NCBI GenBank assembly: GCA_028824015.1
Contig: JAPPFC010000055.1
Location: 109,083 to 173,082, forward strand
Direction of reading: 5' to 3'
DNA length: 64,000 nucleotides
Origin: a bacterium
GTDB taxonomy: Bacteria; Actinomycetota; Acidimicrobiia; Spongiisociales; ZC4RG35
Part shown: positions 1-64,000 of the stretch, piece after piece
Numbering within the stretch: the stretch's first letter is position 1
How the letters are laid out: the number at the start of each line of letters is the position of its first letter
The notes under the pieces: generated by a model
What the model saw: the letters and a program-made list of their open reading frames with translations, nothing else
Databases searched by the model: none
Told to the model about the DNA's origin: nothing
Program-made: the position numbers and the translations under genes

Positions 1-113
1 TGTGTCTGAGCGTCATATTTCCCGCGCCGGTCACCACGCCTCCTCCCGGGGCCGAGAGCAGGGACAACCAAAGATAATCGGCGAGGTTTTCAACCACACC
101 GGAGCAAAGCCTG

Positions 114-866
114 TCAAAATTCCCGGCCGGCTTCCCGGTCCTCCTCATAGGCCACGGCCGCAGCCAAATCGTCACACCCGATGTCTTCCAACCTCCATGT
201 GGCGTTCGATATGCGTGGGCACCGGAAAAGGCCGGTCCGCTCCCCGCGGAGCATCTCGGAAGGCACCTGAAATGTCGAGAAGTCCGTCCGAAGGCCCATG
301 CCCCAGGCTTTGGCCAAGGCTTCCTTGGCAGTCCAGAGAGCGAGAAACGTATCCAGCCATCTCTTGCCCTGCAGTCTGGCAAGTAGCGCCCGTTCTTCGG
401 GGCCGAAGACCGTTTCCACCAGATCTTCCAGGTTCTTCCGAGGTCTTCGCTCCTCCACGTCGACGCCCACCCTCCCCCGATGGGAGAGCGCAACCAACCC
501 ATGGCTGCCGCTGTGGCTGATGTTGCAATGCAGGGCCACACGATCGCCGCCCACCAGGGGAATCGGCTTGCCGTACCTGGAAAACTCGAATGTGAGTTCT
601 CCATTGTCGCAACCCAGGGCCACACAAAGCACGGCCCGCAGCGCGGCCCGGCTCAGAACAAACTGACGGCGCGGGGCCGGGTAAAGAAACCTGCGGCAAC
701 GTCGCCGCTCCTCGGTGTCGAGCAGGGTCCAAGCGGCTGCTTCCCGCCCCGAATGGGGGACAAGGGCAACGTGAAAAACCTCAACCGGGCCTGGGCTGCA
801 GTATGGACGCCACCATCGGAGATCGTCTCCCGGCATGCCACGATCACCCTGCAAACCGGCGGTCAT
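114..866 (-). CDS. Sfp-type 4'-phosphopantetheinyl transferase (SupC-like)
   Basis: Motifs YGKP, NISHSG, VGVDVE, WTAKEALAKAWGMG; directly downstream of ACP and PKS. Confidence 0.93.
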   Translation of the reverse strand: MTAGLQGDRGMPGDDLRWWRPYCSPGPVEVFHVALVPHSGREAAAWTLLDTEERRRCRRFLYPAPRRQFVLSRAALRAVLCVALGCDNGELTFEFSRYGKPIPLVGGDRVALHCNISHSGSHGLVALSHRGRVGVDVEERRPRKNLEDLVETVFGPEERALLARLQGKRWLDTFLALWTAKEALAKAWGMGLRTDFSTFQVPSEMLRGERTGLFRCPRISNATWRLEDIGCDDLAAAVAYEEDREAGREF

Positions 867-922
867 CGGACCGTCAGCGGCGCAAAGGGCCGACCGAAAT
901 AGGTTGTGTCGGAGTTAAAGGG

Positions 923-1168
923 TCAGGCGGCCTTGGCGTCCAGGAACTCTATGAGTTCCCCCACCGAATTTATGCTCGCGCACTCCTCCATGCTCACTTC
1001 AACGCCGAACTCCTGGGCCACCAACTTGGCGAACGCCACAAAATCCAGCGACGACACCCCGGAATCCCGGAGGCTTGAATCCAGATCCAGCGGGCGACCG
1101 GGGGGGCGTCCATCGATCTCCAGATTCTCGTCGACCAGTGCCCTGATCCTCTCTTCGGTGGAAGACAT
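923..1168 (-). CDS. Free-standing acyl carrier protein (SupB-like)
   Basis: 81-aa acidic protein with GVSSLDF phosphopantetheine-site motif; AGGAGA RBS; lies between PKS and PPTase. Confidence 0.88.
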   Translation of the reverse strand: MSSTEERIRALVDENLEIDGRPPGRPLDLDSSLRDSGVSSLDFVAFAKLVAQEFGVEVSMEECASINSVGELIEFLDAKAA

Positions 1169-1309
1169 GCGTTTCTCCTGTCTCGATTTCTACATCCGTT
1201 CTCGACGTCATCACACAGACCGCGTCAAAACACAGTTCATCCTAATAGAGAGCCGGAGGTTCCCAAAGAGCCTTGCAGGTAGACCGGGTCCAGCAGTCGG
1301 TAGCCCCGG

Positions 1310-4300
1310 TTATGAGGCCTTGGCGCCGTCGCCCGGAGGCCGTATCCAGTGCCGCCGCCGTTGGAAGGGATAGCCGGGAAGGGCCACTCGACGCCGGACC
1401 TCACCTGCAAACAAACCGCCGAATGAAATGTCCAGCCCTGCCTGGTAAGCGCCTGCCACCGCTTCGACAATTCCCGGACCCGAATCCGGCGCCTCCCCGT
1501 TGGCGGATAAAGAGACAAGGGTGGGGAGTACGACCGGGGTCTCTCGAGGATCGCGCCCGCGGATGCCAAGCCCCTCTCCCAGCGAAGACTCCGGACCCGT
1601 AACCACTATCGCATCCATCCCGAGGCCCGCCAGCGTTCCCTTCCAACCCCGGACGTCGGGAGAACCCCGGGCCTGGGACAGCCAGTAGTCGAGATCCAGG
1701 TCCTCCGAAGACTCCACCACCCGGCCGGTGACATTGCTCAGCAGGGACACCGACGGGGCCACCGGCGCAAGGCCGTCGAGCGCAGCCTCCAGCACAACCC
1801 GATCATCATGATCGGACGGGGAGTTCCGCAAAGCCCCCAGGGCGACCGCCAGCCCTAAACCTTCCTCCAGGCCGAACACCCCTGCCGCCTGCGCCGCCGC
1901 TATTGCGCCCGGACCACCCCCTAACACGACGTTGGGACGAATCCCCACGCTCGCCCACTGGGCGGCCAAAGCGCACTGCAACGCATAGAGGGTCGGGTAA
2001 GCGACTGCGGGATCATCTGGATCGCCGGCCCCGGAACGACGGAACATCACGTCCAGCAGCGACGTCCCCCGCTCACGGCGCATCACGTCTTCGCAGCGGT
2101 CCAACACCGCCCGCGCCACAGGCTCGCTGCTATGCACCGCCTCGCCGGTTGCGCATGAAAAGCCCTCAGCTCCCGGGTAGACGAATGCCACCCTGGTCGC
2201 TCCCTCAGGCGTTTCCCAATCGGGGAACTCATAGGTCTCAGCAACCACCCTCAGTTCGCGGCGCAACTGGCTGACGTTGCGGAACAGAAGCCCGGCGCGG
2301 TGAGGGAAGTGGCTCCGGCCCACTCCCGCAGTCCAGGCCAGATCGGACGTGTATTCATCGGAGGGCTCGCCATCTTCGCCGTCGAGCCAGGAGAAATAAC
2401 GCCTCGCCAGACCCCGGAGCGCCCCCGCCGACTTTCCCGAAAGGGGTAGGAGACGGACCCTGCGCTCCGGGGACTCCTCCGACGTCGAAGAGCCGTCGAT
2501 CCCCGGAGGAAGCGTCACGGGCACCGCCTGGGCGCCGCCTGCCACCGGATCGGCTCCGTTGCCGGCCATCGCACCATTCCCCACCGGCCGGTAGCCTTCG
2601 ATCAGAACGTGGGCGTTGGCGCCGGAGAGCCCAAACGCATTGATCCCCGCCAAGGGAAGACGGCCGGGATCAGACGGCCAGTTCGTTCCCTCGGACGTCA
2701 CCCGCACCGGGGTCCGATCCCACTCGACATGCGGGTTGGGATCCCGGAAGTGCAGGTGGCTGGGGATCCTGCCCTCATTCATGGCGAGCACCGTCTTGAT
2801 GAAGGCCGCGATCCCGGCCGCCCACTCGATGTGCCCAATGTTGGACTTGACCGATCCGACCAGCAGCGGACGCTCCTCCGAACGCCCGTCGCCGTAGACC
2901 GCCGCGGCTGCGTTCAACTCGATGGGGTCGCCCAACTGCGAGCCGGTGGCGTGCGCTTCGAGATAATCGACCCGGGACCCCGCCACACCGGCTTGCCGCA
3001 GGGCTTCCCTCATCACCCGTTCCTGGGCCGGCCCGTTAGGCACGGTCAGTCCGGCGCTGGCCCCGTTCTGGTTGACCGCAGACCCTCGTATAACAGCCCA
3101 TATCCGGTCGCCGTCAGCCTCGGCTTCCCTCAATCGCTTCAAAACCACCATGCCGCAACCTTCGCCTCGCACGTATCCATCGGCGGAAGCGTCGAAAGGA
3201 CTGCAATGTCCGGTCGGTGACAGCATGCCGATGTCCATCATGAATCTGGACACCGAAGGAGAAAGCACCACATTCACTCCCCCCGCCAGAGCCAGGTCCA
3301 CTTCGCCGCGCTGCAAGCCCACCGCGGCCTGGTGGACCGCAGCCAACGAAGAAGCGCAGGCCAGGTCGATCGGCATCGCGGGTCCTTCCAGGCCCAAGGC
3401 GAAGGCCACCCGGCCGACCGCAACGCTTCCGGTCGTACCCAGGTAACTGTCGGCCCGGTTGGCGGCCTCGATCAAGTCCCGGTATTCGGCGCTTCCCACA
3501 CCCGCATACACCCCGGTGCGACTGCCTCTCAAACTGTCGGGATCAAACCCCGCGTCTTCCAGGGCATGCCAACTCGTCTCGAGCAATATCCGCTGCTGGG
3601 GATCCATCAACTGCGCCTCGATCGGGGAAATCCGGAAGAACCTGGAATCGAACCGGTCAATCCCGTCCAAAAAGGCTCCCCGCCGGTACGCGACATCGGC
3701 AGCTTCGGGATCCCCGACCACCCCAGCCCAAACTCCCGCGTCAGGCCGGCCATCGGTGACGGCGTCGGCGCCGGAGTCCAAAAGCTCCCAGAATGCCTCC
3801 AGGTTGTCCCCTCCGGGGAATCTGCAGGCCATACCGACCACCGCTATGCCATCATCTTCGTCGACCTTCGGAGGGGGTTCCTCGGCGACGGGTGGCTCGG
3901 GCGATGTCCGGACCTCACCAGGTTGACCGAGTTCCGAGGCCAGATGCCCCGCCAGGGCGGCGATGTCGGGATAGTCGAAGACAACGGTGTTGGAAGCCAC
4001 GTATTCGCCGGCAAAGGCGCGGTTCAAGCGGTTGCGCAACTCCACGGCCATCAGCGAATCCATTCCCAGGTCGAAGAAACCAACTGTCGGCGAAGGCGCC
4101 TTGGGCAACCTGAGCACCGCTTGCACCTCCTGCTGCAGGAAGGACACGAACACTTCTTCGGGCTCTATGGTCGGCGCGCTTCTCAGCAGGGTCAGCAGAT
4201 CCTCCGACGAGACGCCGTCATCGGACGCGTCGTCGGGGTCTGAAGACAGCACGTCCTCCAGCAAGGGAGGACGATCCTCGACAGCCTCCTCGAAAACCGA

Positions 4301-7300
4301 CCAGTCCATGGACATCACCACCGACCCGGTGTTGTCCTGACGCACCAGCCTCTCGAGGGCCCGGATTCCTTGCTGCGGTGTAAACCAGCGGCCTCCGAGG
4401 GCCGCTCGGCGCTGCTCGATACGGTCTCGTTGTTCGGCGGCTTCCCCGATTTCCGACCATGCGCCCCAAGCTATGGCTTGGCCGGGGAGACCGAGCGCCC
4501 GCCGATGAGCGGCAAGCTGATCCAAGAAGGCGTTGGCGGCGGCATGATTGGCCTGGCCGGGATTGCCCATAACACCGACTCGGCTGGAGAAGAGACAGAA
4601 AAGGTCCAGGTCCCGACCCTCAGTAGCCCGGTGCAAGTGCCAGGCGCCCACGATCTTGGGCCACAGCACCTGTTCGAAGCTCTCCCACGTCTGGTTGGTG
4701 AGGGCAGCGTCCGACAGCACGCCGACACTGTGAATGACGCCACCCAGGGGCGGAAGGCAGTCGTCGACCCGCGCCAGCATGGCGTCGACCGCCTCGGGGT
4801 CCGTGACGTCCGCCAACTCAACTGCTACGCGGACGCCGCGCCTGCGCAGCGCCTCGATGGTTTCTGTTGCCGCGGCATCAGGATCCCGGCGGCCGTTCAG
4901 AACGATCGCCCCGGCGCCCCGATCCGCCAGCCAACCGGCGACCGCACACCCGATTCCTCCCAGCCCTCCAGTCACCAGGTAGGTGCGATCCCCCCGCAAG
5001 TGGCCCGGCGCCAGTGGATTGGCGGTCACGACGATCTTCCCCAAGTGGCGGGCCGCCCGCATGAATCCCAGTGCGGCGCCCGCTTCGGCCAGCGGCCACC
5101 TGCTGTGGACCAACGGTTCGAGATCTCCTGACGAGAGTCCGTCCATCACCTCCCTCAGCACTTCTCCGACCCAGGCCGGGTCGGTCTTCTTCAGGACATC
5201 CAACTCCAAGATGTCATAGGACACATCCGGTCGCACCTCCGCCATCTCCTCCGGGCTGAGAATGTCCCTCCTGGCCAGTTCGACGAACCGACCACCGTGG
5301 GCCAGACAGGACAGGCTGGCGTCTATGAATCCCTCGCTGGTGAGGCTGTTCAACACCACGTCTACGCCCTCCCCTCCGGTGGCCGCCAGGATCTCCTCGC
5401 CGAATCTGGTCTGACGGCTGTCGAATATGTGCTCGACGCCCACCGATCGCAGATAAGCCCGCTTCGGCGCACTGCAGGTGGCGAACACCTCGGCCCCCCG
5501 GGCTTGCGCAAGCTGGATCGCCGCCAACCCCACTCCTCCCGCCCCGGCGTGTACCAGCACCCGGTCACCGGCCTCCAACCCGGAGTATTTGTAGGAGAGA
5601 GCGGCCGAGACGAAGGCGCTGGGGACGGTGGCCAGTCCCGAGACGGACACTCCTTCCGGCGCCGGCGCCACCAACTCCTCATGGGTGACCATCTCCGGGG
5701 CGAAGGCGCCGAACCCCAGTCCAACCACATGGTCGCCGACCGAGACGGTCGAGACTTCGGAACCCGTATCGACAACGTAACCGCACAACTCCCGGCCGAG
5801 ATCCCCCTCCTCGATGAATCCCAGGGAACGGAACACATCCCAGAAGTTGAGGCCGGCGGCCTCCACCGCCACCCGGACTTCCCTCGGTTCCAGGGGCCGG
5901 GCACCTATGGTCTTGATCCGTGGCCGGTCGAAGACGCCTCCCCGGTCCGGGGCCAGGACCCAGCCCGCCTCCTCAGGCAATGCCAGTCGCCCTTCCACAG
6001 ATTCGGGGCGAACCAGGCGGGCCGCTCTCCGAGTTCCGAAGCGGTAGGCAACGTGGTTCTCCCGGTCGGGATAAAGCAACTCGTTCACCAGATCGACCAT
6101 GGGTCCGGGGACGCCGGGATCAAGATCGATCATCCGGGTTTGCAGGTGCGGCGCCTCCAGCGTCATTACCTTTCCAAGACCCCAAAGGGTGGCCCCCGCC
6201 AGTCCTTCGGCTCGCTCCCTCTCCAACACCTGCGCTCCGCTGGTGACGAACCACACCCCCTTGGCCGGTACGAGATCCGAGTCGGCCAAACCCTGCACCA
6301 GCGCCAGTGCGCCGGCTCCGGCGGCTTTGACGTCCGCAGCCATCTCGGCGGTGGTTGCCCGACCTCCATGACCGTCCAGCGCCCCCAGGTGCACCACACC
6401 GTTGAGCGGCAGGTCCCGGGGCAGGTCCTCGATCAGCGATCGCCATGACTCCCGGCACTCCGTGTCCAAGGCGGTCTTGACCACCATCGGCCCATCACCG
6501 GCCGGCGTTGTCCTGCACGGATCTCCCCTGCTCGCCAGCACCACCGTCTGATTCCGGGTCGCCAACTCGGAGGCCAAGGTGTCTGCCACGCCGCTCCGAT
6601 CGGCAGCCAGCACCCACACGCCGGGAGGCTCGGTCACCTGCGCCGGCCCCTGCGCCACGATCACTCCCTTGTCCAACATCTCGAATGTGAAGGAGTCGTC
6701 CACCCCCAGGACTTCAACCCCCTCGAAACCGGCGTCGCCCAGCGCCTGCCGCCACACCTCGGGGGTGGCCAGAGCGTGGTGCGGACGGTAATGGTCGGCG
6801 AATCTCCACCATCCGTCCAGTTGTCCGAAGGTGAGGTCCATCCAACCCAGGCCGCGTAGGTTCTCGAGGGCCACCAACTGGGCGGACGGCGCCATCAGGG
6901 TCCTGCAGTGCCCCAGGGTCTCCTGCAGAAAGCGAGTGGCGTGCAACACGTTGGAGGCGATCACCAGGTCATAGCCATGCCGGTCATAGCCCTGTTCAAC
7001 AGGGTCCTTCTCTATATCCAGCGGCCGGTATTCGATGCAGCCGTCACCATCGCCGAACCTCGCTTCGGCCTCGGCGAAGAAACCGGCGGAGATGTCGGTG
7101 TAGGTGTAATCGAAACGTCCCGCGGGAAGCTCCGGTAGCACGGAGGCGGTGGCAGACCCCGTCCCCGCTCCCACCTCGATCACTCGAAGCCGCCGACCTT
7201 CCGGCAAACGCGCCAGGAGCGCCCTGACCGCGTCCCGCAACAAGGCGTTGGCGGCGCGGGCCACCGGCGCTTTCAGGTACAGATCGGCGGCGGTCGGTTC

Positions 7301-9073
7301 ACCGCTGCTGAACAGGAGGGTCAGCGGGTCCGCCCCGCCGCGCAGTACGTCGGCCAAGGCGGCGCCCGACCGCCTGAACAGGCCGATCTCGATCAGGCCC
7401 TGGGAATAACGCCCTACCATCTCCTCGGCAAACCCCTCCGGGTCGGGGGGAAGATCGTCGGGTAACGGATCATCGGGCCCCAGCAACACCACGAAGGCGC
7501 CGTCCTTCTCCTCCACAACTCCGGAGCGGGCCAGCATCTCGAACATGCGGCGGAATAGGCGCTGATGCTCGGGAATGACTCCCAAGGCTTGTCTCAGCTC
7601 ATCAGGATCGACAACCCGGCCTTCCACACGACTCCAACCCAGCTTCTCCAGGGTGAAGAGGGCATAGGAACGCGACCATCGCTCCAGGTCCGCCAACAGG
7701 GCGTTGCGTTTCTGGGGATCGACCCCGGCGGCAACCAGGTAATCGGGGAACAGTTCCGACGTGGCCGCCACCCTGCCGGGGGACGGGAAGAAGTCGGCAG
7801 GAACCAATCCCGATTCAAGGGGACGTTCTCGCCAAACTACCTCGTACAGCAAGTCATCCACCCCTTCGAAGGCCGAGAGGAGAGCGGCGCGCGTGGCGCG
7901 TTTCACGGTGTATCCGTTCAGCCCCCCGATCAGAGCCCCGTTCAGGTCGTAGATGCGAATCTCCCCGCTCAGCACCTCCGGCGGGTCATCGGACTCCGAC
8001 TCGGCTATCTGGGAGGCTTCACTCATCCGTACATGGCACAGCACCCGGTCCGGTAACCGCCTCGCCAGCCACAAACCATCCCAGCCGAACGGCAGGTAAG
8101 TCGCCTCTTCGGGACCGCCCCCCATATTGCGCGCCACGCCCACCACCTGAAAGCACCCGTCCAGTACCAGGGGATGGATAACCAACTCGTTGCGTCCCAG
8201 GGCTTGGGGAAGAGCAACCTCCGCCAAAGCCTCCCCGGGACCGGACCAGGCCGCTTCCAGGGTGCGGAACGACCGGCCCAGATCGATTCCGGTGTCGGCC
8301 TTGGCCCGGTAGTAGGTGGCCACATCGGATGGCGCCAAGCGGGCCTTGAGTTCTTCCAGGTCGACCCGTGTCCCCGCTTCGGCCGGTGCGGAGCCCGCCA
8401 ACAGACGTCCTTCCACGTGGAGCGTCCACTCTCTCTCGGTCCCCCTGCTGTATACCTGAACGAGTCGCGAGGCGGCTTGCCCGGAGTTCTCCAGCACCAC
8501 CTGCACCCGCCGTCCGTCTGCATCCCTCCCGTCCTCTGATCCCTTCTCCGAGAAGACCAGCGGGTTGTGCAGTTGCAGGTCCTCCATCACCACCGGACCG
8601 CTGCCCTCCACCAGGGAGGCCGTGGCCGCCATGGCTCCGTACAGAGCCCCCGGGGCAACGAGCCGGTCGAATACCCGGTGATCCTCCAACCAAGCCGGAT
8701 CCGACCCGAACACCTCGGTCTCGAAGGTGACCTCCCCGCGAGCCGACTCGTGCCTGACCCCCAGGAGCGGATGACCGGAGGCCGGACGGCGGCGCTTGGG
8801 CGGATCCAGCCAATGGCGTTCCCGCTGGAACGGGTATCCCGGCAATGGGATCCGACGGCGGCTCTCCCCTGCGAATAACCCCTCAAAGGAGACCTCCAGC
8901 CCCCCCCTCGTATGCTTCGGCCACCGCATCGAGAAAGCCTGCCTCCGGTTCTGCCGAAGCCCCGTCCCTGGGTGGTCGGCGCATGCTGGACAACACCACC
9001 GGAACTGCTGCCACATCGCCTCCCGGCCCTGCTTCGGGCCAGGCCAGGGTCGCCATCGGGCCCAGGACCGCAT
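1310..9073 (-). CDS. supA: Type I PKS (SupA-like), C-terminal part: DH-cMT-ER-KR-ACP-KS-AT0; homologous coding begins at ~8900, continuing the upstream ORF across a frameshift
   Basis: DH HPLLG/LEDHRV; MT EVGAGTG; ER HAGAGGVG; KR GGLGGIG; ACP GMDSL; KS DLACASS/HATGS/NIGH; terminal AT lacks GHSxG. Confidence 0.9.
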   Translation of the reverse strand: MRSWARWRPWPGPKQGREAMWQQFRWCCPACADHPGTGLRQNRRQAFSMRWPKHTRGGLEVSFEGLFAGESRRRIPLPGYPFQRERHWLDPPKRRRPASGHPLLGVRHESARGEVTFETEVFGSDPAWLEDHRVFDRLVAPGALYGAMAATASLVEGSGPVVMEDLQLHNPLVFSEKGSEDGRDADGRRVQVVLENSGQAASRLVQVYSRGTEREWTLHVEGRLLAGSAPAEAGTRVDLEELKARLAPSDVATYYRAKADTGIDLGRSFRTLEAAWSGPGEALAEVALPQALGRNELVIHPLVLDGCFQVVGVARNMGGGPEEATYLPFGWDGLWLARRLPDRVLCHVRMSEASQIAESESDDPPEVLSGEIRIYDLNGALIGGLNGYTVKRATRAALLSAFEGVDDLLYEVVWRERPLESGLVPADFFPSPGRVAATSELFPDYLVAAGVDPQKRNALLADLERWSRSYALFTLEKLGWSRVEGRVVDPDELRQALGVIPEHQRLFRRMFEMLARSGVVEEKDGAFVVLLGPDDPLPDDLPPDPEGFAEEMVGRYSQGLIEIGLFRRSGAALADVLRGGADPLTLLFSSGEPTAADLYLKAPVARAANALLRDAVRALLARLPEGRRLRVIEVGAGTGSATASVLPELPAGRFDYTYTDISAGFFAEAEARFGDGDGCIEYRPLDIEKDPVEQGYDRHGYDLVIASNVLHATRFLQETLGHCRTLMAPSAQLVALENLRGLGWMDLTFGQLDGWWRFADHYRPHHALATPEVWRQALGDAGFEGVEVLGVDDSFTFEMLDKGVIVAQGPAQVTEPPGVWVLAADRSGVADTLASELATRNQTVVLASRGDPCRTTPAGDGPMVVKTALDTECRESWRSLIEDLPRDLPLNGVVHLGALDGHGGRATTAEMAADVKAAGAGALALVQGLADSDLVPAKGVWFVTSGAQVLERERAEGLAGATLWGLGKVMTLEAPHLQTRMIDLDPGVPGPMVDLVNELLYPDRENHVAYRFGTRRAARLVRPESVEGRLALPEEAGWVLAPDRGGVFDRPRIKTIGARPLEPREVRVAVEAAGLNFWDVFRSLGFIEEGDLGRELCGYVVDTGSEVSTVSVGDHVVGLGFGAFAPEMVTHEELVAPAPEGVSVSGLATVPSAFVSAALSYKYSGLEAGDRVLVHAGAGGVGLAAIQLAQARGAEVFATCSAPKRAYLRSVGVEHIFDSRQTRFGEEILAATGGEGVDVVLNSLTSEGFIDASLSCLAHGGRFVELARRDILSPEEMAEVRPDVSYDILELDVLKKTDPAWVGEVLREVMDGLSSGDLEPLVHSRWPLAEAGAALGFMRAARHLGKIVVTANPLAPGHLRGDRTYLVTGGLGGIGCAVAGWLADRGAGAIVLNGRRDPDAAATETIEALRRRGVRVAVELADVTDPEAVDAMLARVDDCLPPLGGVIHSVGVLSDAALTNQTWESFEQVLWPKIVGAWHLHRATEGRDLDLFCLFSSRVGVMGNPGQANHAAANAFLDQLAAHRRALGLPGQAIAWGAWSEIGEAAEQRDRIEQRRAALGGRWFTPQQGIRALERLVRQDNTGSVVMSMDWSVFEEAVEDRPPLLEDVLSSDPDDASDDGVSSEDLLTLLRSAPTIEPEEVFVSFLQQEVQAVLRLPKAPSPTVGFFDLGMDSLMAVELRNRLNRAFAGEYVASNTVVFDYPDIAALAGHLASELGQPGEVRTSPEPPVAEEPPPKVDEDDGIAVVGMACRFPGGDNLEAFWELLDSGADAVTDGRPDAGVWAGVVGDPEAADVAYRRGAFLDGIDRFDSRFFRISPIEAQLMDPQQRILLETSWHALEDAGFDPDSLRGSRTGVYAGVGSAEYRDLIEAANRADSYLGTTGSVAVGRVAFALGLEGPAMPIDLACASSLAAVHQAAVGLQRGEVDLALAGGVNVVLSPSVSRFMMDIGMLSPTGHCSPFDASADGYVRGEGCGMVVLKRLREAEADGDRIWAVIRGSAVNQNGASAGLTVPNGPAQERVMREALRQAGVAGSRVDYLEAHATGSQLGDPIELNAAAAVYGDGRSEERPLLVGSVKSNIGHIEWAAGIAAFIKTVLAMNEGRIPSHLHFRDPNPHVEWDRTPVRVTSEGTNWPSDPGRLPLAGINAFGLSGANAHVLIEGYRPVGNGAMAGNGADPVAGGAQAVPVTLPPGIDGSSTSEESPERRVRLLPLSGKSAGALRGLARRYFSWLDGEDGEPSDEYTSDLAWTAGVGRSHFPHRAGLLFRNVSQLRRELRVVAETYEFPDWETPEGATRVAFVYPGAEGFSCATGEAVHSSEPVARAVLDRCEDVMRRERGTSLLDVMFRRSGAGDPDDPAVAYPTLYALQCALAAQWASVGIRPNVVLGGGPGAIAAAQAAGVFGLEEGLGLAVALGALRNSPSDHDDRVVLEAALDGLAPVAPSVSLLSNVTGRVVESSEDLDLDYWLSQARGSPDVRGWKGTLAGLGMDAIVVTGPESSLGEGLGIRGRDPRETPVVLPTLVSLSANGEAPDSGPGIVEAVAGAYQAGLDISFGGLFAGEVRRRVALPGYPFQRRRHWIRPPGDGAKAS

Positions 9074-11570
9074 GCGGGCCTATCTCCACCACCAGGTCCA
9101 CACCCAGGTCCGCCATCGTCCTTACCCCGGAGCCGAACGCCACCGGTTGACGGGCATGGCGCCTCCAGTACGTTCCGTCCAGCGCAGTACCGGCTTCCAC
9201 CGCTCCGCCCGTCAGGTTGCTGATCACGGTCACGGTGGGAGACCTGATCTCCACGCCGTCCATGAACTCCTCCAGCCTCGCCAGGGCCGGCTCAACCAAC
9301 GCGCTGTGAAATGCACGGGTCGTATTAAGCCTTCTGGCCCGGATGCCCGCCGATTCGAGGTCTGCCAGGAGGGTCTCAATCTCTTCGATCGGGCCACTGA
9401 CCACCTGGTGGGCGCCGTTGTCTGCAGATACGCTCAGCCCCACACCCGCCGAATCTGCGTTCTGCCTCTCCACCGCCTCCGCCACCCGCTCCGGGGACGC
9501 GAAGACCGCCGCCATGGCGCCCGGCTCCGTTGCCGACAACATCGCACCCCGCGCCTCGGCGAACCGCATCCCGTCTTCCAGGCTGAACACCCCCGCGGCC
9601 TGCGCGGCCGCCAACTCCCCGACGCTGTGCCCCAATACCACGCTGGGCCGTATTCCGACACTCGACCAGAGGGCGGTCAAGGCACACTCCAGCGCATAGA
9701 GGGCAGGCTGCTCCCAGGCCGTGTCGCCCAGTTCTCCCTCCGCTCCCTCCCGACCGAACATGACGTCCAGCAGGGATACGCCCCTCTCCTCCACGAACAC
9801 CTCATCGCAGCGATCGAGTACCGCTCTTGCCACCGGTTCGGTCTCGTAGAGGTCCCGTCCCATGCCCACCCACTGGCTTCCCTGCCCGGTGTAGACAAAC
9901 GCAACCTTGGTCGGCTTCGGCGCCTCGGTTTCCCTGCCCGTCTGCAATAGCCCACCCAACCCCTCCCGCAGCGAACCGATGTCCCCGAACACAACGCCTG
10001 CCCTGTGGGCGAAGTGACTCCGCCCGACGCCCGCCGTCCAAGACATGTCCGAGAGCACCGGGCCGCAGGCGGCGTCCGGGAAGTCAAACTCGGAGGCCCG
10101 ATCGTCGAGCCATGCCAGGTAACGCTCGGCAAGTTCTCTGAGAGCGCCCTCTGACTTCGCGGACAACGGCAGAAGACGGGTCCGGCGGGGCAGGGGGACC
10201 CCCGCAGTCCCGGAAGCGCCTGCCGTCGAATGCTCTCCGGTGGGATCATCCTCGGTGGAGGGATACTCCTCCACCACGATGTGGGCGTTGGTGCCGGATA
10301 TCCCGAAGGAGTTCACACCCGCCAATCGAGGGCGCCTGGTGCGGGACGGCCAGTCCATCATGGTCGAGGTCACATGAAGAGGCAGTCGATCCCAGTCGAT
10401 GCTCGGGTTGGGATCGTGGAAATGCAGATGCTTAGGGATCACCCCCTGCCTCACCACCAGGGCCGCCTTGATCAACCCTGCGATTCCCGCAGCCGATTCC
10501 AGATGTCCGATATTGGTCTTCACCGAACCGATGAGAAGCGGGCGGTCGGCCCGGCGGCCGGGACCGAAGACATTCCCCACGGCATTGATCTCGATGGGAT
10601 CGCCCACCGCGGTCCCGGTTCCGTGCGCCTCCAGATAGTCGATCTCCGACGGCCTCACTCCCGCTTCGGAGAGGGCGGTCTCCATCACCTGCTCGAGCGC
10701 CGGCGTGTTCGGGACGGTCAACCCGGTGCTGGCTCCACCGTGGTTCACCGCCGCGCCCCGGATGACGGCCCAGATCCGATCCCCGTCGGCCTCGGCCTCC
10801 CTCAACCGCTTCAGAACGACCACCCCGCACCCCTCACCCCGCACATATCCGTTGGCGGAGGCATCGAATGTCTTGCACTGCCCATCGGGGGAGAGCATCA
10901 TGGCGTCGGCGCGCAACTCATAGATCCTCGTATTCAAGATGGCCTGGACCCCGCCCACAATGGCCAGATCCGCCTTGCCCTGCTGGAGGTCCGCCACCGC
11001 GTCATGAACCGCCACCAGGGATGAGGCGCAGGCGGCGTCGATGGCTTTCGCAGGCCCGACCAGACCCAGGACGAACGAGACCCTTCCGCTGGCGCCGTTG
11101 AGGTTCGTGCCGCTCAGGGCGTAGAGGGAACCGGCCGCCTCGGCGGGTTTGTCCGATTCGACAACCAGCATCCGGTACTCGTCATTGCTGATACCCGTGT
11201 AGACGCCCGTCCGCGTGCCTCTCAGACCCTCCGGATCGATGCAGGCATCCTCCAGAGCCTGCCAGCCCACCTCCAGCATCATTCTCTGCTGTGGATCAAG
11301 GAGTTGTGCCTCCACCGGGGAAATGCGGAAGAAGGCGGCGTCGAACAGCTCGATCCCGTCCACGAATGCGCCGAACCGGCATGCCTCGTTCTGACCGGTG
11401 GGATTGTCGAACAGGTCGCGCAATCGTTCCCCACCGGAACCGGGAAGCCCCTCCGTCACGGTGTTCCTGCCCTCCATCAGCAGTTGCCAGAAGGCGTTCA
11501 GGTCGTTGGCGCCGGGAAACTTGCAAGCCATTCCGACAATGGCAATGGGCTCCGCGCCTCGTTCCCTCAT
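8883..11570 (-). CDS. supA: Type I PKS (SupA-like), N-terminal KS-AT part, truncated by frameshift in G8 run
   Basis: EPIAIVGMACKFPG, DAACASS, HGTGT, KTNIGHLE; AT GHSVG and RAFHS; AGGAG RBS before ATG 11570 (ORF extends to 11639). Confidence 0.9.
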   Translation of the reverse strand: MRERGAEPIAIVGMACKFPGANDLNAFWQLLMEGRNTVTEGLPGSGGERLRDLFDNPTGQNEACRFGAFVDGIELFDAAFFRISPVEAQLLDPQQRMMLEVGWQALEDACIDPEGLRGTRTGVYTGISNDEYRMLVVESDKPAEAAGSLYALSGTNLNGASGRVSFVLGLVGPAKAIDAACASSLVAVHDAVADLQQGKADLAIVGGVQAILNTRIYELRADAMMLSPDGQCKTFDASANGYVRGEGCGVVVLKRLREAEADGDRIWAVIRGAAVNHGGASTGLTVPNTPALEQVMETALSEAGVRPSEIDYLEAHGTGTAVGDPIEINAVGNVFGPGRRADRPLLIGSVKTNIGHLESAAGIAGLIKAALVVRQGVIPKHLHFHDPNPSIDWDRLPLHVTSTMMDWPSRTRRPRLAGVNSFGISGTNAHIVVEEYPSTEDDPTGEHSTAGASGTAGVPLPRRTRLLPLSAKSEGALRELAERYLAWLDDRASEFDFPDAACGPVLSDMSWTAGVGRSHFAHRAGVVFGDIGSLREGLGGLLQTGRETEAPKPTKVAFVYTGQGSQWVGMGRDLYETEPVARAVLDRCDEVFVEERGVSLLDVMFGREGAEGELGDTAWEQPALYALECALTALWSSVGIRPSVVLGHSVGELAAAQAAGVFSLEDGMRFAEARGAMLSATEPGAMAAVFASPERVAEAVERQNADSAGVGLSVSADNGAHQVVSGPIEEIETLLADLESAGIRARRLNTTRAFHSALVEPALARLEEFMDGVEIRSPTVTVISNLTGGAVEAGTALDGTYWRRHARQPVAFGSGVRTMADLGVDLVVEIGPHAVLGPMATLAWPEAGPGGDVAAVPVVLSSMRRPPRDGASAEPEAGFLDAVAEAYEGGAGGLL

Positions 11571-11705
11571 CGCTTCTCCTCCCCCGGCCTCCCCATGGAT
11601 CTGTCCCGGAACCTCGGAGTCGGGGAATGCACTCATCACATACGCATTTTAGATATTTGGCTGTCCGGCCACAGGAGACGGATTCGCTCCCATCTCGTTG
11701 TTTGG

Positions 11706-12689
11706 CTACGGAGTGACGAGGGCGCGGAGTTCGGGCAGGACCTCCTTCTCCACCATTTCCAGGGTGCGGTCGGGGTTGGTGGAGGCGATCTGGATGGCCA
11801 CGTAGTCGGCGCTTATCTCGGTGACGAGCGGCCGGTAGACCTCGATAACGTCCTCCACGGTGGCGGCAAGGGTGTACTTGCCGAGGATCTCGGCCCGGTC
11901 CATGGAGTCGGCCCGCTCCCGAAGCACCTTCGGGTCGACGGCCTCCAGCCGTCCGGGAGCCCGCAGGCCTCGCATGCTTCCCAGAGCTTCCCATGCCTCG
12001 GACTCGTCCGCGGCCAGAACGCACCAGCGGGTGGTCATCAGGGTTCCCGAACGTCCCCACTTCTCGGCGGAGGCGCGGAACGGTCCGATCACCCTCTCGA
12101 TGGTGTCTGCCGGGTCCTTCACACTGGTGATCAGCCCATCGGACCGCCTCCCAGCAAACGTGGCCGACTGCGGACCTCCGGCCGCCATCCAGATGGGTGT
12201 CTTGCGAGGCGGGGGGCTATAGAGCTTGGCCTTGTCAGTTGTGTACCAGTCACCTGAGAAGTCGAGCTTCTCCCCTTCCAGCAGACGGTGCATGATCTCC
12301 AAGGCCTCCCGCATCCTCCTGATGCGTTCCCGGTAGTCACCGAAGCGGAAGCCCATGGGCCCCTCGTTGATGTTCTCGCCGGTGCCCACGCCCAACACGA
12401 ACTTCCCTCCGGACAATCGATCCACGGTCGCCGCCGCCTGGGCCACCAGGGCGGGGTGGTAGTGGTAGAGAGGACATGTTACGGAAGTGGCCAGTTCGGC
12501 GTCGGTTCGAGCCGCCACCGCTCCCAGCCAGGACCAGACGAAACCCGACGCGCAATTGTCGTCGACCCAGGGATGGAAGTGATCGGACCCCAGAATCATG
12601 TCGAAACCGGCTTCCTCCGCCCGTACCGCCTGGTCAACCAGGACCTCGGGCTGATAGGACTCGTGGCTACACAACCAGGCGAACTTCAA
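11706..12689 (-). CDS. F420-dependent LLM-class oxidoreductase (G6PDH/TIGR03557-like)
   Basis: SHE, AEEAGFD, SDHFHPW, TSVTCP, LGVGTGENINE, AAGGPQSA motifs. Confidence 0.88.
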   Translation of the reverse strand: MKFAWLCSHESYQPEVLVDQAVRAEEAGFDMILGSDHFHPWVDDNCASGFVWSWLGAVAARTDAELATSVTCPLYHYHPALVAQAAATVDRLSGGKFVLGVGTGENINEGPMGFRFGDYRERIRRMREALEIMHRLLEGEKLDFSGDWYTTDKAKLYSPPPRKTPIWMAAGGPQSATFAGRRSDGLITSVKDPADTIERVIGPFRASAEKWGRSGTLMTTRWCVLAADESEAWEALGSMRGLRAPGRLEAVDPKVLRERADSMDRAEILGKYTLAATVEDVIEVYRPLVTEISADYVAIQIASTNPDRTLEMVEKEVLPELRALVTP

Positions 12690-12757
12690 TCTCTTACTCC
12701 TTGTATCGACACCGGCCCAAGGCTAGCGGCGACGGAGAAGGCTATCATCCAACCCAA

Positions 12758-13618
12758 ATGAATTCACTACCGCGGGCCATGCCGGCCATCATCACTCCCT
12801 TCAACGACCAGCAGGAACTCGATCTTGACGCTCACCGGCACAACCTGTCCTTCCTGGGCGGACTGGGATACCAGGGCTTCGTTCTGGCCGGATCCACCGG
12901 CGAAGGGCCCCTCCTCGAGCCAGGAGAGCGACGCCGGCTGACGGCCGCCTCCCGGGACAGCGTCGGGGACGACACCTTCCTCCTGTGCGGCATAAACGCC
13001 GAGACCAATCGCGAGGCCAGGCGCCAGATCACCGAAGCGGCGCAGGGTGGAGCCGACGCCGCCCTGGTGTTGACCCCCACCACGCTGTCTCGCAACCGCA
13101 CCAATTTCGTGAGTGCCTTCTTCTCGGAAGTGGCCGATGAGTCACCCCTGCCCGTCTTCATCTATTCGGTGCCGCTGGTAACCGCCTACTCGATCCCAAT
13201 GGAGGCGGTGTGGGAACTGGCCCAACACCCCAACGTGGTGGGCATGAAGGATTCCAGTGGAGACGCCATCCGTATCCAGCGGACGCTGGCGGGACTTCCG
13301 GATAACTTCGCGCTCTACAACGGGTCGGCCCACTCGGTCACCCTGACGCTCGCCGCCGGAGCCCATGGCGTCATATTGGCGGCCGCCAATTACGTGCCGC
13401 GCCTGGGCCTGGAGGTGGTGGCCGCTGCACTAGAGACGCCTCCGGGGGACATGAAGAAGCAGCATCGCCTGACGGCCGCCAATGACGGGGTGGCGCGCTA
13501 CGGGATTCCGGGAGTCAAGGCGGCAGCGGAGATGGTGGGACTGCGGGCCGGCCGGTGCCGGGCTCCCCTGCTGCCGGTCCCCGAGGACGCCCCGGCCGGG
13601 TTCGCCCACCTGCTCTAG
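12758..13618 (+). CDS. Dihydrodipicolinate synthase (DapA) family class I aldolase
   Basis: ITPF, GSTGE, IYSVP, VGMKDSSG (Schiff-base Lys); ATG 12758 preceded by TATCAT. Confidence 0.88.
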   Translation: MNSLPRAMPAIITPFNDQQELDLDAHRHNLSFLGGLGYQGFVLAGSTGEGPLLEPGERRRLTAASRDSVGDDTFLLCGINAETNREARRQITEAAQGGADAALVLTPTTLSRNRTNFVSAFFSEVADESPLPVFIYSVPLVTAYSIPMEAVWELAQHPNVVGMKDSSGDAIRIQRTLAGLPDNFALYNGSAHSVTLTLAAGAHGVILAAANYVPRLGLEVVAAALETPPGDMKKQHRLTAANDGVARYGIPGVKAAAEMVGLRAGRCRAPLLPVPEDAPAGFAHLL

Positions 13619-13682
13619 GCCAAGCCGCCGGCTGCGATCTCCTCTTCCAGAACACCCTGGAGCAAACGGAGTCATTTGGTAA

Positions 13683-14594
13683 TTGCCCCCTGATACACAG
13701 ACATCGTGGGAGATACCAGAGCCCCATGCTGTTCGTACCGCCCGGATGGACGATGGAACGAATATCTTCATCCGGCGGCACGGGAACCCCGGGGGTCCCC
13801 GACTCGTGGTGTGCCATGGCAACGGTTTGGCCTCCGACGTTTACTACCCGTTCTGGTCACTGTTGACCGGAGAGTGCGACCTGATCGTCTATGACCTCAG
13901 GAATCATGGTTGGAACGAGGTCACAGCCATCGGCAACCACACCGTACCGCATCTTGTCAGGGATCATGACCTCATCATGGAGGCCGTTGACCGCTACTTC
14001 GGGGACAAGCCGAAGGTAGGAGCCTTCCATTCCGTCTCGGCGCTGATCTCACTCCTGTCTCCGACCAAGGGGAGTGCCTTCGCGGGACGCATCCTGTTTG
14101 ACGCTCCGCTGTGCAGACCCGGCCAGACCCGCGAGCAGATGGAAGCAGCCACCACCCGCAACGCGGCGGCCGCCAGGAAACGCAGAGAGCGCTTCGCCAG
14201 CACCGAAGAACTCTCACATCGCCTCCGAGCCGTTCCGGCTTTCTCCCGGGTGGTCCCCGGCGTCCTGGACCTGATGGCGAGGACAACCCTACGCAAGAGT
14301 CCCGGCCGCGACCACTACGAACTGCGCTGCCCCCGGGAATACGAGGCGCGCCTTGCCGAATACGGGGAGATCTACTCCGAGATGGTCGACCTCGGGGAGT
14401 TGGCGTCACCGACGAAGGTGCTCGGCGCCGACCCGTCCGTCCCTTTCTCCTACCTGCCCTCGCTCGACCTGTCTGACATCGTTGCGGTCGATTACGACTA
14501 CCTCCCCGATGCAACCCACCTCCTTCAACTGGAGGAGCCCCAGGCGTGCGCCGAAGTGGCGCGGGACTTCATGGACACAGTTCTTCACGCATAG
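13683..14594 (+). CDS. Alpha/beta hydrolase (SupD-like)
   Basis: HGNG oxyanion motif, YDLRNHG, FHSVS nucleophile elbow, THLLQLE catalytic His; near sup PKS. Confidence 0.8.
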   Translation: MPPDTQTSWEIPEPHAVRTARMDDGTNIFIRRHGNPGGPRLVVCHGNGLASDVYYPFWSLLTGECDLIVYDLRNHGWNEVTAIGNHTVPHLVRDHDLIMEAVDRYFGDKPKVGAFHSVSALISLLSPTKGSAFAGRILFDAPLCRPGQTREQMEAATTRNAAAARKRRERFASTEELSHRLRAVPAFSRVVPGVLDLMARTTLRKSPGRDHYELRCPREYEARLAEYGEIYSEMVDLGELASPTKVLGADPSVPFSYLPSLDLSDIVAVDYDYLPDATHLLQLEEPQACAEVARDFMDTVLHA

Positions 14595-14665
14595 GTCCCC
14601 GGCGGTCCAGAGTCACCAATGATCCAAGCCGGCGTTCGGCCGCCCGGACCTGCCCCACCCCGCGC

Positions 14666-15403
14666 CTACACCGGTCCTCCTGTGTAGGCCTGTATCACTT
14701 CTTCGGGAGATCCCTCTCTCCGGACACGTCCTTTGTCCAGCCAGATGGCTCGGGAGGCCAGGTCCTGCACCAACTCCATATCGTGGGAGACCAGAATCGT
14801 GGCTGCTCCCCGCGCCATCACGCTTCGCACCCGCTCTCGGGACTTCTCCCGGAAACTCTGGTCTCCCACGCTGAGGATCTCGTCAACCAGGAGGACATCA
14901 GGATCGATATCGGTGACGATCGAGAAGCCCAACCGGGCCAACATCCCCGAAGAAAAGGCCCGGACGGCCACATCCGCAAACTCCGACAGCCCCGCCCAAT
15001 CGATTATCGGCCCGGCCCGCTCGGCCATCTCCCGCGGGGACCGGCCCAGGATGGCGCCGTACAGGATGACGTTCTCCGTGGCGGTCAGCTCGGGATTGAA
15101 GCCCGCCCCCAACTCGATCAGCGGCGCCACCAGCCCTCTGACGATCATCCGTCCCCGGGTGGGTGGCAGCACCCGCGCCACCATCTTCATTAGCGTGGAC
15201 TTGCCGGCTCCGTTGTCTCCGACGACGCCCAGCACCTCCCCGTACTCGATCCGGAGGGACAAGTCGCGGATGGCGTGGAGTTCATCGACCTCGGTCTTCC
15301 GTCGAAGAGAGCGGATCACCTGCTCTTTGAAGGTGCCGGGACGGTCCCTGACCAGGGGATACACCAGAGAAACGTCTCGACAGTCGACAGCCGGCGAACT
15401 CAC
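14666..15403 (-). CDS. Polysaccharide/teichoic-acid ABC exporter ATPase (Wzt/TagH-like)
   Basis: GDNGAGKST, ELGAGFNPELT, FSSGMLARL, LLVDE, VSHD; GTGA overlap with permease. Confidence 0.9.
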   Translation of the reverse strand: MSSPAVDCRDVSLVYPLVRDRPGTFKEQVIRSLRRKTEVDELHAIRDLSLRIEYGEVLGVVGDNGAGKSTLMKMVARVLPPTRGRMIVRGLVAPLIELGAGFNPELTATENVILYGAILGRSPREMAERAGPIIDWAGLSEFADVAVRAFSSGMLARLGFSIVTDIDPDVLLVDEILSVGDQSFREKSRERVRSVMARGAATILVSHDMELVQDLASRAIWLDKGRVRREGSPEEVIQAYTGGPV

Positions 15404-16230
15404 ACCAGCACCGCCAGCCTTCGCCAAGACCGCGAAAAGGTCCAGGCGCCCCCGAGGAGAGCGACGAGAGACGTCAGGACCATCACCGCCCACATCCACC
15501 CTGGAGCGAAGCTTCCCCCGTAGACCAGTCCCCGGAACACCTCCAGGTAGGAATAGAGCGGGTTGATGTAGATGAACGGGAGAATCCGTTCAGGAACGAT
15601 GGTCACCGGGTAGAAGCCGGGAGTGGCGTACATGGCGAGGGTGAGCAGCACTCCCACTATGTCCAACACATCCCGGTAGGCGACTGCCAGGGAGGCAACC
15701 ACCATTCCCAGTCCCGCCACGAACATGGCGAGGAACAGCAGTGGCACCGGCGCCAGGAGGACCGTGACCGGAATCCCCACCCCGGCGATCAACTGCACCA
15801 CCAACAGAAGCACGATGTTTATGGCAAAGTTCACCAGCGCGGCCAGGGCAGGGGCCACCGCAAACACCTCCGCCGGCACATACACCTTTGACAGCGTCCC
15901 CGCCGAGCCGACTATCGAGGACCCCGAGGCCACCACCCCCTGGGAGAAGAAGGTGATGAGCATCACCCCCGACAGCACGTACACCACGTACGGAACGTCG
16001 CCGGGGATCTCGAACCGGAAGATGGTGCTGAAGACCGCCCACATGACGGCCACAGTCAGCAAGGGGTTGAGAAGAGTCCACCACACTCCCAGCATGGACC
16101 TTTTGTAGCGCACCGTCAGGTCCCGCTGCACCAGGAGTCGCAACAGCCCCCGGTACCGGCGCAGGTTCGTGACCTCGGAGACAATCACCCTCCGAGGCTG
16201 GTCCGAGTCGTAATAGGTGTTGTGGGTCAG
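15400..16230 (-). CDS. ABC-2 type permease (Wzm/TagG-like); start uncertain
   Basis: RDLTVRYKRSMLGVWWTLLNPL, YRD, TPGFYP, INPL motifs; multiple TM helices. Confidence 0.88.
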   Translation of the reverse strand: MTHNTYYDSDQPRRVIVSEVTNLRRYRGLLRLLVQRDLTVRYKRSMLGVWWTLLNPLLTVAVMWAVFSTIFRFEIPGDVPYVVYVLSGVMLITFFSQGVVASGSSIVGSAGTLSKVYVPAEVFAVAPALAALVNFAINIVLLLVVQLIAGVGIPVTVLLAPVPLLFLAMFVAGLGMVVASLAVAYRDVLDIVGVLLTLAMYATPGFYPVTIVPERILPFIYINPLYSYLEVFRGLVYGGSFAPGWMWAVMVLTSLVALLGGAWTFSRSWRRLAVLV

Positions 16231-17018
16231 GTTCTCCAGAGCCCTCTCCTTTCGAACACCTCCCGCAACAGATCGGGCCGGTCGGTCATGATCCCGTCCA
16301 CTCCCCGGTTCAACAGCCTTTCCATCAGCACCGGGCGGTCGACCGTCCATACATGCACCACGAGTCCCATGCGATGGTAGGCCCGGACGGTTCGTCGGGT
16401 GACGAGTGGAACCAGGCCCGATCGGACCGGAATCTGCAAAGCTGTGTTTTCGGGACGCGCTCTGCGTCCCAGCCAGGCGGCCTTGACCAGTTGCGCGGCC
16501 TCCTGTTCCCCGGTGGATGTGGCCAGGGCGCCCGCCGAGAGCTCGCGCACCCTGGCCAGACGGGCATCGGAAAAGGAGCCGATGATCACCCGGTCGGCCA
16601 ACTTGAGTCGGCGGATCAGCTTTAGGAGAGGTTCCTCGGTGTGGTCCGCCTTGAGTTCCAGCACCATGGACAAATCGGGAAACGACCGAGCCACCTCCTC
16701 CAAGGTGGGGATTCGCACTCCCCGTCCCCGGAATGGGAAGTCACGGCGCGGCTGGTGGTTGTACCCGGCGTCCACTCTCTTCACCTCGCTCCAGGACAGA
16801 TGCGCAATCTCTCCCCGACCGTCGGATGTCCTCTCCAGGGTCGGGTCGTGGAAACACACCACCGTCCCATCGGACGTCATGCGAAGATCGGTCTCGATCC
16901 ACTCATACCCCATCTCCACCGTTCCAGAAAAGGCCTCCATGGTGTTCTCCGGCCACAGCCCTGCCCCTCCCCGATGTGAGATCGCCAGGGGGAGTGTCTG
17001 CAACGCCGGGTGGCTCAT
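16227..17018 (-). CDS. Glycerophosphodiester phosphodiesterase
   Basis: HRGG, PENTMEAF, ETD, HDPTLERT, ELK, HVWTVD, GVDGIMTDRP; ATGA overlap with upstream gene. Confidence 0.92.
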   Translation of the reverse strand: MSHPALQTLPLAISHRGGAGLWPENTMEAFSGTVEMGYEWIETDLRMTSDGTVVCFHDPTLERTSDGRGEIAHLSWSEVKRVDAGYNHQPRRDFPFRGRGVRIPTLEEVARSFPDLSMVLELKADHTEEPLLKLIRRLKLADRVIIGSFSDARLARVRELSAGALATSTGEQEAAQLVKAAWLGRRARPENTALQIPVRSGLVPLVTRRTVRAYHRMGLVVHVWTVDRPVLMERLLNRGVDGIMTDRPDLLREVFERRGLWRT

Positions 17019-18253
17019 CCAGACTGGCCCACCGCAGTCAGGTCTCCCTCCCGGATCAACTCCCACACCATCGGGAGGTCGGGATGGTACGCCAACTCGT
17101 AGAAGTGGGCGACGTCCATGATCACCAAATCTCCGATCGCGCCTCTGCCCAGCCATCCCCTGGTCGTGTCGCCCAGCGCCTGGGCGCCTCCGAAGGTGGC
17201 GCACCACAACGCCGTCTCGATCGGGACTTCGCCTGCCTCCGACGCAGCCCAGGCCATAAAGGGCATGGAGGTCACGGACCTCTCGCCGGGCAGGCAGTCG
17301 CTGCCCAGCGCCACCGGTATGCCCAACTCCATGAGGCTGCGAATCGGAAGCCGGGTCCGGAGACTGGCCACCGGCAACACCACCACCGCTCCTCCCTGCA
17401 GACGCAGCGCCTCCAGGGTCGACTCGTCCAACTCCGTCATGTCCTGGACCGCCAGGGGACGGACCGACCGCACCAGGTCGGAGGGGATCCCGGGTCGGCC
17501 GTGCAGCCTGACCCGCTTGCGCAGACTTCCCATGGAAGCGCACAGCTTCCTCACATCGGCTGAGGAGAACCCTCCCGAACCCACCGTAACGGAGAGCCCG
17601 GAGGCGTACTGGGAGACCTCGCGCAGGATGCTGCGGGCGGCGGGATCGTAGGGAGAGGGAAAACCGGCTTCGGGCCCCACGGTCCAGCTTGTCACGACTT
17701 TGACGGGGAGTTGCTCCCCCAGCATGGCGGCGACCGAGAGACGCTGTCGATCCTCCTGGGGATCGCCCCGGCTCTTCACCGAGACCGATAGACAGGTTGC
17801 CCCACCGGCAAGCAGGCGACCGGCCCATTCGGCAGCCGTCTCGGGCTCCGTCGCCCCGTTGGACGCCCCCGGACCCCCGGTTCCTCCCGCCACCTGGGAA
17901 TAGGAGTCCACAAAACCAGGCACCGCCACCCGACCCCCGCAATCAAGTCGAGGCAGACCCTCCAGTTGAGGGGGAAGCTCCTTTTCCGCCCCCACCCATG
18001 CCACCTTGCCCTTGCGGATCGCCACCGCTGCGTCCTCGATGATGCCGAAGAAGTTCCCCCAGGAGGGATCGTTGGTCATCAAACGGCCGATGCCGGTCAC
18101 CAACCGGTCCATTCCATGCGGTCGGAGGGCCTCCTGGGCAACCGTGTGGGCGGTGGCGGCGCATTCGTCGCAGATCCCCACCCCTTTGGGACCGGCCACC
18201 ACGTAAGAACCGGGGCCGGGAAGCCGGCTGCAGAACGAGCATCTGGCAGACAT
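17015..18253 (-). CDS. ClpX-type C4 zinc finger fused to degenerate amidohydrolase (HutI-like fold)
   Basis: N-term CSFC...VAGP..GICDEC; then DCGGRVAVPGFVD, ALGSD, ATFGGAQALG, GDLVI; HxH replaced by YSQ. Confidence 0.7.
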   Translation of the reverse strand: MSARCSFCSRLPGPGSYVVAGPKGVGICDECAATAHTVAQEALRPHGMDRLVTGIGRLMTNDPSWGNFFGIIEDAAVAIRKGKVAWVGAEKELPPQLEGLPRLDCGGRVAVPGFVDSYSQVAGGTGGPGASNGATEPETAAEWAGRLLAGGATCLSVSVKSRGDPQEDRQRLSVAAMLGEQLPVKVVTSWTVGPEAGFPSPYDPAARSILREVSQYASGLSVTVGSGGFSSADVRKLCASMGSLRKRVRLHGRPGIPSDLVRSVRPLAVQDMTELDESTLEALRLQGGAVVVLPVASLRTRLPIRSLMELGIPVALGSDCLPGERSVTSMPFMAWAASEAGEVPIETALWCATFGGAQALGDTTRGWLGRGAIGDLVIMDVAHFYELAYHPDLPMVWELIREGDLTAVGQSG

Positions 18254-18375
18254 CTAAAGGATGAGCGTAGACAACCCGGACAAGGACCGGGGGTTACCGC
18301 GAGGCTACCGCGACGGACCAACCGGGTTTGCGCTTTGTTACCGTGGAGATCACCCCGAGCCGAAAGGTCCACTTC

Positions 18376-19149
18376 ATGGAGTGCGGATACGAGTTGGTCG
18401 GCGAAGTGGCGGTGTTGACCCTTCGCCGTCCCTCCCGTTACAACGCGATCACCCTGCCGATGGCCCGGGAACTCACCCGGGCGATAAGACGAGCGGGAAC
18501 CGAAGCCCGGGCGGCGGTGATCACCGGTGAGGGCCGGGCGTTTTGCGCCGGTGCGGACCTCATGAGACTCACCAAGGAAATCGAGGGGGACGAGGATCTC
18601 GAGACCATCCTTCACAGCCATTTTCATCCCCTTATAAACGCCCTTTGGGAGTCGGATATCCCCACTCTGGCGGCGATCAACGGGCCGGCCGCCGGAGCGG
18701 GAATGGGTATCGCCCTGTGCTGCGATCTACGAGTGATGGATCCGGAGTCCTATTTCATGAGCGCTTTCATCCACCTGGGTCTCACTCCCGACTCGGGCAC
18801 GGCTTGGGTGCTGCCGCGGATGGTGGGACTGGGAAGGGCGATGGAGATCGTCATGTCCGGGAGAAAGGTGTCCGCACAGGAATCCTTCGACATCGGGCTC
18901 TGCAACAAGGTGTCCGCCTCCGGCCAGGCCCTCGCCCAAGCCTTGGAGTGGGCGGAACGGCTCTGCGACGGGCCAACCTCCGCCTATGGCGCCAATCGAC
19001 GGCTCCTCTATGAGACCGCGGCGCTGGGGTTTGCAGAAGGGCTGGCCGCCGAAGCCGTCAGCCAGGGTCGCCTGGGCGAAACGGCGCTCTTCGGTAAGGG
19101 TGTGGCGGCTTTCAGGGAGAAGCGAAAGGCCGATTTCCGCTCCCTGTAG
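18376..19149 (+). CDS. Enoyl-CoA hydratase/isomerase (PaaG-like)
   Basis: TGEGRAFCAGADL, AAINGPAAGAG, CDLRV, GLTPDSG, FREKRKADF. Confidence 0.92.
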   Translation: MECGYELVGEVAVLTLRRPSRYNAITLPMARELTRAIRRAGTEARAAVITGEGRAFCAGADLMRLTKEIEGDEDLETILHSHFHPLINALWESDIPTLAAINGPAAGAGMGIALCCDLRVMDPESYFMSAFIHLGLTPDSGTAWVLPRMVGLGRAMEIVMSGRKVSAQESFDIGLCNKVSASGQALAQALEWAERLCDGPTSAYGANRRLLYETAALGFAEGLAAEAVSQGRLGETALFGKGVAAFREKRKADFRSL

Positions 19150-19198
19150 GGGACTTGGTCCGGGCTATCTTTGCGGTGGCCCCCTTAAAATAGGTTCG

Positions 19199-19894
19199 AT
19201 GTGTGGCAGGTTCGGCCAGGCCCGGGGCCCCGATTACTACGGGGAGTACCTGGAAGCCGACGAGATGGTCCCGGAACCTCTGCCTCCCAACTGGAATGTG
19301 GCCCCCACCGATCCCGTCTATGCCTTCCGCCACCGCAAGGGAAGCTTGCGCCTCGAGACCATGCGCTGGGGACTGGTCCCCCATTGGGCCCCGGATCTGA
19401 AGACCTTCCACATCAATGCTCGGTCGGAAACCCTGCGTGATAAACCCCTGTTCCGGGTCGGTCTGACCCGGCGTCGATGCCTGATCCCCGCTGACGGCTT
19501 CTACGAGTGGACTTCCCGTTCGAGAGGTCACGTTCCCTACTGGTTCTTCCGCGCCGACGGAGATCCCCTCCTCTTCGCCGGCCTCTGGGGGGTGCGACGC
19601 CATCCGGTGGACGGGGAATGGCTGGTGTCCTGTTCGATAATCACTGCCCAATCGGAAGGCCCCATCGCCGCCGTCCATCACCGAATGCCGGTGGCGCTGC
19701 CCCCGGACCGCTGGGGGCCCTGGCTGGATCCCGACCTGGACGACGGGGTCGCCGCCCAGGACCTTCTGGTGGGGCCCGAGACCGGAGGATGGGCCACCCA
19801 CCCGGTTACGCGTCGGGTCAACAAGGTGAGCAACAACGACCCCACCCTCATCCAGCCGGTCTCCTACCCGGCCGCGCCCACACTGGAAATGTAG
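19199..19894 (+). CDS. SOS response-associated peptidase (SRAP/YedK/HMCES abasic-site protein)
   Basis: N-terminal MCGRF, NVAPT, RWGLVP, INARSET, RCLIPADGFYEW, HHRMPV. Confidence 0.95.
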   Translation: MCGRFGQARGPDYYGEYLEADEMVPEPLPPNWNVAPTDPVYAFRHRKGSLRLETMRWGLVPHWAPDLKTFHINARSETLRDKPLFRVGLTRRRCLIPADGFYEWTSRSRGHVPYWFFRADGDPLLFAGLWGVRRHPVDGEWLVSCSIITAQSEGPIAAVHHRMPVALPPDRWGPWLDPDLDDGVAAQDLLVGPETGGWATHPVTRRVNKVSNNDPTLIQPVSYPAAPTLEM

Positions 19895-19911
19895 AGCAGG
19901 CCGCAGTCACG

Positions 19912-20796
19912 ATGACTGGAGCGATGATCGGTGACGCGATCTGGCTGTTCGTGGAACTGCTGGCCCTGTTCATTGGGGTCTCCTTCGCCCTGAACCTGCT
20001 ACAGCGCCGGCTGGGGAACGCCCGTCTCAAGACGCTGATGGGCGCCAGTCCCCTGAAGGCGGCCCTGAGAGGAATCGCGGTGGGGTTCATTACACCATTC
20101 TGCACGTATTCGGCAATCCCGGTTCTGGTCGCCCTCCGGCAGGCGGGCGTAACAGCCGCCGGGTACGTGGCCTTCGTCGTTGCGGCGCCGGTGCTCGATC
20201 CGATTCTCTTCGGAGCGCTGCTGATCATCGTGGGGTGGAAAGCTGCTCTCATCTACCTGGGGGTGGCATTTGCGGCCGCGCTCGGCTTGGCGCTGGCGGC
20301 GGAGAGAGTGCATCTGGAACGCTTCATGAAGCCGCTTCCGGTGGCCGCCGGATCGGCCGACTCGACGCCCTGGGCGGGCATCGGTCTCGAGTGGCGTCCG
20401 GCCTGGAAGGCCTCCCGGGCCTTGCTCCGAACCATGTTGCCCCTGCTGGTGGTTGGGGTGGGGATCGGCCTGGCGATCACCGTCTTCCTTCCCGCGGAGA
20501 CCGTCGCCCGCATCCCGGTGCTGGCCGGCGATAGCGCCATCCTCGCCGCGGCCGCGGTCGGGACCTTCTTCTATGTCAACACCGAGATATTCGTGCCGAT
20601 CGCCGACGCCCTCCGGGCGGCGGGAATCGGGATGGGCGCCATAGTCGCCCTCACCATCGCCGGCGCCGGGTTCAACATCCCCGAATTCGTAATCCTGAGC
20701 AAACTGGCCGGCAAGGGAATTCTGGCCGCATTCGGTCTGTACGTGTTCGGGGTGGCGGTGGTGGGCGGGCTGATCGCCCAGATGCTCGTTGGTTAG
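19912..20796 (+). CDS. Permease (DUF318/ArsP-like)
   Basis: TPFCTYSAIP motif, many TM helices, two-fold internal repeat. Confidence 0.8.
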   Translation: MTGAMIGDAIWLFVELLALFIGVSFALNLLQRRLGNARLKTLMGASPLKAALRGIAVGFITPFCTYSAIPVLVALRQAGVTAAGYVAFVVAAPVLDPILFGALLIIVGWKAALIYLGVAFAAALGLALAAERVHLERFMKPLPVAAGSADSTPWAGIGLEWRPAWKASRALLRTMLPLLVVGVGIGLAITVFLPAETVARIPVLAGDSAILAAAAVGTFFYVNTEIFVPIADALRAAGIGMGAIVALTIAGAGFNIPEFVILSKLAGKGILAAFGLYVFGVAVVGGLIAQMLVG

Positions 20797-20797
20797 C

Positions 20798-21352
20798 TCA
20801 GGGCTGTCTTCCCACCAGCGCCAGGTAACGATCGACGATCGAGGCGTCCTCGGGGACCTGGACCGGGGGGCCAATCCGCCCGGTCCTGCGGAACATCTCG
20901 GCTCTTCCGCCGATCAGGTCATAGCTGATCCGGCACAACTCGGGGGGCAGATTCACCTCCACACCGGTCGCGGTCGCGATATCCCAGGCGTGAGTCAAGG
21001 GGTCCCATTGAACGAAGGAGACGAACGTGGCCATGTCCATCCTCCCGAACCAGTACTTGTCCTCCCGTTCCAGCACGCCCGGTTGACCAAGTGCCGCAAC
21101 CAAGGGACCCCTGGTCTCCTCCCACCGGGCCAAGGGATCCTCGACAGGCGCGGGCTTCCCCGGCCTGGCCCACTCCCCCGTCCGGGCTATGGAAGCCAAG
21201 GCATCCAGCACCGCGCATTGATGCGCCAGCACATCCCGCGCCGTCCAACCCTCGCACACCGAGTCGTTGTCCCAGGCATCGGACGGCACCTTCCGGCAAA
21301 CCGCGTCGAATAGGTCCACGGCTGCCAGGAAGTTCTCGAGCTTCTGGTTCAT
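20798..21352 (-). CDS. TIGR03086/maleylpyruvate-isomerase-N (DinB-like) metal-binding protein
   Basis: SVCEGWTARDVLAH, HAWDIATATG, LALVGR motifs. Confidence 0.82.
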   Translation of the reverse strand: MNQKLENFLAAVDLFDAVCRKVPSDAWDNDSVCEGWTARDVLAHQCAVLDALASIARTGEWARPGKPAPVEDPLARWEETRGPLVAALGQPGVLEREDKYWFGRMDMATFVSFVQWDPLTHAWDIATATGVEVNLPPELCRISYDLIGGRAEMFRRTGRIGPPVQVPEDASIVDRYLALVGRQP

Positions 21353-21568
21353 GCCGAGATTGATGGTACCCCGGGCGTAGAGGCCCATTGGAGCCCTTTG
21401 GGCCCGGCGCCTGAAAGCAGACCGGGACAGCCGCCATCCCCCGGATCCCTGGTTGCCAGGTCTCAACCCCGGCTCCGGAGCGGGTTATGCTCCGGGACGG
21501 GAGAACCGCAAGCCGGGTACTGAAGGCATCCCGGGCTACGAAACCCGCCATCCAAACCGAGCCGACAG

Positions 21569-23371
21569 ATGTCCAACCACGAGACCAACGAACCGACCTC
21601 CGGCGGACCATTCCCGGGGCCGCGGACGAGCCGTCCGGTCATCTCCGGGACCCGCGGGATCATCTCGAGCGGCCACTACCTGACGTCCATGGCGGGGATG
21701 CGCATGATGGTGTCGGGAGGCAACGCCTTCGATGCGGTGGCGGCGGGCGTATTCGCGGGTGTGGTGGTCGAACCGACCGCCGCCTGTTCCCTCGCCGCCG
21801 AGAGCGTCTTCATGCTCTACGACGCCCGCTCGGGGGACCTCAAGTCACTGAGCGGCCAAGGGGTGGCCCCGGGCAGGGCCACGGCCGAGTTCTACCGCTC
21901 CAACGGACTTGACGTAATCCCCACCGGTCCCGGTCCTTTGGCTCCCCTGTCGTTCACCGTGCCCGGCGTCGTACACGCCACGATCTCGATGCTCTCCAGG
22001 TACGGGACCAAGAGCCTCAGCGAGGTGATGGCGCCGGCCATCCAATACGCGGAGGAAGGGGTCCCCCATTACCGGCAGATGATCGACTTCCTGGGGCTGG
22101 AACCCACCATCCGCCAATTCCGGCTCTTCCCCCCCGGCGGGTCGGAGGTCTTCTATGACGGGGGCAGGTTGCCGGAGGAGGGGTCGCTGTTCTTCCAACC
22201 CGGCCTGGCCGAGACATTGAGATCGTTGGCGGCCGCAGAGGCGGCGTCCAAGGGCTCCCGGTCGGATCGACTGCGCGCCGGGATCGACGAGTTCTACCGC
22301 GGGAGGGTCGCCAGGCAGATCGCCGACGCGTCGGCGAGTGTCGGCGGGGTCCTCGGGTACGAGGATCTCACCGCCTACCGGTCGCAGTTCGAAGAACCCC
22401 TCCGCACCACCTTCTCGGGCTACGAGATCTGCGGGCAGAGGACCTGGTCGCAGGCAGGCATTCTCCTCCAGACCCTGAACATGCTCGAACACTTCGACCT
22501 GCGCGCCATGGGCCACAACACCCCGGCTTACATCCATACCGTCATCGAGGCCCTGAAGCTTTCCATGGCGGACCGCCAGACCTTTTACGGCGATCCTGAC
22601 TTCGCCGACGTGCCGACGGACCAACTCCTGTCCAAGGATTACGCGGCGGCCCGGGCCGCCCTGATCGACCCCAACGGGGCCGTCCCCGAGTTGCCGCCGC
22701 CGGGTAATCCCCGGGGTGGGGGCCCCCTAACGGAGAGGCCGGTGACCGGAGGCATCCCGGCCGGCGGATCAAGCGGCAAGCTCGGCCAGGCCGGGGGCAC
22801 CACCCATGTCGCCGCCATCGATCGGGCCGGGAACATGGCCTGCGCCACGCCCAGCGGCGGCTCATTCGAGAAGTCGGTCTTCTTCCCGGAGTTGGGATGC
22901 GCCCTCAGCACCCGTTCGGAGGTATTCAACCTGTCGTCAGGCCACCCGAACGTCGTCGAGCCCGGTAAGCGGCCCAGGACCACGCTGGTCAATTACATCG
23001 CCGTCAAGGATGGCGTGCCACAGATGACCTTCGGTTGTCCGGGTGGAGACCACCAGACCCAGGCCAACCTCCAACTGATGCTGAACACGTTCATCTTCGG
23101 CATGAACCCCCAAGAAGCCATCGAGGCGCCGCGCTTCGCCACCGACAGTGTCCCCGACTCCTTCTACCCCCACAACTACTATCCCGGCAGGCTGTCGCTG
23201 GAAGCAGGTATTCCGAGCGGTACGGCCGGGACCCTGGAGCGGTTGGGTCACAGAGTGGTGAGAGCGGAGGTGTGCGGGGTGGGCGCCACCGTTACCCACC
23301 GCGATCCGGAGTCGGGTGTCCTCAGTACCGGGGGAGACCCCAGGCGGCCCTGCTACGCGTTGAGCTGGTAG
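21569..23371 (+). CDS. ggt: Gamma-glutamyltransferase family protein
   Basis: GGNAFDA, TVPG, FYRG, ADR..YGDP, catalytic TTH, PGKRPRTT, PGGDHQ, GDPRR. Confidence 0.92.
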   Translation: MSNHETNEPTSGGPFPGPRTSRPVISGTRGIISSGHYLTSMAGMRMMVSGGNAFDAVAAGVFAGVVVEPTAACSLAAESVFMLYDARSGDLKSLSGQGVAPGRATAEFYRSNGLDVIPTGPGPLAPLSFTVPGVVHATISMLSRYGTKSLSEVMAPAIQYAEEGVPHYRQMIDFLGLEPTIRQFRLFPPGGSEVFYDGGRLPEEGSLFFQPGLAETLRSLAAAEAASKGSRSDRLRAGIDEFYRGRVARQIADASASVGGVLGYEDLTAYRSQFEEPLRTTFSGYEICGQRTWSQAGILLQTLNMLEHFDLRAMGHNTPAYIHTVIEALKLSMADRQTFYGDPDFADVPTDQLLSKDYAAARAALIDPNGAVPELPPPGNPRGGGPLTERPVTGGIPAGGSSGKLGQAGGTTHVAAIDRAGNMACATPSGGSFEKSVFFPELGCALSTRSEVFNLSSGHPNVVEPGKRPRTTLVNYIAVKDGVPQMTFGCPGGDHQTQANLQLMLNTFIFGMNPQEAIEAPRFATDSVPDSFYPHNYYPGRLSLEAGIPSGTAGTLERLGHRVVRAEVCGVGATVTHRDPESGVLSTGGDPRRPCYALSW

Positions 23372-23471
23372 ACGTCAAGGTGGTCACCAGGGACCAAGCC
23401 CTGGTTCAGCCCCTCCCCTCCCCGGTGCCCGGACTGCCGGCGGTCACGACCACCTGGCGGTCCGGTGGGAA

Positions 23472-23714
23472 TCAGCTCCCCAGTTTTGTCCTTATCAGCG
23501 CGGCTGCCTCGCCCACGGTGGTGATCTGTTCGGCTTCCTCGTCCGGGATCTCCACCCCGAACTCGTCCTCCAGCGCCATCAGCAACTCCACCACGCCGAG
23601 CGAATCGACATCCAGGTCTTCCTCGAAATTGGCGTCAGGGTGCAGCTTGTCCTCTTCGAGATCCAATTCCTCAACCAGAATCCTCTTTAACCTGCCGTCG
23701 ATGTCCGCGCTCAT
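23472..23714 (-). CDS. acpP: Acyl carrier protein
   Basis: DLDVDSLGVVELLMALEDEFGVEIPDEEA. Confidence 0.96.
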   Translation of the reverse strand: MSADIDGRLKRILVEELDLEEDKLHPDANFEEDLDVDSLGVVELLMALEDEFGVEIPDEEAEQITTVGEAAALIRTKLGS

Positions 23715-23822
23715 AGCTTCCCTTTCCTTCGTTTGGCTACCAGACTTGTTCCAGCCGACCTATTGGACGGCGCGGGCGGGGTGTGGGTTACCTTTCCAAC
23801 GCAATAGGGTACGAAACTCCTC

Positions 23823-24557
23823 TCAGAGCGCCAAGCCCCCGTCCACCTGCCAAACCTGGCCGGTCACGTACGAGGCGGCTTCAGACCCCAGGAAGCCCAC
23901 CACATTGGCCACCTCGGCAGGGTCTCCCACCCTGCCCAGGGCCGCCCCGGACGCGGTGGCCTCCGCAGCCGTGGCGCCCAGGGGAGCGGTCATGTCGGTG
24001 GCAATGAACCCCGGCGCCACCACATTGACCGTGATACCCCGGGATCCGACCTCACGCGCCACCGATTTGGCGAATCCGATCAACCCCGCCTTCGAGGCGG
24101 CGTAATTGGACTGACCGGGGTTGCCGCTCACCCCGGCCACGGAACTGATGCATATCACCCTCCCCCACCTGGCGCGCAGCATCCCCCGCAGGGCCGCCTT
24201 CGTGCACAGATAGGCCGAGCGAAGATTGACCGCCAGGACCTCATCGAACTGCTCGGGGCTCATGCGAGCCAACAATCCATCCCTGGTTATCCCGGCGTTG
24301 TTGACCAGGATCCCCACCGGACCCAGGGCCTGCTTCGCCTCGTCGAACATCCGCTTCACCTGGTCGGCATCCGAGACGTCGGCGCCGATCGCCACAGCTT
24401 CCCCCCCTGCCCCCCGGATAGCCCGCACCACCTCAGCGGCGGCATCGGAGCGTCGGGCGTAGTTGACCGCCACCCGATAGCCTCGGTCGGCCATCTCCAT
24501 GCAGACCGCCCTGCCGATCCCCCGTGATCCTCCGGTGACCAGGGCGACCCGGCTCAC
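23823..24557 (-). CDS. fabG: 3-oxoacyl-ACP reductase
   Basis: TGGSRGIG, NNAGITRD, YAASK, PGFIATDMT; within fab cluster. Confidence 0.95.
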   Translation of the reverse strand: MSRVALVTGGSRGIGRAVCMEMADRGYRVAVNYARRSDAAAEVVRAIRGAGGEAVAIGADVSDADQVKRMFDEAKQALGPVGILVNNAGITRDGLLARMSPEQFDEVLAVNLRSAYLCTKAALRGMLRARWGRVICISSVAGVSGNPGQSNYAASKAGLIGFAKSVAREVGSRGITVNVVAPGFIATDMTAPLGATAAEATASGAALGRVGDPAEVANVVGFLGSEAASYVTGQVWQVDGGLAL

Positions 24558-25651
24558 TTCATCTTCTCCGGATACCCGTACACCCGGAAATTCGCCTCCA
24601 GCAACTCCATGAGGCTGCGGTCGGTTGGAGGAAGGGAGGCCTCGCTCCGCTCCAGGGGATCGGTGCGCTCTCCCCAGCGAAGCACGGCCGCCCCGGCGGT
24701 CAGCCCACCCCCGAACGCGGCAAACACCACGTTGGCGCCGGGTGAGATGTACCCCTGTTCCAAGGCCTCGACCAGCGCCACCGGGATGGTGGCCGCCGAG
24801 GTGTTCCCGTAGGCGTGGATATTGGTGTAGACCTTCTCGGAAGGAAGCTTCAATCGTTTGGCGGTAGCGTCGATGATCCTCATGTTGGCCTGATGAGGTA
24901 TGAGCAAGTCCACGTCCTCCAGTCCCAGGCCGGCCTCGGCAACCGCCCGGACCGACAGATCCCCCATCGCCACCACCGCGCGGCGGAACACCTCACGCCC
25001 GTTCATGGTGATCCCGCCATGGGGGGCCTCCAGGGAACGGGCCGGCATCCCGCTGAGCCCGTCGTTGGGCACCTCCAGGTAGCCCAGGGCGGAAGAATCC
25101 ATCTGGACTAATCCCGAGAGCAGGCCGTGATCTTCCTCGGTCGGTTCCACGACCACCGCGCCGGCGGCGTCGCCGAACAGGACCGCGGTCGACCGGTCGG
25201 TGAAATCGAGCAGGGCGCTGAGCCGTTCCGTGGCGGCGACCAGCACCCTCGAATGCATGCCTGACTCGATCATCTTGGCGGCGTTTATCAGCGAATAGAC
25301 GAATCCCGAGCAGTTGGCGTTGAGGTCGAAGGCCGCGGTGGGGACCGGCGCGTCCAGCAAACGGTGCACATGAGCCGCCGTCGCGGGAATCACCGAGTCA
25401 GTAGTGCAAGAGGCGACGATGATCAGATCGATCTCCCCGATCTCCCGGCCGGCAGCCGCCAGGGCATGTTCTGACGCCACGGCCGCCATCTCGGACGGCT
25501 CCACGTGGCTGATCCGCCTCTCCTTGATCCCCGAGCGAACCGTAATCCACTCATCGGAGGTGTCGATCATCCGCTCCAGGTCGGCGTTGCTCAACACGGT
25601 GGGGGGGACGCACTTTCCCCATCCGGTTATTGCAGCCCTGGTCATGTTCAC
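24554..25651 (-). CDS. fabH: 3-oxoacyl-ACP synthase III
   Basis: TSDEWI, ANCSGF, LFGD, PHQAN, YGNTSAA, FGGG. Confidence 0.95.
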   Translation of the reverse strand: MNMTRAAITGWGKCVPPTVLSNADLERMIDTSDEWITVRSGIKERRISHVEPSEMAAVASEHALAAAGREIGEIDLIIVASCTTDSVIPATAAHVHRLLDAPVPTAAFDLNANCSGFVYSLINAAKMIESGMHSRVLVAATERLSALLDFTDRSTAVLFGDAAGAVVVEPTEEDHGLLSGLVQMDSSALGYLEVPNDGLSGMPARSLEAPHGGITMNGREVFRRAVVAMGDLSVRAVAEAGLGLEDVDLLIPHQANMRIIDATAKRLKLPSEKVYTNIHAYGNTSAATIPVALVEALEQGYISPGANVVFAAFGGGLTAGAAVLRWGERTDPLERSEASLPPTDRSLMELLEANFRVYGYPEKMK

Positions 25652-26598
25652 TCTCCTCGCGAAAACTCCATGCTAGATATGGACTCCGCGGCCTTGGCCG
25701 CTCCGGCCAGGTCATTTACAGTCAGCACCTTGGCCGAGGGAACCGTCCGCCTGGCCAGACCGGCGGTCACCTTGCCCGGGCCGACATGCACAAAGGCCTC
25801 GACTCCGCGCCCCGCCATGGCCGAAAGGCTCTCGGCGAACCTGACCGGAGAGGAAACCTGGGTCACCAGGGTCTCGGAAATGCGAGCGCTCTCCATCGGC
25901 TCGGCGCTGACGTTCGCGTACACCGGGAAGCGGGCCGGGCGCGACCCCAGACCAACCAGGGCTTCTTCCACCCTGCGGGCGGCCGGCGCCATGAATCCGG
26001 AGTGAAAGGCTCCCGCCACCGGCAGTCGGACCATCCTGCGGATTCCAAGGCTGCGACCCCGGGCTTCGAGCCAGTCGAGATCGGAGGCCCCTCCGGCCAT
26101 CACCACCTGGCCCGGTGCGTTCAGGTTGGCCACCACCAGCCGCCCTCCCTCCCGGCGGCGGACTTCGGCCACCTCCTCGGCAACATCGTCATCCACCCCC
26201 ATCAGCGCCATCATTCCCGAGTCCTCGGCGTCGGCGGCCTCGGCCATCGCCCGGCCTCTTGCCGACACCACGGACAGGGTCTCTTCGTACCCGAACACCC
26301 CGGCGGCGGCCAGCGCGGTGTACTCGCCGAGGGAGTGGCCGGCGGCGGCGAACGGGAGAGAGCAGAGCCGGTCCGAGAGTTCGACCCACAGGGCATAGGA
26401 GAGACAGAAAAGGGCGGGCTGGGCGCGCTCGGTGCGGACCAGTAGCTCCTTGGGGCCCTCCAGGCATAGTTCGCGAAGGGACCACCCCAATAATTCGTTC
26501 ACACGGTCACCCAGAAGATCGGGCCGGGCCTCGAACAGATCGGCGCCCATTCCCACGAACTGGCTGCCCTGGCCGGGAAAGAGGACTGCGTATTTCAC
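25648..26598 (-). CDS. fabD: Malonyl-CoA:ACP transacylase
   Basis: FPGQGSQ, GHSLGEY, GAFHS. Confidence 0.95.
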   Translation of the reverse strand: MKYAVLFPGQGSQFVGMGADLFEARPDLLGDRVNELLGWSLRELCLEGPKELLVRTERAQPALFCLSYALWVELSDRLCSLPFAAAGHSLGEYTALAAAGVFGYEETLSVVSARGRAMAEAADAEDSGMMALMGVDDDVAEEVAEVRRREGGRLVVANLNAPGQVVMAGGASDLDWLEARGRSLGIRRMVRLPVAGAFHSGFMAPAARRVEEALVGLGSRPARFPVYANVSAEPMESARISETLVTQVSSPVRFAESLSAMAGRGVEAFVHVGPGKVTAGLARRTVPSAKVLTVNDLAGAAKAAESISSMEFSRGE

Positions 26599-26642
26599 TG
26601 GTGCTGAGATATGACCCTGCGAGGAAAGCTGCGGTTACCCGG

Positions 26643-27677
26643 TCAACCCGGGGTGAATGCCGCCAGCAGCCGCTCCACATCGGCGTCATTGACGTCACGA
26701 TGGGTCACCAGCCGCACAGTTCCGGCAAGAGGATCCCTGACGATCACCCCCGACTCCTTCAATCGGGCGCGGACCGGCGCCCATCCTCCCCGCAGTCTTC
26801 CCACATCCACCCGCACCATGTTCGTCTCGGTCGTCTCCGGATCCACGGCTCCCGGATGACGGTCGGCCAGGCCCCAGGCCATGCGCGACGCCAGTTCATG
26901 GTCGGCAGAGAGCCGGGACCAGTCCCGGAGGGCGATACGCGCCGGGGCTGCGATTATGCCGGCCTGCCTCATCGCTCCTCCCAGCCTCTTTCGGAGGTAA
27001 CGCGCCTCGGCCACCAGGTCAGCCGAACCGCACAGAATGGACCCCACCGGCGCCCCCAGGCCCTTGGAGAAGCAGAACTGCACCGTGTCCACCCCCTCGG
27101 CGAGCCGGGCAGGCGGATCTCCTGAGGCCACCGCCGCGTTGAACACCCGCGCCCCGTCGAGGTGGATGGAAAGGCCGTGCCGGCGGGCCGCCCGATTGCT
27201 GTCCGCCATCACGTCGGCTGGTATCACCCTTCCTCCGGACATGTTGTGGGTGTTCTCCCACACCATCAGTCCGATACGTGGGAAGAGGCTGCCCGCCAAC
27301 TGCATGGCATTGTCGATGTGTTCAGGGGTGATGCGTCCGGCGTCCACGTCCATCGTTCGAAAGGCCACGCCCGACAGGGCGGCGCCCGCGCCCGCTTCGA
27401 TATTGCGCAGATGGGTCCCGGCGTCGCAGAGCACGTCTTCCCCCCTCCGGGTCTGGAGCATTATCCCCAGTTGGTTGCCCATCGTGCCGGTGGGGGTGAG
27501 CACCGCCGCCTCCTGGCCGATGATGGAAGCCGCCTCTTCCTCCAGGGCGTTGACCGTTGGATCGTCGCGGTAGACATCGTCTCCCACCATCGCTTCCGCC
27601 ATGGCGCGCCGCATCTCCGGGGTGGGCCTGGTGACGGTGTCGGAGCGAAAGTCGGCGGTTCCGTCGGGAAATGCCAC
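26643..27677 (-). CDS. ltaE: Low-specificity L-threonine aldolase
   Basis: DFRSDTVT, GDDVY, TGTMGN, ENTHN, HLDGAR, CFSKGLGAPVGS. Confidence 0.93.
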   Translation of the reverse strand: MAFPDGTADFRSDTVTRPTPEMRRAMAEAMVGDDVYRDDPTVNALEEEAASIIGQEAAVLTPTGTMGNQLGIMLQTRRGEDVLCDAGTHLRNIEAGAGAALSGVAFRTMDVDAGRITPEHIDNAMQLAGSLFPRIGLMVWENTHNMSGGRVIPADVMADSNRAARRHGLSIHLDGARVFNAAVASGDPPARLAEGVDTVQFCFSKGLGAPVGSILCGSADLVAEARYLRKRLGGAMRQAGIIAAPARIALRDWSRLSADHELASRMAWGLADRHPGAVDPETTETNMVRVDVGRLRGGWAPVRARLKESGVIVRDPLAGTVRLVTHRDVNDADVERLLAAFTPG

Positions 27678-27680
27678 TGA

Positions 27681-28853
27681 TCAGAGCAGCTCGAGCGTTC
27701 GGCGCAAACCGGTGACCGCCTGGCCAATCCTCTGGCGGTTCTCGACCAGGGCGAAACGGACGTGCCCGTCGCCGCTGGGGCCGAATCCGATTCCCGGACT
27801 GACCGCCACCTTCGCCTCCCGCAGGAGGTGCAGGGCAAACTCCACCGATCCCATCTCCGCGTAGGGCTCGGGTATCGGCGCCCAAACGAACATCGTGCCG
27901 TGGGGCTTCAGTACTTTCCAGCCGGAGTTGTTCAGGCCATCCACCAGGGCATCGCGCCTGTCGCCGTAGATCGCTCTCACCTCCTCGACATACCCGTCCC
28001 CGGAGTTGAGAGCGACGATGGTGGCGATCTGGATCGGCTGGAAGGTCCCGTAGTCGAGGTAGGACTTGAGCTTGGTCAGGGCCGCCACCGCAGGAGCGTT
28101 GCCCAGTACGAATCCCATCCGCCATCCCGCCATGGAATGGCCCTTGGTCATGCTGTACAACTCAACCCCCACCTCCGCGGCGCCCTCCACCTGCAGGAGC
28201 GAGGGCGGCTGATAACCGTCATAGTGCATGTCGGCGTACGCGAAGTCATGGACAATGAACACGCCGTGGTGATGGGCGAACGCCACCAAACGCTCGAAGA
28301 AGGACAGTTCGATGCAGGTGGTGGTGGGATTGTGGGGAAAGGAGACGATGATCACCCTCGGCTTTGGCCAGGTGGAGCGATAAAGCACTTCCAGTCGTTC
28401 GAAGTACTCCGACTCCGAAACCACCGGAAGGCGAACGATGTCGGAACCGGCCAGAATCGGTGCGTAGATGTGGATGGGATAGGAGGGTTCCGGCACCACC
28501 GTGGTGTCCCCCGAGTCGACCAGGGTCCACAAGAGGTGGGACAGTCCCTCTTTGGCGCCGATCGTGGCCACCGCCTGCGTCTCCGGATCGAGCGAGACCC
28601 CGAAGCGTCGTTGGTACCGATCGGTGATGGCCTGGCGGAGATTCGGCAGCCCACGCGAGGCGGAGTAACGGTGGTTCTTACCCTTGTTGGCGGCCTCGAT
28701 CAACTTGTCCACCACAAAAGGCGGCGATGGCAGGTCGGGGTTGCCGAAGCCGAGGTCCACAACGTCCTCCCCGGCGCGGCGGGCAGCCACCTTTGCCTGG
28801 TCCACCTGAGCGAAAACGTAAGGTGGAAGATTGTGAATGCGCCTGAATTCCAT
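27681..28853 (-). CDS. Class I/II PLP aminotransferase (AlaC/YfdZ-like)
   Basis: LPPYVF, DLGFGNPD, HDFAY, YSMTKGHSMAGWRMG, KSYLDYG. Confidence 0.88.
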   Translation of the reverse strand: MEFRRIHNLPPYVFAQVDQAKVAARRAGEDVVDLGFGNPDLPSPPFVVDKLIEAANKGKNHRYSASRGLPNLRQAITDRYQRRFGVSLDPETQAVATIGAKEGLSHLLWTLVDSGDTTVVPEPSYPIHIYAPILAGSDIVRLPVVSESEYFERLEVLYRSTWPKPRVIIVSFPHNPTTTCIELSFFERLVAFAHHHGVFIVHDFAYADMHYDGYQPPSLLQVEGAAEVGVELYSMTKGHSMAGWRMGFVLGNAPAVAALTKLKSYLDYGTFQPIQIATIVALNSGDGYVEEVRAIYGDRRDALVDGLNNSGWKVLKPHGTMFVWAPIPEPYAEMGSVEFALHLLREAKVAVSPGIGFGPSGDGHVRFALVENRQRIGQAVTGLRRTLELL

Positions 28854-28866
28854 ACTCGCCAGGGTA

Positions 28867-29628
28867 CTAGTGATCGGCGCCGTTTTGGAGGCTACGTTGG
28901 CAAAATATGGCAGGCGCCCACCGACGAAGTGTGGCGACTCGCGGAGGAGTGAGGGCCAAGACCAGCGCCTCCGCGCCGGCTTCCACCCTCCTCAACAGGG
29001 TGCGCCGGAGAGTACCGACTGAACAGGCGGTGTCCAGCAGACCTCCCCAACTAATCGATACCGAGGGATTCAACTTCTTCATCTGGTCCACGGCAGCCTC
29101 GAAGTTCGCAGGTTTGCCGCCCCAGGCGTTCCAACCGTCGGCCAGTTCGGCCGCCACCTCTCGCACCTCGCGGCTCCATCCCCCCACCCACACCTCGATG
29201 CCCGGGGTCCGCGCCCGTACGGCGGCGATGGTTTCTCTCAGAAGCGTTATGCGTTCGGGAAAGGCGGGTTGAGAAATCCCCAGCCGGTCGCCTTCGTTGC
29301 GTGACCTGGAGTCGCCCACCCCCAAACCGATCAGGGGAGGCGCCCGGCAGATGGCGGCCAGAGTACCTGCCACATCGGCCGTGTAGGAGGGGGAGCGGAG
29401 CGCCGCCTGCAACACCAGCGAACCGACGCGGCGCTCGGCCACGGCCGCCACCATGCCGAGTGCTGCCGTGGCTTCCAGCACCGGAGATGTCGGACGGCGC
29501 CAGCCGGCCAGATGATCTGTGGCCACCACCCCGGTCAGACCGAGCGCCTCCGACTCTCTCACCATCCCGACGAGTTCCCGGGGAGACGACTGAAAGAGAG
29601 GCAGCACCGTCCAGACGGGAAGGTTCAT
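28867..29628 (-). CDS. LLM-class flavin-dependent oxidoreductase (short)
   Basis: TDH, GLGVG, VWVGG, AAELADGWN motifs. Confidence 0.75.
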   Translation of the reverse strand: MNLPVWTVLPLFQSSPRELVGMVRESEALGLTGVVATDHLAGWRRPTSPVLEATAALGMVAAVAERRVGSLVLQAALRSPSYTADVAGTLAAICRAPPLIGLGVGDSRSRNEGDRLGISQPAFPERITLLRETIAAVRARTPGIEVWVGGWSREVREVAAELADGWNAWGGKPANFEAAVDQMKKLNPSVSISWGGLLDTACSVGTLRRTLLRRVEAGAEALVLALTPPRVATLRRWAPAIFCQRSLQNGADH

Positions 29629-29638
29629 TGCCTCGGAT

Positions 29639-30046
29639 TCACTCTCCCACCAGCCACCGGATCATCCACCGCACCCTCCTGGGCATGAATTCAATCAGCA
29701 GCTCCACGCCTAGGAGTATCCGTCCCAGTGCCTCCGGTTCGCCGTCCCAGTGCTCGGCGACCACCTCTTCGGGCGCGGCCTTGATGAGCACCGCCAAGGC
29801 CACAACCACCGCCAACATGTCATCAACCAGTCCCACCACCGGAATCACGTCCGGAATCAGATCCAGGGGGATCACCGCATAGGCGGCCAGGGCCGCCGCC
29901 ACGCGCTTGGCGCGCACCGGAACCCTCGGGTCTCGAGAGAGCCGGGCCACCAGCTTGGCGAACTGCGGCAGGGCGGAAACCAACCCGGCTACGGTCCTCA
30001 CCACCAGGTACCGACCTACCGCGGAGTCTCTATGGGAGGCGCTCAT
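29639..30046 (-). CDS. YkvA/DUF1232 family membrane protein
   Basis: DPRVP, YAVIPLDLIPDVIPVVGLVDD; ATGA overlap. Confidence 0.88.
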   Translation of the reverse strand: MSASHRDSAVGRYLVVRTVAGLVSALPQFAKLVARLSRDPRVPVRAKRVAAALAAYAVIPLDLIPDVIPVVGLVDDMLAVVVALAVLIKAAPEEVVAEHWDGEPEALGRILLGVELLIEFMPRRVRWMIRWLVGE

Positions 30047-30840
30047 CCGATCTCCGCCCGAAGACCGTCCGACACTCCGTCCGCCGACAGCCTCACCGGC
30101 CGGCGCGTGGCGCGGAAATACCCGACGTTGCGACACAGGGTGTCTCCCACCCGCCACTGGTGGGCCTGTGGCTGGTGGACATCCCCGAAGAAGTGGTACC
30201 GGGGGCGCACCTCCAGCAGGTAGTCGAGAATCGGACGGGATGCCCGCTCGAACTTTCCCGTCACCACATCGAAGTGCAGGGCCGGCACCGCCGGAGCAAG
30301 ATGGGTGCAGAGAATGTCCACCTCCCCCAGGGCGGCCAGCTTGTCCGCCATCTCTTGGTCCGAAACCTCCCCGGAGGCATTCATGGGAGTGGTCAACCCT
30401 CCGCCGGCAAAGCCCACCCTGTGACCTTCGATCACCACCACCTCGCCATCCACGAACCTGGATCCCTCCGGGAGGCTCCGGCGTAGCATCTCCGGGCGGT
30501 CGACGTTCCCGTAGGTCACGTACGACTCCGACGCCTCCAGGGCCTGCGCCATCAGCCGGTACTGCTTCTTGACCTCCTCGGTCAACGCACCGCGGAACCA
30601 CTCGCGGCGGTCACCGACCTTCTCCGCCCACAGCGATCGCATCTCCTCGAATCGCGATCCTCCCCGTGAGGCTGCGATTCTCCGGGCGAAGTCGATTCCG
30701 AGGACTTCGGCGAAGATGCCTTCCCCGGTCCGGTAATCCACCAGGTTGATCAGGTCCCCCAAGACGAGGAGGGGTTCCCCCCTCGAAGCCACCTCCGCCA
30801 GGGCGGAGAAGCGGCCGTGGATGTCCGACACCAGCAACAC
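30043..30840 (-). CDS. Metallophosphoesterase family protein
   Basis: SDIHG, LGDL, GNVD, TH, GDVHQP motifs. Confidence 0.85.
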   Translation of the reverse strand: MLLVSDIHGRFSALAEVASRGEPLLVLGDLINLVDYRTGEGIFAEVLGIDFARRIAASRGGSRFEEMRSLWAEKVGDRREWFRGALTEEVKKQYRLMAQALEASESYVTYGNVDRPEMLRRSLPEGSRFVDGEVVVIEGHRVGFAGGGLTTPMNASGEVSDQEMADKLAALGEVDILCTHLAPAVPALHFDVVTGKFERASRPILDYLLEVRPRYHFFGDVHQPQAHQWRVGDTLCRNVGYFRATRRPVRLSADGVSDGLRAEIG

Positions 30841-30846
30841 GACGAA

Positions 30847-32520
30847 TCAGAAGTGGTTGGTGACCGCCCCGTTCTCCGCGCCGCCCACCAGGTTGGCGTA
30901 CTTGGCGAGGGCGCCGGAGGGGTAGCGGACCGGGGCCGGCTCCCACCCCGCCCTTCTCTGTTCCAGCACATCGTCGGCCACCAGGAGGTCCAGCCGGCGG
31001 GCCGCCACATCCACTTTGATGCGGTCCCCCTCCTCCACCAGGCCGATCGGCCCTCCCACCTCGGACTCGGGGGCGACGTGGCCGATGCACAGGCCGGTGG
31101 TGCCGCCGGAGAAGCGCCCGTCGGTTATCAGCAGGACGTCCGATCCCAGTCCCGCTCCCTTGATGGCGGCGGTGATGGCAAGCATCTCCCGCATGCCCGG
31201 GCCGCCGCGCGGGCCCTCGGTCCGGATCACCAACACCTCCCCGGGATGAATGTTCCCCGAGAAGAGCGCCGCCAGGGCGCCCTGTTCCCCGTCGAAGACC
31301 CGGGCCGGACCCTCGAATATCTCGAGGGCTACCCCGGCCACTTTGACCACGGCTCCGTTCGGCGCCAGGGAACCTCGCAGGATGGCGATGCCGCCCTCGG
31401 CGGCGATAGGATCGGAGGCTGGACGCAGCACGTCCTGGTCGGTTGGGGCCCTTACATCCCTGAGGTTTTCGGCCATGGTCCTTCCGGTGGCCGTCAGGCA
31501 GTCGCCGTGCAGCAACCCTTCTTCCCAGAGGACCTTCAGCACCACGGGGACCCCTCCGAGATGGTCGACGTCCACCATGTGATACCTGCCGAACGGCTTC
31601 AGGTCGCCGATGTGGGGAGTCCGCCGGCTGATGCGGTCGAAGTCCTCCAGTTCCAACTCCACTCCGGCCTCATGCGCCAGGGCCATGAGATGAAGCACCG
31701 CATTGGTGGAACCGCCCAACGCCATCACGGTGGTGATGGCGTTCTCGAAGGCCGGCCGGGTCATGATCTGGCGGGGCCGTATTCCCTCTCTGAGGAGATT
31801 CATCACCGCTTCGCCGCTCTGGCGCGCATACACCCCCAAGCGGGTGTCGACCGCGGGGACCGAAGCGGACCCGGGGAGGGACATCCCGATCGCTTCCCCA
31901 ACCGAAGCCATGGTGTTGGCTGTGAACATCCCCGCGCAGGAACCGGCGCCCGGACAGGCGTTGCGTTCGATTTCGTCAAGGTCCTCGGCGCTGATACGCC
32001 CCTGAGACTCGGCTCCGATCCCCTCGAAAACGTCGACGATGGAGATGTCCCGGCCCCGATAGCGGCCGGGTAGGCTCGATCCACCATACAGAAACACCGC
32101 CGGCAGGTTGGAGCGGGCCGCCGCCATGAGCATGCCCGGCAGGGACTTATCGCATCCGGCGATGGTCACCAGGGCGTCGAATCGCTCGGCGTGCACCATC
32201 AATTCCACCGAGTCGGCGATCACTTCCCGGGAGACGAGCGAGGCTCGCATCCCCTCGTGGCCCATCGAGATGCCGTCCGAGACCGCAATCGTGGCGAATG
32301 AAAGCCCGACGCCGCCCCCAACCCGTACCCCTTCCTTGGCCCGCTCGGCGAGTACCGGGCCGGTTATGTTGCAGGGCGTGACCTCGTTCCCCGCCGACAC
32401 CACGCCTACCTGTGGCTTGGTGAAGTCCTCATCGGAGAGGCCGACCGCCCGGAGCATGGCCCGCGCCCCGGCGCGGGCGGGACCCTCTGTTACGTCCTGG
32501 GAGTGAATCTTGAGCGACAT
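30847..32520 (-). CDS. ilvD: Dihydroxy-acid dehydratase
   Basis: [47 protein letters not shown]; TATTAT 6 nt before ATG 32520. Confidence 0.96.
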
Positions 32521-32891
32521 ATCCCGATAATAAGCCGTGGCCCATAATTCAACCCAGCTTCCGACGGTTGCCATAAGGAGGCGCTGGAGAATAGCCACCG
32601 CCATCTGCGGCCACTCGCATTGCAGATTGTTCTTGTCACACCTACCTGCGAAAATGATGATTACGTGAAGGTACCCAACTGTGTCAGTTCCGCAACCATT
32701 GAGGCATCGTCCTTGCCTATGCCGTCGGACCACCCTTGGGAGGGGTTGATCTTCATTGTTGGCGGTCCCCCTACGACACCTGGCAGTACCGCAAGGGCAA
32801 GAAACCCCGCTGTCACAATCACAGAATTCTCTGTCTTTCCTGTAGTGCATGAAGTCCCCGTCCGCTTTTGCTGTTGGGAAGGCTCCAGGTT

Positions 32892-35800
32892 GTGACAAGG
32901 GATGGTCCTAGCCAAGGGCCTTGGCGTAGCCCTAGATCTCTCGAAGGTGAACTCAGACCTTTGTTGCGGGATGTTGGCCTCATAGCAGAACTAGATCTTT
33001 CGCAGTCGGGCAATGTCTACGAAAGTGCCCGAAGGGCCTTTGGGAGGTTGATATCCCGGGGGATGATCGACTCTCTTGCCAGGGTCTGCCCGGCGGCGAC
33101 CGCGATCTTCTTGGTAGCTGAAGGGGTCCACCGCTACAAGGGAGGAACATTCTGGCCGAACCTTTCCGTCAAGGGCATCAGCACCAACCAGCAGAATGCT
33201 GTTGGGGAGCAGTTCCTAAGGTCGCTCATGCGATTGCGACTCAACACCTTTGAGGATGTTGTGCACCGCGAGAACGCGTTGCCATTCTTGACTCCGATTC
33301 TGCTTCATGGAGGAATTCCCGCCGACTCGGCGAGTGCCGTCTGGGCGTGCCTGATTGAGGAGATGCGATGGGGTCAGGACGATGCTGGCCGCATCATGGC
33401 TCGGTGGCGGCGCTACCCCTACTTTCTTCAGGGGGTGGGCAAACCGGCCGAGCGGTTCATTCTTCACGGTGGCGACTTCGCAGTAGACCTCATTCAGCGG
33501 ATGATCCAATTGGCGGACGACGTAGCCGCCCTGGGCAAGACTGAGGCCCTTCAAATAGGCGCAGCCGCACTTGCTGCTGACGCCGCTTTACCCCGATACT
33601 TGGCTGAGAGGCTCCTTGAGGGATCAAGTGAACCACACCTCTTGGGGCCCCGTCCCCCCAGACCGCGGGTGGTTCTTGATCCATATAGTGGGGAGGGTCC
33701 CCGCTTGTTGCTACCACCGTCGCTAGCTATGTCAGGCAATTGGCGAGTCTTCTGGAACGGGCGGCAAGAGGCTTACCCAACATCCTTTTACGACGAGCGC
33801 CAAGTTCCTCTCGACCCAGCAGCAGTCTGGGAAGTCACCTTTCTCAACAACTACGCGGAACGGACAACCACCCTTGGTCCCATGGAAGACGTACCTGTTT
33901 ACGTTTTCGACCACACCGATGAACTCTCGCAAAACCAGACCACCTTCCGAGGCGAATCCGTTCTTATCCTCGCGTCCAGGAGCGTGTCCTTCTTCACAAA
34001 CAGGGACCTAAGCGCAACGGTGCCAGAGGTAGAGGAACTGCCCGGGTTGACCGGTACCTGGTCCGGATGGCAGGCACGCCGCCTCAACATCACTGGCCTG
34101 ACAGAGATAGTGATTTCCGGCGTGTCTCGCACTGGAGAAACCCTTCGAGAGACGGTGGGTGTGGTGGGGTCCACCGGCAGACCCCGCCTTCTCGACAACC
34201 ATCTCCCGGGTGTGAGTGATGCCAATGGAGGTTTGGTTTTCAGCCAGCCCCCGCGGGTGAGGGTCGACTTAGGAACGACGTCCCGACAAGCATGGCGGAT
34301 CCGCTTCCGCGCATCGAGGTCCTCACCGGTAGTCACCCTGGCAGACCTAGAAGCCGACTCATCGGACCCCTGCGTCTTTGATCTCTCTCCCTTAGTCGAC
34401 TTTCAGGGAGTTGCCAGTGGATACATTGAGGTCCTCGGACCCCTTGGATCCGACCTGCGCACTCCGGTCACGATCGTGCCGGGTCTCAAGATCAGCATGC
34501 CGGATCACATCGTTGGCCCGGATGAGTCTCTACCCATTCGTATATCAGCAGATGTTCCTCTAGATGGCCACACATTGACACAGATTGAGATCGCATTTCC
34601 CCCGGGCGAGTACACATCCCGTATATCGGCAGGCGTGGAGAATGTTGAGCTTCTGGTGTCGGTACCACGCCTGGTCTGGGCATTTCGGCATCGGGAAGGC
34701 CTACTGCCCTCCTACGGGACAAGAGCTAGGAGCATCACCCTTGATGAGTTTGTAAACGGAAACGTCGAGGCTGTTCTCGTCCGGGTCGGAAGGCCTTCGG
34801 CGGTGCGTCTTGAACTCCATGCGGCAGATCTAATCCAGACGTCGCAGGAGAAGGCCAGTGGAGTTGAGGGGCGCTGGGCTTTCCCTCTTGCGGAGTTCAA
34901 GACATCGGCAGCTCACGCCCAAGCAGCTCGGCTTTATCTGAGGGTCCTGTGCCAAGACGTCAAAGCCGACCTAGCCGTGATAGAGGCAGCCCACGAGGTC
35001 TCCGATATCAGCATTCGAAGCGGCGTCAACGTCGGTGGCGACGCCACTATCCAGGTCCGTTGGAGGGAGAACATTGCTTACAAAGACCGGGAAGTCCGGT
35101 TGTGGTCAGACCATCGCCCTTGGGAACCCCCAACCACGATTCCGGTGCCTGATGCCAACCGTGGGTACTGCGAGTTCGAGAAGCTTATTCCACCTGGACC
35201 TTACCTGCTGGAGGTCGGAATCAAAGACCCGTGGACCTCTCCAACGAGGCCATTGGCGCCAGTCCCATACGCCACCCAGGTAACTATTGGAACGACAGAC
35301 GACCTCCGGCGTCACTTAACGACTCTGAATACCTGTGACCGTTTATCGGCACTCGAACTGGAGCTTGCAGGGCGAGGCCCTATCAGAGACCTTGACGAGG
35401 GACAGGTGGAGAGCATCCTCCAAGAACTCCAAGTGGCTTTGTTTAGTCGCCATCGCTTGGCCGGACCAAGCTGTGCCTCTGATCAGGTCTTCGGGAGACT
35501 AAGTGAACTGGCCCTCTACGAAACTAGCCACCTGGCAGAAATGATCTCCAGGATTGAAGACATCTCGGCTGCCGATTTAGCTCGCCTTCTTGTCACTCTG
35601 GTTCAGGGCATCATTGATTGTGCTCCTCAAGGAATCGCAGAGCCTGTTCTAGAACGGCTCTGGAGGATGAGTCCGGTAGCTGGTGCGGCGTTTGACACTT
35701 ATCGAAGTGGGGATGAGCGATGTGCAGGTCGGTGGCTGTCTTTTACCGGCTGGAATCCGACGGTCCGTTCCAGTAGCGAAACCAACATTGATGACTCAAG

Positions 35801-36248
35801 ACAACTCCCATTTGGAGGAGGGCCGATCCAGACCCCCTTCCACACCTACAATCCTGGGCAACTCCGGGACCACGCTTCAGAATTGAGGCCTAGCGAAGTC
35901 CGAGTGCTGAAATGGAGTGGGCACTTCCAAGCAACGCTGGACTTCCTGAGCCGCACATACGATAACCGGGCGCAGGTCGAGCGATGGCAGGTCCAATACG
36001 GGGGCCTAACCACGGACACCCGCTGTTTCCAGCCTTTGCACGTTTCCTACCTACGGAATCTAAATCTCAAGAGCCGCATGCCGGGTTGGTGCCGGTTTCC
36101 CCAAGATCTGATGGCATGCGCGTTTCACCTTTTGATCTTTGGCGGCAAGAGCGAGCGCGCAACTAGAGGTCTGTGGGACGCTTTGGAGTTCGCGCCCGAA
36201 CTCGCCAACCGGAGTCTGCTCGTAGCCATCATCCTTCACCTATCCTGA
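32892..36248 (+). CDS. Large uncharacterised protein, DruH-like partner of YprA/DUF1998 helicase (putative defence)
   Basis: ~1120-aa ORF (ORF from 32868; GTG 32892 preceded by GGAAGG) with YKGGTFW and ILLHGGIP motifs and a beta-rich middle; 10 bp upstream of helicase. Confidence 0.6.
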
Positions 36249-36258
36249 CCGCGAGACA

Positions 36259-39200
36259 GTGGACACCTACTTCCTCAATCCCCTAACTGCCTCAACTCGG
36301 ATCAGCGATTCCTATAAGCGATACCTGCGATCACGCCACGCTCCACAAGATCCACAGTTGCGAAGGGACTTCTATCACGCACTCGACAACGGTTTCCCGC
36401 TTTCTCGGGGACCCCTACTTCAGGCCTCCGCTCCTTTCGAGACCGTTAGCACAATCAAAGAGCTGATTGACGAAGGGATCCTCAACGAAGGTTTAAGCCA
36501 ATTGCCGTCATCAGCTTTTCCGATCGACAGGCCTCTTTACCATCACCAGAATCAGGCGATACGCAAACTTGCAGCAGGTCGCAACCTGATCATCGCCACC
36601 GGCACGGGATCCGGCAAGACGGAGTGCTTCTTGTTTCCGATCCTGCACCACCTTCTTGACGAGCGAGATGCGGGCACCATTCACACGGCAGGTGTTCGCT
36701 CGCTCCTGCTCTATCCAATGAATGCCTTGGCGAATGATCAAATGAAACGTCTGCGGCAAATCCTGCAGGCTTTTCCCGACATCACATTCGGCCGGTTCAT
36801 CGGCGACACCCGTGATTCGTACCGGAAAGCCCTAGATATCTATCAAGACCGATTCGACTGCGACCCGATGCCAAATGAGCTGATCAGTCGTGACCAGATG
36901 AGAGAGAGACCGCCGCACATTCTGCTCACCAACTATGCCATGCTCGAGTACCTGCTTCTAAGGCCGGCTGACACCAGGCTTTTCGATGGCGCGACCGGTC
37001 AACACTGGCGGTTCATAGTGCTTGACGAGGTTCATGTCTACAACGGCGCCCAAGGAGCGGAGATCGCAATGCTGCTCCGGCGCCTTCGCGATCGTGTGAA
37101 CGGGAGCAAGCGGGGGCTCATCCAGTACGTTGGCACGTCGGCAACCCTGGGCAGTGAATACGAATACCCGGCTCTCGCTGAATATGGGCAGGATCTCTTC
37201 GATGAGCGCCTTGAGTATCAGCCCGGCGCGGCGATGAGACAGGACATCATCGGCCCTGTCAAGAGGCCGCTCGTGCAAGGGCAAGCCATGTGGACAGCCA
37301 ACCCAGAAACCTTCGAGGACATGTCCCGTCAACTTGCCGCAGGTGACACCGTCTCTGCGTCGCTCCTATCGCGGATAGCCTCGATGGGAGCCCCTCAACC
37401 GGCAGCGGGACAAGACCCGCTTGCCTATCTTGGTGAGGCTCTAACCACGGAGCGCCATGTGGTACAACTCCAGGGTTTGCTCGAAACAAGGTCCATCGAC
37501 CTCACCGAAGCCGCGGATAACCTGTTTGGTGAGGGATCGGAAGCGGCGCTGATCCACCTTCTGGAAGCGTCCTCCCGCATCGAAACCCCCCGTGCTGAAG
37601 GTCCCGTCATCCCTTCTCGCTACCACTTCCTCTTGCGCGCCCTCGAAGGCGCATTCATCTGCCAGTCTCCAGAACATCCATCCGACCGACCACGACTTCG
37701 CCTCAATCGCCACAGAACCTGTCCCGACTGCTCGGAGGGAGGAGTCACGTCGCAAATGTTCGAATCCGGTGTCTGCGCCAAGTGCGGAGCAGCGTACCTA
37801 GTTGGCATACGCCGACCCCGGGGCAGAAGCACCTTCCTGGAATCGGCTAGGCCCTTTACAACCAACCTCACCTATTTGCTGTTGGAAGAGGAAGTCTTAA
37901 CAGACGATGAAGACGAAGCGGCTTCAGTCCACGACGACCTCATAGCGGCCAACGTCGACAAGAGGGTGCTCTGCGCTGCATGCGGTTCGCTGACTGAGGG
38001 TCCTGAGTCTTCTTGCGATTGCGGCGTCTATCAAGAGGTTCGAGTAACCGTTGCTCATCCGTCAAAACCCGGAGAGCCACTGCGGAGATGCCTCGCCTGC
38101 TCAGGACGCAGCAACGCTCCGATAGTTCTCCGCTTCCTAACGGGCCAAGACGCCCCCGTCTCCGTGATAGCCACCGCTCTGTACCAATCGATTCCACCCA
38201 GCTCAGAGTCCGGCAAAAAGGTCAAGATCGGTGAAGGGCGCAAACTCCTTTCCTTCTCAGACTCTCGGCAGGACGCCGCTTTCTTCGCGCCCTACCTCGA
38301 CCGCACCTATTCCCGAGCCATAGAGCGTCGCCTCATTTGGCAAGTAGCCCAGCGATTACACGAATTGTCCCCCCGCTTCGAGGACTTAGTCACTCCAATC
38401 CGAAGAGATGCCGAATCAGCGCTTGTTCTCGATGAGGATGATGGGCCCTTACGGAACACCACTCGAGTCCGGACCTGGCTGATGAGAGAAGTCTTGGCAG
38501 TTGACCGTCGGCAGAGCCTCGACGGCGTCGGATTAGCTGAGATCACCTTCGCACTGCCAAGGGGCCTTAGCGAGGTACCGGCACTAACCGAACTCGGATT
38601 CACACGTGATGAAACATTCGACCTCGCGCGAGTGCTCTTCGACACACTCCGTATGCAGGGTGCAGTTCACCTACCGGAAGGCGTTGATATCACCGATCCG
38701 ATCTTCGCTCCCCGAAACGTCGTCACGACAGTTCGTCTAGAGAAGAGGGGCCCCAGAATCCTCTCCTGGTTGCCGGGCGCTGGCTTGAACCGACGGCTTG
38801 ACTACCTCCGCAAGGTGTTGACACGCCGAGGCATCGAGAGAGATGCACGGGAACTTCTGGAGCAGATGTGGACTCGATGGATAGCCAAACCGAACGGGCC
38901 TTGGAGCAAGGTCCTAACTCGGGTCGACAGCAAACGGCACGGGATAACCCTTGCCATGAACCCGGAGTGGGTGACTATGCGTCTACCCACGGACGAAGCA
39001 CCGGCATTCCGCTGTGGCTTGTGCCGACAGATCTGGTGGCGGTCAATCAGCAACGTGTGTCCGACCTATACATGTGAAGGCGTTCTCGAACCATTCACTA
39101 CACCCACGGCCCAAAGAGATGAGCACTACCGACATCTGTACACCACACTCGATCCAATTGGGTTACGCGTCGAAGAGCACACCGGTCAGCTTGATGCCAC

Positions 39201-41079
39201 CTACGCAGGCCGGCTTCAGCAGCAATTCCTAGACGGAGACATCAACGCCCTGAGTTGTTCCACGACTTTCGAGTTGGGAGTTGACGTGGGAGAGGTCCAG
39301 GCAGTCCTCATGCGAAATGTCCCGCCATCGCCAGCAAACTACGTCCAACGTTCCGGCCGAGCTGGCAGACGGACGGGAACTCCGGCGCTGGCCGTTACCT
39401 TTGCACAGAGACGCAGTCACGACCTCCACTATTTTGATCGCCCTAACGCGTTAGTGGATGGCCATGTCACAACACCAATCGTTTCGCTCCGCAACCCCCA
39501 GATCGTGAGACGTCACATCCACGCTTTGGCGTTAGCAGCATTCGAACGTGCACATGTTAACTCCGGTGGTGAATGGCACAGGACCGTGGCTTCCTTTTTC
39601 ACCAGCACTACCGATGACCAGTTAGCGCCCGTCGATCAGTTTGCCGCCTGGCTGCGGTCGCATCCCGAAGAGGTCGGTGAGGCGGTAGGTCGAATCACTC
39701 CGCGGGACCTGTCCGATGAACTCGGAATCATGCATTGGTCCTGGGTCGAAGCCCTCACGGAGGAGGGCGAGATCGAGAACTTCGGCTGGCTCGAAAGAGC
39801 CAAAAAGGAAGTACAGTCGGACTTGGATCAAATCAATGCCGAACTGGACAAAGTCTCCGAGCGGATAGCTGACCTTCGCCGACAAAACCTGAACAGCCAG
39901 GCATCCAAACAGGCTGGCCTGCAAACTGCACTGTTCCGGATGAAAGCAACGCTCGAGCAGCGGCAACTAATCCAGTTTCTCGCACAGCGGGTGATCATCC
40001 CCAAATACGGATTCCCAGTTGATGTTGTATCCCTCGACATATGGAAACCGGGCGACGTCACCGCGCCACGGGTCGACCTATCCCGCGATCTCCGCCTCGG
40101 CATCACCGACTATGCGCCTGGCTCCCAGGTAGTAGCGGATAAGAGATTGTGGGAGCCCGTCGGGCTCCGCATCCCTGTAGGTAAAGCACTACTTGATCAC
40201 GTTTGGGCCATCTGTAAAACCTGCGAAGCGTTTCGAGCCCACAGAGGCAAGGAGACGGGCAGATGCAACGTGTGTTCCAGTCCGGACATCAGCCAGATGA
40301 GACCCTTCGTAATACCAATGTTCGGCTTCATCGGCGAACCTAGCAGTCAGAAGCCTGGGGAGACTCGTCCCCCTAAGGCTGGGTACTCCCATTTCTATTT
40401 CACCGATTACGCCACCGCCCCGCCCCACTACAAACCCATCCGAGTAGGGCAGAAGGAGGTATTGATCCGGTCCAGCCGCCAGGGCCAGATCACTGTGATC
40501 AACAAAGGGCCGGGTGGTAGCGGATTCCAGGTCTGCGGATCATGTGGACACACCGAGCCCGTTCCGAGCACCTCCACCAGAAGGAAGAAGAAACCGGTAC
40601 CCCACTCTCGACCGGGTCGCAGCACTAAATGCTCCTCGCTGCTAGGTAACCGACACCTCGGACATCAGTATCTGACCGATGTTGTAGAAGTCATCCTCCC
40701 GGTGTCTATGCAATGGACCGATGCCCTGAGCACGCTATATGCACTGCTGGCCGCCACCCACTCAATCGGCATCATAAGAAGTGATGTGGACGGCACCCTC
40801 CGCCCTTCCGGGCCCGACCAAACGCTATCGATCATTCTCTTTGACGCGGTACCGGGTGGAGCGGGACACACCAAAAGGATCGTCGACCGGTTTCCAGAAC
40901 TACTCAATGCGGCCTACGACGTGGTGGCGAACTGTGAGTGTGGCAGGGACTCAAGTTGCTACGGCTGTCTCCGAACATATTCCAACACCCTGTACCACGA
41001 TGAACTGGTCAGGGGTCGTGCACTATCGGCCATCGGTCAAGTTCTGACGCTGGACCGCCCCGGTCTTATCGGCGAGTAA
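36259..41079 (+). CDS. SF2 DEAD/DEAH helicase with multiple CxxC inserts and C-terminal DUF1998 (YprA/DruE-like)
   Basis: LYHHQ, TGTGSGKT, YPMNALANDQ, DEVH, SAT, FSDSRQDAA, TTFELGVDVG, QRSGRAGR, FDAVPGGAG..CEC..SCYGCL. Confidence 0.9.
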   Translation: MDTYFLNPLTASTRISDSYKRYLRSRHAPQDPQLRRDFYHALDNGFPLSRGPLLQASAPFETVSTIKELIDEGILNEGLSQLPSSAFPIDRPLYHHQNQAIRKLAAGRNLIIATGTGSGKTECFLFPILHHLLDERDAGTIHTAGVRSLLLYPMNALANDQMKRLRQILQAFPDITFGRFIGDTRDSYRKALDIYQDRFDCDPMPNELISRDQMRERPPHILLTNYAMLEYLLLRPADTRLFDGATGQHWRFIVLDEVHVYNGAQGAEIAMLLRRLRDRVNGSKRGLIQYVGTSATLGSEYEYPALAEYGQDLFDERLEYQPGAAMRQDIIGPVKRPLVQGQAMWTANPETFEDMSRQLAAGDTVSASLLSRIASMGAPQPAAGQDPLAYLGEALTTERHVVQLQGLLETRSIDLTEAADNLFGEGSEAALIHLLEASSRIETPRAEGPVIPSRYHFLLRALEGAFICQSPEHPSDRPRLRLNRHRTCPDCSEGGVTSQMFESGVCAKCGAAYLVGIRRPRGRSTFLESARPFTTNLTYLLLEEEVLTDDEDEAASVHDDLIAANVDKRVLCAACGSLTEGPESSCDCGVYQEVRVTVAHPSKPGEPLRRCLACSGRSNAPIVLRFLTGQDAPVSVIATALYQSIPPSSESGKKVKIGEGRKLLSFSDSRQDAAFFAPYLDRTYSRAIERRLIWQVAQRLHELSPRFEDLVTPIRRDAESALVLDEDDGPLRNTTRVRTWLMREVLAVDRRQSLDGVGLAEITFALPRGLSEVPALTELGFTRDETFDLARVLFDTLRMQGAVHLPEGVDITDPIFAPRNVVTTVRLEKRGPRILSWLPGAGLNRRLDYLRKVLTRRGIERDARELLEQMWTRWIAKPNGPWSKVLTRVDSKRHGITLAMNPEWVTMRLPTDEAPAFRCGLCRQIWWRSISNVCPTYTCEGVLEPFTTPTAQRDEHYRHLYTTLDPIGLRVEEHTGQLDATYAGRLQQQFLDGDINALSCSTTFELGVDVGEVQAVLMRNVPPSPANYVQRSGRAGRRTGTPALAVTFAQRRSHDLHYFDRPNALVDGHVTTPIVSLRNPQIVRRHIHALALAAFERAHVNSGGEWHRTVASFFTSTTDDQLAPVDQFAAWLRSHPEEVGEAVGRITPRDLSDELGIMHWSWVEALTEEGEIENFGWLERAKKEVQSDLDQINAELDKVSERIADLRRQNLNSQASKQAGLQTALFRMKATLEQRQLIQFLAQRVIIPKYGFPVDVVSLDIWKPGDVTAPRVDLSRDLRLGITDYAPGSQVVADKRLWEPVGLRIPVGKALLDHVWAICKTCEAFRAHRGKETGRCNVCSSPDISQMRPFVIPMFGFIGEPSSQKPGETRPPKAGYSHFYFTDYATAPPHYKPIRVGQKEVLIRSSRQGQITVINKGPGGSGFQVCGSCGHTEPVPSTSTRRKKKPVPHSRPGRSTKCSSLLGNRHLGHQYLTDVVEVILPVSMQWTDALSTLYALLAATHSIGIIRSDVDGTLRPSGPDQTLSIILFDAVPGGAGHTKRIVDRFPELLNAAYDVVANCECGRDSSCYGCLRTYSNTLYHDELVRGRALSAIGQVLTLDRPGLIGE

Positions 41080-41160
41080 GGTGTGCACCCACTTTCGTGG
41101 AGTCGGGATTGTTGAATGAGTTTGCCCTTCCAGACATACTTCCATATGATGGGCGGACCC

Positions 41161-41766
41161 TCACCTCAAGACCGAGTACCCACTGACACTGGCTGACCAC
41201 CGCGCCACGGTGGAGAGCAGTATGTCGTACTGGTCCATCAATACCAGGACCCCCATAGCCGCCAAGACCGTCTTGGCCGCCAATGCCACCCACCGCCCGT
41301 CCATCCACCGGCGAATGGCAGGAACATAGGACAGCAAGGCCATCACCGCCACCAGGGGAATCATCACCCCCACCAGGTACACGGCCAATAACAGGAGCGC
41401 CACGCCCGGCTCATCCCGCGCCTGGGTGAGTACCGTTCCCAGTTCCTCTCCCACACATGGAAACCAAGTGGCGCCTGCGAACGTCCCAAGGAGAGCCGAT
41501 CCGGCCAGGCCGGCGATCCGGCGGTTCACCATCAACGCGAGCGCCAGACCCCCGATGACGAGCAGGACGGTCGCCGCCCGACCGGCCAGGAGATTGGAGA
41601 TACCCGCTGCCCTGATCCAGGCCGAGAGGATGGTGAACCCGGCAAACACGCCCAGCGCCCCCATGCGGTCCTTTCTTCTCAGCACCACCAGCGCCAGGCC
41701 CACCAGCAGGACGGAGTAGGAACAAGCTACAACGCTCGAGCGGATCCCCTCCGCGAAGAGGCTCAC
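41161..41766 (-). CDS. CcdA/DsbD-type disulfide-transfer membrane protein
   Basis: Hydrophobic; two TM cysteines (VACS, WFPCVG); GTGA-coupled to redoxin. Confidence 0.65.
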   Translation of the reverse strand: MSLFAEGIRSSVVACSYSVLLVGLALVVLRRKDRMGALGVFAGFTILSAWIRAAGISNLLAGRAATVLLVIGGLALALMVNRRIAGLAGSALLGTFAGATWFPCVGEELGTVLTQARDEPGVALLLLAVYLVGVMIPLVAVMALLSYVPAIRRWMDGRWVALAAKTVLAAMGVLVLMDQYDILLSTVARWSASVSGYSVLR

Positions 41767-42506
41767 ATCTCCTCCGAGAGCAGGAAAGCCACGGTCTGCT
41801 CCAACTCGCGGTACTTGCCCTCCCCGATGTGGTCGAAGCGGACCCGGCCTTCCCGGTCCAGCACGTAGGTACGGGGCCAATAGGCCGTGCCGCCCGCCTG
41901 CCACTCCCAGAAGGTCCGGCGTCTGGTGTCCAGCACCACCGGCCAGGTGACCCCCAGGTCAATCAATGCTTTCTTGATGTTGTCCACGTCTTCTTCGTAC
42001 TTGAACTCCGGGGAATGGATGCCGACGATCTCCAAACCCTGATCGCGGTACTTGGCGTACATCTCCTGGGTGTAGGGGATGCGGTTCTTGCAGTTGTAGC
42101 AGCCGAAGGTCCAGAACTCCACCACGACCACCTTGCCGCGCAACTCCTCGAGTGTCTCGACCTGCGACTGCAGCCAGCCATCGATGTCCACCAGCCGGGG
42201 GTGGACCTCTCCCAGCACCTCCGGGGTTGGGAAAGTGGTGGTGGTTGTTGTAGGAGCGGCAGTGGTGGTAGTGGGGACAGTGGTAGCCGGGACGGTCGTC
42301 GCGGCGGTTACCGCAGCAGTGTCCTGCTCTTCGGCGACCGGGGCGACGTCCTGTTCCTCGTCCGCAGCCGTGGTTGACGCCGGCGAGGCGGCGGTCGTCG
42401 CCGGCGCCGCCTCCTGAGGGTCTTCACCGACCAGCCAGGTCCACCCCAGGGCGATCACCCCCGCGGCGAGGACGGCCAGCAGAACAAGGCGCGAATCGAT
42501 CCTCAT
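41763..42506 (-). CDS. Membrane-anchored redoxin (DipZ thioredoxin-like domain)
   Basis: N-term TM, Thr-rich linker, LRGKVVVVEFWTFGCYNC, GIHSPEF, YWP. Confidence 0.85.
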   Translation of the reverse strand: MRIDSRLVLLAVLAAGVIALGWTWLVGEDPQEAAPATTAASPASTTAADEEQDVAPVAEEQDTAAVTAATTVPATTVPTTTTAAPTTTTTTFPTPEVLGEVHPRLVDIDGWLQSQVETLEELRGKVVVVEFWTFGCYNCKNRIPYTQEMYAKYRDQGLEIVGIHSPEFKYEEDVDNIKKALIDLGVTWPVVLDTRRRTFWEWQAGGTAYWPRTYVLDREGRVRFDHIGEGKYRELEQTVAFLLSEEM

Positions 42507-42561
42507 CACCGCAGAAACTAGCGAGACCTGAGCGCCAACTCTCCTCCGAAACAACCCCTGT

Positions 42562-43677
42562 TCACGGGTCCAGGCCTGCCAGGGCCATTTCCTCCCTTAC
42601 CTCGGGGGATCTTTCCCGAGAAGCAGCGTGGCGGATGAACATCTCCGCTCGGCGCGTGGACAGCCTCACTCCCAAGCGATGGACCGCCCACACCGCATGC
42701 AGTCGAAGCATCCAGTCGGGACTGCCCAGATAGCCGGCGACAAGATCGAGGTGTTCTGCCGTCCCGGTGTTGCCCAGGGCCACCAGCGCGTTGCGGCGCA
42801 GCACGCGGGGTCGGCGGGAGGGGAGATAGAAGTGCCCGAACCGGTTGATCAGATCCCGATCCGGGGTCCGCAGGAGCTCCACCAGGTCCACCGATCCCCG
42901 GTGGGAAGCAGCTCGATCCAGCAGACGAGAGCCGGGCGGGCAGGCCGTCAGACACTCGTCACACCCGTACAGGCGGTCCTCCAGAAAGGGGCGCAGATCG
43001 CGGGGTATGACTCCCGGACTCTGAGCCAGCGCCGCCAGGCACAGCCGGGCATCCAGTACGCCGGGCGCCACCAGGGCCCCGGTCGGGCAGGCGGGAAGGC
43101 ATGCCGTGCAACTCCCGCAGTTCCGCTCCATCAGCCCCGAGACCGGCAATGGGGCGTCGGTGACTACCGATCCGATCAGAAACCAGGGTCCCACTCCCGG
43201 CGCCAGGACCATGGTGCTCTTGCCCCACCACCCCACGCCGGCTCTCACCGCCGCCGCGCGGTCCACCAGGCGCGAATCGTCAACCAGCACCTCGGAGAGG
43301 AACCCGGCCTCCCCCAGTTCGAGGGCCAGTCTCTCCAGGCCCGACCGGAGGGGCTGGTAGGCGTCGGTGACCGCGAAACGGGCTACCCGCCCCCGACCGG
43401 GCAGGACCGCGCCCGGATCGCCTGCATCGGGAAGGTAGGACCGGATCCCCACCACCAGTCGTTCTGCCCAGGGGAAAGAACGGCGGATGTCGGTGGAGAC
43501 GTCCGGGTCGGTGAAGGTGAAACCCAGCCGCGCCGACATCCCCGCGGCTTTGCGGGAACGGATGGTGATCCGGGTCGAGGAGAAGGGGTCGGCGGTGCAA
43601 ACCCCGACCCGGTCCAGTCCTGCCTCGGCGGCCAGGGCGATCAGACGGGCCGTCAGACCGGCGAGTTCGCCATCCAC
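42562..43677 (-). CDS. queG: Epoxyqueuosine reductase
   Basis: AGVGWWGK, CGSCTACLPACPTGA, LDARLC, GCDECLTACP, RRNALVALGN. Confidence 0.9.
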   Translation of the reverse strand: MDGELAGLTARLIALAAEAGLDRVGVCTADPFSSTRITIRSRKAAGMSARLGFTFTDPDVSTDIRRSFPWAERLVVGIRSYLPDAGDPGAVLPGRGRVARFAVTDAYQPLRSGLERLALELGEAGFLSEVLVDDSRLVDRAAAVRAGVGWWGKSTMVLAPGVGPWFLIGSVVTDAPLPVSGLMERNCGSCTACLPACPTGALVAPGVLDARLCLAALAQSPGVIPRDLRPFLEDRLYGCDECLTACPPGSRLLDRAASHRGSVDLVELLRTPDRDLINRFGHFYLPSRRPRVLRRNALVALGNTGTAEHLDLVAGYLGSPDWMLRLHAVWAVHRLGVRLSTRRAEMFIRHAASRERSPEVREEMALAGLDP

Positions 43678-44909
43678 TCCGCCAACGCCTCCGAAGCCAG
43701 AATGAGCGCACCGTACGTCCGGCACCGTTCCGCCAGACCGTTGTCGCTGGTTATCACCGCCACCCGCTCCCCGGCCCGACCGGCGGCTTCCCTGGCGATG
43801 GCGTCATCGGCGTCCTCCACATAGAAACCGGTGAGGCGCCGGCTTTTGAATCGGTTGTCCCAGTCGGGGTCCAGCCCGCTCACATGCCGGGAGTCCAGGT
43901 AGAAGAGCACCTGGTGGCGGCCGACCGAGTACTCGGCCAGATTGTCCAGTTTGTTGGTGATGAACCCGATCGTCCGCAAGTCCGGTTTGCCGGGGATGAG
44001 CCGGTGAGAGTTCCAGTAGTGGGCGGCGTTCCACCCGTCCACCACCAGGATGAGCCGGGGAGCCTCGTAATAGATCCACTGCAACGCCCCGGGAGACTTG
44101 GGATCCAATCCCGGTGGAAGCTCAAGCAGCGGGGGGCGGAACTCGTCCTGGTCTGACAGGGAATCCGCGCCCACCTCCCAGTAGCTCACCATCTGATCCA
44201 GCATCCGAGCCGCTTCCAGGGGATCCCGGCTGAATCCGACCTCCGCTCCGGAGCCGACGCTCGACCGAGCAGGGATTTGCTTCGTCTTCAAGCTGTATCG
44301 CTTACGCAGTTCCTCGTATCGACGGTCGGCCTCGGTCAGTTCATCCCAGGCTGCATTGGTCTCCCTCTCCCATCTGGCTGACTTTCTGCTCTCTTCTGAG
44401 ACCTGTCTCTCCAGTTGGCAGTTTCGCTCTCTGGCGCGGCTCAGGTCCCTTCTCAACTGATTGGTGCGCTGTCGAGTGCTCTTCTCAGCCAACCGCCGCT
44501 GTTCAGCCAACTGGTTCTTGAGCGATCTCAACTCCGACTGAGCCTCCTCAAGGCTCGCCCTGAGCCCGTCGGCGTCCATTCGGGCCTCCCGCCGCTCGAT
44601 CTCGGCCAGATGGCCTCGGGCACGGAACTCCCACCCCTCCGACCTCTCCAGAAACAGGACCGAGGCGGCGGTGCGGGGGTCGGTGCTGTTCTCTCTTGCA
44701 GCGTCCCAACCACTGAGGGTGGTTTCGCGAAAGTCCGGATCTCTGTCGAGTTCCCGGTAAATGGTCTGGGCCTCGATGGGCGTAAGCCTCCGCGACGAAG
44801 AACTGCGGGTCCTGCGGAGAGTGTGAGGAACCTCGTCAGGTCGCATCGCTCTTATAACCCTTCGAGCCTCCTCCAAAGCCAACCGGAAGTCTTCAGGCCG
44901 AAATTTCAT
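43653..44909 (-). CDS. Coiled-coil protein with C-terminal NYN (YacP-like) RNase domain
   Basis: LVVDGWN, DADDAI, VITSD acidic motifs; central heptad-rich region. Confidence 0.72.
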   Translation of the reverse strand: MKFRPEDFRLALEEARRVIRAMRPDEVPHTLRRTRSSSSRRLTPIEAQTIYRELDRDPDFRETTLSGWDAARENSTDPRTAASVLFLERSEGWEFRARGHLAEIERREARMDADGLRASLEEAQSELRSLKNQLAEQRRLAEKSTRQRTNQLRRDLSRARERNCQLERQVSEESRKSARWERETNAAWDELTEADRRYEELRKRYSLKTKQIPARSSVGSGAEVGFSRDPLEAARMLDQMVSYWEVGADSLSDQDEFRPPLLELPPGLDPKSPGALQWIYYEAPRLILVVDGWNAAHYWNSHRLIPGKPDLRTIGFITNKLDNLAEYSVGRHQVLFYLDSRHVSGLDPDWDNRFKSRRLTGFYVEDADDAIAREAAGRAGERVAVITSDNGLAERCRTYGALILASEALAEWMANSPV

Positions 44910-45007
44910 TGATCAACGGGCTTCCTTCATGCTCCTTAAAGATAAGGCCGCGGCCGCTGCTAGCACTTCCGCAGTGGTCGAAGGAGCATCAATTCCCCCT
45001 ATTCGAG

Positions 45008-45036
45008 TTGCAAGGTTGCGAACGAGAGACCATAAT
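45008..45036 (+). promoter_or_regulatory. Sigma70-type promoter of ilv leader
   Basis: TTGCAA (45008-13), 17-bp spacer, CATAAT (45031-36). Confidence 0.7.
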
Positions 45037-45045
45037 GTCCAATCA

Positions 45046-45081
45046 ATGAGAAATATCCACCTGTTGCTGGTACTCGAATAG
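45046..45081 (+). CDS. ilvB operon leader peptide MRNIHLLLVLE
   Basis: 11-aa uORF with 6 Ile/Leu/Val codons, immediately before hairpins and ilvB. Confidence 0.8.
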   Translation: MRNIHLLLVLE

Positions 45082-45109
45082 CGTACGCGCAAAGACCGCG
45101 TGTGCGCTG

Positions 45110-45141
45110 AATCCCTCCCCCAAAAGGAGGGATTTCTCTTT
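45110..45141 (+). terminator. Attenuator terminator of ilv leader
   Basis: AATCCCTCC-loop-GGAGGGATT perfect 9-bp stem followed by TCTCTTT. Confidence 0.8.
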
Positions 45142-45164
45142 ATAAGCCTCACGAAAGCCACACC

Positions 45165-46868
45165 ATGACAACCATCACCGGATCGCATTCGGTCATCTCC
45201 TCGCTGGAGCACGAGGGCGTCGATCTGATATTCGGCATTCCCGGTGGAGCAATCCTCCCCGCTTACGACCCTCTTTACTCCAGCCCTATCCGCCACATCC
45301 TGGCCCGCCACGAACAAGGCGCCGGCCACATGGCAGCCGGTTACGCGTGGGCCACCGGGCGCGTGGGCGTGTGCGTAGCCACATCGGGACCGGGGGCGAC
45401 CAACTTGGTGACTCCCCTGGCGGACGCCCTGATGGACTCCGTGCCCATGGTCGCCATCACCGGCCAGGTCCCCACCCACGCGGTCGGCAACGACGCCTTC
45501 CAGGAGGCTTACACGGTCGGGATCACCATGCCTGCCACCAAACACAACTACTTCGTCACCGATCCCGATGAGATCCCAACGGTCATCCACCAAGCCTTTC
45601 ACCTTGCCTCCTCCGGTCGGCCGGGGCCGGTGTTGATCGATCTGCCCAAGGATGTGCTGAATCAGGAGACCGAGTGGCATCCACCCCAGGACCTGGAACT
45701 TCCCGGCTACAAACCCACCTTGGACGGCCATCCGCGGCGGGTGAAGGAGGCCGTCGAGATGCTGGCGGCCAGCCGGCGACCGGTGCTGTACGTGGGGGGA
45801 GGCATCATCAAGTCGGAGGCCTCCGAGGCGCTGACCCGGTTCGCGGAGATCTCCAATATCCCGGTGGTGACCACCCTGATGGGAAGGGGCGCCATCCCCG
45901 ACAGCCATCCGCTGTGTCTGGGGATGCCGGGGATGCATGGCAACTACACAGCCATCACCTCCATGCAGAAGTGCGACGTTCTGGCCGCCTTCGGGGTCCG
46001 CTTCGATGACCGGGTGACCGGCGATCCCGACCACTTCGCGGTCGACGCCAAAATCATCCACGCCGACATCGACCCGGCCGAGATAGGAAAGGTGCGAGCC
46101 CCGGACGTACCGATCGTGGCAGATGCCCGCCGGGTGCTGACCCAGATGATCAAAGCCTGGGGGGACCGCCCTCCGGTGGCCAATCAGGAGTGGCTGGACA
46201 CCCTCAGGGAATGGCAGACCGAGTATCCGCTCTCCTACGACCAGCAACCGGACGGCCCGATCAAGCCCCAGTTCGTAATAGAGGAGTTGGCCAGGGTGAC
46301 CGGAGGGGACGCCATCCTGGTGGCGGGAGTGGGCCAACATCAGATGTGGGCTTCGCAATTCTGGGGTTTCGATCAGCCGCGGCGCTGGATCAACTCCGGG
46401 GGCCTGGGAACCATGGGTTTCGCCGTGCCGGCAGCGATCGGCGCCAAGGCGGGGATGCCGGACGAACTCGTCTATGCAGTGGACGGAGACGGGTGCTTTC
46501 AGATGACCTTCCAGGAATTGATCGCCGCCGCCGCCCACCAGATCCCCGTCAAGGTGGCTGTCTTCAACAACGGCGCCCACGGCATGGTCAAGCAGTGGCA
46601 GAAGCTCTTCTACGGGGGACGGCTCTCGGCAAGCCTGCTCAATTCCGAGGTCGTGGACTACGTGAAACTGGCTGAGGGAATGGGCTGCATCGGGTTGAGG
46701 GCGGAGGCGCCGGAGGAAGTGGGCCCCATCCTCGAGAAGTCCCTGACCATCGACGACCGCCCGGTGGTGGTGGAGATGGTGGTCGACCCCGACGAGATGG
46801 TGTTCCCGATGGTCCCAGCCGGAGGCTCCAACGACAACGTGATCCTGGGACCGGAGCGGGGGGACTGA
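45165..46868 (+). CDS. ilvB: Acetolactate synthase large subunit
   Basis: FGIPGGA, RHEQGA, TSGPGATN, GVGQHQMW, SGGLGTMG, GDGCFQMT. Confidence 0.97.
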   Translation: MTTITGSHSVISSLEHEGVDLIFGIPGGAILPAYDPLYSSPIRHILARHEQGAGHMAAGYAWATGRVGVCVATSGPGATNLVTPLADALMDSVPMVAITGQVPTHAVGNDAFQEAYTVGITMPATKHNYFVTDPDEIPTVIHQAFHLASSGRPGPVLIDLPKDVLNQETEWHPPQDLELPGYKPTLDGHPRRVKEAVEMLAASRRPVLYVGGGIIKSEASEALTRFAEISNIPVVTTLMGRGAIPDSHPLCLGMPGMHGNYTAITSMQKCDVLAAFGVRFDDRVTGDPDHFAVDAKIIHADIDPAEIGKVRAPDVPIVADARRVLTQMIKAWGDRPPVANQEWLDTLREWQTEYPLSYDQQPDGPIKPQFVIEELARVTGGDAILVAGVGQHQMWASQFWGFDQPRRWINSGGLGTMGFAVPAAIGAKAGMPDELVYAVDGDGCFQMTFQELIAAAAHQIPVKVAVFNNGAHGMVKQWQKLFYGGRLSASLLNSEVVDYVKLAEGMGCIGLRAEAPEEVGPILEKSLTIDDRPVVVEMVVDPDEMVFPMVPAGGSNDNVILGPERGD

Positions 46869-46870
46869 CA

Positions 46871-47395
46871 GTGAGAACACTTTCACATCCTCCCCGCCAT
46901 ACGTTGAGCCTGGTTGTTGAGAATCGCCCCGGAGTGTTGGCCCGGGTGTCCTCCTGCCTGGCCCGCCGAGGGTTCAACATCCATTCGCTGGCCGTGGGTC
47001 CAACCATCGATCCGGGCCTCTCCCGCATTACTGTGGTCGTGGAGTCCGAGAACATCGAACAGGTGAAAAAGCAGCTCCACAAGCTGATCAATGTGATCAG
47101 GATTTTCGAACTCGAGCCGTCCATGGCCGTGGAGCGAGAGACCATGCTGATCCGTGTTGCGGTCACCGGTACCGCTCGTACCGAGGCAATCGAGGTAGCC
47201 AATATCTTCAAAGCGACCGTGGTGGACGTGGGCTACAGCAGTCTCACCTTCGAAGTAACGGGTCGACCTGCGAAACTGAACGACCTCATCGAGTTGCTGC
47301 GACCGTTCGGTGTGGTGGAACTGGTCAAGTCGGGGCGGATTGCCATCGGGCGGGCCGCCAAGAGCAAGCCCTCCCGGATGAGGGCGGTGGGATAG
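46871..47395 (+). CDS. ilvN: Acetolactate synthase small subunit
   Basis: VENRPGVLARV, RRGFNIHSLAVG, KQLHKLINV. Confidence 0.96.
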   Translation: MRTLSHPPRHTLSLVVENRPGVLARVSSCLARRGFNIHSLAVGPTIDPGLSRITVVVESENIEQVKKQLHKLINVIRIFELEPSMAVERETMLIRVAVTGTARTEAIEVANIFKATVVDVGYSSLTFEVTGRPAKLNDLIELLRPFGVVELVKSGRIAIGRAAKSKPSRMRAVG

Positions 47396-47410
47396 GCGGT
47401 GAGAGCATAA

Positions 47411-48415
47411 ATGGCCGAGATCTTCTATGACAAGGACGCGGATCCCGAGGTAATCAAGGGCCGCAAGGTAGCCGTTATCGGTTATGGGAGCCAGGGCCAC
47501 GCCCACGCTCTCAACCTGTCCGAGTCCGGAGTGGAAGTGGTGGTTGGCCTCCGACCGGATTCGGCCCGGCGCACCCAGGTCCTGGACGACGGGCTGGCGG
47601 TGATGGATCCCCCCGACGCCGCCGAGTGGGCCGACGTCGTCACGATGCTGGTCCCGGACCAACTCATGGCGGACTTCTACAACGCCCGGATCGCCGACCG
47701 GATGGAGCCCGGCAACGCCTTGCTGTTCGCCCACGGTTTCAACATCCACTTCGGGGAGATAACGCCCGCCGCCGACCTCGATGTGCTGATGGTCGCGCCC
47801 AAGGGCCCCGGTCATCTGGTGCGGCGCACCTACACGGAGGGGTCCGGGGTTCCCTGCCTGCTTGCCATCCACCAGGACGCCACCGGGTCCGCATTCGAGT
47901 TGGGTATGTCCTATTCCTGGGGAATAGGCGGGGCCCGGGCCGGCGTGCTGCAGACCACCTTCCGGGAGGAGACCGAGACCGATCTCTTCGGCGAGCAGGT
48001 AATCCTGTGCGGCGGCGTCTCCCAGTTGATCAAAGCCTCCTACGAAACGCTGGTGGAGGCGGGTTACGAACCCGAGTCCGCTTACTTCGAGACCCTTCAC
48101 GAGTTGAAGCTGATCGTGGATCTCCTTTACGAGGGAGGGCTGTCCTGGATGCGCTACTCGGTCTCGGACACCGCCGAATATGGCGACTACACCCGGGGGG
48201 CGCGGATTATCACCGAGGAGAGCCGCGCCGAGATGAAGAGGGTGCTGGCGGAGATACAATCCGGCGCCTTTGCCCGCGAGTGGATGGCCCAGGCCCGGGA
48301 AGGAGCCCCCTACCTCCTGGAGCAGCGAGCCGCAAACCAGTCCCATCCCATCGAACAGGTGGGACGGGAACTCCGTCAAATGATGCCCTTCCTCGATCCC
48401 AAGGCCCCCGAGTGA
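47411..48415 (+). CDS. ilvC: Ketol-acid reductoisomerase
   Basis: [35 protein letters not shown]. Confidence 0.97.
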
Positions 48416-48552
48416 ATCACGCCGGGGCACTGACATTGGACAGAACGCCCGTCCAGGGTTGTCTGGCGCTGACTCGGCCGGGCGGCGGCCTTCGCCGGCT
48501 CGGCCTTCACACCCTCTAGAGCTCAGCCCTCGACCCAAACCAGGAGCCCTCC

Positions 48553-50067
48553 ATGTCAGACAAATTGATCATCTTCGACACGACCCTGCGAGACGGGGAG
48601 CAAGCCCCCGGCATCGCCTTGACGCCGGACGAGAAACTCGTGATCGCTCACCAGTTGGCCCGGCTGCGGGTTGATGTCCTGGAAGCCGGGTTCGCAGCCT
48701 CCTCCTCCGGCGATTTCCGAGCGGTCTCACAGATAGCCGCGGAGGTAAAGGGACCGGTTATCGCCAGCCTGGCCCGCGCCCATCCCGACGACATCGACCA
48801 AGCCTGGGACGCTCTCCGCCATGCCGCTCGGGCCCGTATCCATGTATTCATGTCAACATCCCCGATCCACATGGAGAGGATGTTGCGCATGACCCCCTCG
48901 GAGGTGTTGAAAGCCTCCGTTGAAGGGGTCCGGCGGGCGCGCCGCTACACCGATGACGTGGAATTCTCCCCCCAGGACGCCACCCGCTCCGACCACCAGT
49001 TCCTGGTGGATGTGTGCCGGGCGGCCGTAGAGGCCGGCGCCACCACCATCAACATCCCCGACACGGTGGGATACGCCACCCCCGCCGAGTTCACGGAGTT
49101 GATGAAGCGTATCTACGCGGAGGTGCGAGGTGACCGGAGTGATGTCACCATCTCGGTCCACTGTCACGATGATCTGGGGCTGGCGGTGGCGAACTCGCTG
49201 TCGGCCATTTCCGCAGGGGCCCGGCAGATCGAAGGGGCGGTGAACGGCATCGGCGAGCGGGCCGGCAACACCTCCATCGAGGAGATCATCATGGCAATCA
49301 AGACCCGACAGGACATCTTCGGGGTGGAAATAGGAGCGGACACGACCCAGATCTTTGACACCTCCCGGCTGGTTTCCCAGCTGACCGGTTATCCGGTGCA
49401 GTTCAACAAGGCGGTGGTGGGCCGGAATGCCTTCGCCCACGAGTCGGGGATCCACCAGCACGGCGTTCTCCGTGACCGGGAAACCTACGAGATAATGAAC
49501 GCCGAGTCCATCGGCCAGAGAGGCGCCCAGATCATTCTCGGCAAGCACTCCGGCCGGGCGGGCTTTGCCGACGCCCTGGCAAACCTGGACCTATCACTGG
49601 AGGAGGACGAGTTCAACCTGGCCTTCGAGAAGTTCAAGGCCATGGCCGACCGGAAGCTGGAGATCGGCGAACGCGAGCTGCGGGCCATAGCCGCCACCGG
49701 CCTGTCCCAATCGTCCGGCGCCGAGGTGACGATCGCCGGCATCAGCGTGTCGGGAGGCCATGACACCACCCCCACTGCAGTGGTAACCCTGGAGAAGGGA
49801 GGCGTCACCTCCGAATACACCGGTTACGGGGACGGGATGGTTCACGCTGCCTTCTCCGCCATCAAGCAGTGCTTCGGCATCGAAGCCCGGTTGGTCGACT
49901 ACCGGGTCGTTCCGGTCACGTCGGGGGCCGACGCCATGGCGGAGGTGAACGTGGTGGTCAGGGTCGTTGACAACACCTATTCGGGAAAGGCGGTCTCAAC
50001 CGACGTGGTGGAGGGCTCGGCGGAGGCGTTCGTAGACGCTCTGAACCGCGCCGTAGGCGCCAAGTGA
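48553..50067 (+). CDS. leuA: 2-isopropylmalate synthase
   Basis: DTTLRDGEQ, HCHDD, GERAGN, HESGIHQ, GKHSG; regulatory C-terminal domain. Confidence 0.96.
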   Translation: MSDKLIIFDTTLRDGEQAPGIALTPDEKLVIAHQLARLRVDVLEAGFAASSSGDFRAVSQIAAEVKGPVIASLARAHPDDIDQAWDALRHAARARIHVFMSTSPIHMERMLRMTPSEVLKASVEGVRRARRYTDDVEFSPQDATRSDHQFLVDVCRAAVEAGATTINIPDTVGYATPAEFTELMKRIYAEVRGDRSDVTISVHCHDDLGLAVANSLSAISAGARQIEGAVNGIGERAGNTSIEEIIMAIKTRQDIFGVEIGADTTQIFDTSRLVSQLTGYPVQFNKAVVGRNAFAHESGIHQHGVLRDRETYEIMNAESIGQRGAQIILGKHSGRAGFADALANLDLSLEEDEFNLAFEKFKAMADRKLEIGERELRAIAATGLSQSSGAEVTIAGISVSGGHDTTPTAVVTLEKGGVTSEYTGYGDGMVHAAFSAIKQCFGIEARLVDYRVVPVTSGADAMAEVNVVVRVVDNTYSGKAVSTDVVEGSAEAFVDALNRAVGAK

Positions 50068-50177
50068 CGACGTAGCGGCTCACCCCCCTCTGTGTGCTGA
50101 AAATATCTGTATGTAGAGAGGGATATTCGGCCGATCACCCAACAGCAGGAAGGGGATGCATGCTACCTTGTATTCCC

Positions 50178-50426
50178 ATGAGTCGCGGAGATTCCCGCAT
50201 AGCAAGAATCCTCCGGGAAGCCCGCACCAGCCAAGGACTCAGTCAGCGGGAACTGGGTCAGAGATCGGGGCTTACGCAGGCACAGATTTCGCGGACCGAG
50301 AACGGTGAGGTTGACTTGCGGCTTTCCAGCCTGGTTGCGCTTGTCAACGTGCTGGGACTCGATCTGACCTTCACCCCCCGGCCTCCCGCCGCGGCGCCTT
50401 GCTCCTGTCCCGAGGAGAAACCCTAA
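50178..50426 (+). CDS. XRE/HipB-like helix-turn-helix regulator
   Basis: LREAR..GLSQRELGQRSGLTQAQISRTENG..RLSSL. Confidence 0.85.
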   Translation: MSRGDSRIARILREARTSQGLSQRELGQRSGLTQAQISRTENGEVDLRLSSLVALVNVLGLDLTFTPRPPAAAPCSCPEEKP

Positions 50427-50549
50427 GACCCGGCCCAAGACTGCGCAAGAACGGACCGGTTCAGGATTCGGGGGAAGCGGCCGGGCATCTCCCGAGCCCC
50501 GTAGACGAGTTTTCTGTGAACCAGGACCGGTCGATTAATATGTCTCGCA

Positions 50550-51608
50550 GTGAGCGCCTATCGATTGGCAGTGATCCCCGGCGACGGGATCGGTCCGGAA
50601 GTGACCACCTGTGCCGTGCAGGCATTGCAAGCGGCGGGTCGGGAGTTCGGGTTCAGGATCGATCTGACCGACTATGACCTGGGGAGTAGGCGTTACCTGG
50701 CCACCGGAGAGGTCCTGCCCGACTCGGTGGTGGCCGAGTTGGCCGAGCATGACGCCATCCTTCACGGGGCGGTGGGCACCCCGGAGGTCCCTCCGGGTGT
50801 TCTGGAACGAGGCCTCTTGCTGCGGCTCCGGTTCGAGTTCGATATGTATGTGAATTTCCGCCCCATCAAGCTCTACCCGGGTGTCTCCAGCGCCATCGCC
50901 GGACTCACGCCTGAGCGGTGCGACATGGAGATGATAAGAGAGAACACCGAGGGCTTGTACTCGGGCAGCGGAGGGTTTCTCCACAAGGGAACCCCAGAGG
51001 AGATTGCCAACCAGCACTCGGTCAACACGCGGGCGGGAACCGAGCGAATCGTACGGTACGCCTTCGAGCGGGCGATGAGGAGAGACCGTCGGTTGACCCT
51101 TTGCCACAAGACCAACGTGCTCACCATCGCGGGCGACCTCTGGCAGCGGACCACCGACGAGGTAGCGGCAGAGTATCCGCAAGTCGAGGTCGACTACGTG
51201 CATGTGGACGCGGCCTGCATTCACCTGATCGACAGTCCCGAGCGCTTCGACGTGATAGTGACCGACAATATGTTCGGCGACATCCTCACCGACCTGGGAG
51301 GAGCGATAGCAGGGGGAATCGGCTTGGCGGCCAGCGGCAACCTCAATCCGACCGGCGAGTTTCCCTCCCTCTTCGAGCCGGTGCACGGGACCGCCCCCGA
51401 CATCGTGGGCACCGGCTGGGCGAATCCGGTGGCGGCGGTTTTCTCCGCCGCTCTGTGCCTGGAACACCTGGGAGAAGGGGAGGCGGCGGCCATGGTGGAG
51501 AAGGCCGCTGCCGATGTTCTCCTCGGGCTGGGCGCCATGGCAGGACCCCGAATGGGCGCCTCCACCTCCGAGATAGGCAACCGGATAGTCGAGGCGATCG
51601 GAGTCTAG
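50550..51608 (+). CDS. leuB: 3-isopropylmalate dehydrogenase
   Basis: [38 protein letters not shown]. Confidence 0.94.
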
Positions 51609-52159
51609 GCGATCTCTCTGACCCCGTTCTCGGTGATGAGATGGGTCATGGACACATCGTGGGACTCGACGGGCACGACCTCGGCCATCATCCTTTCCAA
51701 GGTGACTCCCACCCGCAGAGCATTGGCGGAGAGCCCGTCCAGAAGCCGGTCGTAATAGCTCTTGCCCCGCCCCAACCTTCGCCCCCGGGTGTCGAACGTC
51801 AGCCCCGGCACCAGCGCCACCTCGATCCGGGAGGGCGGCACTTCGGGGACCGAAGCCACAGGTTGGTGGAAGCCGAAGCGATGAAGCTCCAACGGGGAGT
51901 GATAGGGATGGACCGTGAGGGGACCGACCTGAGGGGTTCGGGTGGTGAGCCACTCGATCATCGGCAAGCGGGCCACCACCGGACCGAGATCCAGTTCACC
52001 CGGGATAGCCATCCACACCAGGGTGGGTACGGGACGCCTCGGCGCCAGCCACCGGAGAACCTGGTGGCTGACCTTTGTGGACTCCTCGGGCGTGGCAGGA
52101 GGTCTGGTGCGGGCCTCAGCCCTGAGCCTTGCCTTCATCTCCGATGTGCTCCTACTCAC
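51605..52159 (-). CDS. 5-formyltetrahydrofolate cyclo-ligase
   Basis: [31 protein letters not shown]; TAGCTT 7 nt before GTG. Confidence 0.9.
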
Positions 52160-52204
52160 ACCGTGCAAGCTACCAGTCACTCAGAAGGTTTAGCCTTAAG
52201 TTCC

Positions 52205-52930
52205 GTGAAAAGGACCTTCCTGTTCCTTCGCAGCGGGATCACCTATCTGGTCGCCGGACTCTCCACGGTGTGGGTGGCGCTATCGATCGTGATCGCGTCG
52301 GCGCTCGGTCTCCTGGAGTATTACGGCGAGTGGATTCTGAAGCGTTTCGGCAGAGTCTGGGTGTTTGCCTCCGGCATGCGGATGGAGGTGAGCGGCCTGG
52401 AGAACATCGAAGAGGGGACCCCCTACATAGTGGTGGCCAACCATCGATCCAACATCGACATAATGGTCCTGACTGCCGCCCTTCCGATCCCCATCAGGTT
52501 CCTGTCCAAGGTCGAGGTGTTCAAATTCCCGCTGCTGGGAAGCGCGATGCGGCGGATGAAGATGATCCCATTGGACCGCGAGATGGGCCGCCGGGAACTC
52601 GCTTTCATAATTCGCAGTACCCGATCGCTGGTGGCCGAAGGGAAGACCCTGGTGGTCTTCCCGGAAGGGACCCGCAGCATCACCGGCGAGATGCTTCCCT
52701 TCAAGACCGGCGCCATACACATCGCGGCCCGAACGGGCTGCCCGATATTGCCGGTGGCCATTCGGGGCACGGGCAATATCTGGCCTCCCCAGTCGTCATT
52801 GATAAGGGGAGGGCCGGTAAGCGTGATAGTGATGCCCCCCATCACCCTCACCAAGAGTGCCTCCCGTCAGAGCAAGGCCACCATCGGCGAGATCCGACGC
52901 TCTCTCATGGAGGCGCTGGCCCAGGTTTGA
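52205..52930 (+). CDS. Lysophospholipid acyltransferase (PlsC family)
   Basis: ANHRSNID, FPEGTRS, FKTG, LPVAI. Confidence 0.92.
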   Translation: MKRTFLFLRSGITYLVAGLSTVWVALSIVIASALGLLEYYGEWILKRFGRVWVFASGMRMEVSGLENIEEGTPYIVVANHRSNIDIMVLTAALPIPIRFLSKVEVFKFPLLGSAMRRMKMIPLDREMGRRELAFIIRSTRSLVAEGKTLVVFPEGTRSITGEMLPFKTGAIHIAARTGCPILPVAIRGTGNIWPPQSSLIRGGPVSVIVMPPITLTKSASRQSKATIGEIRRSLMEALAQV

Positions 52931-52961
52931 GCGTATGGAGGGCGCCCCTCGCCCGGCCTGT

Positions 52962-53813
52962 TCAACCGGCCGCCTTTCTCATCGTGGGGACGGAGAGGCG
53001 AATGCCGCCCACTCCCAGGTCCCGGCGACGCACAGCCAGCAAACCGATCCCGAGAAACACCACCGCCAGGCCTCCCAGGACGAGAGCGTGATCGGCGTCC
53101 AGGCCATAACGAAGCGGGTTGGAGGCATCGTAGTAATAGAAGGGTGAGATGGGCTGCAAGGCATCCAGTATCTCCACCAAACCCCCCAGTGAATTGAGCA
53201 GATACGTGCCGGCCGCCACGAAGGTCACGACTCCCACCGTCAGACCCCTGAGACCGGTGCCGGTGCCCACGGCCAGCGCCAGCGATCCGAAGAACACTCC
53301 CAGCAACACCGCCATCAGGACTCCGGCGGCGACGTTTCCTACCGGGATCTCGACGTCGAACAGAACGCTGTCGACGGCCAGGGAGACAAACACGGCCAGA
53401 CCCAGCACCAACTCTGCCAACACCAGAGCCAGCCACTTCTGCCAGACCAGGCCGAACCTCGTGAGTGAAGTGGCCATCACCAGGTCGATGGTGCCATCCT
53501 CTTCCTCCCCGGCCACCGCTCGGGCCCCCTGGACAGTCCCGTATATCGCGAACACCAGGGGGACGACCCACCCGAAGGCCTCCGCCTGCATGAAACCGAT
53601 GGGGTCAAACAGGTTCTCTTCGCTCCCTACCCCCATGATCGCCAGAATTTCCTCCGGGTAGGTGTCGAGCAGCGCTTCGAACTGCTCCTGGTTCTCCCTC
53701 ACAATCGGATAGAAGGCGCCGATGCCCAGCAAATACCCGAATATCCCCACCACCCACCAGAAAAGCGAGCGGCGGCGGTCCCGCAGAGTCTTCAGCGCCA
53801 CGTTGTTCAGCAT
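52962..53813 (-). CDS. ABC-2 type transporter permease
   Basis: AGEEEDGTIDL, SPFYYY; six TM segments; follows ATPase. Confidence 0.88.
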   Translation of the reverse strand: MLNNVALKTLRDRRRSLFWWVVGIFGYLLGIGAFYPIVRENQEQFEALLDTYPEEILAIMGVGSEENLFDPIGFMQAEAFGWVVPLVFAIYGTVQGARAVAGEEEDGTIDLVMATSLTRFGLVWQKWLALVLAELVLGLAVFVSLAVDSVLFDVEIPVGNVAAGVLMAVLLGVFFGSLALAVGTGTGLRGLTVGVVTFVAAGTYLLNSLGGLVEILDALQPISPFYYYDASNPLRYGLDADHALVLGGLAVVFLGIGLLAVRRRDLGVGGIRLSVPTMRKAAG

Positions 53814-53816
53814 TCC

Positions 53817-54731
53817 TCAGTCCTCCTCTCCTCGGTAATAGTCCAGGAACAGCGCCTCCAGGTCCGCGCCGTGACTGACCAGGTTGCGGACCCTGTGTTT
53901 CGCGACCGCCTTCAGCAATTCATCGATGCTGCCGATCACCTGGCAGTGCAGGACGTTGCCATGCAGGTCGGCGAACCGGACACCGTCCAGGTGCTCGAAC
54001 TCTGCGATGTGTGGGACATCTTCGAAGACGACCTCAAAGGTGCGTACGGCCTTCTGGCGAAGGGTCTCCAGTTCTTCCACTTCCACCAGGCGACCCTCCC
54101 GGATGATCCCCACCCGGTCGGCGACCCTCTCCACCTCCGACAGGACGTGGGATGAGAAGAAGACCGTCACCCCGTCGGCCTTGAGTTCATCCAAGAGCCG
54201 GTACACCTCCTGCTGCACCAATGGATCGAGCCCGGACGTGGGCTCATCGAGCACCACAAGTTCCGGTCTGTGCATGAGGGCCTGCACCAAGCCGAGTTTC
54301 TGACGGTTTCCCTTGGAAAGATCACCGATCCGGCGGGACAGATCGAGGTCGATCCTCTCCGAGAGTTGCTCCGCGATGGCGTCTCCTCCCCTCCCGCGCA
54401 GATTCCCGATGTAGGTGAGGAAGTCACGAGCGGACATCCGGGAGTAGAACTCCACCTCCCCCGGCAGGTACCCGACCCGCCGCCTTATGGCGGGATCGCG
54501 AGGCGAGCCTCCCAGCACCTCCACCGTTCCCTGTTGCGGTCGGATCAGGTCCACCAGCATGCGGATGGTGGTGGTCTTGCCCGCTCCGTTGGGGCCCAGA
54601 TATCCGAAGACCTCCCCGGGCCGGACCTCAAGATCGAGGTCCAAGACTCCCCGGGCCTTTCCGTAGCTCTTGGTCACCCCCGCCAATCGGACGGGCACCG
54701 TCAGTTTTTCACCTCCAACTTGTGCTGACAT
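53817..54731 (-). CDS. ABC transporter ATP-binding protein
   Basis: GPNGAGKTT, LSKGNRQK, LDEPT, SSH. Confidence 0.93.
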   Translation of the reverse strand: MSAQVGGEKLTVPVRLAGVTKSYGKARGVLDLDLEVRPGEVFGYLGPNGAGKTTTIRMLVDLIRPQQGTVEVLGGSPRDPAIRRRVGYLPGEVEFYSRMSARDFLTYIGNLRGRGGDAIAEQLSERIDLDLSRRIGDLSKGNRQKLGLVQALMHRPELVVLDEPTSGLDPLVQQEVYRLLDELKADGVTVFFSSHVLSEVERVADRVGIIREGRLVEVEELETLRQKAVRTFEVVFEDVPHIAEFEHLDGVRFADLHGNVLHCQVIGSIDELLKAVAKHRVRNLVSHGADLEALFLDYYRGEED

Positions 54732-54765
54732 TTAGATTCTATTTGTCCCGGCTTCGTTACTTCCT

Positions 54766-55674
54766 TCAGGGACCGCTTCTCAGTTCCTCCAGTTCCTCAA
54801 GCGTCTTGGGCCAGTCCTGTTTGAGCAAACGCGACAGGGACCGGTCAGCCAGGAGCTTTCCCCCTGTCTGGCAGGCCGCGCAATAGTTGGTCTCGTTGCT
54901 GGAATACACGATCCTTTGCACGGGCGCGCAGCAGCGGGGACAGGGCGCTCCGTACTTGCCGTGGACCGCCATCTCCGGCCGGAAGGCCGTGACCCTGGTG
55001 GGCCATCGGTCCCCGGTCTCGGCGGCCAACCGCTCGATCCAGGAGGTGAGGACCCCGATAACTGCTTGGTGCAGGCGCTCCGACTCCTCGTCGGTGAGCC
55101 GGGAAGTCATCTTCACGGGTGACAGCCGGGCCTCCCACAATATCTCGTCCGAGTAGGCGTGGCCGATGCCCGAGAGGATGGCGGGGCTGGTCAGGGCTCG
55201 CTTCAGGGTGTGGTTTCTCCGGCGGATCGCCTCGGAGAACTTACTGGAGGAGATCTCGAGCGGTTCCAAGCCTCCGCGGTCCTGTGCCGCCAGGTCCTCT
55301 TCTCCCGATACCACCCATATCCCGGCCCGCCGTTTGGATCCCTGCTCGGTTAGCACCAGGGTCGACCCCGGAAAGTCCCAGGCCGCCAGGCCCACTTTTG
55401 CGGGTGGCTTCACGCCCGGCCGGTCATGCCAGCGGAGCCGCCCGGCCACCATCAGATGGATCACCAGGAACAGTTGGTCCTCGTCGAGTTCCCACACTAT
55501 GCGCTTTCCGATCCGTCGCAGTCCCACCACGGTCCTCCCCACCACCTCGGTGTGAGGAGGCTGGTAAGTTCGCAGGACCGACATGGACCGGACGTGGAAT
55601 CCCTCCACCCTCTGTCCCACGATGCGCCGGTCCAATGCCCTCAGGTATAGAGCTACGTCAGGCAGTTCGGGCAT
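54766..55674 (-). CDS. Fpg/Nei family DNA glycosylase/AP lyase
   Basis: N-term MPELPDV, HLMVAG, H2TH SGIGHAYSDE, zinc finger CPRC..CAAC. Confidence 0.92.
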   Translation of the reverse strand: MPELPDVALYLRALDRRIVGQRVEGFHVRSMSVLRTYQPPHTEVVGRTVVGLRRIGKRIVWELDEDQLFLVIHLMVAGRLRWHDRPGVKPPAKVGLAAWDFPGSTLVLTEQGSKRRAGIWVVSGEEDLAAQDRGGLEPLEISSSKFSEAIRRRNHTLKRALTSPAILSGIGHAYSDEILWEARLSPVKMTSRLTDEESERLHQAVIGVLTSWIERLAAETGDRWPTRVTAFRPEMAVHGKYGAPCPRCCAPVQRIVYSSNETNYCAACQTGGKLLADRSLSRLLKQDWPKTLEELEELRSGP

Positions 55675-55741
55675 GGGCAGTGACGCTAGCGGATCGGCTA
55701 CAATTGAGGCATCTGAGGATTGATTAGAGAGGAGGAGCATC

Positions 55742-56320
55742 GTGGTCAACACTGCGTCAACCATGCTTCCGTTGGGAACTCCCGCGCCGGGGTTCTCACT
55801 AACCGACACGGTGAGCGGGGATACCGTTTCACTGGAGGACTGCAACGGGAAGGTGCTGGTGGTCATGTTCATCTGCAACCACTGTCCCTTCGTGGTCCAC
55901 ATCATGGACGGCCTGGTGAGCTTCGGGTCCGACTACCAGGACACCAACGTCTCCGTGGTGGCCATCAGCTCCAACGATGTCGAGAACTATCCCGGCGACG
56001 CTCCCGACAAGCTGGCCACCATGGCCCGCGAAAAAGGTTATGCCTTCCCCTATCTCTTCGACGAGACCCAGGAAGTGGCAAAGTCCTACACCGCTGCCTG
56101 CACGCCCGATTTCTACGTGTTCGGCCAGGACCGGACATTGGTCTACCGGGGTCAATTCGACGACTCACGGCCTTCGAACTCCATTCCGGTGACCGGAGAG
56201 GACCTGCGGGCTGCCGTGGAGGCCGTGCGGGCCGACCAGGAGGTGGCGTCGGACCAGAAGCCCTCCATAGGGTGCAACATCAAGTGGATTCCCGGCCAGG
56301 AGCCTGACTACTTCGGCTAG
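55742..56320 (+). CDS. Thioredoxin family (AhpC/TSA-like) protein
   Basis: FICNHCPFV, ACTPDF, YRGQFDDSRP, SIGCNIKW. Confidence 0.92.
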   Translation: MVNTASTMLPLGTPAPGFSLTDTVSGDTVSLEDCNGKVLVVMFICNHCPFVVHIMDGLVSFGSDYQDTNVSVVAISSNDVENYPGDAPDKLATMAREKGYAFPYLFDETQEVAKSYTAACTPDFYVFGQDRTLVYRGQFDDSRPSNSIPVTGEDLRAAVEAVRADQEVASDQKPSIGCNIKWIPGQEPDYFG

Positions 56321-56373
56321 GCCCTCTCGTACTAAACCTCCTCTTTAAGCCCTCTGTGCCGGTTAGGCTCGGA

Positions 56374-57561
56374 ATGGTGAAGAGGATCCGGTCCCAGTTC
56401 AAGCGGAGGGTCCTTCTCGCCGCACTGACCACACTGTTGCTGGCGGCGGCCTGCGGGGGAGACGACGACGGTCAACCTGAACCCGCCGCGCTGGAGACGA
56501 CGGCCCCGCCCACCACAGCCGCGCCTACCACCGCCGCCCCGCAGACCACGCGCGCGCCCGAAACAACCACCACCGCTTCGCAAGCGACCACGGTCCCCGA
56601 AACCACGACCACCACCGAAGCCCCCGGATTCGAGCCGGTTCGCCTCTCCTACAACTACCCTTCCGACGGCGAACTCGAATACTCCATCACCATCGAACAA
56701 CAGGCCGAGGTTGAGCTGGAGGGGGGACCGGCCGAGGGAATGCCTCCCGGCCCCATCGCAATGAACACCATCCTGGCCGGAGCCATCAGCTACACGATCA
56801 GCCCCGGCCCGGATGAGGACACTGTCAGCATTCGGATCGTCTCCGATATCCAAATGGTCGAGAACGAGGCCACCATGGGCGGCTTCTCCATACCCGCATC
56901 CGAACTGGGTGAAGCTCCCGGCTTCGAGACGCCGATTGACATAACGGTCATCACGGACCTGCAGGGCAACGTCCTTGACATGTCCGGTGAAGCCTTCGAT
57001 GATCTCCTCGGTGGCATGAACTTCCAGTCCGCCAGTTCGGTGGGAAACCAGCATTTGAGCCGACCGTTCGGTCCTGCCTTCCCCGATACCCCGTTGGGCG
57101 TCGGGGACTCGTGGACGGAGCAGATCGAGCAAGAGGGTCCATTCGGCTCGATAATCACCAACGCCGAACATCTCGTGGTGGCCGTGGAGGGGACCGAAGA
57201 GCGCCCAATCCTGGTGGTGGAAAGCGAATACCTGACCGATGCCTTCGAGTGGGACATGAGCGAGATGATGCGGGGGATGTTCGGCGCCTTTGCCGAGGAG
57301 TTGCCATCCGAAGAAGCCCAGGAAGGTCAGGACATCTTCTCAGACCTCCAGCTGCTGGTAACCGCCGCCCCGGGTGTGGTACATTCCACCGTGCATTTCG
57401 ACCCCGGAGCCGGCCTGGTCATCGAAGGCGGACAGCAAGCCCGGGGAGAGGTGACCACGGCGATGACCATGCCCGGCGACGCCGGTGAACCTTTCACGAT
57501 CATCACCGGGGTCAAGTTCGACCAGCAGATCTCCTTCAACCTGATCAGCCCGACCACCTGA
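56374..57561 (+). CDS. Lipoprotein of unknown function with Thr-rich linker
   Basis: Lipobox LAAACGG, Thr/Pro/Ala linker, acidic beta-rich domain. Confidence 0.75.
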   Translation: MVKRIRSQFKRRVLLAALTTLLLAAACGGDDDGQPEPAALETTAPPTTAAPTTAAPQTTRAPETTTTASQATTVPETTTTTEAPGFEPVRLSYNYPSDGELEYSITIEQQAEVELEGGPAEGMPPGPIAMNTILAGAISYTISPGPDEDTVSIRIVSDIQMVENEATMGGFSIPASELGEAPGFETPIDITVITDLQGNVLDMSGEAFDDLLGGMNFQSASSVGNQHLSRPFGPAFPDTPLGVGDSWTEQIEQEGPFGSIITNAEHLVVAVEGTEERPILVVESEYLTDAFEWDMSEMMRGMFGAFAEELPSEEAQEGQDIFSDLQLLVTAAPGVVHSTVHFDPGAGLVIEGGQQARGEVTTAMTMPGDAGEPFTIITGVKFDQQISFNLISPTT

Positions 57562-57669
57562 CGTCCTCCCCACTTAGCCGGATCCGGAAGGATGAGTTGG
57601 AATGGGCCGCTTCCCGGCGGCTGTTAGATTGCGCCTGACGAACAGTCAGCCGGGGTAGTTCAGACGAAC

Positions 57670-58029
57670 ATGCGGACCGAAGAGTTCGAAGCAGTGATAG
57701 ACCGGGTCCTCTCGGACCTTCCCCCATGGGTCGCCTCTCTCATGGACAACGTGCTGATCGTGGCTATGGACTCTCCGCCTCCAGAGGACCATAAGGAGGG
57801 AGCCCGGGAAGAACTGTTGGGAGAATACGTCGGCGTCTCCCTTCCGGACAGGGCCGCCGACTACTGGGGAGTCCTCCCCGACGAGATCCGCCTGTACCGC
57901 CTGGCTCACCTGCACTTGGGCCTTTCCCGCCCCGAGACCGAAGAGGAGATCCGTCGCACCCTGTTGCACGAATTGGGCCACTACCTGGGGTTCTCCGAAC
58001 GACGCCTACACCAACTGGGCTGGGACTAG
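57670..58029 (+). CDS. Zincin-like metallopeptidase family protein (DUF1025)
   Basis: LLGEYVG, LPDEIRLYR, HELGHYLG. Confidence 0.88.
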   Translation: MRTEEFEAVIDRVLSDLPPWVASLMDNVLIVAMDSPPPEDHKEGAREELLGEYVGVSLPDRAADYWGVLPDEIRLYRLAHLHLGLSRPETEEEIRRTLLHELGHYLGFSERRLHQLGWD

Positions 58030-58050
58030 CCGTCCTATCCACAGAAACCG

Positions 58051-59175
58051 TTACTTGGCGTCATAGATGAAGTAACCCTCGGGCAGATCAACCACGGTGT
58101 TCCATTCACCGGTTTCGATGTCTATCACGACTATCGACTCCTCCCCTATGACTCCCGTGCTAGCTATCAACAGGCCATCCACGATTCCCAACGGCGTTCC
58201 ACGCCGGCCCTCCTCGAATTCGTGCACCAATTGCACCGTTTGCTCTGATAGATCGGCCAAATACACGGCCTTCCGCACGGTGTATCCCGGCCTGGTCACA
58301 TCGGGAACCTCTAGGGAAAGCAGCACCTGATCACTGTGATACTCAGTGGTGTTGGATGCCGGGATTTGGGGCAGAAAAGGCCTTGACCACCTACCCGACT
58401 CGAAGGCTGTCACAACGCTCACGCGGCCATCCGTCTCGCTATGGAACACCAAATGCTTCTCGTCTTCGAGGGTTAGACAAGCGAAGTGCTCTCCGTACAC
58501 CCCCACGATGTGGAGATCGCCATATTCGTCGGAGAAGTCTCGGCAGGGAACAACCTCGCTGACGGTCCCACCGGGGCTGACGACCCGGTCATCGTCACCC
58601 GTCACCACATAGAGTTCATCTTTGAACAATCCAGAAATGAAGTAGGACCCGTCGAGTTCGAGCGTCAACTCGGCGGTGTTGTCCTCGATGTTGACCAGGT
58701 CCACCAGGGTCGTATCCGAATTGGTCCACTGCAACATCCACACCTTCTCTCCCGACCGATCTGCCAAGGCTTGGATATCTGCGTAGTTGTCGGGAGTTCC
58801 ATATTCGGTCTCGATGACTCGTCTCGAGGGCCCGATGACCGACGGTGCTGCGGAGAAATCCCCATCGGGCACCACGTACAGTCCTTGTCCACCGGACGGG
58901 TGCACCAACACATCGCCCGACCTGGTGAACGCTGCCACATTAACTGAGCGAATTGGCAGGCCACGATGCTCCAGCCGTTCGACTCGCATCACACCCTCTT
59001 CCAGGTCGACCACCGCAAATCTACCCTGATGATCAAAAGCCAGAACTCGGAACTCCACCGGTTCACCCTCCCACTCGAGATCCACGATCCGGGAATCAAA
59101 GAACCCGGTTTCCCACCCAACTAACACCCCGACCGCGACGATCAGCAGCAACCACCATCGCCAGGCTCTCAACAT
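58051..59175 (-). CDS. Membrane-anchored/secreted beta-rich protein, paralog 1
   Basis: N-term TM; highly similar to 59249..60634; ends EGYFIYDAK. Confidence 0.75.
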   Translation of the reverse strand: MLRAWRWWLLLIVAVGVLVGWETGFFDSRIVDLEWEGEPVEFRVLAFDHQGRFAVVDLEEGVMRVERLEHRGLPIRSVNVAAFTRSGDVLVHPSGGQGLYVVPDGDFSAAPSVIGPSRRVIETEYGTPDNYADIQALADRSGEKVWMLQWTNSDTTLVDLVNIEDNTAELTLELDGSYFISGLFKDELYVVTGDDDRVVSPGGTVSEVVPCRDFSDEYGDLHIVGVYGEHFACLTLEDEKHLVFHSETDGRVSVVTAFESGRWSRPFLPQIPASNTTEYHSDQVLLSLEVPDVTRPGYTVRKAVYLADLSEQTVQLVHEFEEGRRGTPLGIVDGLLIASTGVIGEESIVVIDIETGEWNTVVDLPEGYFIYDAK

Positions 59176-59503
59176 TCCTTAGCCCACCCGCCCATCTAAG
59201 GCACCGACAGTGTGAGGAGGGACGACCGAGCGCGGCAAAGGGACCTGGTCATTTGGCGTCATAGATAAAGTAGCCCTCGGGAAGATCAGCCAAGGTCTTC
59301 CACTCACCGGTTTCGATGTCTATCACGACTATCGACTCCTCCCCTATGGTTCCCGTGCTGGCTATCAACAGGCCATCCACGATTCCCAACGGCGTTCCGC
59401 GCCGGCCCTCCTCGAATTCGTGCACCAATTGCACCGTTTGCTCTGACAGATCGGCCAAATACACCGCCTTCCGCACGGTGTATCCCGGCCTGGTCACATC
59501 GGG
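58106..59503. repeat. Direct repeat pair: 58106-58305 and 59304-59503 (200 bp)
   Basis: Manual alignment gives 6 mismatches in 200 bp at offset 1198, within the 3' parts of the tandem paralogs. Confidence 0.9.
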
Positions 59504-60634
59504 CACCCGTAGCGAAAGCAGCACCTGATCACTGTGATACCCAGTGGTATTGACTGCCGGAATTTCGGGCAGGACAGCCTTAGACCATCTACCCGACTCA
59601 AAGGCTGTTACAGCCTCTACCTGGCCCGTCGTCCCGCTATAGAACACCAGCTGTTTGTCGTCTTCGGAGGTGAGACAAGCGAAATGCTGTCCGTACACCC
59701 CCACGGTGCTGAGATCGCCATATTCGTCGGAGAAGTCTCGGCAAGATACAACCTCTCTCACGATCCCGCTAGGGCTGACTACCCGGTCTTGGTCGCCGCC
59801 CACCATATAGAGATTGGCCTCTAACAACCCAGATATGTAATAGGTGCCGTCGAGTTCAACCGTCAACTCGGCGGTGTTGTCTTCAATGGTGACGAGGTCC
59901 ACCAGGGTGGTGTCTGAACGGGTCCGTTGCAATAACCACACCCTCCCTCCCGACCGGTCCGCCAAAGCATCTAGATCCGCGTAGTCGTTGTAATCGCCGT
60001 ATGCGTTGTCGATGGCCCGCCTCGATGGGCTGATGACCGAAGGTGTTGCGGAGAAGTCCCCACCGGGCACAACATGCGTGTCCCGCTCTCCAGATTGGTA
60101 GTACAGGACATCGCCCCGTGGCGTGAACGCCGCCACATCCACAGAACCGAACGCCAGGTTATGGTGTCCCGGCAGGTACACCCTCATGGTACGGTCGGCC
60201 AGATCCACGACCACAAAGCCACCTTGCAGAGGGTTCACAGCCAGCACTCTGAACTCGAAGGGCTCGCCATCCCAATCCAGCGGAACTTCAGTTGGAGGCA
60301 CTTGGGGAAACGTCAATTCGGGCGTAGAAGGCCACGTCTCGGATCCGCTAGACGTTTCGGCTGGATCGTCTGTCGTTTCTGGCCCTCCTTCTACCGCATT
60401 CGAAAGATCCCCACCCGTGGTAGAAGTCCGTTCTTGTTGAGCCGAACGGTCGGCGGTAGAGGTAACAGTCGTAACTGTATTTGATGTCGTTGGTATCTCA
60501 GAGACTGTCGTTGCTGTGGCGCCTGCAGTCTCAGGCGTTGCCGGCTGGTTGAAACCGGAAACAACTAACAGTCCAACACCCACCCCCGCGGCGCCAATCG
60601 CTATGGCGACCACGAGCCGCTTGGGCCGGGGCAT
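59249..60634 (-). CDS. Membrane-anchored/secreted beta-rich protein with Thr/Ser linker, paralog 2
   Basis: GAGGAGG RBS, N-term TM, Thr-rich stalk, same C-terminal domain as paralog 1. Confidence 0.78.
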   Translation of the reverse strand: MPRPKRLVVAIAIGAAGVGVGLLVVSGFNQPATPETAGATATTVSEIPTTSNTVTTVTSTADRSAQQERTSTTGGDLSNAVEGGPETTDDPAETSSGSETWPSTPELTFPQVPPTEVPLDWDGEPFEFRVLAVNPLQGGFVVVDLADRTMRVYLPGHHNLAFGSVDVAAFTPRGDVLYYQSGERDTHVVPGGDFSATPSVISPSRRAIDNAYGDYNDYADLDALADRSGGRVWLLQRTRSDTTLVDLVTIEDNTAELTVELDGTYYISGLLEANLYMVGGDQDRVVSPSGIVREVVSCRDFSDEYGDLSTVGVYGQHFACLTSEDDKQLVFYSGTTGQVEAVTAFESGRWSKAVLPEIPAVNTTGYHSDQVLLSLRVPDVTRPGYTVRKAVYLADLSEQTVQLVHEFEEGRRGTPLGIVDGLLIASTGTIGEESIVVIDIETGEWKTLADLPEGYFIYDAK

Positions 60635-60721
60635 CGTACCTCCTCACATCCCCTACTAACAGGAACCAACGTTACACAATGGAAGGGCACACCGCAAGCG
60701 CCAGCCCGGTTTATGTGGCGA

Positions 60722-62068
60722 TCAGGAACCCAACTCCCGGCCCTGTGGGACAGGCGACCAACTGGCGAAGACGCCGTTGCCCACCGTGATCGGCTGGGAC
60801 TCGTCGAGATGCTGGACGAAGATCTGGTCCTCGCCGTTGCGGGAAGACGTCCCCGGGTAGGTGAACGCCTCTCCGGTGGGTGACCAGAGGGTGAGGCTCC
60901 GGGAGTATTGATCCCAAAACGGCAGGTACTGGACAACCCACACGCGGGACGGTAGGAACGAGGGGAAGACCAGGGTGTCTCTCCCGTCCCACACCCTCGG
61001 CTTCAGGGCCCGGGCCTGGCGATCCACCTCCATGAACAGGAGCCTGTCCCCCGCCGGGCTCCACTCGAAGGCGGCGACCTCGCTCTCGGTAACCAGGGTT
61101 TCGCCCCCGCCGGCGAGATCCAGCACCCGCAGGGGGCCGGAGTAGTCATACACCGCCACCCACTTGCCGGTGGGGTCCGGCTCGAAGATGGCGGCTCCCT
61201 CCAACTCCGCCAAGGTGAGAACGGAACCGGCCTGCAGATCGCTCAGGATCAGCCGCTGCGAAACAGAGTTGTCGTCTTGGGTGTCATGCAGCATCCCCAG
61301 ACTCACCTGGACAGAACCCGGCGAGTCCGTCGTGACGGTAAGAATGCGATCCCCCGAGAGCCATGCCGGGGCCTGGAACATTCCCGCCCTGATAGGAATG
61401 TCCTCCGATGACCATTTATCGCCGGTAAGGGTCAACAAGGACAGGGCTTCGTCCACATGGGTGACGATTGCCCGGGAATCGGGCCGCCAGTCGAAATAGA
61501 ACGGCTGGCCTGTGGCGACGATCTCCAGCGAGTCCCTCCGGTAGTCCAGCACACCCATCTCCAAGGGGGAGAAAGCCGCCTGGCCCAGGAACGCCAGCAG
61601 CGTGGCGTCGGGACTCCAGTAGTAATAGAAGGGCGCCACCGGTGACGGGTATCTGGTGACCTCGCCGGTGTCCACATTCCCCAGCGCGATACTGAAGGAC
61701 CCGTCATCGCCGAGTTCCGTCCACGCCACCAGACGACGGCCGTCCACGGAGACCGGCGCCCAAGTGGGTTGCAAGCTCGGGTGGCCGGAGACCGTCGGGC
61801 CTCGTAGTTCCCGCACCAGCGTGCCGTCGGGATTGATGACCGTCACCTTCCCGTCCGAGCCGGTGACCAGCAGGAGATCGAGTATCTCCGGGTCCGCCGC
61901 AGGTGGTGCTTCCGCCGCCGGTTGTGGGGTGATCTCCCCGGGTTCGCCCGTTACCCCGCAGGCGACCAGCATCATCGCCGCGGAAAAGCCTGCAGCCAAC
62001 CTGCGGATCAAACCCGATCCCGGCCTCACCGGGCCTCGATGGCCATGCTCTGGTGGTGACCCCTCCAC
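60722..62068 (-). CDS. TolB-like beta-propeller lipoprotein (start uncertain)
   Basis: Lipobox LVACG; repeated PTWAP/YWSPD/DWRPD/EWSPAG/LWSPTG/SWSP blades. Confidence 0.75.
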   Translation of the reverse strand: MEGSPPEHGHRGPVRPGSGLIRRLAAGFSAAMMLVACGVTGEPGEITPQPAAEAPPAADPEILDLLLVTGSDGKVTVINPDGTLVRELRGPTVSGHPSLQPTWAPVSVDGRRLVAWTELGDDGSFSIALGNVDTGEVTRYPSPVAPFYYYWSPDATLLAFLGQAAFSPLEMGVLDYRRDSLEIVATGQPFYFDWRPDSRAIVTHVDEALSLLTLTGDKWSSEDIPIRAGMFQAPAWLSGDRILTVTTDSPGSVQVSLGMLHDTQDDNSVSQRLILSDLQAGSVLTLAELEGAAIFEPDPTGKWVAVYDYSGPLRVLDLAGGGETLVTESEVAAFEWSPAGDRLLFMEVDRQARALKPRVWDGRDTLVFPSFLPSRVWVVQYLPFWDQYSRSLTLWSPTGEAFTYPGTSSRNGEDQIFVQHLDESQPITVGNGVFASWSPVPQGRELGS

Positions 62069-62139
62069 TGGAGACCGGGCGATGCTCACCCGCACGGCGT
62101 CAGCAGGAGGACACCACGACGCCTGGTGGTTGGAGCTGC

Positions 62140-63816
62140 CTATCGAATCTCGCCGGCCGGGACCATCGATGCCCCGGAGATTCCCGCCTCCCTCAACGAC
62201 CGGGCCATGCCTAGCCGGTAGTACTTGGATCCCAGGTCCCGGAGATGGCTCTCCAAGGTGTCGCTCCTCCAAATTCGAAACACACGAGAGGCGACGCGAC
62301 TGCGTTGCGAGTCGTTCTCAGCCGACCCCACCATGTCGATGGCTTCGGTCACGTCAGCGACCAGGAGATGGGCAAACCCTCTTTCCGGCTCGCCCTCGAA
62401 CGCGGGCCTGGCAATGTCCCGTCCTGCCATCCGCTCAGCCGCGCTGTGACCAGCCTGCCAGCTTTGTTCCATCAACATCTCCAGATGGGACCGGAGGCGG
62501 CCGTCCACCTCCTCGGCGTTCCACACCAGGTCTCCGACGCGAATACCCTCCAGCACCCGATTCTGCTCCTCCGCCAAGAGCCTCTTGAACTGGCGGAGAA
62601 ACTGGTTGGCCACCGGCAGCAACATCTCTTCTTGCAGCCTCTCCGCCTCCGCGTCTCCCATCCGGGGACTCTCCCGCCGGGACTCTCTGGCCGAAGGTGT
62701 GGTGTCCGCGGAACCGTTCGGACCAACCGGCTGCTTCGAGGAAGATCGGGAGGCGGCCGGGGTCACCTGCCTCAGGGAGGCGAACAGGTCCTCGAAGCCT
62801 CCGAGAGCGTCCTGGGGCTTGGCTCCCTCCTCGGAGGCCGTCTGCTCCATCTCCCCGGCCGGCGTCGGGGAAGCGCCGTCCTCAGAGAGAATGCCGGGCG
62901 CCGGATCGTCCGTGGATCTCTCGCTCGCAGGGTCGGAAGCAGCCTCTTCCGGCTGCTGAAGATCGGCCGGGGAGGATTCCTCCGCTTCATCCTGGGGAAT
63001 CACCCTGACCAGTCCCGACATCTCATGTCGGGGGGTTACATGGGCAGTCTCCTCAACCTCGGGAGCAGGCCGGTAAATCAAGGCGCCTGTCTGGTCGACC
63101 AGCTTCACGCCGATGGGCGCCGCCCCTGAGCGGATGCCTCCTATCTCCTCGAGCAACTGGTCGCGATGGCGCTCCAAGGCCAGGACCCTCTCCTGGATGG
63201 CGGAGACTCGTTGCTGGGCGGAGTCGATCATCTGGTCGCACAGGGTTCGGGTCCGCTCTTCCACCTCCAACGAGGCGACATTGGCGTCGCTCCGGATCGA
63301 CTCGCCTCTCCGGCGGGCATCCTCCCTGATACGGTGAGACTCGTTCTCTGCCTCCGCGATCATCTCCTGTGAATGTTTCTCGATGTTGCGATAGGACTCG
63401 ACCTCCACTTCCTGCAACTGGGCGATCATCTCGGTGGATACCTCCCAGGCTGAAGCCCGGAGTTCCTCCGCGGCCGCCTGCGCTTCGGCGATTCTCTTCT
63501 CCACCTCCATCGTGGCCTCCCCCCGCCAACGACCAGCATCCTCCTCAGCCTGTCTCCTGATCCTGGCAGCCGTATCCTGGACTGATCGCAGGAGGTCTCC
63601 TATCTCCCGTCCCAGTTCACGGTACCGGTCAACCTGGACGTCGGCGGCTGCCGAATCCGGGTATAGCGAGAGTTGCTCGGCGCTCGCCAGCTTGGATTGG
63701 AGGAGTTCCTGCAGGTACTGATCGACCGCTTTACGGTGATAACCGAAGAAGGCGGGGGGAAAGTCAGGGGAGTTGAGTTCGTCTTCCCCCGACTCTCTGC
63801 CGGACAAGTGGGCCAT
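62140..63816 (-). CDS. DivIVA-domain coiled-coil protein
   Basis: FPPAFFGYHRKAVDQYL DivIVA-type N-terminus, long coiled coil, low-complexity linker. Confidence 0.65.
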   Translation of the reverse strand: MAHLSGRESGEDELNSPDFPPAFFGYHRKAVDQYLQELLQSKLASAEQLSLYPDSAAADVQVDRYRELGREIGDLLRSVQDTAARIRRQAEEDAGRWRGEATMEVEKRIAEAQAAAEELRASAWEVSTEMIAQLQEVEVESYRNIEKHSQEMIAEAENESHRIREDARRRGESIRSDANVASLEVEERTRTLCDQMIDSAQQRVSAIQERVLALERHRDQLLEEIGGIRSGAAPIGVKLVDQTGALIYRPAPEVEETAHVTPRHEMSGLVRVIPQDEAEESSPADLQQPEEAASDPASERSTDDPAPGILSEDGASPTPAGEMEQTASEEGAKPQDALGGFEDLFASLRQVTPAASRSSSKQPVGPNGSADTTPSARESRRESPRMGDAEAERLQEEMLLPVANQFLRQFKRLLAEEQNRVLEGIRVGDLVWNAEEVDGRLRSHLEMLMEQSWQAGHSAAERMAGRDIARPAFEGEPERGFAHLLVADVTEAIDMVGSAENDSQRSRVASRVFRIWRSDTLESHLRDLGSKYYRLGMARSLREAGISGASMVPAGEIR

Positions 63817-63902
63817 GAGCGTTGACAATACTGCCAAACTGCCGGTTTTGAATTATCAAACGGGTTTTTATCCTCTCTCCCTCCTCATTAGTGTCATGGC
63901 TC

Positions 63903-64000
63903 GTGACCTCCCCACCCCTCCTGCGCGTCGAAAACCTGCACGTGGCGGCTGCCGGCGCCAAGATACTCCACGGCATCGACCTCACCATCCGCAACAACGA
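63903..64000 (+). CDS. 5' fragment of ABC ATPase, probably SufC
   Basis: GTG start 8 nt after TAGTGT; LLRVENLHVAAAGAKILHGIDLTI; runs off window. Confidence 0.6.
   Translation, partial: MTSPPLLRVENLHVAAAGAKILHGIDLTIRNN

Follow-up and report, generated by a model that had tools for sequence, protein, structure and literature searches.

We found that a window of 64,000 nucleotides (the whole stretch of contig JAPPFC010000055.1 that was analysed) carries a horizontally acquired two-gene island that is most probably a Druantia type III system of the compact 'III-B' branch, in which a gene for a DruH-type partner is followed by the gene for the DruE helicase. The anatomy of the island, the homologies of its products, the tight linkage of the two genes and their accessory distribution were established directly, and function is carried over from published relatives, by analogy with which the cassette would serve in anti-phage defence.

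A two-gene insertion between ilvD and a queG-like gene

The island contains two large ORFs on the + strand that lie 10 bp apart, one at 32868-36248 (1126 aa from a TTG start) and the other at 36259-41079 (1606 aa), ORF calls having confirmed the co-oriented pair described in a sequence-only reading of this DNA. Both flanks are encoded on the - strand, against which the pair is inserted as that reading had stated: ilvD, a housekeeping gene, lies to the left (30847..32520; Pfam ILVD_EDD_N and _C; in 17/17 same-genus genomes at 90-98 % identity) and a conserved housekeeping block of three genes to the right (41161..43725, by Pfam), comprising an unnamed 247-aa ORF (41161-41904), a redoxin gene (41763-42554; Pfam) and a queG-like gene (42562-43725; Fer4_16 and HEAT_2; likewise in 17/17 same-genus genomes). 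Of the names that had been proposed for these neighbours, 'ccdA', given to the 247-aa ORF, is tentative, as this ORF finds no Pfam match at E<=1e-5.

Breakpoints were set by blastn against three same-genus genomes (G013, G010 and G016), whose homology to the window ends at 32542 and picks up again at 41156. These clean limits agree with the 32521-41160 proposed earlier and delimit an inserted island of 8,613 bp (32543-41155) that takes the place of 32-38 bp of intergenic DNA. The spacing from ilvD to queG is 10,045 bp here versus 1.39-1.54 kb, which leaves no room for the gene pair, in 13 of the 16 other same-genus genomes; two more have another, smaller spacing, the insertion site being variable in these congeners too, and in the last the site is split between contigs. 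At the ilvD site the insertion was found in 0 of the 15 other same-genus genomes open to comparison, which speaks against the possibility, raised in the sequence-only reading, that the pair might be syntenic core genome. The partner gene occurs in 2/41 related genomes, the source genome included, and among the 16 other same-genus genomes in one, at 61 % identity and on a contig other than that of ilvD. Island composition departs from its surroundings (GC 0.574 in 32543-41155 versus 0.644 in the remaining window; GC3 of the two genes 0.612 and 0.629, with the 38 non-island ORFs averaging 0.744 at an sd of 0.075), in keeping with the excess of A/T-ending codons remarked upon earlier. Such patchy accessory distribution together with horizontal acquisition is a general trait of defence systems. 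We conclude that the pair is a horizontally acquired accessory insertion and not core genome; as a defence cassette it would show that defence genes have recently moved into uncultured sponge-associated Acidimicrobiia.

The island is no assembly artefact: a contig from sequencing run X1, possibly the source sample, spans 32478-41761 with 0 differences, and one from run X3, a sponge-associated sample of another study, spans 32513-41309 with 49 differences in 8,797 bases (99.4 % identical). The two island ends share no direct or inverted repeats of >=9 bp. A non-coding leader on the + strand (32543..32891), presumably the promoter region, separates the partner gene from the start of ilvD; in this leader a promoter scan returned one sigma-70-like site (32633-32661), a number not above that in shuffled sequences; promoter-like and terminator-like sites in general did not exceed shuffles.

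The second gene encodes a compact DruE helicase

Judged by its sequence, the second gene (P0002; 36259..41079, + strand) is unambiguously that of a DruE helicase, here in a compact form of 1606 aa that ends before the C-terminal PLD nuclease region. PADLOC returned DruE1 at 2.4e-187 and DruE3 at 1.4e-180, with seven DruE models below 1e-110 and a DruE score of 624 bits, which gives a specific identity to the helicase of what had previously been called a candidate Druantia-like system. The solved DruE structure (PDB 9tu7_Y) matches at 8e-89, and residues 32-684 and 1071-1715 of E. coli DruE align colinearly with the protein, at 26-27 % identity across about 1,300 residues. P0002 terminates 11 residues past its counterpart of residue 1715 in E. 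coli DruE, and the E. coli protein (2104 residues) carries 389 more; the two C-terminal PLD-like nuclease domains that distinguish DruE of type III-A are absent from P0002.

None of the helicase or zinc motifs is disrupted. The RecA1 lobe (36541..37158, + strand; Pfam DEAD 2.1e-23, residues 95-300) contains a Walker A motif GSGKT (K120), DEVH at 256-259 and SAT at 294-296, and the RecA2 lobe (39151..39372, + strand; Pfam Helicase_C 9.3e-11, residues 965-1038) contains QRSGRAGRR (1030-1038). Between them lies a zinc-ribbon-like insertion (37660..38100, + strand; residues 468-614) whose Cys pairs are invariant in 19/19 aligned DruE relatives, and near the C-terminus an MZB/DUF1998 zinc-binding domain (40750..40971, + strand; Pfam PF09369 3.2e-13, residues 1498-1571) with conserved cysteines C1559, C1561, C1567 and C1570. 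With 29 Cys in total, the protein fits its earlier description as a Cys-rich DUF1998 helicase; those invariant in 19/19 aligned relatives are 506/509, 572/575, 586/588, 611/614, 919/922, 934/939, 1319/1322, 1336/1339, 1426/1429 and 1561/1567/1570.

The first gene encodes a remote DruH homologue

The first gene (P0001) can be read from TTG 32868 as the longest ORF, but the likelier start is GTG 32892 (32892..36248, + strand; 1118 aa), given the N-termini of homologues (P0006 begins MTRGD, and residues 9-13 of P0001 are VTRDG) and a GGGAAGG motif 10 nt upstream. An AF2 model of the product (mean pLDDT 84) divides it, in TTG numbering, into an N-terminal helical domain (residues 22-251; 32931..33620), a beta-rich array of about six Ig/Fn3-like domains (residues 267-807; 33666..35288) and a C-terminal helical domain (residues 810-1126; 35295..36245), all on the + strand. 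This is the three-part build of DruH, for which a cryo-EM preprint (10.64898/2026.05.13.724313) describes an N-helical domain, six Ig-like domains and a C-helical domain.

Single-sequence and library searches returned no match for the partner in Pfam, NCBIfam (0.1), PADLOC (E<=10) or the PDB (phmmer and two profiles), nor for 40 further family members in PADLOC (0/40). Neither the PADLOC DruH3 models, 11 of which match E. coli DruH, nor NF038336 recognised the protein, and profiles A1 and A3 of the partner family found no match in the solved DruH (9tud). Foldseek and VIA-align of the whole model, against a structure library to 8 April 2026, gave generic Ig/Fn3 arrays only and no DruH among the matches listed. 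Precomputed Pfam annotation places PF27201 and PF27205 together in 41/43 canonical DruH matches versus 0/37 partner relatives; our local Pfam copy lacks both entries, and in it E. coli DruH likewise receives no Pfam match.

Comparison of family with family, the only hhalign setting that worked, did recover the relationship. The partner family (A3, 52 sequences) aligned with the canonical DruH/YjiT family (A2, 30 sequences) at 96.5 % probability and E 7.1e-10 over 687 columns, pairing P0001 33-782 with DruH 32-829 and so covering the N-domain and the Ig array; the partner family found no match when set against single E. coli DruH or the partner on a Clostridium butyricum plasmid. In the ESM Atlas the top cluster scored 0.93, and PF27201 (YjiT_N) is annotated in 21 % of its members. 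Taken together, profile alignment, structural model and ESM Atlas identify the partner as a remote DruH homologue at the level of profiles and predicted domain build, so that of the two options left by the sequence-only reading, a remote DruH homologue or a new family, the first stands and the second falls.

Within the N-domain, W96 (52/52 family columns), H147 of the H147-G-G-I-P151 motif (51/52), D207 (49/52) and R211 (52/52) are conserved, and the hhalign alignment places these motifs against GGxWxW and EGGLP of the DruH N-domain. In Pseudomonas DruH, N-domain residues R22, K28 and E64 are required for defence. The last of these is probably equivalent to E75 of E. coli DruH, a glutamate invariant in the canonical family (30/30) that aligns with E85 of the partner; Glu is kept at this position in only 24/52 family members, which makes a shared nuclease site doubtful.

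The C-terminal domain behaves differently. It is predicted to be well folded and helical, and it has no detectable relative, neither the canonical DruH C-domain nor any solved fold. The C-domain of Pseudomonas DruH contacts the stalk of DruE, and that of E. coli DruH forms part of an ssDNA/ATP pocket (R1031, H1062, R1064 and K1067); hhalign of the partner C-domain alone against the DruH family gave a probability of 0.2 %, and these four residues could not be mapped onto it. That hhalign fails on a helical domain that evolves fast is, however, weak evidence of replacement.

The partner family is large, its profile matching 1,646 clusters (50 % identity) at E<=0.001 and 801 at E<=1e-30. Searching for homologous proteins with alignment A3 led to no member beyond the 37 already identified. 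Among 401 sampled Actinomycetota genomes, firm A3 matches were confined to the class Acidimicrobiia; NF038336 matched 0/401 of these but also 0/14 control genomes, so that this blank is uninformative. In Chloroflexota relatives (5/53 loci, for example L030:5518-9762) the C-terminal part of the partner is a full sigma-70 copy with regions 1.2, 2, 3 and 4. A limited literature search found no published description of sigma-70-tailed Druantia partners, which may still be published. These loci indicate that the C-terminal end of the partner is exchangeable. It is conceivable, if quite unlikely, that DruH-type partners of compact Druantia are modular throughout, with a conserved N-domain and Ig array and an exchangeable C-domain serving as bait or adaptor by which the systems guard host machinery; phage proteins that seize, for example, a sigma factor would then be detected, and a nuclease-less helicase would respond by means other than DruE-borne DNA cleavage.

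The same features bear on whether the island is Druantia-derived and functionally distinct, with a DruH-like N-domain and Ig array joined to another C-terminal output or bait domain and a DruE that acts without degrading DNA, e.g. by using the helicase to block replication, by draining ATP or by recruiting a host nuclease. The C-domain without detectable canonical homology or solved-fold match, the missing PLD region, the sigma-70 replacement in Chloroflexota and the variable glutamate all lean this way, as does the suggestion by the authors of the M. smegmatis study (PMC13316683) that infection is aborted by a non-canonical route in which ATP is depleted. We nevertheless consider such a system unlikely: homology extends over 687 columns, the partner keeps the three-part build of DruH as a whole, the failed alignment of the C-domain is a weak sign of replacement for the reason given above, and both Bell et al. 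(PMC12458937) and the Wahl/Beisel preprint take III-B as DruE and DruH of one kind.

The gene pair is tightly linked in relatives and often lies near defence genes

In 42/53 partner-related loci the next gene downstream, on the same strand, is a P0002-like helicase gene, and in nine of the other 11 the available DNA ends too early to show the downstream gene. Of 19 pairs in which the gap between the two genes was measured, 18 have one of -32 to +37 bp. This is the type III layout, a tight operon in which druE is preceded by a single accessory gene of the same orientation. Strong full-length PADLOC matches adjoin the pair in 5/16 scanned loci (HmaA twice, type I RM, AbiLi and PDC-S01); overall, 17/122 flank ORFs of related loci were PADLOC-positive at 1e-15 versus 1/38 in the housekeeping flanks of this window, a crude control. 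That single window match is an ABC ATPase, and PADLOC found no defence neighbours of the pair among the 38 non-island ORFs. As noted before this analysis, mobility and companion genes are lacking as well: the 64-kb window contains no tRNA, and neither ORF calls nor PADLOC gave a methyltransferase, a DrmC or a BrxHII-type gene within the island or next to it. The stand-alone module that had been proposed is thus an accurate description at this locus, an accessory insertion without defence neighbours. Tblastn of the partner against 72,556 plasmids gave no match.

Isolation from other defence genes and the lack of a promoter recognisable above chance would also suit an inactive relic, a single acquisition that is no longer expressed or functional, and one related locus (L044) does hold a fragment without a long ORF. 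We regard this as very unlikely for the present island, in which both ORFs are intact over 8.2 kb, every helicase and zinc motif is kept, and the sequence recurs at 99.4 % identity in the sponge-associated run of another study. Hardly probable at all is a role of the pair in housekeeping or stress-related DNA repair, as for helicases like MrfA/YprA or SftH, in place of immunity, for although MrfA (PDB 6znp_A, 1.7e-23) has the same SF2 core and MZB and a repair-type SftH could stand in for DruE in the M. smegmatis cassette (PMC13316683), the pair was found in only 2/41 related genomes, sits in a lower-GC insertion not found at this site in the other same-genus genomes, scores 624 bits with DruE models versus 148.5 bits with TIGR03817 (cut-off 874) and has relatives that often lie beside RM, Abi and Hma genes.

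A putative mechanism for the nuclease-less pair

For a III-B Druantia system, published work on relatives suggests the following course. DruE would act as an ATP-driven 3'-to-5' SF2 helicase that engages phage DNA during replication or recombination, at forks or where the DNA is single-stranded, and the Ig-like array of the partner may sense late phage structural proteins. The partner might bind or trim single-stranded DNA and thereby license DruE, and both proteins together would halt circularisation and replication of phage DNA. Published DruH mechanisms conflict with one another, describing an exonuclease, an ATP-gated ssDNA binder or a sensor with dimer-dependent nuclease. Because DruE here lacks the PLD nuclease present in E. 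coli and Pseudomonas, the killing step cannot be DruE-borne cleavage; it would have to stem from unwinding itself, from nuclease activity of the partner N-domain or from host nucleases. A complex prediction for DruE 960-1606 with partner residues 805-1126 scored 0.01 against a mark of 0.32, which speaks neither for nor against binding.

Current Druantia III models depend on the DruE-borne PLD nuclease. As the compact branch lacks PLD domains and one of its members nonetheless protects M. smegmatis, DruE cleavage cannot be the general mechanism. Furthermore, since the partner family is unseen by PADLOC 2.0, NCBIfam and precomputed Pfam, automated searches for defence genes will overlook such systems or call only half of each, and alignment A3 could seed a detection model for the family.

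Comparison with known systems

DISARM (DrmA/DrmB), Dpd (DpdJ), ARMADA and MrfA/YprA have in common with P0002 the SF2 core and MZB/DUF1998. DISARM and Dpd were rejected as assignments: PADLOC gave 101 bits for DpdJ and 55 bits for DrmA versus 624 bits for DruE, the NCBIfam scores lie far below their cut-offs (NF041067 DpdJ 98.7 bits, cut-off 800; DrmA-L 15.3, cut-off 999), and their companion genes are absent from the island and its flanks.

Druantia III-A of E. coli and P. aeruginosa (DruH of the YjiT/STY4851 family, 9tud; DruE, 9tu7) has the same gene order, a colinear DruE, a partner N-domain and Ig array that align profile to profile, and the same three-part partner architecture. It differs in the PLD nuclease tail on its DruE, which is missing here, and in a DruH C-domain that cannot be aligned with that of this partner; moreover, the E. 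coli pair is embedded with Zorya II and ARMADA II, unlike the pair described here.

Likeness is closer to Druantia III-B (PMC12458937), which also consists of two genes, partner first and DruE second, with a compact DruE without PLD. In the part of the supplementary table of Bell et al. 2025 that was searched (PMC12458937), a helicase on JAPOQZ010000258.1, the contig that carries a 72 %-identical relative of P0002 (locus L002), is listed as 'Druantia Type III-B-like', as are helicases on three further related contigs and MSMEG_1254, and at least four of nine accession strings from related loci occur there; the helicase of the window itself is absent from the part searched. This scheme, whose III-B-like representative is GIH50614.1, classifies the helicase and not the partner. 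The island combines a compact PLD-less DruE with a DruH-type partner, and its clade is taken from the published entries for the 72 % relative and the three others.

Also close is the DruH-DruE pair of M. smegmatis (MSMEG_1253, 1132 aa; MSMEG_1254, 1667 aa), which, according to its published description (PMC13316683), lowers plating by >10^4 and blocks circularisation of phage DNA. It belongs to the same phylum and has nearly the same protein sizes (1118 and 1606 aa here), the same gene order and similarly tight spacing, with the Walker A lysine at 119 in its DruE and at 120 in ours; this likeness is one of size, layout and helicase class. It is only for the mycobacterial system (PMC13316683) that protection has been demonstrated, and the same holds for a DruH that is toxic by itself and for a minor tail protein that acts as the trigger. 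The strong DruE match removes most of the novelty, an outcome that the sequence-only reading had foreseen, and after the papers of 2025-2026 nothing here would surprise a specialist: the branch that pairs a compact, nuclease-less DruE with a DruH-type protein already bears the name Druantia III-B or 'III-B-like'.

A horizontally acquired gene pair next to ilvD

The gene pair is a real, intact and horizontally acquired Druantia III-B-type pair, a type already known. By ORF call, two large co-oriented ORFs encode the partner protein P0001 (32868-36248, + strand) and the helicase P0002 (36259-41079, + strand), 10 bp apart, and they are set against the strand of their neighbors, with ilvD on the left (30847-32520) and an unnamed 247-aa ORF (41161-41904), a redoxin gene and a queG-like gene on the right, all on the - strand. 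The sequence-only reading had described this arrangement correctly, and Pfam gives no support for its name ccdA for the ORF at 41161-41904. The AT-richer composition that it had seen was borne out by measurement: GC is 0.55-0.59 across the pair, down from ~0.66 outside (island 0.574 vs 0.644 in the remainder of the window), and GC3 of the two genes is 0.61 and 0.63 vs a mean of 0.744 (sd 0.075) for the 38 other window ORFs. As it had also held, no tRNA accompanies the pair, there being none in the window; no repeats of at least 9 bp join the two island ends, and an ABC ATPase was the sole PADLOC match at 1e-15 among the 38 non-island window ORFs. Elsewhere, window positions 1313-11639 (- strand) hold two large genes for type I polyketide synthases, of 918 aa (KS-AT) and 2,587 aa (DH, methyltransferase, ER, KR, ACP, KS, AT).

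Presence and absence at the ilvD locus were compared among relatives of the source genome, a 2.9-Mb assembly that is 95 % complete; related records are named Acidimicrobiia, and many are of sponge origin. All 17 same-genus genomes carry both ilvD and the queG-like gene, and the distance between the two, 10,045 bp from coordinates in the window genome, is 1.39-1.54 kb in 13 of the 16 others, 2.08 kb in G007 and 3.8 kb in G009 (G014 gives no distance, its two genes being on different contigs). By blastn against three same-genus genomes, homology ends at 32542 and resumes at 41156, so that the insert is 32543-41155 (8,613 bp), in place of which these genomes have 32-38 bp. A P0001-type partner was found in 2/41 related genomes, the window genome included; the second carrier, G009, encodes a partner that is 61 % identical on contig C1, away from the contig of its ilvD, and in the matching record, L001, this partner gene is immediately followed by one for DruE. 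The larger ilvD/queG intervals in G009 (L065, C2:13500-23000) and G007 (L066, C1:1092000-1100000), compared with ~1.45 kb in 13 congeners, suggest that DNA may have entered this intergenic site more than once.

The island is covered by contigs from public sponge-metagenome runs: a 9,285-base contig from the possible source-sample run covers 32478-41761 with 0 differences, and an 8,797-base contig from another study's run covers 32513-41309 with 49 differences, spanning the right junction and reaching just 30 letters beyond the left one. In the possible source run, the flanks (31000-32500 and 41560-42340) each have two contig variants, one identical (depth ~31) and one 6-9 % different (depth ~54-59), which indicates that a related strain co-occurs in the sample; the island is a single contig at depth 32, and no contig of the related strain over the island was seen in this run.

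The helicase is a compact DruE

The proposed identity of the helicase as DruE holds. P0002 matches seven PADLOC DruE models below 1e-110 (best DruE1, 2.4e-187, and DruE3, 1.4e-180), with DpdJ, BrxH and DrmA models ranking far behind, and its Pfam domains are DEAD, Helicase_C and MZB/DUF1998. Its closest solved relative is DruE chain 9tu7_Y (2,108 residues, 8e-89). Walker A GSGKT (K120), DEVH (256), SAT (294), QRSGRAGRR (1030) and the MZB cysteines are intact, and another ten Cys pairs are kept without exception in 19/19 aligned relatives. P0002 is colinear with the E. coli plasmid DruE P0238 (2,104 aa, adjoining Zorya II and ARMADA-type genes) over residues 36-707/32-684 and 970-1595/1071-1715, and stops 11 residues past the last aligned stretch, where P0238 has 389 residues more. 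The PaDruE nuclease mutant D1740A places the PLD nuclease in this tail (preprint 10.64898/2026.05.13.724313). P0002 is thus predicted to lack the C-terminal PLD nuclease tail, a prediction based on length and colinearity because Pfam does not detect PLDs even in E. coli DruE.

The partner is a remote DruH homolog

The sequence-only reading had left the partner as either a remote DruH homolog or a new family. P0001 has no match in Pfam, NCBIfam, PADLOC (E<=10) or PDB sequences, yet it belongs to a large protein family: a word-indexed search returned 37 relatives, 0 with a precomputed Pfam domain, and an exhaustive profile search returned 1,646 clusters at E<=0.001 (801 at E<=1e-30). PADLOC matched 0/40 sampled members. 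The positive control, E. coli DruH P0194 ('STY4851/ECs_5259 family'), matches 11 PADLOC DruH3 models, NF038336 and the solved DruH 9tud, and PF27201 and PF27205 are both found in 41/43 of its relatives. P0001-family profiles did not match 9tud, nor did the family align with a single DruH sequence. Family against family, the alignment to DruH reaches 96.5 % probability (E 7.1e-10, 687 columns), spans P0001 33-782 and DruH 32-829, and sets GGTFW against GGxWxW and HGGIP against EGGLP. In the ESM Atlas, the top cluster (0.93) has YjiT_N in 21 % of its members, and 22/30 matches fall within the set of this cluster. Counting against full equivalence of P0001 and DruH, the P0001 C-domain gave no alignment with the DruH family and, modelled alone (pLDDT 86), matched no solved fold, and a Glu that never varies in canonical DruH is kept in just 24/52 P0001-family members. 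The family-family alignment and the YjiT_N-bearing cluster favor the remote DruH homolog.

Linkage, neighbors and variants in related loci

A P0002-like gene directly follows the partner on the same strand in 42/53 related loci, with a gap of -32 to +37 bp in 18/19 measured pairs. In 9 of the other 11 loci the sequence ends too early; L044 is a fragment without a long ORF, and in L030 a sigma-tailed partner is followed by a MASE1 gene. Among 122 flank ORFs from 16 loci (L050 left out), 17 match PADLOC at 1e-15, compared with 1/38 in the window's own flanks, the sole control. Strong full-length PADLOC neighbors occur in 5/16 loci: HmaA (L013 and L045), type I RM (L027), AbiLi and PDC-S01 (L019) and PDC-S01 (L001). 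The PDC-S01 candidates are ATPases with AAA_14 plus DUF4143, adjoining the pair in two Acidimicrobiia loci, L001:8541-9815 (6e-143) and L019:6428-7702 (1.3e-78).

Chloroflexota DruH-like partners keep the N-domain and Ig array, matching P0001 ~21-808, but carry a copy of a sigma-70 factor as their C-terminal part, as in L030:5518-9762 (Pfam Sigma70 regions 1.2, 2, 3, 4) and L027:9986-15133 (regions 1.2, 2, 3). By tblastn the tail is present in 5/53 loci (L030, L027, L032, L036, L037); a limited literature search found no published description of such partners. A separate sigma-70-like gene just 3' of DruE in an Acidimicrobiales locus (L018:18784-19377) may be a coincidence. The Planctomycetota DruE ORF L040:13654-19722 (2,023 aa) exceeds those of the other loci by ~400 aa and may include an added nuclease region. 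Among plasmids, P0002 is best matched on Clostridium butyricum plasmid NZ_CP013238.1 (L054:4783-12668), by a 1,559-aa helicase (28 % identity, 99 % of its length); the 1,069-aa hypothetical protein preceding it with a 4-bp overlap, unrecognised by PADLOC and by the P0001 family profile, may represent another partner lineage.

Comparison with known Druantia III systems

Druantia III is split in two: III-A, the E. coli and Pseudomonas form with a PLD-bearing DruE, and III-B, in which a compact DruE lacking PLDs is paired with a DruH-type protein. Bell et al. (PMC12458937) describe a distinct 'Type III-like' branch, most often without nuclease. In all three III-A preprints DruE is a helicase of 3'-to-5' polarity whose substrates are forked DNA or DNA containing ssDNA; by analogy with this common core, the window DruE would act likewise. 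The preprints differ on DruH, described as an exonuclease (3'-5') that contacts the DruE stalk through its C-domain (10.64898/2026.05.13.724313), as an ssDNA binder inhibited by ATP, or as a dimer-dependent nuclease that senses late structural phage proteins. When nine contig accessions of related loci were looked up in the Bell et al. supplementary table, at least four were found labelled "Druantia Type III-B-like" (PMC12458937): JAPOQZ010000258.1 (L002, whose DruE and partner share 72 % and 59 % identity with P0002 and P0001), SIJK02000016.1 (L027), JACQDB010000090.1 (L029) and FQUW01000013.1 (L042); the other five are absent among the table entries listed, matching being by contig accession. 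MSMEG_1254 of M. smegmatis mc2 155 carries the same label (Bell et al., PMC12458937). That system, MSMEG_1253 (1,132 aa) and MSMEG_1254 (1,667 aa), is reported to lower the plating of several mycobacteriophages by >10^4, to depend on both genes and on the interaction between them, to stop phage DNA from circularising and replicating, and to be triggered by a minor tail protein (PMC13316683).
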